A stretch of 64,000 nucleotides of DNA from Mobula hypostoma (lineage: Eukaryota): contig NC_086118.1 of the NCBI RefSeq assembly GCF_963921235.1, positions 2,046,001-2,110,000 on the forward strand, in the 5' to 3' direction. The translations under genes and the position numbers were made by a program. The notes beneath the pieces are model-generated. The model was not told where the DNA came from, searched no databases, and saw nothing but the letters and a program-made list of their open reading frames with translations. Positions 1 to 64,000 of the stretch are shown piece by piece. How positions within the stretch are numbered: the stretch's first letter is position 1; each line of letters starts with the position of its first letter.

Positions 1-1865
1 AATATGAGCTGTTGTTCCTCTTGGTGGCCTCCAACCTGAGGGGGCAGGACATATAATACTGAGATGAGAAGAAACCGTCACACAGAGGGTAATTAATCTA
101 CCAGGCAGCCTATTTCAATGTGCAGAAAGACCTGGATACTTTTCGAGCATGGGCTGATAAATGCCATTTCCGGGAAACATTCTACCCTTGACATTCAGAG
201 TCAGGTTTAATATCCCCAGCGTATGTCATGAAATTTGTTGTTATGCAGCAGCAATGCATTGCAATACAGAATGAAATCTGTGAATTACAGGAAGAAGCTG
301 TTTCTGAATTGTTGTGTGCGCACCTTCAGGCTCCTGTACCTCCTCCCTGATGGTAGCAATGAGAAGAGGACATGTCCTGGGTGATGGGGTCCTTAATGAA
401 GCATTGCTGCTTGAAGATGTTCTGGATGCTGGGGAGGCCAGTGCCCGTGATGGAGCTGATTGAGTTTACAACATTCTGCAGCTTATTTCAATCCTGTGCA
501 GTGCCCTCCTCCCTCCATATCAGACGGTGATACAGCTAGTTAGAATGCTCTCCCTGGTACACCTGTAGAAATTTGTGTGTCAATGGCCCAACCACCACCA
601 AGTCCCTCCATAAACATTCAGAATGGCCCCATTGACCAGAATCACAAGCTGACCAGTTGCAGAATACCACGGCCATAGGAGCAGGTACGAGGCGTGGTAA
701 CTCACCTCCTGACAACGCACGAGGCGTGGGATACTACGGTGACTCACCTCCTGACAACCCACGGTCTACAAGGAGAGCAATGGAATGCTCTCAACTTGCA
801 CGTATGAGTGCAGCTCCAATCTTTCACACGAACACCATAGTGTATGGTTAGTAGAACACTATTACGCCATTAGCACCGTGACCCGTGTTCAATTGCGCCA
901 CTCTGCAAGGAGTTTGTATGTTCTCCTCATGACCGCACGACCTCGTGTACTGTGGAGAGCGTTCTAGCTGGCTGCATCAGCGTCTGGCATGCACGGCACA
1001 GAATCAAAACCAGCTGCAGAGAGGTGTGCTGCTCTGACGGGAGTTTGCATGTTTTCTGGGTGCTCTGAGTTCCTCCCACATTCCAAGGACGTATGGGTCA
1101 GTAGGTCAGTGGGTGTTCTTGGGCAGCATGAGCTCGCTGGGCCTTAAGGGCCAGTTACCACGTTACATCTCGAAATGAAATCAGGTAAATAAGTGAACAA
1201 CGCCAGGCAGTGGCCACAACGCACGGTGCCCAGGCTATTCTGAGAGCACTTCCAAATCCCTGGATCTTTACCACCAAGAGCGGCAGGTGTATGGGAGCAG
1301 CACCATTTGCAGCCCCTCCTGGGTTGCACCCCATCCTAGTTTGGAAAAGTATTGCAAAAAAAGACTTTAATGTTGGAAAAACGCAGCCACCCAAGCAGCA
1401 TCTGTGGATAGAGAACCGCATCACTGTTTGAGATGAGATATCCTTCTTCAGAAACTAATTGAGTGGTTTTCCTGCTCACCCTTGCTGAGGTCTTCCAGTG
1501 TTTCTGTTTTCAATCCTTTCACTGAAGCATTGAGTGCTGCATGTCACTGCCAGCAGCCTTAGACATAGCTGCATTTTTAAAAATCAGCCATAAAAAGCGT
1601 CTGGCCCTGTCTCTCACAGATTGGTTGTCACACAACGGAGAAGCGGCTGGTTTTGCCAACAACACACAACCTCTACCGTACCTTCATAAATACTGCCTGA
1701 CTTGCTGAGTTCACCCAGCATCTTATGTGTATTGCTTGAGATTGCTAGCATTTCCGGAATCTCCTGTGAGGCAGGTTTGTCTTTCAGATTGGGCTATTTC
1801 CACAACTCTGCAATTTATTGTGGTCTTGAGCAGTGCAGTTGCCAAGCGTCAGGGTGTGCACTGAC

Positions 1866-4800
1866 ACATAGAAACATAGAAAACCTACAGCACAATACAG
1901 GCCCTTCGGCCCACAATGCTGTGCCAAACATCCTCACCTTAGAAATTACTAGGGTTACCCATAGTCCTCTATTTTTTGAGCTCCATGCACCTGTCCAGGA
2001 GTCTCTTAAAAGACCCTATTGTATCTGCCTCCACCACCATCGCCAGCAACCCATTCCACGCACTCACTGCTCTCTAAGTAAAAAACTTATCCTTGACATC
2101 TCCTCTGTACCTAATTCCAAGCACCTTAAAATTGTGCCCACTTGTGCTAGCCATTCCAGCCCTGGGAAAAAGCCTCTGACTAGCCACACGATCAACGCCT
2201 CTCATCATCTTATACACCTCTATCAGGTCACCTCTCATCCTCTGTCGCTCCAAGGAAAAAAGGCCGAGTTCACTCAACCTGTTCTCATAAGGCATGCTCC
2301 CCAATCCAGGCAGCATCCTTGTAAATCTCCTCTGCACCCTTTCTATGGTTTCTGACTAGGGTCCTATTTAGCTGCAACATTACCTCTCTGCTCCAAAACT
2401 CAATTCCACGAATGATGAAGGCCAATTCATCATATACTTTCTTAACCACAGAGTCAACCTATGGACTCAGACCCCAAGATCCCTCTGATCCTCCACATTG
2501 CCAAGAGTCTTACCATTAATACTATATTCTGCCATCATATTTGACCTGCCAAAATGAACCACCTCACACTTATCTGGGTTGAATTCCATCTGCCACTTAT
2601 TAGCCCAGTTTTGCATCCTATCAATGTCCCGCTGTAACCTCTGACAGCCCTCCACACTATCCACAACACCCCCAACCTTTGTGTCATCAGAAAACTTACT
2701 AACCCATCCCTCCACTTCCTCATCCAGGTCATTTATAAAAATCACAAAGAGTAGGGGTCCCAGAACAGATCCCTGAGGCACACCACTGGTGACCGACCTT
2801 CTTGCAGAATATGACCTGTCTACAACCTCTCTTTACCTTCTGTGGGCAAGCCAATTCTGCATCCACAAAGCAATGTCCCCTTGGATCCCATGCCTCCTTA
2901 CTTTCTCAATAAGCCTTGCATTGGGTACCTTATCAAATGCCTTGCTGAAATCCATATAGAGTACACTACATATACTGCTCTACCTTCATCAATGTGTTTA
3001 GTCACATCCTCATAAAATTCAATCAGGCTCGTAAGGCACGACCTGCCTTTGACAAAACCATGCTGGCTATTCCTAATCATAATATGCCTCTCCAAATTTT
3101 CATAAACCCTGCCTCTCAGGATCTTCTCCATCAACTTACCAACCACTGAAGTAATCACTGGTCTATCTCTATTTCCCTTCTTGAATAATAGAATAACATC
3201 CCAGCCCTCCAATCCTCCGGAATCTCTCCCGTCCCCATTGATGATGCAAAGATCATCGCCAGAGGCTCAGCAATCTCCTCCCTCGCCTTCCACAGTAGCC
3301 TGGGGTACATTTCGTCTGGTCCCGGTGACTTATCCAACTTGATGCTTTCCAAAAGTTCCAGCACATCCTCTTTCTTAATATCTACATGCTCAACCTTTTC
3401 AGTCTGCTGTAAGTTATCCCTACAATCACCAAGATCCTTTTCCATAGTGAATACTGAAGCAAAGTACTCAGTAAGTATGTCTGCTATCTCCTCCGGTTCC
3501 ATACACACTTTCCCACTGTCACACTTGATTGGTCCTATTCTCTCACGTCTTATCCTCTTGCTCTTCACATCCTTGTAGAATGCCTTGGAGTTTTCCTTAA
3601 TCCTGTCCGCCAAGGCCTTCTTATAGCCCCTTCTGGCTCTCCTAATTTCTTTCTTAAGCTCCTTCCTGCTATCCTTATAACTTCCTAGATCTCTATCACA
3701 AGCTAGTTTTTTGAACCTTTTGTAAGCTCTTCTTTTTAACTAGATTTACTGCAGCCTTTGTACACCACGGTTCCTCTACCCTACCATCCTTTCCCTGTCT
3801 CATTGGAATGTACCTATGCAGAACGCCATGCAAATATCCTCTGAACATTTTTTCTTCTGTACATTTCCCTGAGAACACCTGTTCCCAATTTATGCTTCCA
3901 GTTCCTGCCTGATAGCTTCATATTTCCCCTTACTCCAAGTAAACGCTTTCCTAACTTGTCTGTTCCTATCCCTCTCTAATGCTATGGTGAAGGAGATAGA
4001 GTTGTGATCACTATCTCCAAAATGTTCTCGCACTGAAAGATCTGACACCTGACCAAGTTCATTTCCCAATACCAGATCAAGTACAGCCTCTCCTCTTGTA
4101 GGCTTATCTACATATTGTGTCAAGAATCCTTCCTGAACACACCTAACAAACTCCTCCCCATCTAAACCCCTCGCTCTAGGGACATGCCAATCAATATTTG
4201 GGAAATTAAAATCTCCCACCACGACAACCCTGTTATTATTACACCTTTCCAGAATCTGTCTCCCTATCTGCTCCTCAATGTCCCTGTTACTATTGGGTGG
4301 TCTATAAAAAACACCCAGTAGAATTATTGATCCCTTCCTGTTCCTAACTTCCACCCACAGAGACTCTGTAGACAATCCCTCCATGTCTTCCTCCTTTTCT
4401 GCAGCCATGACACTATCTCTGATCAACAATGCCACACCCTCACCTCTTCTGCCTCCCTCCCTGTCCTTTCTGAAACATCTAAAGCCTGGCACTCAAAAGT
4501 AGCCATTCCTGCCCCTGAGCCATCCAAGTCTCTGTAATGGCCACAACATCATAGCTGCAAGTACTGATCCACACTCTAAGCTCATCCGCTTTGTTCATGA
4601 TACTCCTTGCATTAAAATAGACACATCTCAAACCGTTGGTCTGAGCCTGTCCTTTCTCTGTCACCTGCCTATCCTCCCTCTCGCACTGACTCCAAGTTTT
4701 CTCTATTTGTGAGCCAACCACCTCTTCCTCCGTCTCTTCAGTTTGGTTCCCACCCCCCAGCAATCCTAGTTTAAACTCCCACCAATAGCCTTAGCAAACC

Positions 4801-5230
4801 TCCCTGCCAGGATATTGGTCCCCCTGGGATTCAAGTGCAACCCATCTTTTTTGTACAGGTCACTCCTGCCCCAAAAGAGGTCCCAATGATTCAGAAATCT
4901 GAATCCCTGCCCCCTGCTCCAATCCCTCAGCCACACACTTATCCTCCATCTCACTCTATTCCTATACTCACTGTCACGTAGCACAGACAGTAATCCCGAG
5001 ATGACTACCTTTGTGGTCCTGCTTCTCAACTTCCTTCCTAACTCCCTGTAGTCTGTTTTCAGGACCTCCTCCCTTTTCCTGCCTATGTTATTGGTACCAA
5101 TATGTGCCACGACCTCTGGCTGTTCTCCTTCCCACTTCAGGATATCGTGGACGTGATCAGAAACATCCCGGACCCTGGCACTTGGGAGGCAAACTATCAT
5201 CCGTGCTTCTTTCTTGCGTCCACAGAATCG
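1866..5230 (-). mobile_element. CR1-clade LINE, decayed, with ORF1 esterase fragment plus APE endonuclease and RT fragments; internal deletions
   Basis: Minus ORFs: 4766-5200 (HIGTNN...DGLHLN, SGNH esterase), 4479-4763 and 3890-4492 (VAITETW, GDFNFP, SDH; APE), 3155-3613, 2898-3212, 2467-2781 ([12 protein letters not shown]; RT), 2074-2337. The 3' tail reads catagaaacataga on + at ~1866. Confidence 0.92.
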
Positions 5231-5379
5231 TGCGGACTCCCATGCAGAGACAGAAGCAAGAGTTTATTCATAGGAATTCTGACTGAACGTTGGAGGCTTG
5301 GCCGAGCAACACAGCGTGATGAATCATTCTCGAAACAAGGACCCAGCAATTAGTTCTAATTGTGAGTCCTCTTTCAATA

Positions 5380-6390
5380 ATCACAGTATGCAGAAAACCT
5401 GATACTCTACTGTGCATCCATAGGAATTTGAGAAAGTTTTAGATGACATGCGCAAACTTCTAAGACAGTAGAGGTGCTGCCACGGTTTCTTTGTAATGGT
5501 ATTTATGTACTGGACTCAGGACAGGTCCTCTGAATGATAATGCCACAGGATTTAAAATTACCCACCCTCTCCACCTCCGATCCCCTGAAGAGGACTGGCT
5601 CATGGAGCTCCAATTTCCTCCTCCTGTAATCAATAATCAGCTCTCTGGTTTTGCAGACATCGAGTGAAAGGTTGTTTTGTGGTACCATTCAAGCAGATTC
5701 TCAATCTCCCTCCATTATGTTGATTCATCGCCACCTTTTACAAATATCCCACCTCTCCCAGAAGTTCCGGGAGTCTCCTGCATATTAATAGTGGCTCCCT
5801 GACGCCTGAAAATTATATACAATGTCCCGGAAATTGATTTTTTTGAGAGAAAGCGTGAGAGAGAGAGCAAGCTAGCGCGAGTGACAGAGACCACGAGCGA
5901 GAGAGTTCCAAAAAATGTCAGAGTGGCAAAATGTTCCAAAAAAAATAAAACGTACGTCACCCCAGACTACACTAAAGTGTGCCCCTGGCTAATAGGGGTC
6001 AAAGTAATGACAGTGTTGCTCGCTGCACTGTTTGCAACAGTGACTTTTCTATTGCCCATAGTGGGTTAAGACTGTAAAAGACGTGTTGAGGTGAGTTTAA
6101 CAGGTGTCATTCGTTTATTAGCATAGCTAACGTTATTTAAACTAGCTGGCCAGCTGCTAAGGAGCTGCTCTATTGCAGACATCCCGCCTCTCCCGGGAGT
6201 CTCCCGCAAATTGATGGTGCTACCTCCCTGAAATGAGTTTTTGCAGGGTGGGATGTCTGCTTTTATTCGGCCAACAACAGCGGTGTCCTCAGTAAACCTG
6301 AATATGGTATTGGAGCTGAATTAAGCCGGAAAGCATGAGTATCAACCGTGTATCACCCAGTCTTGTGGTACATCTGTTCTGATGGTCTAC
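5380..6390 (-). mobile_element. Degenerate non-LTR retrotransposon RT fragment (Rex1/L2-like), interrupted by a MITE
   Basis: ORF 5503-5688 reads NNLSLDVCKTRELIIDYRR...VERVGNFK, a typical RT C-terminal motif. Host sequence continues across the 5741-6259 insertion. Confidence 0.65.
5741..6259. mobile_element. Non-autonomous DNA transposon (MITE) with 13-bp TIRs and 6-bp TSD
   Basis: Left end CAAATATCCCACC; right end GGTGGGATGTCTG (revcomp CAGACATCCCACC). CTTTTA is duplicated at 5735-5740 and 6260-6265. Confidence 0.75.
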
Positions 6391-6499
6391 ACTCTGAACA
6401 TCGCTGACCATCAACGACTTTCAGCTCAAACATTAACCAATACCAATGATAGGTAACTTTACAGGTTTCTGTCTTTTTATTCCCGAACTACCTATGGTC

Positions 6500-6900
6500 A
6501 TTCCTGTTACTCCAGATTGTCAGCACTCCGCTCCCCAGTCCCGCCTGCCTGCTGATCCAGTCCGGGTTTGTGGTGTGGCTGGACTGGCGCGGCCGCCATG
6601 AGGCCGTTCTCCAGGCGCTCGGCGAAGCCGCTGCTGTTCGGGGCGGTGGGTGCGGTGCTGGCGGCCGGCTTCCTCTACAGGTGAGGCGGCACCGCGTGTT
6701 CCCGGTGGGTGCCGTGTGGCCCTGAGAGACAGCAGGACAGGCTGAGGGGCTGTTCAACCACTCTGGCCTACCCAGTCCCCGATGGCGCCGCTCCCTCCCT
6801 CCCTCGGCAGGGCAGACATTCCGTCCGCTTGCCTCCGTGATCTTTCCTCCTCACCTCCCTCTGCCGCTATGACCTTTTCACTCCCGTGACCTCCATGACC
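6500..6900 (+). promoter_or_regulatory. CpG-island promoter and first exon of the microprotein gene
   Basis: Strong local GC/CpG enrichment, GC box CCCCGCC at ~6539-6545, Kozak GCCGCCATG at 6592-6600. Confidence 0.75.
6598..6680 (+). CDS. Exon 1 CDS of an unnamed 71-aa single-pass membrane microprotein (MRPFSRRSAKPLLFGAVGAVLAAGFLY-R)
   Basis: GCCGCCATG start inside a CpG island; 83 nt; ends at consensus donor CAG|GTGAGG (phase 2). Confidence 0.8.
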
Positions 6901-8539
6901 TTTCCCCTCTCTGACCCGGTGACCTTTCCCTTCTCCCCTGAGCCTGGATCCCTCGTGTCCGGGGAAACCCGGCCCGATGAGCCCGACAAGATGCGAGGTC
7001 CCTTTTGTGGCGAGAAGACCAAAATTATGCAACCATATAACAATTACAGCATGGAAACAGGCCATCTCGGCCCTTCTAGTCCGTGCCGAACTCTTACTCT
7101 CACCTGGTCCCACCAACCTGCACTCAGCCCATAACCCTCCATTCCTTTCCTGTCCATATATCTATCCAATTTAACTTTAAACGACAACATCGAACCTGCA
7201 AAAATTGTTTTAGGTATTCTCCCGTCGAGTCCTTGTTAAACCAACTCTTGTACTCAACCCTCTCGCAATAAAGATCAACTCTTAACTTGCTTTCAGTAAA
7301 TCGTGTACAATGACATCCAGGTCATTTTAAATGCCAATGCTTCCTAATCCATCACGTAAACAATACTCAGCATTTCTGTTTTCATTGGACAATTTCGCAT
7401 TTTTCAATGTTGTCCTGTGCTGTCATGTCGTTGCCTATTCACTGTTCGTATGTAGCCCAGAAGACTCCCTGACACTTGGAAGGACTCTTTCAAAGTCCTC
7501 AGTATCTGTGAGAGACAGGGGCACGTGGACAACAAAAAGCAGCAACACACAGCAGTCAACTCTTCCGTGGATATAACAATGTCACAGTTTTCAGCTTGTC
7601 AGAAAAACCTCAGCTTAAATTGCAAACCTACCTGGTCTCTGAACTTTTTTTCCCAACCCCAGTCCCTGCAGGCTGCACGCTGACTCACCTTCCTGATCAC
7701 AACCAGCCTGCTGCCTGTCTTTCTGAACCTTATCTTGATTCTGGCCACAAACTATCTATCTATTGGTATTTTCACCAAATGACAGCACATTGAATGCAGT
7801 CTGCCATCTCATAGCAGATAGGATTCACTAACCTCACAGGAGAGGGCTCTGGAGGAACTTGCTGTAGTTAGTCGTGCTCCCAATAGTGCACACCTACATG
7901 GATCAACAAATATTAAATCAGCGGATCTCGGGGATTTAGTGTGTAACGTTTAGGTAAATCAATATAGAATGTGATTAGTTGGGGGTCTAAAGACTGATCA
8001 TGTGGTATCCCATTAGACACAGCCTGCTGTCCTGAGGACATTTTTATTCCTATTTTTTTTCTATTTGTTAACCAGTTCTCAGCCCCCTCATCCTATGTGC
8101 TCTAACTGTGTCAGCAATCTTCCATGTAAGGCTTTATAAAAGCTTTCTGAAAATTGAAATACTTCACCTCTACCCAATTATCTACTGTATTACATATATT
8201 CCCAAATAAATCTATTAGATTAGTCGAATATTATTTCCCTTTCAAAATCCAAATTGACTGCTCCATCACGTTAATTTCTAGGTGTCTTGATATCATATCT
8301 CTATCAGCATTTTACCCACTACTGATATTGTTAACTGGTCAGGAGTACCCTGCTCTCTCTCTTCCTCCTTCCTTAGAGGGGGCAGGCACACCTCATCCTC
8401 CAGTCAGCAGGAACAATTCCAGGACCTATAGAATTTTGGTCTATGATGCTCTCTTCTTCCAAAAAGTTTGGGAATACCAATTTTTAGGCTCATTAAACTT
8501 TCTGGTGTTATTTCTTTACTAATACTAATTCGTTTTACC

Positions 8540-9890
8540 CGGCTCATCAGTATTTTTGATGAGGTTTCAAGGTACTTGGAGACTAATGATAAAATAAGTC
8601 AACATCAGCATGGTTTCTGTAAAGGGAAATCCTGCCTAACCAATCTGTTAGAGTTCTTTGAGGAAGTAACAAACAGGTTGGACAAAGAAGAGGCAGTGGA
8701 TGTCATTTACTTGGATTTTCAGAAGGCGTTTGATAAGGTGCCACTCGAGGCTGCTTATCAAGATAAAATCCTATGGAGTTACGGGAGAAATACTGGCATG
8801 GATTGAGAAATGGCTGACAGGCAGGAGGGGGCAGTGAGTGGGAATAAAAGGGGCCTTTTCTGGTTGGCTGCTGGTGACTAGTGGTGTTCCTCAGGGATCA
8901 GTATTGGGACCGCTACTTTTCAGATTGTTTGTCAGTGATTTGGATAATGGAATTGATGGCTGTGTGGCAAAGTTTGTTGATGATATGTGGAGGGGTAGGT
9001 AGTGCTGAGGAAGGAATGTGATTGCAGCAGGACTTAGACAAATTGGAAGAATGGGCAAAAAGGTGACAGATGGAATACAATGTGGGGAAATGTATGATAA
9101 TGCATTTTACCAAACATCAAAATAGTGCCGACTATTTTCTAAATGAGGAGAAGGTTCAAACATCAGAGATGCAGAGGGACTTAGGAGTCCTCATGCAAGA
9201 CTCCCAGAAGGTTTTTTTTAGCCAGAAGGTGGTGAATCTATTGAATTTGTTGCCACGGGCGGCAGTGGAGGCCAAGTCATTGGGTGTATTTAAGGCAGAG
9301 ATTGATAGGTAGCTGAGTAGCCAGGGCATCAAAGATTATGGTGAGAAGGCGGGGCAGTGGGACTAAATGGGAGAATGGATCAGCTCATGATAAAATGGCG
9401 GAGCAGACTCGATGGGCCAAATGGCCAGCTTCAGCTCCTTTGTCTTATGGTCTTATGGTCTTAAGGTTAATTTATAGATTGAGTCTGTGGTAAAGAAGGC
9501 AAATGCAGTGTTGGCATTTATTTCAAGGGGAATAGAATATAAAAGCAAGGAGATAATGCTGAGCCTTTATAAGACACTAGTCAGGCCGCACTTGGGAGTG
9601 TTGGCAACAGTTTTGGGCCTCATCTGAGAAAGGATGTATTGTCATTGGAGAGAGTTCAGAGGAGGTTCACAAGGATAATTCCAGGAATGAAGGGGTTAAC
9701 ATATGAGGAGCGTTTGGCAGCTTTGGGCCTGTACTCACTGGAATTTAGAAGAATGTGGGGCAATCTCATTGAGATCTACCAATTGTTGAAAGGACTAGAT
9801 AGGGTGGATGTGGAGAGGGTGTTTCCTATGATGGGGTATCCAGAACTAGAGGGCATAGTCTCAAAATTGAAGGGTGACCCTTTAGAACAG
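8540..9890 (+). mobile_element. CR1 LINE RT/3' fragment with a second CR1 3' end nested at ~9208-9462
   Basis: QHGFCKGKSCLTNLLEFFE...YLDFQKAFDKVP and [10 protein letters not shown] motifs. The nested copy ends in (cttatggt)n and is flanked by aaggtt. Confidence 0.85.
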
Positions 9891-9899
9891 AGCACCTTT

Positions 9900-10465
9900 G
9901 TTCTGTCTGCAACAGGCAGGATTTCTTTGTGGCCAACTATTTTAATTCTACCTCCCATTCTGACTCTGACATGTCAGTCCATGACTCTACAGTCACGGTG
10001 AGGTCACTCTCAGGTTGGAGGAGCAACGCCTTATTTTCTGTCTGGGTAGCCTCCAACATGAAGCCACAAATGTTTATTTCTCTGTCTACCAGTAATTTCT
10101 CATATTAGCCCCTCTCTCATTTTCCATTCCCCATTCTGTCTTCCCTCTTGCCCTTCTCGACTCCTGCCCATTCCCTTTCTCTCATGGTCAGCTCTCCTTT
10201 CCAGATTCCTCCTTATTCAGCCCTATACTTCTTCCACCTATCACCTCCAAGTTCTCACTCATCCACTCCTTTCCCCACCCACCTACCAGATTTCACCTAT
10301 CACCTGCCAGTTTATACTTCTTCCCTTCCCCCATCTTCTTATTCTGGCTTTCTTCCCCTTCCTTTTCAGTCCCGGGGAAATGTCTCGGCCTAAAACGTTG
10401 ACAGTTTATTCCCCTCCATAGATGCTGCCTGGCCTACTGAGTTCCTCCAGCATTTTGTGTGTTGC
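9900..10465 (+). mobile_element. Penelope-like element 3' fragment (end of GIY-YIG endonuclease plus pyrimidine-rich pseudo-LTR with decayed hammerhead)
   Basis: Decayed coding sequence for ...SDMSVH...LRLEEQRLIF.LGSLQ..., followed by the same terminal repeat (gatgctgcctggcc...ccagca) seen in the other PLE copies. Confidence 0.7.
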
Positions 10466-10489
10466 ACATGTTCTGCTTTCTTTCCAATA

Positions 10490-10935
10490 TTTTTATTTAT
10501 TTATATATATATAAGAATACAGAGTACAGGAAAACAATATACATGTCAATACAGTAAACTGAATGGCATATAAAGACTCCTTATCCTATATTTGTACAAG
10601 TCAATTAGTTCATAACATTTCAAAAACAATGATTTTATTATATAAAAAAACAAACCCACTACCAAGACCAAAGCTGATTAGTAGAAAAAAAAAGATTGTT
10701 AGTCATCATCTGTGCTTTAACAGCAAATCAAAGGTTTTGAAAATAATTCAGAAAAGGTCCCCACAATGTTTGAAAGTCTTGATTGGATTCAAAGATTGAA
10801 CATCGAATCTTCTCGAAATTTAAACATGACATCACATCACGTAACCATTGGGCATGAATAGGAGGGGCCGCATCTTTCCATTTAAGCAAAAGCGTCCTTC
10901 TGGCCATAAGAGAGATAAAAGCCAAAATGTGCAAT
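10490..10935 (-). mobile_element. L1 3' fragment
   Basis: ORF 10728-10934 reads LAFISLMARRTLLLKWK...WGPFL (L1 ORF2 C-terminus). An A-rich tail with AATAAA lies at ~10490 on the minus strand. Confidence 0.8.
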
Positions 10936-11829
10936 TCTGCTTTCTTTCTTTATCACTTTCTTGGCATCCTTTACTGAATTATAAAAATATTTTCAGTCCT
11001 CAGGCTTACTCTTACTTCTGTCAATTTATAACCACCGGTCTTAATGCTGTTTAGTATCCCCTGTAGTCCAAGGTTGCATCACCTTTCTCATTGTGTCTTT
11101 TACTCTGAAGCAATGAATATCTGCTGCAAATCATGATTTTTTTTTTGCATTAGGTTCTAGCCTGTACCCCTCAGTGTAGTATCCATTCTACCATAGCAAT
11201 TCTGCCCCTCTTACCCGTGGAGATTGAGAACTCTGTTACCTGGCTTTCTAATCTGAAAACCTTCATTCTATTATAGTCATTCTTTCTAGAGGCCTCTTTA
11301 TGATTTTATAATCCTATCACATTGTACTGTACCTGCTGTTTCCTTATTGAGAAATCTATCCTATATAGATTCCATTAATTTATCCTCTACATTACTAGTA
11401 ACAATTTGATTTGTTGATTAAAGTCCTCCCTGATTACTGCATTACTCTTTTCATGCACCTCTGATATCCTTATTTATACCGTCATTGATTACATCTGCAA
11501 TTTGGAGGCCAATAGATAACTCTCAGCAATGTTCTCTGCCCCAGATTCTTCAATGCACCATCCAAACCATTCCTAATTCTCTACCAGAACCTGCCAACCC
11601 AAGGTCGTGCTGAACTTCGGTATTGATCTCATCTCCTATTATCTGTGCTACCTCACTTCTTCAGGCTATTTTGCCAGCCTTTCCTAAGTACCCTGGTGAG
11701 TAGGAATCAATGCATTGACAGCTGGAAACATAGCTTGAAGATGCTTGAGAGTGGAGCCTGGGGTCAGGGTGCCCACCAGCCCGGGGCAATCATTGGCCCA
11801 GGCTCAGCAGGGTTTTCTGTCTTCAACAG

Positions 11830-11962
11830 GCGCAGCTTCTTCCCCGACATTGAAGAGATCCGAGCTCGAGAGCAGCAGAAATACAGTGAGAAGCTGCAGC
11901 TGGTTCTCGAACGAAGGGAGAGGCAGCTACTGGAAATAGAGCAGAAGAAATCAGCCCGGTGA
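11830..11962 (+). CDS. Exon 2 (terminal) CDS of the 71-aa microprotein (R-RSFFPDIEEIRAREQQKYSEKLQLVLERRERQLLEIEQKKSAR*)
   Basis: Acceptor ttttctgtcttcaacag|G is phase-compatible with exon 1 (83+133=216 nt = 71 codons + TGA). The sequence is coding-like, a charged helix. Confidence 0.8.
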
Positions 11963-12159
11963 GCTTGGGAAAGAGCTGAACAATGTCACTACGTAATGGC
12001 TGCTTATCCTGCTCTAGGAGACTGCCAACAGGCACCTGAATCCGACCATTAAGACTAAAAGGAAAACGAGTACTGAATCAAAATACTTTTAGTGAAATTT
12101 GCCTTAAAGAATCACACCAAGTAATCTGATATGTTTCTACATTGTACACCGTATGCTGT

Positions 12160-12165
12160 AATAAA
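12160..12165 (+). terminator. Poly(A) signal of the microprotein gene
   Basis: AATAAA about 200 nt after the stop, followed by T-rich sequence. Confidence 0.6.
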
Positions 12166-15100
12166 TCATTTCTAATATCATTTTAACATAGGAGTTTTGA
12201 TTGTCACATTTAACACAAAAGAACTTCTCTACTTATTCTACACTATAGAGAGAATCCAGCATCACGCAGTGGTAAAAGCACAATGAATTGTACTAAGATA
12301 TTTAAACCAGGAGATTACAGGTCTAATCCCTTATTCTTAAACATAGGAAAGAGAAAATAATGGATCCAAATTCAGCAATATATCACGGAACTCATCAATG
12401 CAATGATAACCATGATTTGATATAATTAACCTTTGTTACTTCCTATGTCATTCTGGCGGAAGATGGTTGAAAATTCTTCAGCTTGTCTTTGCCATTTGTA
12501 CTGGGTGATCCATTGATGAGGGTAGTGAAAATGATTCCTTCTCCCATTAATTAGTTAATTTCCTGTCACTGGATGTAGAAGTTCTGATCTGACCGTTCTA
12601 CCAACAGCGTTAGGGATGCATGCCTGCCCTGCTGACCAATGCCTTTCACAGCTAAATCAGTTTGGTGATGCCAGTCTTTGTGATGGACACTGAATTTCCC
12701 AACCAGTGTGTTGTGCACCCCCCCCCCCAAGGTTCTTCCAAGTCATGGTCAATGTGGACGTGCACGGATTCATCACCTGAGGCAATCCTCGGGTTTCCTT
12801 TTGTCTAAGCTGCTGTAATGAGGCTCAAATGTCCAGACCCAATGTCAGAGATACTTCCTGACTGAAAATGATTGTGCCACCATCTCTGGTGGGCTCGTTT
12901 TAGTGTAACGAGACTTACTTCTCTATCATATCCATCTTGTGGGTGGCTGAAAGATGTGATCCAGTTTGTCACTTGACTTTCTAGTTGTATAGTACCCAAT
13001 TTTGACACCAGTTCCCAGATTTGAGTTAGTTATTAAAAGGAATTTTGCAAATGAAGGCACAACCATTGGAGAAGGAATTATAACCAGGGACAATTAAGAA
13101 GTGTAGAGGAGCAGATATCTCAGATACATAATCTGGAAGGAGTCAGGTCATGAGAAGATATAAAAATGTTGAAAGAATCTTTTAATGTAGCTATGGTTTA
13201 ATTGGTAAATCAGTGGGATCATATTATCTTGATATAAGTGGAGGCATTTCACCTATGCTGGCTCTTAGGGCAATCTCATCAATCACATTGCTTCATTTAT
13301 TTCTTTGTAATTTATTCTTTCTCGTGTTTGCCACTGTTTTCCTTACCAGCCACTTACATAAGGGCTAATTAACAGTCGCATGTGTTTTGGACACAAGAGG
13401 GCTGAAGGAAACCCACATGGCGACAGGGAGAAAGTGCAGACTCCACACCAAGTACTGTAGGCTAGGATTGAATTCAGGCCTCCTCTGAGTTGTGAAGCAC
13501 AGCTCTACAGATCCATTGTGTTTCCCAAGGTGATGGATGGAGCAACAGATATTTGGATGTGAAGCTTAAGAATAGAAGAATAAGAAAGTTGTTTTTGTTT
13601 AGTAGTTATGAAGTCTGGAGGTAATCTAGCTTTGGATGATTTCAGTGACAATTGTGTTGAGGCAGGACTGAATTAAAAAGTAATCTGTCTTGCTGATGGC
13701 CCAAATTTGTGGTTATGTGCTTTGATATTATGCGACGATTGTGAACAGATGGCAGAGTTTGAGATGTCACCGAGAAAAATGGGAGCGTATTGTTGGTGCC
13801 AAGGAAATGAAGTCCGTTTCAGCAACAAAACACAACCTTAATCTGCCCAACATTTACTGGGAGAAAGTTTGGTAAGAAAGAATTGCTTGGTGTTTGAGTG
13901 AGGTCTGTGTATGTCTCCCATGTACAATATCCCTGTGTTCTAGTGATAGATGTTTACATTCCTCAGGGCTGTGCATACACTGTGATTAATACGTAGTTAG
14001 CCATTGAGTTACCTTGTGTTAAAATCAGATTACAGCAACAATTGTTACTGTACCACTAGATCCTCAGCAGTTGAATATATTCAAGGCAGATGGTATCCAA
14101 AAGACGGGGCAGGAAAGTGGATGAAGAACCGAACTGACCAAGTAGTTAGTCCTGAAGAAGTCCTCCATTCATATCTCTTACGTACTTACTGGCACTCAGG
14201 GCAGCAATGAAGGTCCTCCATCTCTGTCTGTATGGAAGGATTCTTCATTGCTGTCTCCATAACAATTGTTTTTTGACAGTCAGGATTGTTAGCCCTGAGC
14301 TGAACCCCCAAACCTGGAGGACTGGTTGGCCACTGTTAGTCTGTCTTCTACCCTTTGACCTGTTTCGCATGGGTAATCCTACCAACAGCCAAAGCATAAA
14401 GCCCTGACCCAGCCAGCATAGCTCTCCAGGTCACTGAGGCACCAAACCCTATGATGAGGTTGTGGTCCTCTTGGAGGTTATTATTCTCCAAACTTACTGT
14501 TAAAGATGGTCTTGTCTCTAGCAAACTCAGATTTGGAACAACACCACTAATATGTTGGCACCTTGCAGTTTGAAATGAATAGAAACAGAACAGCATCACA
14601 CTCCAGTGAATGCCTAATGACAATACTGAGTGGTTTAATTATCACATTTTCAGAAAAGTAGTCATCCAATGCAGGAGGAAAAATATGACCTTAACATGAA
14701 TTACTGAATCACTTCATTCAGTGCTTATGCAATAATTACAATACTGTATCCCAGCCCTCCCAAGAAACCAGCCCTATATTCATTGAGTGGAATCCATGCA
14801 CACAATGCTCCACAGGAAGAACACAAAAGAACTTTCACTGAGCATACACACTGAAATTAATGGGGCTCTGCTTCCTAGTCATCAAGGAACAAGCAATATC
14901 ACAGGTCTGTTAAAGGCAATTAAATGCATTGGCTGAATATATACATATTACACAACAAACAATACCACAGGGAGATTTGGCAGCCTTAACAATTAATTTT
15001 TGAGACAAGTGCTGTGGGCCTCTCATAGGCTTCAGGTGAAAGGCAGAGAGGTTGATTTCTCAGTAAAACGAGCCCTCAAACCTTGGGAGGCCCATGTGAG

Positions 15101-15207
15101 CTGAAAGTGTCGAGGCCAGTGTCAAAGGATGGCAAAGGGTTGGTGCCCTCAACAGACGGAGGATTCCTCTTCACAAGGAATGTAAACAGCAATTCTGATC
15201 AACAGCG

Positions 15208-15237
15208 TCACATCCTCGAGCCTCGCTCTTGCAGAAT
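15208..15237 (-). CDS. KCTD2: KCTD2 exon 6 (ILQERGSRM*)
   Basis: Acceptor ...aaacag|ATT; C-terminus matches the KCTD2/5 family ending ILQERGSRM. Confidence 0.93.
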   Translation of the reverse strand: MLQERGSRM

Positions 15238-15435
15238 CTGTTTCCAATAAGAAGACAATTATTAAGAAATTGAGTAGGAAGATGAAATCTGGTGAAACCG
15301 GTTGGACTATAAAACTGGTTCTAACTACCCCTGTCAAAATATCCCTCATCTCAGAGTGCATCTGACTTCACATCTTTGCCCCCAACAATGCAAAGAATAT
15401 CTCGAACCACCCCAATCTGACGACTGTAAGTTAGC

Positions 15436-16058
15436 AACACAAATAAAAATTGCTGGTGAACGCAGCAGGTCAGGCAGCATCTCTAGGAAGAGGAACAGTT
15501 GACATTTTGGGCAGAGACCCTTCATCAGGACTAACTGAAAGAAAAGATAGTAAGAGATTTGAAGGTGGGAGGGGGAGAATTTAAATGATGGGAGAAGACA
15601 GGAGGGGGAGGATGCAGCTAAGAGCTGGAAAGTCCAGGAACAAGCAATATCACAGGTCTGTTAAAGGCAATTAAATGCATTGGCTGAATATATACATATT
15701 ACACAACAAACAACATCACAGGGAGATTTGGCAGCCTTAACAATTAATTTTTGAGACAAGTGCTGTGGGCCTCTCATGGGCTTCAGGTGAAAGGCAAAGA
15801 GGTTGATTTCTCAGTAAAAGAAAGTCCAGCTCTTAGCTCCATCCCTCCCCCTCCTGTCTTCTCCCATCATTTCGGATCTCCCCCCCCACTCTCAAATCTC
15901 TTACTATCTCTTCTTTCAGTTAGTCCTGATGAAGGGTCTCAGCCCGAAACGTCGACTGTACCTCTTCCTATAGATGCTGCCTGGCCTGCTGCGTTCACCG
16001 GCAATTTTTATGTGTGTTGCTTGAAATTCCAGCATCTGCAGATTTCCTCGTGTTTGCG
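15436..16058. mobile_element. Penelope-derived fold-back (inverted pseudo-LTR) insertion in KCTD2 intron 5, carrying a captured 184-bp host segment
   Basis: Arms ~15436-15630 and ~15825-16018 are reverse complements, followed by a ~40-nt unpaired tail. Imperfect TSD: CGACTGTAAGTTAGC (15421-15435) and CGACTAGAAGTTAGC (16057-16071). Confidence 0.85.
15922..15957 (+). ncRNA. Minimal type I hammerhead ribozyme motif (PLE-associated)
   Basis: AGTC-CTGATGA-A-GGG(tctcag)CCC-GAAA-C-GTC^GACT: intact core, stem I AGTC/GACT, stem II GGG/CCC, palindromic ACGT stem III, GUC cleavage triplet. Confidence 0.8.
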
Positions 16059-16139
16059 ACTAGAAGTTAGCCTGTTTTGTGACAAATACAGCAAGCAGGT
16101 GAGAAAGAACAAGCGGGAAAGCTATGGACAATGTAGTAC

Positions 16140-16265
16140 CTTGGCTTTTTCACTAGGTTCGATGACAATTCCATTAGTTGAGTTATTCAGTTCCCTGGAG
16201 ACAACGCAGAGAAATTCAGCCTGATCTTCACTGCCATAGTTGTAGGAGGATCCAATACTAATGAG
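16140..16265 (-). CDS. KCTD2: KCTD2 exon 5 ([42 protein letters not shown])
   Basis: 126 nt, cag/gt boundaries; KCTD2/5/17 C-terminal domain with the KCTD2-type [16 protein letters not shown]. Confidence 0.96.
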
Positions 16266-16991
16266 CTGAGACAGGACCAGAATTTAATTAGTAGCAGCAT
16301 ATACAAAGAGGCACCAGATAAATCACACAAACCTTTCATATCGCCTTCCAGAATTTGATCAAATACAACCGGTTACAATGGTAGAGATCACCATACACAT
16401 TGGCTGGAACATCTAGTTGATCTCTCGAAGTTCAGAGATCTGAACACAAAAAGGCAGCTAACTCCATAATTCTTTTTGCAGGGAATACTGCAGTACCAAA
16501 CGTGCTGTTTTTCAAAAGAGATATTAAGAAACACTTATAATAAAGACCAACGTCTGCCACAAAGATCTAAGTGTTTGAAACCATCTTGTTGAGGTTCCAA
16601 AGCCCCAAACTAGACAGCAAATCATATTGGGGAACTATGACAGTTTGCTACAGAATTGCTAGAAAGACCCAAAAAGTTTAAGATAATAAGTGCTTACTAA
16701 ACTTCAAAAGTGGCTATGTTGCAGATTAGAGAAGAATTTTATGGTCTACCTCGGAAATAAGAATTTGTTTCTTTCAGAATACATCTCGTCACTGTGTTCC
16801 CGTTCACATTGACGACTAGGACTCCTCCTACAAAGGGCTCAGATCATAAACAGTATTTCTAAAGGAGGAAATGTTGTGGTGCTCCTGATGGATGGATGGA
16901 TGGGCTGTATATTCTGTTGGCTCTTGCCAATATGATATTATCCACACATTCTACAATATGTTTCAATGGATGCAGTCTGAATGAATCTTAT

Positions 16992-17275
16992 AGAAACATA
17001 GAAAATAGGTGCAGTAGGCCATTCGGCCCTTTGAGCCTGCACCGCCATTCAGTATGATCATGGCTGATCATCCAACTCAGAACCCTGTACCAGCCCTCCC
17101 TCCATACCCCCGATCGCTTTAGCCACAAGGGCCATATCTAACTCCCTCTTAAATATAGCCAATGAACTGGCCTCAACTGTTTCCTGTGGCAGAGAATTCC
17201 ACAGATTCACCACTCTCTGTGTGAAGAAGTTTTTCCTCATCTCCGTCCTAAAAGGCTTTCCCTTTATCCTCAAAC
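16992..17275 (-). mobile_element. CR1 3' end, same young subfamily as 41482-42356 and 56053-57626
   Basis: RIKGKPFRTEMRKNFFTQRVVNLWNSLPQETVEA; (ttctatgt) tail. Confidence 0.9.
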
Positions 17276-18330
17276 TGCAACCCTGTTGACCCTGTCAAAC
17301 TGTTACCTTTTCAATGTGAAATCTGTAAGCACACTATAGGTTAGCAATGATACTAATTGATCAGAAAAGCTATTATCAAGTATAACTCAATGGTTACATG
17401 TGTAGATCTGCATGTGCAATCAAATTAGCTACTCTAAGGCAATTGCTCAGAAAGCAATCGTAACTTGAGCGGATTCTAGGAGGAGTTTTTCATAAGCAAT
17501 CCCTATATGTTAATAACACATTGGACAAGTGTCCCTCAGTGAAAGCACATTGAGCACAGTAATGACCATTCAGACCATGCTGATGATAATGCTCTGCTCC
17601 AGCCCTTTGCTATTTTTCTTATCTGAATATTTATCACACATACATGCATACATCCAGCTTCTTAAAGTCATCTGTACTATTACCTTAACCAGCAAGAAAC
17701 AAATTCTCATTACTCTCTGTTGAGTTTTTTTGGGTTTCCTGTTTGGCTTCTTACTAACTAGTAGATACTGGTGAGAGTTTTTATACAGCACTATCAACAC
17801 CTTTTCTACGTGTCATTAAAGTAATCGAGACTGCTGGTTATAGGGGCTGATGGATTGACACACAGCAATGCTGAGCACCAGCAGTCCATTCCCACCTTAC
17901 AAAACACACAGATCAAGTCTCATTCTACAAAAGGCAGCAGGTCACATCTTCCTTTCACAGTTCAAACCAAGACAACATATTGGCTCTCATAACCTTCAGC
18001 TGCCTCCGACACCAAAAGGAAACTTCATTTTCTCTTAACCTCTTTGAAAAGCCCACTGTCCAATATCTTGCTGGCAATCAAATGTATATATTAAAGACCC
18101 CTCTGTCATAGAGGTCATTCTAACTGTATGTTGATTTTCCCTCTTCTTAAGTTATTGTCTTTTTGTCAATGTTTTTGTTTATCTGTTTATTAACTGCTTA
18201 AGAATAATTATTTATGATCCTTAGAATTCAATAACTTTAAATTATGACAGTATTAATGTTTACCATTACCATGCTCTCTTAACTCCTAATTTGCAAAACA
18301 GATTGTTTTGATTGAAAATTGAAGTGCTAC

Positions 18331-18426
18331 CTGCTCAAATTTCCATCCGTCCGACATCGTAGAAACCATCTGTGTGAGTTCCTCCTCCTGACACTGTAGG
18401 ACGCGGTAAACATGTTTCACTGGACC
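18331..18426 (-). CDS. KCTD2: KCTD2 exon 4 ([32 protein letters not shown])
   Basis: 96 nt, cag|GGT...CAG|gtag; conserved family motif. Confidence 0.96.
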
Positions 18427-18454
18427 CTGTAGAGTAGACAGTAATACCATGAAC

Positions 18455-19070
18455 ACGCTACATCAATGGTGTTGAGGTTGAAGAGTTGAAGGCTTCAATT
18501 TTCCTAGGAGTGAACATCACCAACGCCCTGGTCCAACCAGGTGGACACCACAGCTAAGCAAGCTCACCAATGCCTCTATTTCTTCAGTAGATTAAGGAAC
18601 TTTGGCATCAACCCTTACAGATTTTTATCAACGCACCACAGAAAGTATCGTATCTGGATGCATAATCCCTCAGTATGGCAACTGCTCTGCCTGTGACCGC
18701 GAGAAACTGCCGAAAGTAGTGGGCACAGCTCATCACATCACGAAAACCAGCCTCAGCTCTATCTATCTTTCTCACTGCCTCAGTAAAACAGCCAGCCCAT
18801 CCACCCCATACACTCTCTCTTCTCCCCTCTTCCACTGGGCAGAAGGTACAAAAGCCTGAAAACACGTACCACCAGGTTCAAGGACGTCTGTGACTACTAA
18901 ATGGCTCCCAGTAGGATGAGGTGGGCATTCGACCTCACGATCTACCCTGGTATGCTCTTGTACTTTGCTTATCTGTACTGCAGCAGTTACACTTTATTCT
19001 GTACTCTGCTATTGTTTCATCATGGTTTATCTCAATGGGACACCATGCAAGACAAACTTTTTGCTCTATC
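18455..19070 (+). mobile_element. Decayed LINE RT 3' fragment (Rex1/L2-like)
   Basis: Decayed ...KQAHQCLYFFSRLRNFG...FYQRTTESIVSGCI..YGNC... motif. Confidence 0.65.
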
Positions 19071-20977
19071 TTGGTATCATAGTAATTCCTATTCAGATAT
19101 ATGTAAAAGTCAGTTACAAATACTGAGGCTAATTTTCAGAAGTCGAGCACATAAAAGTCCTTGCAATAAACAGGATGTGACCAATTGCTAGTGCACAAAC
19201 AGACATAATCGCGTCTGGACTGCCAGCCAATTTCAAGATGAGTTCTTACAAAAAGATAATTATTGGATTCTCACAAAGGATCTGAAACCTGAGACATTGA
19301 CTCTTGTTGTAGATTCCTACTTTCTCTCCAGAAGTAGTTTGGAGTCTCCTTGAACTACTGGAGCCCACATGGCCACAGTGTTTCCACAATGCTGTTAGTT
19401 ATGGAGCTCCAACTACTGTGAAGGAAAAGTGGTGTACATGCAACTCAGAAGGTGAGTGCTTTGGAGAGGAATTTGAAATTGGTATTCTCATTCGTCTGCT
19501 ACCAATGTGTTTCCCAAATGATAGACGTCAGAGAATTTGGTAGTGATACCAAATGCGCTGCCAAGTGTCCAATTTGCTTTGTTCTAAATAGTGTTTAGTT
19601 TGAGAATTGTTAAAGGTACAGGCAACTTTCACTACACTCTTACTGTGCCTTGCAGGTGGTGGAAAGGCTTTGGGAGTCCAGAAGTACATCGCCTGTTGTG
19701 GATTATCCAACTTTTCACCTGCTCCAGCAGTCAGTGTGTTGACATTACCAGAAAATATTTAACCAGGTGGCTAAACTTCCTAATTTATACAAATGATCAC
19801 TGGCTGTTGTGTGTATGAAATCAATCCTAACTGTCTCATCGGCCTTAGCCTGAATGTTCCTGAGGTCTCGTTCATGTGGAATTTGAACTACTTCATTATC
19901 TGAGGGATTGCAAACGGAACAGACTCGTCCACCTCTGATCGTATGATAAAGGAAAATTCATTGAAAAAAAAAAGTCACTTATTTAGAAATTCCTGCAGGA
20001 ATATCCTAGGGCAGGGACAAATCACAGTCTCTCCTTTCTGGTTCTTATGGCTACAGCCACTGATCATTTTTCATCCTGGTCCTATTCAGAAATAGTACTC
20101 TGCTGTCACCTTTGCAAAAAATAAGCTCACGTCTATGTCTGGATCAAGACAACGGCGAGATCTGGAGTCTAAAAGTCAAGTGAGCATTAGTGGCGATGTT
20201 ATGGGTGCACAAGTGCTGCTGATAGTGCAGTCACCTTGCATGGGTTTTCACACAGCAAAACTTCCCAGCAGGGGTTAACAGTGTTTCCACTGTTGATCAG
20301 CCAGTGACTCGGCCACAACAATGCACATGTGGGAAAGTGGGCAAGGAAACAACTGGAGACAACTGTCAGCTGAAGTGTTTCAAACACGGGGCAAGGAATC
20401 AGATGTGAGTGAGATAACACAAGGCAACTCCTGCCTATGGAACAATCTAGGAGAGGTTCTGGGTAGCCTCATGTGAGCTATATGCAGCTGATCATTACCC
20501 AAATCTCAATTTCTCATCTACGCCAATCAACAGGATGGTGGGATTGGGGTAGGAGCTGCTGATCTGCCTGTCATATGGTCATTAGATTGCTTTATAGTTA
20601 GAGTTGGTACCTTTTAATTGGGCAGAGTGGAAGCAGACTTTTGAACAGCATATCCCAAACTGAAACTCACTCCCTTGAATATCTGTACTTACTTTACTGA
20701 ATTCACAAGGATATGAACAATTACAAAAAGATCAATTATTTTTGGGATTTCTATCCCCAAACTTACCCTAATACCATTGTCTTTGCAAGGCACACCATCT
20801 ACTCAAGCAATTCCAATCTGAATTTTGCTTGAATTGTTGTAAACATAGACTATTTCTCAGAGAGTTGACAGAAACTATTCTGTGACAGAAACAAATCCAT
20901 TCCTTTCACCAAGCACAAACTGTTATTAGGTAGTTTCCAAATGTTAAAAAAGGATCAAACAGTCAAGGTCAGCTCAC

Positions 20978-21069
20978 CTGTGAGGTCCTATTCTCCAAAT
21001 CCCGAATACGTTCTTTGACCAATCGGACAAGTAAGGCAATGTTATAGAACTCTGCCTCCTCCAGCACCC
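20978..21069 (-). CDS. KCTD2: KCTD2 exon 3 ([31 protein letters not shown])
   Basis: 92 nt, tttttacag|GG ... CAG|gtgag; end of the BTB domain (EEAEFYNI). Confidence 0.96.
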
Positions 21070-22799
21070 CTGTAAAAACAAAGACTGGTTAGGAAGCAGT
21101 TGGCCAGAGCTCAAGTCAGGCCACTCTGTATCACATCAAAGAAGGATCCTGACTATTGTACAATCCTTCAGAAACATTCTGACATTTCCACAACTAAACA
21201 GCCATCTGAAATACAGCACTGGAATTTCTCAAGACGTCATAACCCTGGAAATCTATCTCTTGAACCAAGCAGGTCAGTTCTACAGGAACTTGTGTTTTGC
21301 CTTAACTAGCTTGTCTTGTTAGAAATTGTGGCTTAACCGGCTGTTTCCAATGCCACAAACTAATTGATGGGGAAACCCTAAATTGAGTCTGGCAGCTTTA
21401 CAAATCTGTGATGAAGATACAGTCAAACTAAAGTTGAGATGAACTTTAGAGCACATTTTTCCCACTATATGAAATTTCCATAACGTAACCGATTACGGCG
21501 GCAACATGAAAAACAGCCACTCTTAGCCCCCGGAATTCGATGTCTGCATCCATCCACCAAGAATACAAAAGAGGAGATTGGAGATTTGAATGCCTGGCAT
21601 TTGCCTCATAGTTACACTGCTCACTCTGACTGGGTGTCTACACCATGGCAACTGTCTCCTCAGCTAGCCTGTACAATGATATTATAGTAAAGTGGCATTA
21701 AAAATAGGAAAGATCTCAATCTTTATAACTTCACAAATCTTAACTTAAAGATCTTTAATTTAGGTTACATTACATGTTTTGACAATAGACTTCTTAATTC
21801 TTGGTCTTTAAAGATAAATTTATGAATCACACAAGTTCTGAAGTAGTAAATACTTCCTCAGCTTTTTATATTTTCAGTATCCAATCTCACCTAGTGCCAA
21901 GTATCCGATATACAAGCTCACCATATATTGTGTAATATTCATACAGATTTTTCCATCACTGATTCAATCACTTTTCTCTGCCTGCCTTACTAAACTCTAA
22001 TTCCAAGGCTGCCATACACTATCTGGTACTCAAGCTAATTAGCATCAGACAGTGTATAACTACCGTGAATATCGGAACTTACCCAGCTAGGTCACATAAA
22101 ATTAAACATAACTTATCAACAGCTCATTGTGCTAATTCAGTACAATATAGAAATTAAACCTAAAAGCTAACTGCCTATATAGCTCGGCCCATCCCAAGTC
22201 TGTACTTAACACAAGACTATGGAGTCATCTGCAGACTTGAGCCTGTAACAAACAGAAAAACCAGAAGCAGTAGGAGGCCAGTCAGCCCCTCTCACCTGGA
22301 CCGCAATTCAGTAAGATCATGCTGATTTCTTATAGCAGCATTACAATCCCACACAAACACCATACCCCTTGATTCCTCATTACAGAAAAGTCCATCATTC
22401 TCAGTCTTGAATATACAGCAGCTGAGCCTCCACGACCGTCCTGGGTGGAGAATTCCAAAGATTCACTAATCTCTGGCTCAAGCTATAACTTCCCAAAGAT
22501 TCAATTTTATTTCTCACTTGTATCACTTGTACATACAGTGAAATGTGTCATTTGTGTTAATAACTGAGTGTGTGCTGGGGGCAGCCCACAAGTGTCACCA
22601 CACATTCCAGTGCCAACACAGCCTGTCTGCAATGGCATTATAACACAGAACACAACAAGCAACAAAACAACTTGTCCCAGTACTGAATAACAGCCCCTTA
22701 TTTTGAGACTGTGACTCCTAGTTCTAGGCACATAAGCAGTGGAAACATCTGTTCTGAATATACCTTGCCAGTCCCTTCAAAGTTCATACATTTCAATGA

Positions 22800-23372
22800 T
22801 ATTGAGTCAAGAATGATGAGTTCAGAGAAGGACATAAAGATACGGAAGGCACTGGTGTGGAGGGCTATGAACGACATGAAGGAAATCTGGAAGTCAAACC
22901 TGACCAGAGGGCTTAAAAAGAGGATTTTCATAGCAGTCATAGAGTCCATTCTCACGTACGGATGTGAGACATGGACACTCACCGAGATGATGCGAAAGTC
23001 TCTGGATGGTTGCTATACATGGATGCTCCGGATGGCTCTTGACGTGAGTTGGCAACAGCACATGACAAACGTTGAGCTCTATAACAACCTACCGATGCTC
23101 ACCACTAAAATCGAGGCGAGAAGACTGTAACTAGCGGGGCACTGTCTACACCACCCCGAGCTACCTGCCAGCCTAGTCATCATATGGGAGCCCAAGCACG
23201 GGAGGATGAACCCTGGGCGCCCTCCCAAGACTATGGTCAACATGCTCCTAGAAGACAGCGGCGTGGCTAATGTAGATGAACTGAACACTCTGATGAGGGA
23301 GAGGGAGAAGTGGAGAGTCCGTCATCATGCCCGACACCAGCCCCCTAGGCCTGAGTCGATGTAGTAGTAGTA
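22800..23372 (+). mobile_element. RTE-clade LINE 3' fragment
   Basis: ORF 22711-23130 reads KDIKIRKALVW...ESILTYGCETWTLT...GCYTWMLRMALDVSW; (gta)n tail at ~23361-23372. Confidence 0.8.
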
Positions 23373-23544
23373 ATGATATCAGCTTTCATTCTTCTAAATG
23401 AAATGGATTACAGACCTCAATTGTTTAATCTTTCCTTAAATGACAAGCATGCCGGCCCAGGAATCATTTTAATAAATTGTTCCTGTACTTGTGCTACTGC
23501 AAGCATATTCTTCCATTGGTAGGGAAACCAGATCTGTGAATAGC

Positions 23545-23985
23545 GTTCTAACCCCTTATATCACAGACCTTCTAACCCCTTATTCTGCTTCCAGGTTGCT
23601 CAGGTTGGCTGACTTGGGGCTCCTGGCTGTCCTGCGATCTAAACTTAAGCTTGGGGGTGACTGCACTTTTGCTATTGTAGCCCCTAGACTGTGGAACAGC
23701 ATTCCCCTCCCTATCAGATCTGCCTCCTTCATTGACTCTTTTAAATCCAGGCTCAAAACTTTCTTTTATTCACCAGCGTTTGAATCCTCCTGACGTGGCT
23801 AATTTTTGGCTGTGCCTTGGCCCTTGTGTTGTTTATTTTGTGCCGATAAGCTGTGTGCCTTGTTGTTTATACCTGTATTTCTCATATTAGCAATTTTAGC
23901 TATCCTGCTCTGATCTGTACAGCACTTTGGTCAACGTGGGTTGTTTTTAAATGTGCTATATAAATAAATTTGACTTGACTTGATT
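23545..23985 (+). mobile_element. L2-clade LINE 3' fragment
   Basis: PYITDLLTPY...GDCTFAIVAPRLWNSIP..IR...FKSRLKTFF; ends in AATAAA plus (ttgac)n. Confidence 0.8.
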
Positions 23986-24892
23986 CGGTCTCAGAAGGGC
24001 TCTATCTAATCAGAGGAAGGTATTTCTGCTCTTGCACAGATAAAATTAAACTTCAGCAACATATTCATTTTTCAGAATGCAGGAGTTGGTAGCAGAAATA
24101 AGCATTTCTTACTAATTGCTAAATGCCCCCATGAGCTGCCACAGTCACTTTGCTGAAGGTGTTCCCATAAGGCTGTTGCATTGAGGACTTGGAATCAATG
24201 AATATATTTCCCATACATCAGCTGCCTTGTCCATTGGTGGCAGAGCTCATAGACTCGGTATGTGTTGTCAGAGTAACCTCGTCTGTGTTAGAGGAGGAAC
24301 TGAGCAGTTATAGTGGATGTGAGGTGCCAAACAAGTTGCCTGCTTTGTCCTGGATAGTTTTGAACTTTTGAGTTTTATTGCACATCACATCAGGGGAAGA
24401 ATATTCCATCACACTCTTGATATATGGCATTTAAAATGGTTGAATATCTTTGGAGGTATCAAAAAGTAGACTGCAGGACACAGAATCCGACCGGCCCTCA
24501 TAGCCATGATATTATCATGCTTCTGGCCAATGGTAAATCTCTAGAATGTGAATGGTGGAAGACTTAACCATGGCAATGCTATTGAATGTCAAGGGTAGAT
24601 TGATTTTTTTTTGTCTTGTTGAAAGTGCTCACTGTTTTACATTTTATGTCACAAATACGACTGATGGGTGAATGTCGTTTCTGTATTGTTGCGTGTAGGC
24701 ATGTCTCACTTGCTGAAAACTTGTGATTACAATTTGTCATTGTACAATCATGACTTGTGATCAAAATGATAGGAGGAAGACCACTGATAAAGGAGCTGAC
24801 AGCAGCTGAGCCTTGGCTATTACCCTGCAAGGCATGGGCTGAGTTTTGGTATGACTCCGCTCATTGCAAGGTTTTCCCTTAATACCCAGTTT

Positions 24893-26175
24893 TTAGAACA
24901 CAGAACATAGACATCTACAGCACATTACAGGCCCTACAGCCCACAATGTTATGCCAACCACGTAACCTACTCCGGAGACTGCCTCGAATTTCCCCAGTGC
25001 ACAGCCCTCTATTTTTCTAAGCTCCATGTACTTATCCAAGAGTGTCTTAACACAGTGGTCGCCAACCTCCAGGCTGTGGACCGATACTTTGCCATGAAGA
25101 ATGCAGTGGTGCAGTGGTAGTCGGAACGCACCCAGCACACCTTTAAGGAAAAAAAGCTGAAATAAACAAGCTAATTAATTAGGTGCCTCCCGGCATGTAA
25201 ATGTTGGCCCAGATCAGAGGCGACGCAACCGGCAATTGCCTCTGATCTGGGCCGACATTTATGTGCCGGGCAGCACCTAATTAATTAGCTTGCTTATTTC
25301 GGCTTTTTTCTTAAAGATGTGCTGGGTGCGTTCCGACTACCACTGCACCACTGCATTCTTCACGGCAATGTATCGGTACGCGGCCTGGAGGTTGGCGACC
25401 ACTGTCTTAAAATACCCTATCGTATTTGCCTCCACCATCGTTGCTGGCAGTACACTCCACACACTCACCACTCTCTGTGTGAAAAACTTACCCCTGACAT
25501 CCTCCTGTACCTACTTCCAAGCACCTTAAAACTCTGCCCCCTTGTGTTAGCCATTTTAGCCCTGGGAAAAAGCCTCCGGCTATCCACATAATCATTGCCT
25601 CTCATCATCTTATAAACCTCTATCAGGTCACCTCTCATCCTCCATCGATCCAAGGAGAAAAGGCCAAGTTCATTCAATCTATTCTCATAAGGTACGGCCT
25701 ACAATCCAGGCAACATCCTTGTAAATCTCCTCTGCACTCTCTCTATAGTATCCTTCCTGTAGTGAGGTGACCAGAACTGAACACAATACTCCAAGTGGTC
25801 TAACCAAGCTCTTAAATAATTGTACCATTACCTCATGGCTCTTGAACTCAATCCCACGGTTGATAAATGCCAACACACCATACACCTTCTTAACAACTCT
25901 GCCAACCTGAGCAGCAGCTTTGATTGTCGTATGGACATGGACCCCAAGATCTCTCTGATCTTCCACGCTGCCAAGAGTCTTACCATTAATATTATATTCT
26001 GCCTTCAAATTTGACCTTCCAAGATGAACCACCTCACTTATTTGGGTTGAACTCCATCTGCCACTTCTCAGCACCTTTCTGCATCCTATCAATGTCCTGT
26101 TGTAACCTCCAGACTATCCACAACACCCCCAACCTCTGCGTCCTCAGCGAACATACTAACCCACCCTTCTACTTC
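24893..26175 (-). mobile_element. CR1 LINE 3' fragment interrupted by a hAT MITE
   Basis: ORFs 25465-25677 and 25685-26092 carry CR1 RT C-terminal motifs (MRGDLIEVYK, DQRDLGV). Confidence 0.88.
25053..25404. mobile_element. hAT (Charlie-like) palindromic MITE
   Basis: CAGTGGTCGCCAACCTCCAGG ... CCTGGAGGTTGGCGACCACTG; nearly the whole 352 bp is an inverted repeat. 8-bp TSD TCTTAACA/TCTTAAAA. Confidence 0.9.
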
Positions 26176-26292
26176 TCAATACCACAAAATGTTAAATGTT
26201 CCAATGTTATAAAGCAACTTTAGTTCTCCATCCAATCGGATCTGGACTTTTCTGCTTATGGCCTTTAACACATTTTTAATGAAGACCAGGTG

Positions 26293-26600
26293 TTGGAGTG
26301 TGGCCAAGTGGTTAAGGCGTCGGTCTAGTGATCTGAAGGTCGAGAGTTCGAGCCTTGGCTGAGGCAGCGTGTGTGTCCTTGAGCAAGGCAGTTAACCACA
26401 CATTGCTCTGCGACGACACCAGTGCCAAGCTGTATGGGACCTAGTGCCCTTCCCTTGGACAACATCGGTGGCGTGGAGAGGGGAGACTTGCAGCATGGGC
26501 AACTGTCCGTCTTCCATACAGCCTTGTCCAGGCCTGTGCCCTAGAAACCTTCCAAGGCGCAATCCATGGTCTCATGAGACTAACGGATGCCTGTTAATGA
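26293..26600 (+). mobile_element. tRNA-derived SINE with CORE-like domain
   Basis: A box TGGCCAAGTGG and B box GTTCGAGCC, followed by GTGTCCTTGAGCAAGGCAGTTAACC (CORE-like). Confidence 0.8.
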
Positions 26601-27919
26601 AGACTAGCCGGCTGATAAAACACGTTACAACTGACGGTGTAGGAATCAACAACACTCTCAACCATTCGAAATGATCATGTTTTCAGCATTGTTCATAACT
26701 CTCCAGCTCTGAACAAAGGGCATCAGCCTCCATGGTAATGCAGTTTCTTTTTCCACTTTCTTCCTCCACAGATACCCCTTTCAGTGACTGCACCGTTGTG
26801 CATCTCACAGATCTCTCTTCAGTGTCTTCATTCATCTCCTTTAATTTACACTTCCTACAAACAGACCAGCTATTTTAAAGAGGCCTTCAATACACTCTCC
26901 AAAACAAAACTATTCATATCTGCATCATGCCATTTCTTCCACGAAAGACATTGCTTTTGTTATCTCTATCCCTCCCTCTTCTCTGCAACTTAAAACTTGT
27001 TTGATTTCTAACCTTCCTCCTTTGATGAAAGACCATCGATCTGAAATGTTAACTGTTTCTCTCAAAAGATGTAGCCTGCTCTGCTCAGTATTTCTCCTAG
27101 TTTCTGGTTGTAATACAAGTGACCACATCTTATAAAGAACTTTAGTGGCTGTGTTTAATGTTTCAATGTAAAACCAAGTTCTTAATCATTAAAATCCATC
27201 CAAGAACCACTTATTCAACCTAACTTGGGATCTTACTTGTTTTTTTAAAAATATAATTTTTATTGAATTTTCAAAAAGAATACATGAAAAAAAAGAATCT
27301 ACCCTCCCCCCTCCCCTTAACCCTCCCCCCCCCCATATATAGTCCTACCAAAAAAGAAAAAAAAAGAAAAAAAAAAGAAAAGAACCGCCTGGTTATTGGA
27401 AGGTTTCCACATGCTCCATGGGATTCAAAATGAATTTGGTATAATTATTCGTTACTTTCCCCAAGTGACCAAAGTCTTTATCGGAGCACTTAAATATGCC
27501 ATCCTATCTTTTGTAAATAAGGGCGCCAACTATTCAAAAATGTTACATATTTATCTCTTAAATTATAAGTAAATTTTTCAAGTGGAATAGAACTAGCCAT
27601 TTCATTATTCCAACGATCCATACTTAAATACGAATCAGATTTCCAAGTAACTGCTATAGTCTTCTTAGCTACTGCCAATGCAATTTTTATAAATTCTTTC
27701 TGATATTTATTCAATTTAAGTTTCGGTTTTATCCCTTCAATATCACCTAATAAAAATAATACAGGGTTATGTGGAAGTTGAATTGCAGTAATTTGTTCCA
27801 ATAAGATTCTTAAATTTATCCAAAAGGGTTGGATTTTAAAACAAGACCAAGTAGAATGTAAAAAAGGAACAATTTCTTGATCACACCGAAAACATTTATC
27901 AGAAAAATTTGAATTTAAT

Positions 27920-29671
27920 CTATTTATTTTTTGCGGTGTAAATACTGAGTAGCCGAGTTACATTATCTGCCAATTGTCTATTTTTAATAAATCCTGTTTG
28001 ATCCATATGTATTAATTTTGGTAAATATTTAGATAATCTATTCGGTAAAATTTTTGCTATTATTTCCGTATTCAATAAAGAAATAGGCCTATATGATGCT
28101 GGTTTCATAGGATCTCTGTCTTTTTTTGGCAATACTATTACATTTGCTGTTGAAAAAGATTCTGGAAGTTTATGTATTTTTTCTGCTTGACGTATTAGTT
28201 CCATAAAAAGAGGAAATAATAAATCTTTAAATTTTTTATAAAATTCAGGTGGAAAACCATCTTCTCCTGGAGATTGACTTTGGAGTGATCCTAAAGCTTC
28301 TTCAACTTCTTTTAATGTAAAAGGCATATCTAATCCCTTCTGTTCTTCCAAATTCAATTTTGGAAGAGAAACTTGTGATAAAAACCTTTCTATCTCATTA
28401 ACATCATTTTGGGATTCTGATTGATATAATTCAGAATAGAAATTTTTAAAAGTTTCATTTATTTCAAGAGGTTTATAAGATATTTTATTTGCCCTTGTTC
28501 TAATTGCATTTATTGTTTTGGAAGCTTGTTCTGTTTTCAACTGCCAGGCAAGAATTTTATGTGCTCTCTCACCTAACTCATAATACCTTTGTTTAGTTCT
28601 TATAATTGCTTTTTCCGTTCTATATGTCTGAAGCGTATTATATTGTAACTTCTTATTGACAAGTTGTTTTCGTTTTTCTTCTGACATATATCTTTGAGAT
28701 TCTTTTTCTATTTTTGTAATCTCTTTTTCCAATTGATCTAGTTCTGCCATATATTCTTTCTTAATTTTAGACATATAACTTATTATCTGGCCCCTAAGAT
28801 ATGCTTTCATCGCATCCCATAATATAAATTTATCATCCACTGAATGAAAATTTGTATCCAAAAAAAATTGAATCTGCTTTTTCATAAAATCACAAAAATC
28901 TTGACGTTTTAATAATGTTAAATTAAATCTCCATCTATAAGCCACTTCTTCCTTATCAGCCATTATTAATGTCATTAATAAAGGGGAATGATCTGATAAT
29001 ATTCTTGCTTTATATTCCATATTTTTCACTCTGTGTTGAATATGCATTGATAATAGAAACAAATCTATCCTTGAGAAAGTTTTATGTCTATGGGAGTAGA
29101 ACGAATAGTCTCTTTCTTTAGGATTGATTCTTCTCCATATATCAATCAGATTTAAATCCTTCATCAATGATAAAGTTAAAGTTACTACCTTCGATTTTAT
29201 AACAGCCTTGGTTGATCTATCTAAGACTGGGTCTAAGCAAAAATTAAAGTCTCCTCCAATTAATATTTTTTCATGCGCATCCGCCAAATTCAAAAAAGCT
29301 TCTTGTATGAATTTTGCATCATTTTCATTTGGTGCATAAATATTCATAAAAGTCCATAGTTCAGAAAAAAGTTGACAATGTATAATCACATATCTCCCCG
29401 CAGAATCAGTTATTACATTTTGTATTCTAATTGGTAACGTTTTATTGATCAAAATTGCTACTCCCCTCGCTTTTGAATTAAATGAAGCCGCAACAACACT
29501 ATCCACCCAATCTCTCTTTAGTTTCTGATGTTCTGTTTCCGTTAGGTGCGTTTCCTGTAAAAAAGCTAAATCTATCTTCATTTTTTTAATATGTGTTAAG
29601 ATTCTTTTTCTTTTCACTGGTCCATCAAGCCCGTTAACATTAAAACTCAAAAAATTCAATAAATTAGTCAT
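27920..29671 (-). CDS. L1 ORF2 (APE endonuclease plus start of RT), truncated by internal deletion; C-terminal remnant at ~27490-27940
   Basis: SFNVNGL, FLQETH, NIYAPN, GGDFN, SRID, SDH, SPGEDG, YRPISLLN and DQTGFI are present. It then jumps to the Cys-rich C-terminus (CFRC...HSTWSC); the QGCP/YADD core is missing. Confidence 0.88.
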   Translation of the reverse strand: MTNLLNFLSFNVNGLDGPVKRKRILTHIKKMKIDLAFLQETHLTETEHQKLKRDWVDSVVAASFNSKARGVAILINKTLPIRIQNVITDSAGRYVIIHCQLFSELWTFMNIYAPNENDAKFIQEAFLNLADAHEKILIGGDFNFCLDPVLDRSTKAVIKSKVVTLTLSLMKDLNLIDIWRRINPKERDYSFYSHRHKTFSRIDLFLLSMHIQHRVKNMEYKARILSDHSPLLMTLIMADKEEVAYRWRFNLTLLKRQDFCDFMKKQIQFFLDTNFHSVDDKFILWDAMKAYLRGQIISYMSKIKKEYMAELDQLEKEITKIEKESQRYMSEEKRKQLVNKKLQYNTLQTYRTEKAIIRTKQRYYELGERAHKILAWQLKTEQASKTINAIRTRANKISYKPLEINETFKNFYSELYQSESQNDVNEIERFLSQVSLPKLNLEEQKGLDMPFTLKEVEEALGSLQSQSPGEDGFPPEFYKKFKDLLFPLFMELIRQAEKIHKLPESFSTANVIVLPKKDRDPMKPASYRPISLLNTEIIAKILPNRLSKYLPKLIHMDQTGFIKNRQLADNVTRLLSIYTAKNK

Positions 29672-30198
29672 TATTCTTCACAAAGTTACTCCAATCTAAA
29701 ACATTATTTATTTTCTCAACTTTCATAGTTCCTTGGGGAATCTCTTTAAACTTCACCATGTTGCTATGTGTCTCCCTCCCAACCTTCCAGGCAGAAAGAA
29801 AAAAGAAGAAAGAAAAAGTACAAAAAAAGAAAAAAAAAATACCCCCCCACTAATGTTGTGAACGAAAGGATACACAACACTACCCCCCTCCATTTTGCGG
29901 GTCGTGGCAAAAGCCACGCTTGCACACATGACTAGCGTAGCAATCGATCAGTGCTTCTTCCAGCTCCCCCGCAACAAAAAAAACATTTTATATATATATA
30001 GACAAAATTAGTATTACTATTCCCAACTAATATTCCTCCAATTTTAACCTTTCTTACCCCCCCGTATAATTAATAATATATTTATACATTTATCCAGCTT
30101 CAAAAATCCATCAAGTCCATTCTTTAACCCAATCTTCATCTTCAATCTATCTCGCTCTCCTGGGTTTGTTCTTGTGTCTGGTGAGTTTTCAGAGAATC

Positions 30199-31263
30199 TC
30201 ACACAAACTGCTCTGCTTTCTGATAATCATCAAAAAATCTTTTTTCTCCACCAGACAAAAAAATCTTCAAAGTTGCAGGATAACGCAGTGTAAATTGATA
30301 ACCATGCTCCCATAGGGTTTTTTTCACTGGATTAAATTTCTTCCTTCTCTTCAAAAGTTCGTAACTTATATCAGGATAGAAAAAAACTTTGTTCCCTCCA
30401 ATTATCAATGGCCCTTTTCCATCTTTGGCAGCTCGAGCAGCTGCCTGTAGAATCCTTTCCTTGTCTTGAAATCTTAAGAATTTTATTAAAATCGATCGTG
30501 GATATTGGTCATCTTTTGGTTTTGGTCTTAGAGCTCTATGTGCCCGCTCAATTTCAATTGATCGAACCTCCTCTTCCATTTGCAAAACATCCGGGATCCA
30601 TCTTTGAAAAAATTCTATTGGTTTATCTCCCTCCATACCTTCTTTAAGACCAACAATTTTAATATTATTACGTCTACTAAAATTTTCCAACATGTCCACT
30701 TTCTCCAACAGTCGGTTTCTTTCCGAATTCCAGACAAGCAAATCATTTTCTGTTTTTTCCACTCTATCATTCATATGCCCCATTGCTCTTTCCATCTTCT
30801 GAAGCTTCTTATCCATTTTGTCCTGTCTTGCCATAACTTTATCATAGCACATCTTCGTATCTCTAAGTTCTTCTCTTACTTTTCTTAATTCAGCCGTTAA
30901 TTGCAATATAGCTTCTCTCATGTCACTATCATCTCCTTTACTTCCAATCGCTTCCAGTTCTTCCTCCTCTTCTTCATCTATGTTCTCTGCAGAATCCGAT
31001 TCTGACTCTGAGTCATTTTCAATTGCAGTGGCTGTCGGTTCTTGTAGTTTGTGTTGTGTCGGTTTGCGCATGCACTCTTCTTTGCGCATGCGCATTACCG
31101 GTGTCTTCTTTGAAGAAGCCGTTGCCACCGCCGTTGCTCCCTGTTCTACCGAAGGAGATCCAACCTGAGTCCGAGGCTCCATCGTTGCAGTAGGCCCTTT
31201 TTTCTTCCCGTCTCGCGGCTGCTTCGCAACAGCAGACTTCTTTTGTTGCAGTTTAGGAGGCAT
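30199..31263 (-). CDS. L1 ORF1p (coiled coil plus RRM/CTD), 354 aa
   Basis: LENFSRRNNIKIVGL, IERAHR, PRSILIKFLRFQDKERIL, FFYPDIS, LRYPATL. Confidence 0.92.
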   Translation of the reverse strand: MPPKLQQKKSAVAKQPRDGKKKGPTATMEPRTQVGSPSVEQGATAVATASSKKTPVMRMRKEECMRKPTQHKLQEPTATAIENDSESESDSAENIDEEEEEELEAIGSKGDDSDMREAILQLTAELRKVREELRDTKMCYDKVMARQDKMDKKLQKMERAMGHMNDRVEKTENDLLVWNSERNRLLEKVDMLENFSRRNNIKIVGLKEGMEGDKPIEFFQRWIPDVLQMEEEVRSIEIERAHRALRPKPKDDQYPRSILIKFLRFQDKERILQAAARAAKDGKGPLIIGGNKVFFYPDISYELLKRRKKFNPVKKTLWEHGYQFTLRYPATLKIFLSGGEKRFFDDYQKAEQFV

Positions 31264-31583
31264 ATCGTAAAGTAATCTTACAAAGTTTATAAATAGTTTT
31301 CAGAAAATATTTACTAACTTTGTTCTGTTTAAACGGTACTTTACTGACTTGTTGCGGGAGGGCTGGATTTACACGTCTCAATCCCACGTCATCACGTGAC
31401 GCCCCCCACTTGTTTTTAAAAACAATTCAGTCTCTGTCACCTTGAATATCTGGCCCATGCAGAGCTAACAATCTGTGTCCGGGTCAATCTAGGAGCCTAG
31501 TGTATCTGAGTGTTTGAGTTACTCTCTGGTCAACCCTCCCTGTCAACATTTGGATTCTATTTCAGCAGATATTCATCTCTCAC

Positions 31584-31692
31584 CCTCTTCTGCCAAATCC
31601 TTGTTAATGATTAGTTTGCCATGTCGAAGGTAGTTGAGGATCGGGCCAAAGTAACTCGGGTCTCTGTCAATGAGATAGGCACCAGTTTCATC
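31584..31692 (-). CDS. KCTD2: KCTD2 exon 2 ([37 protein letters not shown])
   Basis: 109 nt, ttgcag|GAT ... G|gtgaga; BTB motif [14 protein letters not shown]. Confidence 0.97.
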
Positions 31693-33177
31693 CTGCAAGA
31701 GAGAGACCAACACAATGCAAAATCAACTACAACATGAAAGTGGCTCACACATCCCGGCCAAGTTTTGATTATGGACAATGGTGAATGAGCAAGCTTGCCT
31801 GAGTTGAAGTTGATCATTGTAAATTGTCCTATGATTAGGCTAAGGTTAAATCACTGGGTTGTAGGGCTGTGTGGTTCTTTAGGCTGCAAGGCCTGTTCTG
31901 CATTGCATCTCCAAACAAACAAATAAATGTCTTCTTATAGCCATATCAGTTCTGTCTCAAGAGAGTGATTCAAGAAATACTTTAGAAGCAGGGACAGCGT
32001 GGGTTAGGAGGTATACAGTAAATCTCCCTCCGTAGTACTGACACACACTCCCAGGGCAGGGACAGCAAGGCTTAGATACAGGGTAAAGATCCCTTTGCAT
32101 TTCCCATCAAACACTCTCAGAGCAGGAAAAACACAAGTTAGTTATAGAGGAAAGCTCCTTTTATATTATTGAGACGGCATCTATATTGCCAAAATGACAT
32201 TAAAAATTAACTGCTAAATATTTTGCAGTACCCAATGGAAAATTGCAGGGATTTATTCACAGAGGAAATAGTATTCTGCAAAAATGAGAATTAATGTTAA
32301 TAAATATTAATAAAATAATGGTACTGGTAAGGTGGTGAGACTGAAAATTCTCAATATCTACATCCCAGAGTTCGGAAGGAGGTGCCTTTAAGAATAGCAA
32401 AAATCATGGTGATCAACATGTAAATCTGTACAGATTCTGGAATTGTATCTGTAGACTGGAAGTAAGAAAATGTGACCCCAATATGTAAGAAAGGACGAAA
32501 CGAGAAAACTGGGAAATATCAACATATCAGTCCAACTTCAGCAGCTGGGAAAATGCTGGAATCCATAATAGATGACGTAATAACAGAACATTTGAGAAGA
32601 ATACCAGGATTGAGCAGAATCATTAGGGATTTATGAAAGGAAGTACAGGGTTGACTAATCTAATGGAATTTTTTGGGAATGCAACTTAAAATGTGGGTAA
32701 AGGGATGTGGTGTAGTTGTATTTGCAGAAGGTATTTTCAGCAAAGGCCCACACAGAAGGTTGGTCAATGTGTTCAGAGCACATGGGATTGGGGGTAAAAT
32801 GACCTGGATGTCCTTGTACACAAGTCACTGAAGGTGCAGCAGGTGATTAGGAAGGTAAAAGGTACTGTAAACCAATAAAACTACACATGTTGGATATTGA
32901 TACAAAAAACAAATGCTTCATCAGATTCTGAAGAAAGGTCGCTGATTCAACTTGTTGACTAGTTTTCCTTTCCACATATGCTGCCTGACCGGTGTACTCC
33001 CAGCACTTCTCTTTCTGTTTAAGGCACATCATATGTTGGTGGTGCTAGGGGAGGATTTGAGTCCTCAAATAAAGATTATTTTGAGCTTTCATGAGACTGC
33101 CCTGGAGTCTCTTACCTCAAAACAATATACAGTATATATCTACCAAAGAGGGGTCTTGCTCTCCATGTTTGTATGGC

Positions 33178-34310
33178 ATAGACCATAAGATATAGGAGCA
33201 GAATTAGGCCATTTGGCTCATTGAGTCTGCTTCGCTATTCCTTCATGGCTGATCCATTTTCCCCCCTCCACCTGAATCTCCTGCCTTCTCCCAGTATCTC
33301 TTCAAGCCCTGATCAATCAAGAGTCTATCAACCTGTCTTAAATATACACAAAGACCTAGCGTCCACAGCCGCCTGTGACAACGAATTCCACAGATTCACC
33401 ACTCTTTGGCTAAAGAAATACCTCCTCATCTCCATTCTAAAAGGATGCCCTCTATTCTGAGGCTGTGTCATTGGGTCCTAGATACTCCTGCCACAGGAAA
33501 CATCCTCTCCACATTCACTCTATCAAGGCCTTTCAACATTTGATAGGTTTCAATTAGGTCACCCCTCATTCTTCTGAATTCCAATCCATACAGGCCCAGA
33601 GCCATCAAACACTCTTCACATGACAAGCCATTCAACCCTGGATTCATTTTCATGAACCTCCTTTGAACCCTCTCCAGTTTCAGCACATCCTTTCTAAGAT
33701 AAGCGGTCCAAAACTGCTCACAATACTCCAAGTGAGGCCTCACCAGTGCTTTATGAAGTCTCAACATTACATCCTTGTTTTTAGATTCCAGTCCTCCCGA
33801 AATGAATGCTAACATCACATTTGCCTTTGCATAGACTCAGCCAGTAAGTTAACCCTTAAGGAATCCTCCACAAGGAATCCCAAGTCCTTTTGCACCTCAG
33901 GTTTTTGAATTTTCTCTCCATTTAGAAAATAGTCTACCTCTTCATTTCTTCTACCAAAGTGCAAGACCATACCCTTCCCAACTCTGTATTCCATCCGCCA
34001 CTCTTTGCCCATTTTCTAATCTAAGTCCTTCTGTAACACACATAAAAGTTGCTGGTGACACAGCAGGCCAGGCAGCATCTGTAGGAAGGGGTACAGTCGA
34101 CGTTTCGGGCCGAGACCGTTTGTCAGGACTGTGGGGTCTCGGCCCGAAACGTCGACTGTACCCCTTCCTAGAGATGCTGCCTGGCCTGCTGCGTTCACCA
34201 GCAACTTTTGTGTGTTGCTTGAAATTCCAGCATCTGCAGATTTCCTCATGTTTGCGTTTTTAAGTCTTTCTGTAGTTGCTCTACTTCCTCAAAACTACCT
34301 GCCCCATTTT
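33178..34310 (-). mobile_element. CR1 3' fragment hosting a PLE fold-back
   Basis: ORFs 33468-33818 and 33815-34012 (LVRPHLEYC, ERVQRRF). Confidence 0.88.
34036..34260. mobile_element. Penelope-derived fold-back insertion with 14-bp TSD
   Basis: Inverted arms of ~90 bp plus tail GCTTGAAATTCCAGCATCTGCAGATTTCCTCATGTTTGCG. TSD TAAGTCCTTCTGTA (34022-34035) and TAAGTCTTTCTGTA (34261-34274). Confidence 0.85.
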
Positions 34311-35129
34311 CTTGTATGTGATCATTAAGCACTGTTGATTCTCCTACAACACACTACAACTAGGGTGAGTTTACAGCCATTAATCTATCAAGTCTATGCC
34401 CAAGATCAACTTGGCTGGTTTCAGAAATGGTGAGTTTGGTAACGTAAGCAGGAAAGGTAATTCAAATTGCTCTGCTATCATGTGGGATTTGAACTCTCAA
34501 GTGCCCAGCAGCTTAATTGCTACTTGTATCCATGTAAAACCAGGATTACGAAGCACTAAAAAGAGGATGGGAGAACCACAAGACTAATCCTTATTGAGGG
34601 CTCTGCGGTGGAAAGGGTGAGCAGCTTCAAGTTCCTCAGCATCAACATCTCAGAGTATCTACCATGAGCTAAACACATAGATGCAATCACAAAGAAGGTA
34701 TGTCAGCAACAAAGCTTCATTAGCAGTTTGTCTGGATTTGGTGTACCACCAAATTATAGCAAATTTCTGCACGTGGCTGCAGAGGGTCGTAGACTCAGTC
34801 ATCTCCCCACCGTCAAGGAACATCTTCAAAAGTCAGTGAGCACCTTAAATCATCAAGGACCCTCACCTCACCATACATTAATACCATGGGAGAAGGTACA
34901 AGACCTGAAGACCCATACGCAGCACAATCCGATTCCTAAACCATCCACGAACCTATGAACACTATCTTGCTATTCCTATTTTTGTGAACCACACTGCTCC
35001 CCACACACAACACAGTTCTAAACTAATATGTGTGATTCTGATAACTAGAGAAACGGGCAACCCGAGCCTGTGGACCAAAGCACAGCTGAGGCGAGAGTGA
35101 CTGCCCTTCAGATCAAGGCATGATAATGA

Positions 35130-35770
35130 GAGAGAGTAAAACTAAAGGTGAAAAAGGCATTTAGCACATTGCCTTCTTCAGTCAGGACATAAAGTGCAGG
35201 AGCTGCATGTTAACTTGCAGCTACACTTGGAAGTACTGTGTGCAGTTTTGGTCACATGTTATAGGAAAGATGTAATACAACTAAAAACAGTGTAGAAAAT
35301 GTTTACCAGGACATTGCCAGGACTAGAGGGAGAGGTTGACTGGGCTGGGTCTTTATTCTTTTGGAATATAGGAGAATAAAGAGCAATCTTACAGAAATGT
35401 TTAACATCAAGACAGACATAGATAAGGTGGATGATAACAGTCTTTTCTACAGGGTAGGGGAGTCCAAAACTAGGGTGCATAGCTTTAGGGTGTGAGGGAA
35501 AAGATTTAAAAGGGTTTTGAGGGGCAACCTTTTCACTCAAAAGGTGGTGAGTGACAGAGGAAGGACTGACAGGGGAGGTGTTTGAAGTAGTACAATAGTT
35601 TCATTCAAGAATTACTGGGATAGGTACATGCAGGGGCAATGCTTTGAGGGATATGGGCTGAATGCAGGAAACTGGGACTAGATGGGGGGGTGGGGGAGAG
35701 AGACCATGGTCAGCATAGGCTAGTTGGTCAGAAGATCTTGTATCCCTGCTGTATTGCTCTATGACTCTGA
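35130..35770 (+). mobile_element. Old decayed CR1 3' fragment
   Basis: Decayed CVQFWS..YRKDV motif and (ctctatga) tail. Confidence 0.7.
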
Positions 35771-37053
35771 ACTCAAGGGGAAAATTATCCAGAGCTACAA
35801 AAGGAAATCATTACAGTTAATGGAAACCACACATTTCAACCTTACAATATTGTTGCAACACTGTCTTAGAAACAGCCATCCTAATGTACCTCAATGATTC
35901 TCTCTGTATCTGAAACTCAGAAGTGAGGCCATCTGCTGATAACTCCACAGACTTCTGTTCCATTCATAATTGCTCTAATGAGATCCATTCCATGCTTCTT
36001 TAGTCTCAAGATTCAGCTGGTAAGGGCAAGTGTATATTGTACCAGGGAATGACCCTTTACCCCAAGCAATGTCCTTACGGCATTTAACAGAATTACCATT
36101 GTTGGATTTTTGCTGTCATCATCCCAAGAGTCACAAAAGCAAGAGACATTTGCTCAGGTCAGAAGTTTGCTGATTTGTAGAAAGTGATATCTCCTGACTC
36201 TCCAATGACCAACAACCTCCAACAAGGAATGTGTCAGGAATACACTGATGTACTCTGGAGGGGTGAAGCTCCAACAATACTATCCAGTGCTATTCAGCCC
36301 AAATCAGTCCACCTGATTGCAACACAGTCCTGCTCCCTCACAACTAATACAAGATTACCAGAATGCATACCGTCTACAAGATACACTGAGGGCTCTCGGA
36401 CAGCACTTTGCAAACCCACGTTCTACTGTTTAGACCAACTAGGCAGCATGAGAGCACCACCCCTACAGGTTCCACCCCAAATATCACAGCATCCTGCCAA
36501 CCAGGATCCTCCATTGTTAGTGGGTCTAAATTCAGAAACACCTTCTCCATTGGCATTGTAGGAGGCTCTTTAATGAAGATACAGCATTTTTAATTATACT
36601 ATTTTTGCACTACTTTAAATTCAACTATTTAATATACGTATTTACTGGAACTGAATTACTTATTTTTATTTCTCTGTATTGTCATATATTGCATTGTACT
36701 GCTGCCGCTGCTAACAAATTTCGCGACCAGTGCCGGTGATATGAAACCTGATTCTGACAGGACTGCCGCAGTCCGAGGCAGCAGCTTGCCAAGGGCAATG
36801 TAGGATGGCAGTGAATGCAGGCCTTCCAGCAGTGCCCACATCCGTGGGTAACTGGCGAGGCAGGACCACCGTAGGAAAGGAATAGGTTATTAATCACCGT
36901 GGAGCCGAAAAGAACGGATCATGGCAACCAGTTGCCATGGAGATAGATGGGTTCGTCGGTCACCATGCCAACAGGTGAAATGGTCCTTCACTATGGGGAC
37001 CGCCAATGACAGGCAGAATCTCCATGGCGACGGCTGGTCCGGGGCCGCCTTAC

Positions 37054-37254
37054 CTTGTCCGAGTCTAGGTCCGGGTCCTCCTGGCACAGGCGGCACAGGA
37101 AGGATTTGGGGTCGCGGCACAAGGTCTGTTTGGTGCTGATGAAATAAGTTCCGCCCACGTTCAGCCGCACCCATTTGTTGCCGGGTTTATCCCCGAGCCC
37201 GAGGGAGTCCGCGCTGTTCCCGCTCACGGGCCCTGAGCTTTGCGGCTCCGCCAT
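37054..37254 (-). CDS. KCTD2: KCTD2 exon 1 CDS (MAEPQ...[41 protein letters not shown]); whole CDS 654 nt, 217 aa
   Basis: BTB/T1 domain start [11 protein letters not shown]; donor AAG|gtaagg. All six exons join in frame (201+109+92+96+126+30). Head-to-head position with ATP5PD matches KCTD2. Confidence 0.96.
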
Positions 37255-37365
37255 CACATCGCCATTTCCGGAAGTAGCGCGGCGCCGGGGGCGGGGCCTG
37301 ATGAAGCATTTCCGCTTCCACCCCGCCATCTTTGCGCCCTTGGAGGACACGGGAGACCGTCCTCT
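37255..37365. promoter_or_regulatory. Bidirectional CpG promoter shared by KCTD2 and ATP5PD
   Basis: Palindromic ETS TTCCGGAAG (~37266), GC box GGGGCGGGGC (~37288), YY1-type CCGCCATCTT (~37323) and CGCCATTT (~37260). Confidence 0.85.
37310..37365 (+). other. ATP5PD: ATP5PD non-coding exon 1 (TSS approximate)
   Basis: Pyrimidine-rich initiator-like start and YY1 motif; donor CT|GTGAGT at 37366. Vertebrate ATP5PD has a non-coding first exon. Confidence 0.65.
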
Positions 37366-37763
37366 GTGAGTGAGAGGTGGGGAGAGCGTGGGCGGTAAGC
37401 CGGACTGAGGGTGAACGGAGGGGAAGGGAATGGAGGAGAGGGTGGCGAGTGGGGAGAAGGATAGGGTAGGGAGTAAATGGGAAATGCAGAGAGGAGTGGG
37501 GTTGGGATTGGGGTCAAAGGGTGCAGGATGAGGGTTGAAGGTGTGTGGGTAGGAGCGAAGGCAAGTAGGATGGGGAGAGTTTTTTTGAAATTCTTTTTCC
37601 AGGATGTGAGCATCACTGACAAGACCTGCATTTATTGCTCTTCAGGTGTTAGCGAGCTACTGCCTTGATCCACTGGTTTAGGTAAACCCTGCGGATCTAG
37701 GAGTTAAAGCATTTAGATGCTGAAATTCTGGCGATATAATTCTGAACCAAGATCTTCAGGGGA

Positions 37764-37966
37764 CACACATCAAAGTTGCTGGTGAACGCAGCAGGCCAGG
37801 CAGCATCTCTAGGAACCTCTTCCTTCTGTTAGTCCTGACGAAAGGTCTCGGCCCGAAACATCGACAGTACCTCTTCCAAGAGATGCTGCCTGGCCTGCTG
37901 TGTTCACCAGCAACTTTGATGTGTGTTGCTTGAATTTCCAGCATCTGCAGAATTCCTCGTGTTTGC
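37764..37966. mobile_element. Penelope-derived fold-back insertion with perfect 13-bp TSD in ATP5PD intron 1
   Basis: TSD GATCTTCAGGGGA at 37751-37763 and 37967-37979; short inverted arm, degenerate hammerhead (CTGACGA...GAAACATC) and tail. Confidence 0.88.
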
Positions 37967-38850
37967 GATCTTCAGGGGAACTTACATTTGGTGTTCTTAT
38001 AATCTTGATACTTCTCTTCTCCTTGAGGTAATGGTACACACCTCAAATAGTGCATAGTGGTGATGGATGGCATACCAACAAATCTGTCTAGGATCTGTGT
38101 TATCCTGGATAATCATGAGTTCCTTTAACAATGCACAAGATGCTGGAGGGACTGTCAGGCGAGGGAGGGGGAAAGGGCAGGCAGAGCAGGGTTCCCCTGT
38201 GGCCATTCCCCTCAACAACAAGTATACCACATTGGATACTATTGGGGGGGGGGAATGACTTACCTGGGACAAGCTGCAGTAGCCGGATCTCTGGCACTGA
38301 GTCTGGCTCTGCAGTGCAGAAGGGAGGGGGGAAGAAGAGGAGAGCGGTAGTGATAGGGGACTCGATAGTTAGAGGTGTAGATAGGAGGTTCTGTGGTCGT
38401 GACAGAGAATCCAGGATGGTTTGTTGCTTCCTGGGTGCCAGGGTCAAGGATGTCTGTGATTGCTTGCATGACATTCTGAAGTGGGAGGGTGATCAGCCAG
38501 ATGTCGTGGTGCACATCGGTACCAATGACATAGCAAGGAAGAATGAGGAGGTCCTGGACAGTGAGTATCGAGAGCTTGGTAGGAAGTTGAAAAGCAGGAC
38601 CTCGAGGGTGGTACTCTCAGGATTGCTACCTGTGCTACATGCCAGTGAGGGTAGGAATAGGATGCTCTGGAGGAGGAACAAGTGGCTGAGGAACTGGTGT
38701 AGGGTGCAGGGTTTCGGGTTTCAGATTTCAGGATCATTGGGACCTCTTCTGGGGCAGGTGGGGCCTGTACAAGTTACACTTGAACTACAAGGGGACCAAT
38801 ATTCTTCCAGGGAGGTTTGTTAGTGCTATTGGGGAGACTTTAAACTAGAT

Positions 38851-41481
38851 TTGCAGGGGAATGGGAACCAGAGTGCCAGAGCTGACAGTGTGGCTGGGGT
38901 GAAAATAAATGATGTTGAAAGTTTATGCAAATCCGCTAATAGAAAGATTGTGAGTGGTGGTAAAAATCTTCTGAGGTGTATGTATTTCAATGCTCGGAGT
39001 ATTGCGGGGAAGGCGGATGAGTTGAGGGAGTGGATTGACACGTGGAATTATGATGTTATAGCAATTAGTGAAACTTGGCTACAGGAGGGGCAGGACTGGC
39101 AGCTTAATATTCCAGGGTTCCGATGTTTCAGATGTGATCGAGGCAGAGGAATGAAAGGTGGGGGAGTAGCTTTGCTTGTTAGGGAAAATATTACAGCAAT
39201 GCTCAGGCAGGACAGATTAGAGGGCTTGTCTACTGAGTCCTTATGGGTGGAGCTGAGAAACAGGAAAGGTATGACCACATTAGTGGGATCGTATTACAGA
39301 CCACCCAATAGTCAACGAGACTTGGAAGAGCAAATCTGCAGAGAGATAGCAGGCAACTGCAGGAAACATAAAGTTGTGGTGGTAGGGGATTTTAATTTTC
39401 CATACATTGATTGGGACTCCCATACTGTTAGGGGTCTAGAAGGTTTAGAGTTTGTAAAATGTGTTCAGGAAAGTTTTCTAAGTCAATATATAGAGGGACC
39501 AACTAGAGGGGATGCAATATTGGATCTCCTGTTAGGAAACGAGTTAGGGCAAGTGACGGAAGTCTGTGTAGGGGAGCACTTTGGTTCCAGTGATCATAAC
39601 ACCATTAGTTTCAATTTGATCATGGACAAGGATAGATCTGGTCCTAGGGTTGAGGTTCTGAACTGGAAGAAGGCCAAATTTGAAGAAATGAGAAAGGATC
39701 TAAAAAGCGTGGATTGGGACAGGTTGTTCTCTGGCAAAGATGTGATTGGTAGGTGGGAAGCCTTCAAAGGGGAAATTTTGAGAGTGCAGAGTTTGTATGT
39801 TCCTGTCAGGATTAAAGGCAAATTGAATAGGAATAAGGAACCTTGGTTCTCAAGGGATATTGCAACTCTGATAAAGAAGAAGAGGGAGTTGTATGAAATG
39901 TATAGGAAACAGGGAGTAAATCAGGTGCTTGAGGAGTATAAGAAGTGCAAGAAAATACTTAAGAAAGAAATCAGGAGGGCAAAAAGAAGACATGAGGTTG
40001 CCTTGGCAGTCAAAGTGAAGGATAATCCAAAGAGCTTTTACAAGTATATTAAGAGCAAAAGGATTGAAAGGGATAAAATTGGTCCTCTTGAAGATCAGAG
40101 TGGTCGGCTATGTGCGGAACCAAAGGAAATGAGGGAGATCTTAAATAGGTTTTTTGCATCTGTATTTACTAAGGAAACTGACATGAAGTCTATGAAATTG
40201 AGGGAATCAAGTAGTGAGATCATGGAAACTGTACAGATTGAAAAGGAGGAGGTGCTTGCTGTCTTGAGGAAAATTAAAGTGGATAAATCCCCGGGACCTG
40301 ACAGAGTGTTCCCTCAGACCTTGAAGGAGACCAGTGTTGAAATTGCGGGGGCCCTGGCAGAAATATTTAAAATGTCGCTGTCTATGGGTGAGGTGCCGGA
40401 GGATTGGAGAGTGGCTCATGTTGTTCCATTGTTTAAAAAAGGATCGAAAAGTAATCTGGGAAATTATAGGCCGGTGAGTTTAACGTCGGTAGTAGGTAAG
40501 TTATTGGAGGGAGTACGAAGGGACAGAATCTACAAGCATTTGGATAGACAGGGACTTATTAGGGAGAGTCAACATGGCTTTGTGCGTGGTAGGTCATGTT
40601 TGACCAATCTGTTGGAGTTTTTCGAGGAGGTTACCAGGAAAGTGGATGAAGGGAAGGCAGTGGATATTGTCTACATGGATTTCAGTAAGGCCTTTGACAA
40701 GGTCCCGCATGGGAGGTTAGTTAGGAAAATTCAGTCGCTAGATATACATGGAGAGGTGGTAAATTGGATTAGACATTGGCTCAATGGAAGAAGCCAAAGA
40801 GTGGTGGTAGAGAATTGCTTCTCTGAGTGGAGGCCTGAGTCTAGTGGTGTGCCACAGGGATCAGTGCTGGGTCCATTGTTATTTGTCATCTATATCAATG
40901 ATCTGGATGATAATGTGGTAAATTGGATCAGCAAATTTGCTGATGATACAAAGATTGGAGGTGTAGTAGACAGTGAGGAAGGTTTTCAGAGCCTACAGAG
41001 GGACTTGGACCAGCTGGAAAAATGGGCTGAAAAGTGGTAGATGGAGTTTAATACAGACAAGTGTGAGGTATTGCACGTTGGAAGGACAAACCAAGGTAGA
41101 GCATACAGGGTTAATGGTAAGGCACTGAGGAGTGCAGTAGAACAGAGGGATCTGGGAATACAGGTACAAAATTCCCTAAAAGTGGCGTCACAGGTAGATA
41201 GGGTGGTAAAGAGAGCTTTTGGTACATTGGCCTTTATTAATCAAAGTATTGAGTATAAGAGTTGGAATGTTATGATGAGGTTGTATAAGGCATTGGTGAG
41301 GCCGAATCTGGAGTATTGTGTTCAGTTTTGGTCACCAAATTACAGGAAGGATATAAATAAGGTTGAAAGAGTGAAGAGAAGGTTTACAAGGATGTTGCTG
41401 GGACTTGAGAAACTCAGTTACAGAGAAAGGTTGAATAAGTTAGGATTTTATTCCCTGGAGCGTAGAAGAATGAGGGGAGAT
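38851..41481 (+). pseudogene. CR1 ORF2 (APE-RT) with one premature stop, interrupted by a nested CR1
   Basis: 729-aa ORF plus in-frame continuation MEFNTDKCEV... (TGG TAG ATG where sister copies have TGG CAG ATG). Confidence 0.88.
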
Positions 41482-42356
41482 AAGAGGATGCAGAGTGACT
41501 TGGATAGGTTGGGTGAGTGGGCAAATTCGTGGCAGATGCAATTTAATGTGGATAAATGTGAAGTTATCCACTTTGGTGGCAAAAATAGGAAAACAGATTA
41601 TTATCTGAATGGTGGCCGATTAGGAAAAGGGGAGGTGCAACGAGACCTGGGTGTCATTATACACCATTGAAAGTGGGCATGCAGGTACAGCAGGCGGTGA
41701 AAAAGGCGAATGGTATGCTGGCATTTATAGCGAGAGGATTCGAGTACAGGAGCAGGGAGGTACTACTGCAGTTGTACAAGGCCTTGGTGAAACCACACCT
41801 GGAGTATTGTGTGCAGTTTTGGTCCCCTAATCTGAGGAAAGACTTCCTTGCCATGGAGGGAGTACAAAGAAGGTTCACCAGATTGATTCCTGGGATGGCA
41901 GGACTTTCATATGAAGAAAGACTGGATGAACTGGGCTTGTACTCGTTGGAATTTAGAAGATTGAGGGGGGATCTGATTGAAACGTATAAAATCCTAAAGG
42001 GATTGGACAGGCTGGATGCCGGAAGATTGTTCCCGATGTTGGGGAAGTCCAGAACAAGGGGTCACAGTTTGAGGATAAAGGGGAAGCCTTTTAGGACCGA
42101 GATTAGGAAAAACTTCTTCACACAGAGAGTGGTGAATCTGTGGAATTCTCTGCCACAGGAAACAGTTGAGGCCAGTTCATTGGCTATATTTAAGAGGGAG
42201 TTAGATATGGCCCTTGTGGCTACGGGGGTCAGGGGGTATGGAGGGAAGGCTGGGGCGGGGTTCTGAGTTGGATGATCAGCCATGATCATAATAAATGGCA
42301 GTGCAGGCTCGAAGGGCCGAATGGCCTACTCCTGCACCTATTTTCTATGTTTCTAT
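41482..42356 (+). mobile_element. Second CR1 subfamily 3' fragment nested in the CR1 above
   Basis: Host MRGD|LIEVYK is split and GAGAT is duplicated (41477-41481, 42357-42361). Near-identical to 56745-57626. Confidence 0.9.
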
Positions 42357-44049
42357 GAGATTTGATAGAGGTATATAAGATTATGATGGGTATAGATAGA
42401 GTGAATGCAAGCAGGCTTTTTCCACTGAGGCAAGGGGAGAAAAAAACCAGAGGACATGGGTTAAGGGTGAGGGGGGGGAAGGTTTAAAGGGAACATTAGG
42501 GGGGGCTTCTTCACACAGAGAGTGGTGGGAGTATGGAATGAGCTGCCAGATGAGGTGGTAAATGCGGGTTCTTTTTTAATATTTGAGAATAAATTGGACA
42601 CATACATGGATGGGAGGTGTATGGAGGGATATGGTCCGTGTGCAGGTCAGTGGGACTAGGCAGAAAATGGTTCGGCACAGCCAAGAAGGGCCAAAAGGCC
42701 TGTTTCTGTGCTGTAGTTTCTATGGTTTCTATGGAAGTATCTACAGAGGGAAATGGACAGTCGATGTTTCAGGTCAGCCCCCTTGATCTGAACATTAGCT
42801 ATCTCTACCTCCACAGATGCTGCTCGACCCCACTGAGTCCCCCCAGCATATTGTTTGTTGTTCCAGGTTTCAACATCTGCAGTCCATGCGTCTCCATTGC
42901 TGGAGCTGTTGTCATCCAGGCAGGTGCAGACTAATCCTTTCTAAACATGAACTTCCGCCTTGTTGATGTTGAGGAGACCTTGGTGTGTTAAAAAATAAGC
43001 CACTTGTGCAGGATACCCAGTCTGTGTCCTACCACAGTACTCGTATGACGAGTACAGTTGAACTGTGTTTCAGTGGTGATCCACCAGGGTATCGGTGATC
43101 CACCAGGGTATTACAGGCACTTGGCAATGGTAACGTCATTGAAAGGCAAAGGTGGGTGGCTACTCTTTAAAAAGAAATGGCCAAGAGCCAGACAATGACC
43201 ATCCCCAGCAAAAGCAATATTAATGGGACACCTTTTACATTAACATTGGAGAGTCCCTTCTGTCGGTATCTTGGGATGCTTTATTTGCAGTTTGCAAATG
43301 GAATTGAAAGCTTCTGACCCTGTACGGAATGAATTCCTGTCTAAAGCAGCTGAAAACGTTTGGGTCAAGGACAGTGTTCAGAGCTACTCCTACAGCCATA
43401 TTCTGGGGGTGGGACGGCAGAAAGAGACTTTGTGACAAGCATTTTCTGTTTTGAGGGTTGTGACTGGTCAAGCTGAAGCCATTGGGCATCAGAGTGCCTT
43501 GATATCATGGACAGCCATTCTTTCCTCACCTTCCAGTTCAATGCCCTTTCACATTTGGACCAAGGCTATGCTGAGGTCTGGGGAAGTGTGGTTCTGTTGA
43601 AACTATAAGTGGGCATGGCTGGATGGGTTACTGGCGAGTGCGTGCCACTTGACGGCCACATGAACAGCGTTTAATTGCTTTCAGAATGGACTGATTTGGT
43701 GGAAATAACCAATTGGATTTATTGTACTTGTGGTGAACAGGACATACCTGGGCATCAACTGGACTGATTCTACAGCTGGGATATTGTCTGCTTCCAAAGC
43801 CTTTGCGGCATCCCATTTCTTGTGTCATGTAGAGTGAATAGAATTGGTGAACCTTGTCTTTGGGGTGGCACAGAAGATGGGAGGAAGCAGAGAAGAATTT
43901 TCTCACACAACATTATGAATGTTTCAGACATAAGCAGATGTGTGCTGGGCTGTGCCATCAGTAAGAATGGAGAAGCTCTTGGAGCCCCATTCTTTGAGAT
44001 AGATTTGGTGGGACTGCAGAGCATTGGTGTGATGTTAAGAAATCCAAAG

Positions 44050-44680
44050 CAACACACACAAAATGCTGGAGGAACTCAGCAGGTCGGGCAGCATCTATGG
44101 GAATGAATAAACAGTCAACATTTCAGGCTGAAACCTTTCTTCATGACTGGAAAGGAAAGGGAAGGGGGCAGAATAAAAAAAGGTTGGTGGGGGGAAGGAG
44201 GACAAGCTGGAAGGCGTTAGGTGGGAAAGTTCAAGGGCTGGAGAGGAAGGAATCTGACAGAGAGGAGAGTGGACAACAGGAGAAAGGGAAGAAGGAACGG
44301 ACCTGAGGGAAATGATAGACAAGTGAGAAGAGACGGGGCGCCAGAGTTGCAAGTAGAGGAGGGGACGGGCCAGAGTGGGAAATAGAGGAGGGGAGGGGCC
44401 AGAGTGGGAAATAGAAGAGGGGAGGGGGAGATCATTTTTTTTTACTGGAAGGAGAAATTGATACTCGTGTCATGCAGTTGGAGGCTATCCAGATGGAAAA
44501 TAAGGTGTTGCTCCTCCGCCCTGAAGCTGGCCTCATCTTGCCACAAGAGGCGGCCGTGGACTGACATGTCGGGATGTAAATAGGGATCAGAATTGAAACG
44601 CTTGGTCACCAGGAAGTTCCACTTTTAACGGACGGAGCGTAGGTGCTTGACAAAGCAGTTCCCCTATGTACAATTGTCTG
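44050..44680 (-). mobile_element. Penelope-like element 3' fragment (GIY-YIG end plus pseudo-LTR)
   Basis: Reverse complement encodes decayed ...HLRSVR...DMSVHG...EEQHLIF.L.SLQ; decayed hammerhead at ~44110-44150. Confidence 0.7.
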
Positions 44681-45117
44681 GTCTGTTGTTATTGGCTGCT
44701 ATTTAGCACGTTTTGGTTAGTATCGGAGGCTTCTTCAGACCAGAGAGAGGGCAGTATGTGGAAGTCAGATACAGGTTCCTTGCCTTGTTCCCTTGTCCTC
44801 TGATAAAGATCCTGGCTTTGGGACATGCTATAAAAGTAGCTTGAGCAAGTTGTGGGTGGGACACATCGTCCTCCAGTGACGATGGGAATAAATATCTTGG
44901 AAGGGGGATGGGCCACAGATTCAGTGAGCTGCTTTATCTCAGATTTCATCAAGTTTCATGACAATCGGAGTTGTATCAGCTCAGTGTTCAAGCGTCATGC
45001 TCGTGAATTGTGGGAGGTGTTACAGTTGAAATCTGTTCCGCAGTGGCTTACAGGATGTGCCTTGAACTCCTGTGGTGAAGATTGACCTCGGACAACTGCA
45101 GCCATTGCCTTTGGTGA

Positions 45118-47515
45118 GAATGGGACACTGGACAGAGAGACACTGAGAGGAGCAGCACGGTGTGACGGACCGGGACGGTGAGGAGAGTGGGACACTGAGA
45201 GGAGCAGCACGGTGTGAGGGACCGGGACGGTGAGGAGAGTGGGACACTGGACAGAGAGACACTGAGAGGAGCAGCACGGTGTGAGGGACCGGGACGGTGA
45301 GGAGAGTGGGACACTGGACAGAGAGACACTGAGAGGAGCAGCACGGTGTGATGGACCGGGACGGTGAGGAGAGTGGGACACTGAGAGGAGCAGCACGGTG
45401 TGAGGGACCGGGACGGTGAGGAGAGTGGGGCACTGAACAGAGAGACACTGAGAGGAGCAGCACGGTGTGATGGACCGGGACGGTGAGGAGAGTGGGACAC
45501 TGGACAGAGAGACACTGAGAGGAGCAGCACGGTGAGACGGACCGGGAACGGTGAGGAGAGTGGGACACTGGACAAACACAGAGGAGCAGCACGGTGTGAC
45601 GGACCGGGACGGTGAGGAGAGTGGGGCACTGAACAGAGAGACACTGAGAGGAGCAGCACGGTGTGATGGACCGGGACGGTGAGGAGAGTGGGACACTGGA
45701 CAGAGAGACACTGAGAGGAGCAGCACGGTGAGACGGACCGGGAACGGTGAGGAGAGTGGGACACTGGACAGAGAGACACTGAGAGGAGCAGCACGGTGTG
45801 ATGGACCGGGACGGTGAGGAGAGTGGGACACTGGACAGAGAGACACTGAGAGGAGCAGCACGGTGTGAGGGACCGGGACGGTGAGGAGAGTGGGACACTG
45901 GACAGAGAGACACTGAGAGGAGCAGCACGGTGAGACGGACCGGGACGGTGAGGAGAGTGGGACACTGGACAGAGAGACACTGAGAGGAGCAGCACGGTGT
46001 GACGGACCGGGACGGTGAGGAGAGTGGGACACTGAGAGGAGCAGCACGGTGTGAGGGACCGGGACGGTGAGGAGAGTGGGACACTGGACAGAGAGACACT
46101 GAGAGGAGCAGCACGGTGTGATGGACCGGGACGGTGAGGAGAGTGGGACACTGAGAGGAGCAGCACGGTGTGAGGGACCGGGACGGTGAGGAGAGTGGGG
46201 CACTGAACAGAGAGACACTGAGAGGAGCAGCACGGTGTGATGGACCGGGACGGTGAGGAGAGTGGGACACTGGACAGAGAGACACTGAGAGGAGCAGCAC
46301 GGTGAGACGGACCGGGAACGGTGAGGAGAGTGGGACACTGGACAGAGAGACACTGAGAGGAGCAGCACGGTGTGACGGACCGGGACGGTGAGGAGAGTGG
46401 GGCACTGAACAGAGAGACACTGAGAGGAGCAGCACGGTGTGATGGACCGGGACGGTGAGGAGAGTGGGACACTGGACAGAGAGACACTGAGAGGAGCAGC
46501 ACGGTGAGACGGACCGGGAACGGTGAGGAGAGTGGGACACTGGACAGAGAGACACTGAGAGGAGCAGCACGGTGTGATGGACCGGGACGGTGAGGAGAGT
46601 GGGACACTGGACAGAGAGACACTGAGAGGAGCAGCACGGTGTGAGGGACCGGGACGGTGAGGAGAGTGGGACACTGGACAGAGAGACACTGAGAGGAGCA
46701 GCACGGTGAGACGGACCGGGACGGTGAGGAGAGTGGGACACTGGACAGAGAGACACTGAGAGGAGCAGCACGGTGTGACGGACCGGGACGGTGAGGAGAG
46801 TGGGACACTGGACAGAGAGACACTGAGAGGAGCAGCACGGTGTGACGGACAGGGACAGTGAGGAGAGTGGGACACTGAGAGGAGCAGCATGGTGTGAGGG
46901 ACCGGGACGGTGAGGAGAGTGGGGCACTGAACAGAGAGACACTGAGAGGAGCAGCACGGTGTGATGGACCGGGACGGTGAGGAGAGTGGGACACTGGACA
47001 GAGAGACACTGAGAGGAGCAGCACGGTGTGAGGGACCGGGACGGTGAGGAGAGTGGGACACTGGACAGAGAGACACTGAGAGGAGCAGCACGGTGTGACG
47101 GACCGGGACGGTGAGGAGAGTGGGACACTGGACAGAGAGACACTGAGAGGAGCAGCACGGTGTGAGGGACCGGGACGGTGAGGAGAGTGGGACACTGGAC
47201 AAACACAGAGGAGCAGCACGGTGTGACGGACCGGGACAGTGAGGAGAGTGGGTCACTGGACAGAGAGACACTGAGAGGAGCAGCACGGTGTGACGGACCG
47301 GGACGGTGAGGAGAGTGGGACACTGGACAGAGAGACACTGAGAGGAGCCGCACGGTGTGACGGACCGGGACAGTGAGGAGAGTGGGACACTGGACAGAGA
47401 GACACTGAGAGGAGCCGCACGGTGTGACGGACCGGGACAGTGAGGAGAGTGGGACACTGGACAGAGAGACACTGAGAGGAGCCGCACGGTGTGACGGATC
47501 GGGACAGTGAGGAGA
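45118..47515 (+). repeat. Purine-rich minisatellite, 67-bp unit with 52-bp variant, ~37 copies
   Basis: Unit AGTGGGACACTGGACAGAGAGACACTGAGAGGAGCAGCACGGTGTGACGGACCGGGACGGTGAGGAG. Confidence 0.97.
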
Positions 47516-48030
47516 GCTGACTTCGGGTTGGGTAGCAAGGGGCTGGTTTGAGTGAAGTTGAGCTGTGAGAGAGTTTTTGTCCAGATGTGGGGGTTGTTGG
47601 ATAAAGATGTTTCAGCTATATTTGGGCAGATAAATTGAAGGTTGTGCAGCTGATAGTTTAACACTGTTACAGTGTCAGCACCTGGGATCAATACCATCGC
47701 CACATGTAAGGAGTTTGTAGTGTATGCTCTCCCTGTGACACTGTGGGTTTCCTTTGACTGCTGTGGTGTCCTCCCACATTCCAACGACGTTGGTCACGTA
47801 GGTGTAATGGGGCGGTGCGAGCTTATTAGGCCATAAGGGCTGATCTCTAAATAAATGTGGGAGCAGCAGAGAAAATCATTTAGCTTCAGCCTCAATGAAG
47901 TTGGTTGTGTTAGCAGAGCAGTGCTTCTGTATGTAGGTGCTATTGTAAGGGATTCTCCCGCACAGTCACAGGAATACTTCAGTTTCCCTGGTGTCACACT
48001 GATTTTCTTCTGGTCCTCCAGACAGCAAGG

Positions 48031-48152
48031 ATGTCGAGCCGAAGAGTTGCCATGAAAGCAGTTGACTGGTTGGCATTTGGCGAGCGGGTCCCGCCCAACC
48101 AGAGAGCCATGTTCAATGCCCTAAAGACTCGAACTGATGCCCTGACTAGCAG
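48031..48152 (+). CDS. ATP5PD: ATP5PD exon 2 CDS (MSSRRVAMKAVDWLAFGERVPPNQRAMFNALKTRTDALTS-R)
   Basis: Acceptor tcctccag at ~48021; 122 nt to donor AG|gtgagt. Subunit d N-terminus (KAVDWLAF.ERVP). Confidence 0.96.
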
Positions 48153-48263
48153 GTGAGTGTCTGTAACTAAATACACTTCTGGTTCACAGATGTAAACTCA
48201 CAGCCAGCTAATCTTGTCACTCCAACAAAGAAAAATTTTGACATCCCCACCCCAGTTAATATA

Positions 48264-49875
48264 CAGTTACATGCAAAAGTTTGGGCACCCCTGGTCAAAA
48301 TTTCTGTTACTGTGAATAGCTAAGTGAGTAAAAGGTGACCTGATTTCCAAAAGGCATTAAGTTAAAGATGACACATTTTAATATTTTAAGCAAGAAAACT
48401 TTTTTATTTCCAGCTTTTACAGTTTCAAAATAACGAAAAAGGAAAAGGGCCGGAAGCAATAGTTTGGGCACCCTGAATGGCAGTACTTAGTATCACCTCC
48501 TTTGGCAAGTATCACAGCTTGTTAACGCTTTCCGTAGCCAGCTAAGAGTCTTTCAATTCTTGTTTGGGGGACTTTCGCCTATTCTTCCTTGGAAAAGGCT
48601 TCTAGTTCTGTGAGATTCTTGGGCCGTCTTGCATACACTGCTCTTTTGAGGTCTATCCACAGATTCTCGATGATGTTTAGGTTGGGGGACTGTGAGGGCC
48701 ATGGCCAAACCTTCAGCTTGTGCCTCTTGAGGTAGTCCATTGTCGATTTTGAGGTGTGTCTAGGTTCATTATCCTGTTGTAGAAGCCATCCTCTTTTCAT
48801 CTTCGGTTTTTTTAGAGATGGTGTGATGTTTGCTTCCAGAATTTGCTGGTATTTAATTGAATTCATTCTTCCCTCTACCAGTAAGTGTTCCCCATGACAC
48901 TGGCTGCAGCACAAGCCCAAAGCATGATCGATCCACCGCCGTGCTTAACAGTTGCAGAGGTGTTCTTTTCATGAAATTCTGCACCCTTTTTTCTCCAAAC
49001 ATACCTTTGTTCATTGTGACCAAAAAGTTCTATTTTAACTTCATCAGTCCACAGGACTTGTTGCCAAAATGCATCAGGCTTGTTTAGGTGTTCCTTTGAA
49101 CCTTTTGAATTGAACTTTTTGGCCGCAATGAGCAAAGGTATGTTTGGAGAAAAAAGGGTGCAGAATTTCATGAAAAGAACCCCTCTCCAACTGTTAAGCA
49201 TGGGGGTGGATCGATCATGCTTTGGGCTTGTGTTGCAGCCAGTGGCACAGGGAACATTTACTGGTAGAGGGAAGAATGAATTCAATTAAATACCAGCAAA
49301 TTCTGGAAGCAAACATCACACCGTCTGTAAAAAAGCCGAAGATGAAAAGAGGATGGCTTCTACAACAGGATAATGAACCTAAACACACCTCAAAATCCAC
49401 AATGGACTACCTCAAGAGGCGCAAGCTGAAGGTTTTGCCATGGCCCTCACAGTCCTCCGACTTCAACATAATCGAGTATCTATGGATAGACCTCAAAAGA
49501 GCAGTACCTGCAAGACGGCCCAAGAATCTCACAGAACTAGAAGCCTTTTGCAAGGAAGAATGGGCGAAAATCCCCCAAACAAGAATTGAAAGACTCTTTA
49601 GCTGGCTACAAAAAGCATTTACAAGCTGTGATACTTGCCAAAGGGGGTGTTACAAAGTACTGCCATGCAGGGTGCCCAAAATTTTGCTTCAGGCCCTTTT
49701 CCTTTTTTGTTATTTTGAAACTGTAAAAGATGGAAATAAAGTTTTCTTGCTTAAAATATTAAAATGTGTCATCTTTAACTTTATGCCTTTTGGAAATCAG
49801 GTCATCTTTTACTCATTTAGCTATTCACAGTAACAGAAATTTTGACCACAGTGCCCAAACTTTTGCATGCCACTG
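48264..49875. mobile_element. Fold-back Tc1/mariner element made of two inverted 3' halves (DD34E-type transposase remnants)
   Basis: TA-CAGT...ACTG-TA termini. VKHGGGSIMLW, QQDNEP.H and WPSQSP motifs appear on the minus strand (left half) and the plus strand (right half); junction at ~49100. Confidence 0.92.
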
Positions 49876-50037
49876 TATGTATTCCTCAAAGAGAGATGAT
49901 CAACTATGTCTGGCACCCAGCACCAATACTAAGCAGTTCAGGGCAGTTTTAACAAAGGTTAGAAACTGAATAAAGCTTCCACTGCACTCTAACAGTGCAA
50001 ATCGTGTGTGGATGAAATAGATTGCAACAACATATAT

Positions 50038-51681
50038 GCAGGACCAAAGCTGTACTTTAGGCTGTCTAGTCTATGCTGAGGACCAAAGCTGTACTTTAGG
50101 CTGTCTAGTCTATGCTGAGGATCAAAGCTGTACTTTAGGCTGTCTAGTCTATGCTGAGGACCAAAGCTGTACTTTAGGCTGTCTAGTCTATGCTGAGGAT
50201 CAAAGCTGTACTTTAGGCTGTCTAGTCTATGCTGAGGATCAAAGCTGTACTTTAGGCTGTCTAGTCTATGCTGAGGATCAAAGCTGTACTTTAGGCTGTC
50301 TAGTCTATGCTGAGGACCAAAGCTGTACTTTAGGCTGTCTAGTCTATGCTGAGGATCAAAGCTGTACTTTAGGCTGTCTAGTCTATGCTGAGGACCAAAG
50401 CTGTACTTTAGGCTGTCTAGTCTATGCTGAGGACCAAAGCTGTACTTTAGGCTGTCTAGTCTATGCTGAGGACCAAAGCTGTACTTTAGGCTGTCTAGTC
50501 TATGCTGAGGATCAAAGCTGTACTTTAGGCTGTCTAGTCTATGCTGAGGATCAAAGCTGTACTTTAGGCTGTCTAGTCTATGCTGAGGACCAAAGCTGTA
50601 CTTTAGGCTGTCTAGTCTATGCTGAGGATCAAAGCTGTACTTTAGGCTGTCTAGTCTATGCTGAGGACCAAAGCTGTACTTTAGGCTGTCTAGTCTATGC
50701 TGAGGATCAAAGCTGTACTTTAGGCTGTCTAGTCTATGCTGAGGACCAAAGCTGTACTTTAGGCTGTCTAGTCTATGCTGGGGATCAAAGCTGTACTTTA
50801 GGCTGTCTAGTCTATGCTGAGGACCAAAGCTGTACTTTAGGCTGTCTAGTCTATGCTGAGGATCAAAGCTGTACTTTAGGCAGTCTAGTCTATGCTGAGG
50901 ATCAAAGCTGTACTTTAGGCTGTCTAGTCTATGCTGAGGATCAAAGCTGTACTTTAGGCTGTCTAGTCTATGCTGAGGATCAAAGCTGTACTTTAGGCTG
51001 TCTAGTCTATGCTGAGGACCAAAGCTGTACTTTAGGCTGTCTAGTCTATGCTGAGGATCAAAGCTGTACTTTAGGCTGTCTAGTCTATGCTGAGGATCAA
51101 AGCTGTACTTTAGGCTGTCTAGTCTATGCTGAGGACCAAAGCTGTACTTTAGGCTGTCTAGTCTATGCTGAGGATCAAAGCTGTACTTTAGACTGTCTAG
51201 TCTATGCTGAGGATCAAAGCTGTACTTTAGGCTGTCTAGTCTATGCTGAGGATCAAAGCTGTACTTTAGGCTGTCTAGTCTATGCTGAGGATCAAAGCTG
51301 TACTTTAGGCTGTCTAGTCTATGCTGAGGATCAAAGCTGTACTTTAGGCTGTCTAGTCTATGCTGAGGATCAAAGCTGTACTTTAGGCTGTCTAGTCTAT
51401 GCTGAGGATCAAAGCTGTACTTTAGGCTGTCTAGTCTATGCTGAGGATCAAAGCTGTACTTTAGGCTGTCTAGTCTATGCTGAGGATCAAAGCTGTACTT
51501 TAGGCTGTCTAGTCTATGCTGAGGATCAAAGCTGTACTTTAGGCTGTCTAGTCTATGCTGAGGACCAAAGCTGTACTTTAGGCTGTCTAGTCTATGCTGA
51601 GGATCAAAGCTGTACTTTAGGCTGTCTAGTCTATGCTGAGGACCAAAGCTGTACTTTAGGCTGTCTAGTCTATGCTGAGGA
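50038..51681 (+). repeat. 39-bp minisatellite, ~42 near-identical copies
   Basis: Unit GAGGA(C/T)CAAAGCTGTACTTTAGGCTGTCTAGTCTATGCT. Confidence 0.98.
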
Positions 51682-51789
51682 TTGGGAAGCTCCTGGGGTT
51701 CCTCCCACTCTCCTCCTGCAACTTCAAATGTACTTTCAATCTTTGAAGATTTTATTTCTTGCAAATTAGAAAATGGCTAAAGCTGAAAA

Positions 51790-52720
51790 CATGAGATTCT
51801 GTGGGTGCTGGAAAAACCCAAAATTCTGGAGGAACTCAATAGGTCAGGCAACATCTATGGAGAGGAATAAAGAGTCAGTCTTTTGGGCCAAGACCCTTCA
51901 TCAGGGCTGGTAAGGAAAGGGGAAGATATAGATAGAGTGAATGCAAGCAGGCTTTTTCCACTGAGGCTGGGGGAGAAAAAACCAGAGGACATGGGTTAAG
52001 GGTGAAGGGGGAAAAGTTTAAAGGGAACATTAGAGGGGGCTTCTTCAAGCAGAGTGGCGGGAGTGTGGAATGAGCTGCGAGATGAACTGGTAAATGCGGG
52101 CTCACTTCTAACATATAAGAAAAACTTGGACAGGTACATGGATGGGAGGTGTATGGAGGGATATGGTCCAGGTGTAGGTCAGTGGGACGAGGCAGAAAAA
52201 TGGTTCGGCACAGCCAAGAAGGGCCAAAAGGCCTGTTTCTGTTCTGTAATGTTCTATGGTTCTAAGAAGCCAGAATAAGGAGGAGTACGAGCTGGAATGT
52301 GATGAGTGAAAGGTCAATGGGTGAGGAAGGGGGGGATGAAGTGAGAATTTGGGAGGTGATTGCTGGAAATGGTAAAGGGCTGAAGAAGAGGAGAGTGGGC
52401 CATGGGAGAAAGGGAAGGAGGAGGAGAGCCAAAGGGAGGTGATGGGTAGGTGAGGCAAAGGGAAGGGGTTAGAGGGGAGCCAGCATGGTGAATGGAAAAG
52501 GAGGGAAGAGGGAGTGGGGGCAAGTTATCAAATGTTGGAGAAATTGATGTTGGTGCTGTCAGGTTGGACAGGTTGCTACGCAAACGGCGAGTGGCTTTAT
52601 CGTGGCTTCGGAGGAGCCGTAGATCAACATGTCGGAATGGGAAAGGGGACTGAATATAAAATGGTTGGCGACTGGGAAATCCTCCCTGTTGCGGACAGAG
52701 TGAAGTCTGAAGTTGCCTGC
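51790..52720 (-). mobile_element. Penelope-like 3' fragment interrupted by a plus-strand CR1 3' end (~51928-52262)
   Basis: DFPVANHF...HSDMLIYG (ORF 52559-52936); decayed hammerhead at ~51875-51905. The CR1 piece matches 42392-42730. Confidence 0.75.
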
Positions 52721-53002
52721 GTTCAGAGATATCAAACGTTTCCAGTTGAGATGCAACAGAGCTTTTTCTCTGAGGCTTGAAGCTGACCTTTGTTGCCAAA
52801 AGCAAAGTGCATTAATATCCCCAGACTCATAGTGAGGGCAGCTGGTATCTGGGAAGTGGAGCTGAAGGGAACAAATTTCATTAAAAAGTATTTGTTTATG
52901 CTGGTGTGTGTTTGTGCCCTTGTTTAAAGATGGCATTACAAGAATGTCTGTGTCGTGAGCAGTTCTATGGTTGTAACCTCTTGATTGTATGTTTTGCCAC
53001 AG

Positions 53003-53099
53003 GTTGACGTCACTTCCTGAGCAGCCTCCGGCTCTGGATTGGAACTATTATAGGAAAATGATCATAAAACCTGGTATGGTGGATGAGTTTGAAAAGAAG
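53003..53099 (+). CDS. ATP5PD: ATP5PD exon 3 (LTSLPEQPPALDWNYYRKMIIKPGMVDEFEKK)
   Basis: 97 nt, cacag|G ... AAG|gtaagg. Confidence 0.97.
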
Positions 53100-54602
53100 G
53101 TAAGGGGTCCATCCTGCATGATTTTGGAAAGCTGTGTCTTTGAAAAAGCTGGGAAGCACAAAGAATGTCTTCCTGGGAGTTTTATTTTCACTGGAACACA
53201 CTGAGAACGTATTTGAAAGGGAATTGGCTCAGGAGCATTGCACAGTGTAGAGAGTGAGGAAAAGGCATTTGATTTAATAGCTTATGATGATGATGTTGGG
53301 GGGGGGGAACATTAGCCCCACAGGCCTGTGTAAAATATGGAATGCTTTGCGAATTGGTGAGTTTAGTCCTGTATATTAAACCAGTAGATGTAGAATGCTA
53401 ATAATACCTCCAGATAGGATCTCAGCCTCCTTGTCACTGCACAGAACACAGTGCCTTCGGTGCAGTATATTTGCACAACTTCGTGAGAAGGAAACACCCA
53501 TACCTGAGCCTACACCCCAAAGGCAGGCAGTACGTCAGCAATCCAAGCTTCTTGGCTCAGAGATAAATCTTTGGCTGGTATCAGGGAGCAAGAGTCTCTG
53601 CTTAGTTTGCTCCCCTTTAGCAGGAGGTGTCAAGACTGATCACAATACACCAGTCAGTTCAGCTGTGGCGATGTGAACAGGTCAATAGCCTTAACCAGTG
53701 TTGATGCAGTGGTATGTTCTGTTCATGAGACAATTACTCTACAGAGCTGGATAGGCTCTGAACGAAGATATGAGGGGAAGGCAAGGACCACTGATTTTCC
53801 AGTTGTAATGCAACACAACTGGAGGAGCCTGACTAGACACTTCCTATTGCCTGCTTCCACCACTCTCCTGGAGAGGCAAAGGAAGGGAGAGTCGATGTTA
53901 AAAGAAATGGAAACAAAATCCAGCTGTTTCTTCTCTAACACCCACCATCACAACTAGACCAGAAGATCTTTGCAGATCATGTGTTAAATGTAAATTCATA
54001 TCAGCTACTTAATGTGATCTTGCCACAAGCAAGGAGCTGAGGTCCACAACCATTCGTAGAATCAACATCAACCACGTTGGTCAGCAGCCATTCACTGCTC
54101 CATTTAGCTGTGTTTAAGAGGAATGTAGACCTTGAATAGGCAGTGGTTCAAATGATGATGACGAGGTGGAGGAGTGATGTGCTGGCACGGTGGGATTGAC
54201 AGACCTGTTTTTGTGATGCAGCTTCAAGATAGGGGGAAATATTCCTGTTCTTGAGGGGTCTGAGTGCATATGCACCAGCAAGTCCCAGTGCATTCCAAAT
54301 CTCTGACCTGAATACGGGTGCTCCCCAGGACATGACAGGGTTCCATTCCTGAGAACTGTTTGTAATGTGAACAGCAAGTTGGAAATGCAGCCAAACAGCG
54401 ACATATTTATATAAAAACATAGGTCAATGTAACAGCCATTCAGAGGTGGCTGCGAATTGAATGCCCGTGATTCATTTGGTAATCATAATTCCAGCTGAAG
54501 AAGGTGAATGGGTTGCAGGGACATCTGTGACTAAAGGATTGTTGTTTAACTTTCTTTTTCTCTCTCTCTCTTTCCTCTTACCTTCCCTCCCATTTATAAC
54601 AG

Positions 54603-54674
54603 TACAATGCTTTAAAGATTCCAGAGCCCGTCAACACACAGACTGGGAAAATTAATGCTCAGGAGGAAGAGGCT
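54603..54674 (+). CDS. ATP5PD: ATP5PD exon 4 (YNALKIPEPVNTQTGKINAQEEEA)
   Basis: 72 nt; long polypyrimidine tract, ag|TAC ... GCT|gtgagt. Confidence 0.95.
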
Positions 54675-54777
54675 GTGAGTAACACTTTCAGTACTGACTG
54701 ATCACGTTGAAGGATTAAATGTGCACCTTTAACGCACTAGGTTAACATTTAGGTAACTGCTGCCTTCTGTTCTATAG

Positions 54778-54840
54778 AAAAAGAGCGCTGAGGAATACTG
54801 TCAGGCTTCAAAGGAGCGGATTTCCAAATATGAACAGGAG
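54778..54840 (+). CDS. ATP5PD: ATP5PD exon 5 (KKSAEEYCQASKERISKYEQE)
   Basis: 63 nt, ctatag|AAA ... GAG|gtaatg. Confidence 0.94.
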
Positions 54841-55420
54841 GTAATGCAATTCTGTGTGTAATTCTCCAGCGACTACTCATTATGATCCTTCAGAATTTTT
54901 CCCAGAAGGGGCTGCTTCACTGGCACATAGGGTACAATTCACCGGCAGTCAAAAGCCTACAGATGCTGCAAATCTGACATAAAGTAATACGTGCTGGAAC
55001 TCTTTAGCTGAGTAGGTGGTGTATGTGGAGCAAGTGAAATCTTCTGTCGTTGACATTCCATTAGGGCCCAGTAAGCAATGCCTGTCTGAATCAGGATTAC
55101 CTCTCTGCTGTTAATATCCAGCAGTCTGTAATTTACAACTTTGTGGCATTGTCGGTGGTACCCAGCTGGAGGAGTGTGGATGGGTGAAAGAGGGGAAAGA
55201 GGCTGGGTGATAAGGGGCTTGGGTGGAGTGTGTGTGTGAGAGGTGGTGGATCAGATGGAGAGAGAGAAAGAAAAGAGACAAAATGAAGAGTTTATCTTCA
55301 ATGTCAGAATTCAGTATTAGAGAATTCCACTCTCCATGGGTTGGATTTTTCATGGGATAGACCTCTAATTTCAGATTATTGCCTGCTGTAAAATGCATGT
55401 CTTCTCATGTTCCGTTTCAG

Positions 55421-55552
55421 CTCGCAAGCTTCAAAAGTATGGTTCCATTTGACCAGATGACCATTGATGATCTGAACCAAGCTTTTCCTGAAACCAAGCT
55501 GGACATGGAGAAGTATCCCTACTGGCCTCACAAGCCCATCAACGAGCTGTAA
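55421..55552 (+). CDS. ATP5PD: ATP5PD exon 6 (LASFKSMVPFDQMTIDDLNQAFPETKLDMEKYPYWPHKPINEL*); total 161 aa
   Basis: PFDQMT..DL..AFPETKLD..KYPYWPH signature; exon sum 486 nt. Confidence 0.97.
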   Translation, partial: LASFKSMVPFDQMTIDDLNQAFPETKLDMEKYPYWPHKPINEL

Positions 55553-55590
55553 CTGTCCCTGTGCTGGCTGCAGATGTAACTCTATTTTAA

Positions 55591-55596
55591 AATAAA
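55591..55596 (+). terminator. ATP5PD: ATP5PD poly(A) signal
   Basis: AATAAA 39 nt after the stop, with GT-rich sequence downstream. Confidence 0.8.
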
Positions 55597-55998
55597 GCAT
55601 TGTTCAGTGTTGAGTGAGTGCTCCTATTCCACCTCACAGTGTGTCACCATCTGCAATGGTCTTCACCTAAGCAAAATATTACGAGGGCAGGTTGCTTCAT
55701 TCTTCAGTTTTCTCATGTTTCTATTTTGTGATTTCAAGGAAAAGGGATTTGTCAGTGATGTGGTTGTGACAATTATGCTAATCTTAAATTATGGTATCTT
55801 GCTGTGCTCAATTCCTGTTACACTTGTAGAAATGATCAAACTTCAAATGGATATAATTGGCTGTGGAAAAACTTTGAAATGTCCTGAGTATTGAAAGGTT
55901 TCTCCTTTTTCTCATTCCCTTACAGTATAGGAGAACATTTGGCCTGTCAATATTTGCTGGCTTACAGATTTACCATTATCCTATTCCCTGCTTACTTT

Positions 55999-58497
55999 TA
56001 GAAACATAGAAAACCTACAGCACAATTCAGGCCCTTTGACCCACAACACTGCCTAAGGAAGTAGCCCAAGAAATAGTGGATGCATTAGTGATAATTTTTC
56101 AAAACTCGTTAGATTCTGGATGCATTAGTGATAATTTTTCAAAACTCGTTAGATTCTGGACTAGTTCCTGAGGATTGGAGGGTGGCTAATGTAACCCCAC
56201 TTTTTAAAAAAGGAAGGACAGAGAAACCGGGGAATTATAGACCGGTTAGCCTAATGTCGGTGGTGGGGAAACTGCTGGAGTCAGTTATCAAGGATGTGAT
56301 AACAGCACATTTGGAAAGCGGTGAAATGGTCGGACAAAGTCAGCATGGATTTGTGAAAGGAAAATCATGTCTGATGAATCTCATAGAATTTTTTGAGGAT
56401 GTAACTAGTAGAGTGGACAGGGGAGAACCAGTGGATGTGGTATATTTGGATTTTCAAAAGGCTTTTGACAAGGTCCCACACAGAAGATTAGTGTGCAAAC
56501 TTAAAGCACACGGTATTGGGGGTAAGGTATTGGTGTGGGTGGAGAATTGGTTAGCAGAGAGTGGGAATAAACGGGACCTTTTCAGAATGGCAGGCGGTGA
56601 CTAGTGGGGTACCGCAAGGCTCAGTGCTGGGACCCCAGTTGTTTACAATATATATTAATGACTTGGATGAGGGAATTAAATGCAGCATCTCCAAGTTTGC
56701 GGATGACACGAAGCTGGGCGGCAGTGTTAGCTGTGAGGAGGATGCTAAGAGGATGTAGGGTGACTTGGATAGGTTGGGTGAGTGGGCAAATTCATGGCAG
56801 ATGCAATTTAATGTGGATAAATGTGAAGTTATCCACTTTGGTGGCAAAAATAGGAAAACAGATTATTATCTGAATGGTGGCTGATTAGGAAAAGGGGAGG
56901 TGCAACGAGACCTGGGTGTCATTATACACCAATCATTGAAAGTGGGCATGCAGGTACAGCAGGCAGTGAAAAAGGCGAATGGTATGCTGGCATTTATAGC
57001 GAGAGGATTCGAGTACAGGAGCAGGGAGGTACTACTGCAGTTGTACAAGGCCTTGGTGAAACCACACCAGGAGTGTTGTGTGCAGTTTTGGTCCCCTAAT
57101 CTGAGGAAAGACATCTTTGCCATAGAGGGAGTACAAAGAAGGTTCACCAGATTGATTCCTGGGATGGCAGGACTTTCATATGAAGAAAGACTGGATGAAC
57201 TGGGCTTGTACTGGTTGGAATTTAGAAGATTGAGGGGGGATCTGATTGAAACGTATAAAATCCTAAAGGGATTGGACAGGCCAGATGCAGGAAGATTGTT
57301 CCCGATGTTGGGGAAGTCCAGAACAAGGGGTCACAGTTTGAAGATAAAGGGGAAGCCTTTTAGGACCGAGATTGGGAAAAACTTCTTCACACAGAGAGTG
57401 GTGAATCTGTGGAATTCTCTGCCACAGGAAACAGTTGAGGCCAGTTCATTGGCTATATTTAAGAGGGAGTTAGATATGGCCCTTGTGGCTTCAGGGATCA
57501 GGGGATATGGAGGGAAGGCTGGGGCAGGGCTCTGAGTTGGATGATCAGCCATGATCATACTGAATGGCGGTGCAGGCTCGAAGGGCCGAATGGCCTACTC
57601 CTGCACCTATTTTCTATGTTTCTATGTCCTTACCTTAGAAGTTACCTGGGGTTGCCTATAGCCGTCTATTTTTCTAAGCTCCACGTACCTATCCAGGAGT
57701 CTCTTAAAAGACCCTATTGTACTTGCCTCCACCACAGTCGCCGGCAGCCCATTCTATACACTCACCACTCTCTGTGTAAAAAAAAAACTTACCCCTGACA
57801 TTCCCTTTGTACCTACTTCCAAGCACCTTAAGACTGTGCCCTCTCGTGTTAGCCATTTCGGCCATGGGAAAAAGACTCTGAGTATCCACGATCAATGCCT
57901 CTCATCATCTTATAAACCTCCATCAAGTAACCTCTCATCCTCTGTCACTCCAAGGAGAATAGGCCACGTTCACTCAACCTACTCTCGTAAGGCAAGCTCT
58001 CCAATCCAGGCAACATCCTTGTAAATCTCCTCTGCACCTTTTCTATAGTTTACACATCCTTCCTGTAGTGAGGTGACCAGAATTGAGCACAGTACTCAAG
58101 TAGGGTCTGACCAGGGTCCTATACAGCTGTAAGATTACATCTTACCTCTTGAACTCAGTCCCACGGTTGATGAAGGCCAATGCACCGTATGCCTTCTTAA
58201 CTACACAGCCAACCTGCGCCAACAGCTTTGAGTCTCCTATTTGACCTACCAAAATGAACCACCTCACACTTATCTGGGTTGAACTCCATCTGCCACTTCT
58301 CAGCCCAGTTCTGTATCCTGTCAATGTCCCATTGTATCCTCTGACAGCCCTCCACACTATCCACAACACCCCCAACCTTTGTGTCATCAGCAAACTTACT
58401 AGCCCACCCTTCTACTTCTTCATCTAGGTCATTTATAAAAATGACAGAGAGAAAGGGTCCCAGAACAGATTACTGAGGCACACCACTAGTCACCAAA
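55999..58497 (-). mobile_element. CR1 3' fragment on the minus strand, split by a plus-strand CR1
   Basis: Tail tagaaacatagaaaacc at ~55999 resumes at ~57627; RT remnants extend to ~58497. Confidence 0.85.
56053..57626 (+). mobile_element. Young CR1 RT/3' fragment, with a ~40-bp tandem duplication near its 5' end
   Basis: [31 protein letters not shown], ...NLWNSLPQETVEA; (ttctatgt) tail. Confidence 0.92.
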
Positions 58498-59329
58498 CTA
58501 TTTTGCAGCTATTTTTGTCCCACAAATCAAACATTTCCCCCCCAGCAACCTGGAGATATTTAAATAGTCATCTACCAGCAGATCTGTGGGATATGGGAGG
58601 AAATCAGAGAACTCTGAGAAACCCACACAGTAACAAGAAAAACATGCAAACCACACAGACAGCACCAGAGACCAGGAGCAAACCGGGTCACGAACTGCGG
58701 CAGCTGCACTAACTGCGTCAGCTCATTTGTGTCTTTGGGTGATGGCTGTCCATAAAAAGGTTATAGAATATACAGTGAAATACTACTTGCACAGTGCATA
58801 TTTCCAGAGGCAGAGACCACTCTGCTTATGTTTGGAACATGCGTACTCGTAATCAAATTTATTGAAAATGTCTCAAAATAATCTCAAATGGGTATGTGCT
58901 GGAGCATTGAAGATTGCATGATCTGAAAAGTAAGTTGTGATTGCAAGATGGAGCCTTGCAGGTTTTCCTGTCCTTGATCTTGGAAATTTTCAATGGCAGC
59001 AAGAGCCTGAGCCAGGCATTGGTTGAGTTGATCCAGTAAGTCTGTTCTTTCTAGAAGGATGAAGTTGCTGAAAACAATGGGCCCCTGGCTCAGTAGTACT
59101 TGGCTGTGATGGGCCTAGAACTGCTACAATGTCGGAGTTCGCAAGAAGGGACACTCGCTTACAAGTAGCAGAAAGAGGTAGGTAAGTGGCAAGTCACCTT
59201 GCTGCTTAACATGAATTACAATATTCTGCCCAAGATCAGTATTGAATCAGATGAGTGCCTTAACTGTAAGATGATCGCTGAGAGTCTTGTACTACTCAGA
59301 TGCAATAGATCATGGGTACCATTGGAAAT

Positions 59330-59922
59330 CATTTGAGTTCAAGAGCCGTGAGGTAATGTTACAGCTGTGTAAGTCCTTAGACTCCACTTGGAGTACTGTG
59401 TTCAGTTCTGGTCACCTCATTACAGGAAGGATGTGGAAGCTATAGGAAGGGTGCAGAGGAGATTTACAAGGAAGTTGCCTGAATTGGGGAGCATGCCTTA
59501 TGAGAATAGGTTGACTGAACTCGGCCTTTTCTCCTTGGAGTGACGGAGGGTGAGAGGTGACCTGATAGAGGTGTATAAGATGATGAGAGGCATTGATCGT
59601 GTGGATAGTCAGAGGGTTTTTCCCAGGGCTGAAATGGCTAGCACGAGGGGGCATAGTTTTAAGGTGCTTGGAAGTAGGTACAAGGGGGATATCAGAGGTA
59701 AGTTTTCCACACACACTGGTGGGTGCATGGAATGCACTGCCAGAGAAGGTGGTGGAGGCAGGTACAATAGGGCCTTTTAAGAGACTCTCAGGTACATGGA
59801 GCTTAGAAAAATAGAGGACTATGCGGTAGGTAAGTTCCAGGCAGTTTCTAGAGTAGGTTACGTAGTTGTCACAACATCGTGGGCCGAAGGGCCTGTAATG
59901 TTCTGTAGATTTCTGTGTTTCA
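59330..59922 (+). mobile_element. CR1 3' fragment
   Basis: RGDLIEVYKMMRGIDRVDSQ. Confidence 0.85.
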
Positions 59923-59984
59923 TGTCAGTAAGAATGACCAAAGAACTGGGATAAAGTCTGACCACCATGTGTATCCTAGCCTAC

Positions 59985-60455
59985 CAACACAAAATGCTGG
60001 AGGAACTCTGCAGGTCAGGCAGCATCCATGAAAGGGAATAAACAGTCAATGTTTCTGGCCAAGACTCTTCATCAGGACTGGAAAGGAAGAGGGAAGCCAG
60101 AATAAGAAGGTGGGAAAAGGGGAAGGAATACAAGCCGGCAAGTGATAGGTGAAGCCAGATGAGGGGGAAGGCAGCTGGGTGGGGGGGGGCATGAAGTCGG
60201 AAACAGGAGGTAGAGGGCTGATAGGAGAGGACTGTGGAAAATAGGAGAAAGGGAAGGAGGAGGGGCATCAGGGAGGTAATGAGCAGGGGTAAGAGGGAAG
60301 CTAGAATGGGGAATAGTTAAAAGAGAGAAGGTGAATGGGGAGAAATTACCAGAAGTTAGAGAAATCAATATGCTATTCAGTTGGATGCTACCATGACCGG
60401 ACGAGGTGTTTCTGCACAGCCTGATAATGGCCTCATTGTGGCAGGAGAGGAGGCC
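59985..60455 (-). mobile_element. Penelope-like pseudo-LTR/3' fragment
   Basis: Reverse complement at ~60040-60080 reads CCTGATGAAGAGTCTTGGCCAGAAACATTGACT (degenerate hammerhead); purine-rich tract. Confidence 0.7.
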
Positions 60456-61482
60456 TTGATAGCTGGGAATACCAAAGAATCAAGATTTGAGTGACAATGA
60501 CAAATTGAAGGGAGTTACATAAGTTTATAAACTACTAGAGAAGTTGATTAAAATTTGATAAATCCCTAGGATTTGATCTGTAACCCAGTGTTTTGATAGA
60601 GATGGCTGTGTGCACTTACCATTTTTCAGAGTTCTACAGATTCTGGAATTGTTCCTGTGGATTGGGAGGTGGTAAGATTGCACATCGAGAATTGTGTCCA
60701 AACTTCACATCTAAAGAAGATCAGGCTTGCGACAGAGTGAGTACAGTGCAGATAAACGGATCCCAGGGCTGCTGGGTTTATTCTATGAAGAGCTGGTGAA
60801 AAGACTGGATCTATAATTCTCTAAAATTCAGACAAATGAGAGGTGACCTCACTGAAACTAATACTATTTTTGCAAGGTTCAACATGCTTCCATGCTGAAG
60901 AGCCCAGAACTGATGTCACGGTCTCAAACTTTACAATTGATTTAAGGAGCAACTTTCTCATGGGTGTAGCACAGAAAAATAGCAATGAGATGGAAGATCA
61001 ATCACGAATTATACAGACTGAAACAGGGTCCTTGGCCCCACTCTTCCACACTGACCAAGTTCTCGGTATGATATTGATAACAGCAGAGCATGCTCAAAGG
61101 GCAAAATGGTCTACCCCTGTTTCTATTTCTTGTTTCTTCTCCACTTCCCAAAAGACTTCTGAATGTATTGTTTCTCATGCACATCCCCTAAGGTGTCGAA
61201 AGTACATTGCAGCAGCATCCCCTTCAGTCTACAGTTTTGTGCTAATTAATTGATACTAAGCTAATGAAACCTATTTACACTAATCTCATCAGTCTGCACC
61301 TGATCCATATTCTTCCATTCTTTGCACATTTACCTCACTTTAAATGCAAGTACGGTACTAGACTTATCGACCCTGGGTAAAAGATATTGGCTGTCTGCTG
61401 TATCTATGTCTCTCAAGGATTCCTTAATTTTTATTAGATCGGATGTCTGATGTATGCAGATGAAGGGGGGGTGGGTGGTGGG

Positions 61483-61826
61483 TTGCCTCTTTAAGAATCG
61501 GGTTATGGTAGGGGAGGGGGAAATATGGGGTTGCCCTTTTAAGAAGTGGGGATAGGGTAGAGGTGGGGCTGCCCCTTTAAGAGGCGGGGTTACAGTGGGG
61601 GTGGGACTACCCCTTTAAGAAGCGGGGCTACAGTGGGGGTGGGACTACCCCTTTAAGAGGCGGGGTGACAGTGGAGGTGGGACTGTCCCTTTAAGAGGCG
61701 GGGTTACAGTGGGTGAGCTGCCCCTTTAAGAGGCGGGGTTACAGGGGGTGGACTGCCCCTTTGAGAGGCGGGGTTACAGTGGGTGGACTGCCCCTTTAAG
61801 AGGCGGGGTTCCAGTGGGGGTGGGGT
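61483..61826 (+). promoter_or_regulatory. Tandem-repeat (VNTR) promoter: ~7 good plus 2 degenerate 35-38-bp units, each CCCTTTAAG + GAGGCGGGG
   Basis: Unit CTGCCCCTTTAAGAGGCGGGGTTACAGTGGGGGTGGGA, directly upstream of a CpG-rich ATG. Confidence 0.75.
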
Positions 61827-61859
61827 TCATACTGCTCAGAGGAGGCGTTGGCGGCGGCG

Positions 61860-61881
61860 ATGGCGCTGAACGGGGCCGGTG
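61860..61881 (+). CDS. Probable first coding exon of a downstream gene, MALNGA(G)...; possibly ZNRD2/SSSCA1 (rest outside window)
   Basis: Strong Kozak GCGGCGATGG in a CpG island. MALNGA matches my recollection of the ZNRD2 N-terminus. The donor is ambiguous (61879, 61882 or 61898) and no exon 2 was found. Confidence 0.4.
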
Positions 61882-64000
61882 GTCTGGGCTGCTCCAGGTA
61901 TTGGGTTGGGGCGCGGGAGGGCCGCCTCTTCTCCTCTGACCTGACGGGCGTCACCGCCTGGACGGTATCTGTGGTGTTTATTCGAGCTAAGTGACGGGAA
62001 ATAACGGTGGCGAGCAGCGGCTCAGCGTCTGGTAAACCTGTCCCCCACTCCACCCGCCTGCCGGTGTCTCATGTCTCCGGACCCACTCGGCCCGTCATGG
62101 AGATGCTCTCTGACAGGCTTCAAGCCGGGGTGCGGGGGATATCTGAACGAGATGGGCTGTCTGCCTCTGGGTGAAAAATGTTCCCCCGTCTCCTCTCGAC
62201 CTTTTTTAAATGCCCCGTTTAATGTTGGCGGTCCTCATTTACTCTGTCCGGGTTGTTCAAGATTTTACACAGCTACCTACAGCATCATCTCTTGTAGAGA
62301 AAAATAATGCAATATGTCCAACCTTTCCAGACAGCTACAATTTTCCAGTCCTGGCAACATCCCAATCAATATTCTCTGCAGTGCAGTCTCATGTGGGGAC
62401 CAGAGCTGTTCTCTTTTCGTAGCTGCCCTGTTAGCAATTCTAGCCAACCTGCCCTCGAATTCTTTTTTTTAACCTCTGTGTAGATCAGCCATCACTCTGA
62501 GCAGAAAGTGTTGACACAGCCTGAAATCTGTCTGGCACTGTATATTAACATTATATAGAAGAAAATCCCAGCTGCACGACTCCAAAGGCTATGTGCACGG
62601 GTGCCTCACACCACGCAGCTTAGGAGCGGTGATTTTAGTGTAATCTTCCTGTTCTGTCTTACATAATAAAGGAAAATATGTGGTATGCCTTTTTAAGCCA
62701 CCTTTTTGAATTGTGCTATTTCCAAGAATCCATGAAACAGTGATCATAAAGTTTAAATTTATGTTGGAAAATGAAAACGACCAGAAAAAATAAATGATGA
62801 AAAGGAATAATTTAAAAAGTAGAACACTCAAGCCGAGGAGGAGGGCCTGGCATGGTAAAAAGGTTCAATTTAACATCAGAGAATGTATACAGTATACAAC
62901 CTGAATTACTTAGACATCAAATAAACAAGAAATTGCAAAGAATGAATGATTGTACCGTTAGAAGCTCGAAACAACGTACAGGAATCTCTGTATTGTGGCC
63001 GTTAGATAATGGAATTTCACCCCTACTCAATTTGCAAATCCCTCTCCAAAATTCTGAGATACAGAACTTACATTTTTTCTGGAGGAACTTGTGTGGGGAA
63101 AGTTGACAAATTTATTTCCAAGTTTTGTTTCTTTACACATTAGGTGACACAACTTCCTGTGCCTGAGACAGGCTTGGCTTACAGGAATGCAGCTGCCTCC
63201 ATCCTATAGTAAAGGTTACGCTGCACGAGAATGTTAAGTGACGTATGAAGACTAGATGTTTTTGGTATGGAGCAGGTACATTCCCACCAAAAAAAGGAAG
63301 CCTTTGAAGATGTCTCAGACAAAAGGCTGGTTGGTGGAGTGGGGAGAGAATGAAAGTGGGAAAACTATGTGAAAAAGAGAATGCATGTCAGATGATTAAT
63401 TGCTGAATACAGTAAGCTGAGAGGAAAGATGAAATGATAAACAAGATGAACAAAGAGAGATGGAATGATAAAAGAAATCCAGAAGTGCTCAATGTAAATT
63501 TCTAGAGGCATTAAGTGGGGGAGTCAGTGATTCGGGGGCAAGAAAGTGATCTATGCATGCAAACAAAATGTTTAGCCACAGCAGTCTAATATCTTCAGCA
63601 ATGAGGAGATGTTGTCAAGATCTTAGGAGGGAAGATGATAGAGATTTGAGGTAGCACAACAACCATAACAATCCTGACCTCGGCTTTTGCCTGTATGGAG
63701 TTTGCACATTTACCTTGTGGTTGCTCGAGTTTCCTCCGGGTGATCCAGTTTCTTCCCCCAGTGATGGTTACGTGTTGTAAATTGCCCCGAGTGCGTAGAC
63801 TCTGAGATAGGTGAGATGGGAATGTGCAGAGAATATGATGGATTAGTCCAAGGATAGTACTTAATGTTTGGAATGAACTTGGTAGACGAAAGCAACAGTT
63901 TCTCGTTCTGTGTCTCTCTGTGACTTATAAAGTGGATGAAAATGGAAAAGAGTGTGTCCCTTTCAGGCTTTTGTATCTTATTGGAAGTTTGGTTGATCGC

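Follow-up and report, generated by a model that had tools for sequence, protein, structure and literature searches.

The window analysed here, a stretch of 64,000 nucleotides, raises the question of whether a short coding sequence split over two exons is a genuine gene and, if so, to which family its product belongs and where in the cell it would act. An earlier note had proposed such a gene on the basis of a CpG island, a Kozak context, a donor and an acceptor, an in-frame join and a downstream AATAAA, and all of these signals were found to be present. The CpG island and promoter region lie around exon 1 (6250..7000), with a GC content of 0.54-0.66 and a CpG o/e of 0.69-0.77, compared with ~0.1-0.3 across most of the intron. 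The start codon, an ATG at 6598, was seen by sequence inspection to stand in a GCCGCC-ATG context. On the plus strand, the coding part of exon 1 (6598..6680, 83 nt) runs from this codon to the first two bases of a split Arg codon and is followed by a phase-2 intron of 5149 nt (6681..11829, GTGAGG...caacAG), with the donor CAG/GTGAGG at 6680/6681 and the acceptor ttttctgtcttcaacag/G at 11829/11830. The coding part of exon 2 (11830..11962, plus strand) extends from the last base of the Arg codon to a TGA at 11960-62, and the 3' UTR occupies 11963..12186 of the same strand, with AATAAA at 12160-12165 and transcript contigs ending at 12180-12186. Joining 6598-6680 to 11830-11962 gives a CDS of 216 nt whose 71-aa translation matches the product proposed earlier letter for letter; read through without splicing, the frame meets a stop after 28 codons. 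Exon 1 encodes the basic N-terminus MRPFSRRSAK and then the membrane helix PLLFGAVGAVLAAGFLY, and exon 2 encodes the juxtamembrane motif RSFFPDIEEIRARE, followed by a charged helix. Much of the intron between 7.0 and 10.9 kb consists of matches to high-copy repeats.

Spliced RNA across 6680^11830, which the earlier note had named as a check on this model, was detected. When RNA reads were compared with the window, one contig of run X1 (word depth 882) carried the joint 6676>11826, which reads as a GT..AG junction once the cut is moved 4 places to the right, that is, 6680^11830, and skips 5149 nt. In the window's own organism the junction comes from this one contig in one run, and its shorter side measures 30 letters. 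RNA depth in run X1 also rises at 6400-6793, and expression in the tissue from which this run came is strong; exon-1 words are present in RNA runs from several organisms. The same join was recovered from three other organisms (runs X9, X11, and X12), in which exon-2 transcript contigs depart from the genome at the same splice point and continue into 30 letters whose in-frame translation is the orthologous end of the membrane helix. We conclude that the two-exon gene is real, expressed, spliced and protein-coding; translation of the 71-aa protein is suggested by its conservation.

Relatives of the protein were found, although the full 71 aa matched nothing in a word-indexed search. When exon 2 was run with phmmer on a set of 1.84 billion proteins, just two matches came back, both true relatives, and led to sturgeon and reptile proteins; with a profile search, a lizard, turtles and one more transcriptome protein joined the set, at E-values from 1e-17 to 1e-39. 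After exhaustive HMMER and profile searches, the relatives comprise proteins of 73-76 aa from sturgeons (Huso, KAK6478412.1; Acipenser, KAK1163899.1), turtles (Caretta, CAM2101920.1) and a lizard (Podarcis, CAI5766001.1), together with two transcriptome contigs, and their database labels, which come from a few submitter-annotated genomes, are all "hypothetical" or "unnamed". The ray protein shares 48-57% identity with them. Family alignments from ray to reptiles contain 13-15 invariant columns, and the members, all of 71-76 aa among those tested, carry a common signature made up of a KP-x-LFG helix start and the motif R-[RH]-x-FFP-[DE]-[VI]-[ED]-E-x-RA-x-E, within which FFP-x-x-EE-x-RA-x-E is invariant in all members. 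Forms of these motifs include FFPEVEE, FFPDVEE, FFPDIEE and KPLLFG. The phase-2 intron falls in the Arg codon right after the helix in every genomic member; identical position and phase were recorded for Huso, for three turtle assemblies, for Podarcis and for contig L003.

This conservation bears on the possibility that the transcript is non-coding or spurious and its ORF a chance product of the splice. The family's listed accessions include no RefSeq XP_ accession, and reference pipelines apparently skip the gene, as would be expected of such a transcript. However, the reading frame and the length are retained from ray to reptiles, as are the intron phase and 13 invariant residues, and dN/dS is 0.12-0.22 in all pairs compared, so that the conservation of frame and of dN/dS in related species, on which the earlier note had made the gene depend, is borne out. 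In the exon-2 CDS of four other organisms only two sites differ (11867 and 11911), and the changes, including all of those between ray species, are synonymous; between ray species, the 3' UTR has accumulated ~11-13 changes (~5%, with indels) vs 1.5% in the CDS. An accidental ORF is hardly credible in our judgement, and conservation has effectively refuted it.

The chromosomal setting is conserved among turtle, lizard and Huso as well. Turtle and lizard have the gene order NT5C / ARMC7-like / microprotein gene / MFS (SLC16A5-like), and Huso has ARMC7-like / microprotein gene / MFS. In the ray, the microprotein gene abuts KCTD2, which in human we take to adjoin the NT5C/ARMC7/SLC16A5 block as the next gene. 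Six-frame motif scans placed the KCTD2-type gene on the minus strand of the window (15208..37400), with exons at about 37000-37400 and at 31576-31722, 20972-21088, 18289-18462 and 16125-16283; its last coding exon finishes near 15208 with ILQERGSRM and a stop. A sequence scan located minus-strand AATAAA signals at 13296 and 13311. Since these exons run on the minus strand from ~37.4 kb down to the stop near 15208, the microprotein gene and KCTD2 are convergent, as had been described earlier. The accompanying description of the gene as lying beside ATP5PD was loose, because the last coding exon of ATP5PD (55361-55549) lies beyond KCTD2 as seen from the microprotein gene and is not adjacent to it; the conserved neighbours are the ARMC7-like and SLC16A5-like genes. 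A tblastn search of all turtle, lizard and sturgeon locus ORFs against the window returned transposon matches and exon 2 only, indicating that ARMC7 and SLC16A5 are absent from the window, so that only the KCTD2 side of the block is in view in the ray.

The alignments, gene structures and gene orders indicate that this is a microprotein family of jawed vertebrates (ray, sturgeon, turtle, lizard), without a name, which is under purifying selection and has retained its two-exon structure and, at least in turtle, lizard and Huso, its chromosomal neighbourhood. The suggestion of a new family, offered earlier as one of two alternatives, therefore holds, since neither a Pfam match nor a name in any source was found. 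Indeed, hmmscan with E up to 10 gave no Pfam match beyond noise for five members (ray, sturgeon, lizard, turtle and the transcriptome protein P0008), with the caveat that HMMER speed filters lose most matches above E ~0.1. A PDB profile search produced chance matches only (all with E > 1, among them FFPDVE in ESS2), and a full-text literature search, including the motifs and ARMC7/SLC16A5/PIGBOS1 combinations, found no paper on the family.

The architecture was examined with an AlphaFold2 model of the turtle member (mean pLDDT 80.6), which predicts a helix at 7-29, a break at 30-35 and a second helix at 36-72 (pLDDT around 90). Across members, the first helix is Gly/Ala-rich with a KD hydrophobicity of 1.5-1.9, and its N-flank is acid-free with a net charge of +4/+5. 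Basic residues also occur right after the helix (R-[RH]-x), and their presence on both sides makes the topology ambiguous. Of the layout proposed in the earlier note, the basic acid-free N-terminus, the Gly/Ala-rich helix and the charged helical tail were thus confirmed, whereas a coiled coil in the tail was not convincing, as only ~5/11 heptad a/d positions are hydrophobic.

It had also been stated that such a layout is typical of mitochondrial microproteins and OXPHOS assembly factors. The 100 nearest clusters of the turtle orthologue in a protein-language-model comparison agree with this statement, as every family-named set among them consists of small single-pass proteins of the mitochondrial inner membrane (PET117, SMIM20, UQCC3, CBP4, COX6C, DUF4748, UPF0640 and ATP synthase e clusters), with PET117 accounting for 23 of the 100 at a score of 0.89. 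Scores reach at most 0.90, the families are inconsistent and the method itself flags the top family as probably wrong, so that the neighbours support the layout and not kinship. PET117 (PF15786), SMIM20/MITRAC7 (PF15061), UQCC3, CBP4, BRAWNIN/DUF4748 and SMIM4/UPF0640 resemble the new family in size class, short basic N-terminus, single helix and charged helical tail, but none of their Pfam models matches any member with E up to 10, and PF15061 in particular is absent from the five members scanned. Kinship with PET117 was rejected, given that there was no Pfam match and that a hand-entered human PET117 sequence scored only 10.3 in hhalign (P 0.28). In TOM20-type signal-anchored outer-membrane proteins, a short N-terminus leads into a moderately hydrophobic helix that is followed within a few positions by basic residues. 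The family shows the same pattern, with R-[RH]-x right after the helix, but it is unrelated to these proteins in sequence, lacks a receptor domain and is more strongly basic at the N-terminus.

A moderately hydrophobic Gly/Ala helix combined with a strongly basic, acid-free N-terminus favours mitochondrial over SRP-dependent targeting. We think it probable that the gene belongs to a real conserved family of microproteins with an N-terminal anchor in a mitochondrial membrane and a partner-binding tail. A mitochondrial membrane is the most likely destination, the inner one being more likely than the outer. The N-terminal helix would anchor the protein in the membrane, with the acid-free basic N-terminus (+4 to +5), the moderately hydrophobic Gly/Ala helix and two post-helix basic residues serving as a combined targeting and anchor signal. 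A kink at the invariant FFP would be followed by a charged helix of ~37 residues projecting from the membrane, whose invariant EE-x-RA-x-E and RR-x-x-Q positions may form the working surface. By analogy with small OXPHOS assembly factors and PIGBOS, the most likely role of this helix is to bind a partner, whether a single protein or a complex.

The same features could also be read as those of an ER or secretory-pathway signal-anchored microprotein, its helix inserted co-translationally and its tail active in the cytosol or lumen. An N-terminal helix followed by a charged tail is common among ER microproteins too, and the mitochondrial language-model neighbours are leads only. Nevertheless, a Gly/Ala-rich helix with a KD of only 1.5-1.9 behind an acid-free, strongly basic N-terminus argues against an ER destination, and no ER family appears among the named neighbours, so that we consider this reading improbable.

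A further question is whether the family is related to PIGBOS1, which the earlier note had suggested on by-eye matches, with an uncharacterised paralogue as one explanation. The family would then be a diverged PIGBOS1 homologue, whether as an ancient paralogue or as the counterpart outside mammals, and its products PIGBOS-like signal anchors of the mitochondrial outer membrane with a cytosolic tail binding an ER partner such as CLCC1. The PIGBOS1-like layout, a single N-terminal membrane helix and then a charged C-terminal region, is present in the family according to hydrophobicity, charge and AlphaFold2. PIGBOS1 (PF23670, 54 aa, mitochondrial outer membrane) has in common with it a Gly/Ala helix starting with LLF, a Pro kink and a charged tail resembling EK-x-Q-L-V-x-E, and the shared pattern can be written as P-x-LLF-[GA], a G/A-rich helix, Y..F-x-P and EK-x-Q-x-V-x-E. 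In hhalign, the family profile aligned with mammalian PIGBOS1 at a score of 26.4 (P 6e-5, probability 65%), collinearly and over 44 columns of the 54-aa protein, and only 2 of 750 segment-preserving column shuffles matched this score. With the ray sequence left out, the score was 20.4 (probability 18%), which 6 of 400 shuffles reached. Moreover, the named PIGBOS1 proteins retrieved were all from mammals, and the family members found were all from non-mammals.

Several observations weigh on the other side. None of the five members scanned matched PF23670 with E up to 10, whereas all 14 retrieved PIGBOS1 proteins carry it; the displayed language-model neighbours of the turtle member include no PF23670 cluster, whereas PIGBOS1 itself finds 13, one of them with Ascomycota as the commonest phylum, so that PIGBOS1 is an old, separate family. 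The by-eye matches proved largely specific to the ray sequence, with pairwise z-scores against PIGBOS1 of 3.5-4.7 for the ray and only 1-4 for other members. Profile comparisons with PIGBOS1, SMIM20 and PET117, which had been recommended earlier, yielded a signal for the first two (26.4 and 21.9) and none for PET117 (10.3). The SMIM20 alignment, made with a hand-entered sequence, covers 27 helix columns only (P 8.7e-4; LIFGG...AAFY..FRP in SMIM20 vs LLFGA...AGFLY..FFP in the family), and when single sequences are set against the family profile, SMIM20 scores 21.9 and PIGBOS1 19.7.

Size, charge and locus differ as well. The family has 71-76 aa and a tail of 44-47 aa, as against 54 aa and a tail of about 29 aa in PIGBOS1; the charge after the helix is +2 in the family and -1 in PIGBOS1, which has no post-helix basic residues. 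In the family, a conserved phase-2 intron interrupts the CDS and the neighbours are ARMC7-like, SLC16A5-like and KCTD2 genes, whereas PIGBOS1 has no intron in its CDS and stands head-to-head with PIGB (PMC6814811). In hamster, PIGBOS1 is a contiguous CDS of 165 nt beside the Glyco_transf_22 (PIGB) gene. The idea that PIGBOS1 might be a mammalian retrocopy of the microprotein gene was set aside, as PF23670 clusters occur outside chordates, one of them having Ascomycota as its commonest phylum. On sequence grounds the link with PIGBOS1 appears weak, being above shuffles yet equalled by the unrelated SMIM20, and with Pfam, gene structure and locus also speaking against the proposed paralogy, we regard common descent with PIGBOS1 as possible but doubtful.

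The preferred reading remains a conserved family with a putative mitochondrial anchor and a partner-binding tail. In its most far-reaching form, which we put forward as a speculation with little chance of holding in full, it would be a hitherto unrecognised mitochondrial microprotein family, roughly 450 million years old, that could represent a new factor of the OXPHOS-assembly type or else a sister family from which PIGBOS1 parted long ago; mammals, human among them, might still carry the gene between SLC16A5 and ARMC7 without its being annotated. The case illustrates that annotation still misses conserved microproteins, and the evidence here (spliced transcript, intron phase, synteny and a dN/dS of about 0.15 between ray and reptiles) is unusually clean. 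Time and again, small mitochondrial proteins that cross the membrane once and are laid out in this way have proved to act in the assembly or regulation of respiratory complexes and organelle contacts, which makes a new conserved member a concrete, testable candidate for such a role. If the gene survives in mammals, the inventory of human mitochondrial components would gain one entry; its loss from mammals would be a lineage difference that calls for an explanation.

The two-exon microprotein gene proposed on the plus strand at 6598-11962 is a real gene. All the signals listed for it in the earlier note were found in the window sequence: a start codon at 6598 in a GCCGCC-ATG context, an 83-nt exon 1 coding part (6598-6680) ending at the donor CAG|GTGAGG (6680/6681), a pyrimidine-rich acceptor, ttttctgtcttcaacag|G, at 11829/11830, a 133-nt exon 2 coding part running in frame from there to the TGA at 11960-62, and the sole plus-strand AATAAA nearby, at 12160. 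The spliced CDS of 216 nt translates to 71 aa identical to the product originally described; left unspliced, the frame from the ATG reaches a stop after 28 codons. The CpG island was also evident, with a GC content of 0.54-0.66 and a CpG o/e of 0.69-0.77 at 6250-7000, versus a CpG o/e of approximately 0.1-0.3 across most of the intron.

Contigs from coded RNA runs were aligned onto 6400-12300 for junction and depth. Exon 2 and the 3' UTR were present in runs from at least eight organisms, and exon 1 in runs of several. The predicted junction, 6680^11830, was spanned in run X1, where one contig, at a word depth of 882, jumps a 5149-nt gap bounded by GT..AG; its joint, placed at 6676>11826, is ambiguous over four letters and equivalent to 6680^11830, this one contig of one run being the ray junction support. 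Depth in X1 was far higher over the exons (359-926) than toward the end of the intron (about 14), exon-2 contigs of other runs start at 11826-11828, and transcript contigs terminate at 12180-12186, just 3' of the AATAAA. Runs of four further organisms were aligned at 80% likeness or more, and in three of them (X9, X11, and X12) the contigs depart from the window sequence at 11826. Upstream of this point they carry an identical stretch of 30 letters, translating in frame to the helix end VATVLAVGFIY-R versus VGAVLAAGFLY-R in the window, with four conservative replacements. Therefore, junction and frame are common to these runs and the window.

Other RNA signals were observed in the region. Run X2 has zero depth over exon 1 and a single 1523-nt contig of uniform depth (61.7) in the region of 10884-12300, unspliced over the intron end, exon 2, and beyond the poly(A) site, past which exon-2 contigs of X5 and X19 likewise extend. 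Such contigs may represent read-through or a long KCTD2 3' UTR antisense over exon 2; minus-strand AATAAA signals lie at 13296 and 13311. Much of the intron at 7000-10900 matches high-copy repeats and has very high apparent RNA depth, which peaks at 10340-10536 with a word depth of about 180,000. Chimeric joints and loose ends are numerous there, as is typical when an interspersed repeat family is transcribed.

The coding sequence is constrained among rays. In the four further organisms, the 133-nt exon-2 CDS has two differing sites, both synonymous (11867 C>A, CGA>AGA, Arg; 11911 A>G, GAA>GAG, Glu), versus some 11-13 substitutions plus indels in the 224-nt 3' UTR. Nei-Gojobori dN/dS was 0.12-0.22 in all family pairs, deep comparisons being saturated at synonymous sites; the pair of sturgeons gave 0.12 and the turtle-lizard pair 0.13.

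A word-indexed protein search with the 71 aa gave no match, so the ray protein is absent from that collection. An exhaustive phmmer search of 1.84 billion representative proteins with exon 2 (43 aa) retrieved just two proteins at E<1e-3, both genuine: P0001, an ORF from a sturgeon transcript in which the protein is complete, and P0002, from an unspliced contig (L003) in which exon 2 is preceded by a ...ccccag|A acceptor. By its sequence this contig is probably squamate, because its best alignment is a lizard locus, flanking non-coding sequence included. Cluster look-up yielded the sturgeon members of Huso huso (KAK6478412.1) and Acipenser oxyrinchus (KAK1163899.1), 76 aa each and labeled "hypothetical protein". 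A profile search, in which members had E-values of 1e-17 to 1e-39, brought in a 73-aa protein of Podarcis lilfordi ("Hypothetical predicted protein"), a 74-aa one of Caretta caretta ("unnamed protein product"), whose cluster also includes Natator and Mauremys turtles, and a 75-aa transcriptome protein. None of the sources of the retrieved members names the family, no RefSeq XP_ accession is among those listed, and Pfam scans assigned no family to any member, in agreement with the alternative of a new family raised in the earlier note. Invariant residues (ray numbering) are F31, F32, P33, E36, E37, R39, A40, E42, K49, V53, R56, R57, and Q60, and the helix start KP-x-LFG is kept in every full-length member. 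Every genomic member (ray, Huso, three turtle assemblies, Podarcis, and L003) has a phase-2 intron of 510 to 6872 nt interrupting its CDS in the Arg codon directly after the helix (CAG|GT...AG|[AG]).

The gene order is NT5C(+), ARMC7-like(-), microprotein(+), and an MFS_1 transporter of about 490 aa(-) in turtles and lizard, and ARMC7-like(-), microprotein(+), MFS_1 of 518 aa(-) in Huso. The human order is ATP5PD-KCTD2-SLC16A5-ARMC7-NT5C, which places these genes in one and the same block. Within the window, the minus strand carries KCTD2-type exons between about 37.4 kb and a stop codon near 15208, and the microprotein gene therefore adjoins KCTD2 tail to tail, confirming the convergent arrangement first noted. 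Neither SLC16A5 nor ARMC7 sequence was detectable in the 64 kb; thus, SLC16A5 is missing from the position downstream of the microprotein gene, where 12200-16100 holds the KCTD2 3' end only and the sturgeon, turtle, and lizard loci L002, L004, and L007 have the SLC16A5-like MFS. ARMC7, if still adjacent in the ray, lies beyond the window start. In the turtle and lizard loci (L004-L007, about 8700-10001), the microprotein gene starts just 1.3-2.1 kb from the opposite-strand ARMC7-like gene, suggesting a shared bidirectional promoter.

The window also contains a 2.4-kb G/A-rich minisatellite at 45116-47516 (52- and 67-nt units, higher-order periods of 134-202 nt) that leaves all three minus-strand frames open, so that ORFs of 929, 777, and 723 aa arise mechanically. 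It precedes the last coding exon of ATP5PD (55361-55549, plus strand), which suggests a location in one of that gene's introns. At 50040-51682, a highly regular tandem array (39-nt unit, 42 copies, 98% matches) explains ORFs of about 580-590 aa on both strands. LINE-type endonuclease/reverse-transcriptase ORFs and fragments occupy 1700-5300, 27920-31263, and 38824-42266 (e.g., 3893-4492 and 27923-29677, minus strand; 38824-41037, plus strand), and resemble repeats of the sturgeon locus L002 at the protein level.

The by-eye resemblance to PIGBOS1 in the earlier note held only in part. A human PIGBOS1 query, in agreement with peptide fragments in PMC6814811, retrieved 14 database proteins, all carrying PF23670; the 10 with a source name are mammalian and called PIGBOS1. 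No family member scanned matched PF23670. In hamster, the PIGBOS1 CDS is contiguous (165 nt) and head-to-head with PIGB, as in human (PMC6814811), whereas that of the family is split; with CDS structure and PIGB context differing as well, membership of PIGBOS1 was rejected. True distant homology is a separate proposition, which we consider unlikely. In its favor, hhalign of the family against PIGBOS1 scored 26.4 (P 6e-5, probability 65%, 44 columns), reached by 2 of 750 column shuffles preserving the N-terminus, helix, and tail segments, and a score of 20.4 (6 of 400 shuffles) remained without the ray sequence. However, against the same family profile a single PIGBOS1 sequence scored 19.7, SMIM20 21.9, and PET117 10.3; therefore, a different single-pass family rich in Gly/Ala gives a signal at least as strong as that of PIGBOS1. 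Most of the likeness in EKLQLVLE and EQKKS is specific to the ray, whose pairwise z-scores against PIGBOS1 are 3.5-4.7 versus 1-4 for other members. Moreover, 13 PF23670 clusters are among the language-model neighbors of PIGBOS1, and in one of them Ascomycota is the most frequent phylum, whereas the displayed neighbor sets of the turtle member contain no PF23670 cluster.

An AlphaFold2 model of the turtle member, built from the family alignment (mean pLDDT 80.6), has a helix at 7-29, a break at YRHRFFP, and a helix at 36-72 (pLDDT about 90). Helix hydrophobicity is moderate (KD 1.5-1.9), the N-flank lacks acidic residues and has a net charge of +4 to +5, and the helix is followed directly by two basic residues. 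The tail is charged, as described (11-13 basic and 8-10 acidic residues), but its heptad character, and hence the coiled coil, is weak. No PDB relative of the family was found in a PDB search. In the language-model neighborhood of the turtle protein (its 100 nearest clusters), all sets bearing a family name belong to small single-pass proteins of the mitochondrial inner membrane (PET117, with 23 hits, COX6C, SMIM20, CBP4, ATP synthase e, UQCC3, DUF4748, and UPF0640), at scores of at most 0.90 and with the family call flagged as unreliable by the method itself. The microprotein would thus be mitochondrial and anchored in the membrane by its N-terminus, the inner membrane being somewhat more likely than the outer, and the conserved juxtamembrane motif and charged helix may bind a partner. 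The gene adds to a well-known class, the mitochondrial-type microproteins with a single membrane pass, and does not found a new one; its family is as yet unnamed. Because it spans ray to reptiles, this family is old, implying an origin before the split between cartilaginous and bony vertebrates.
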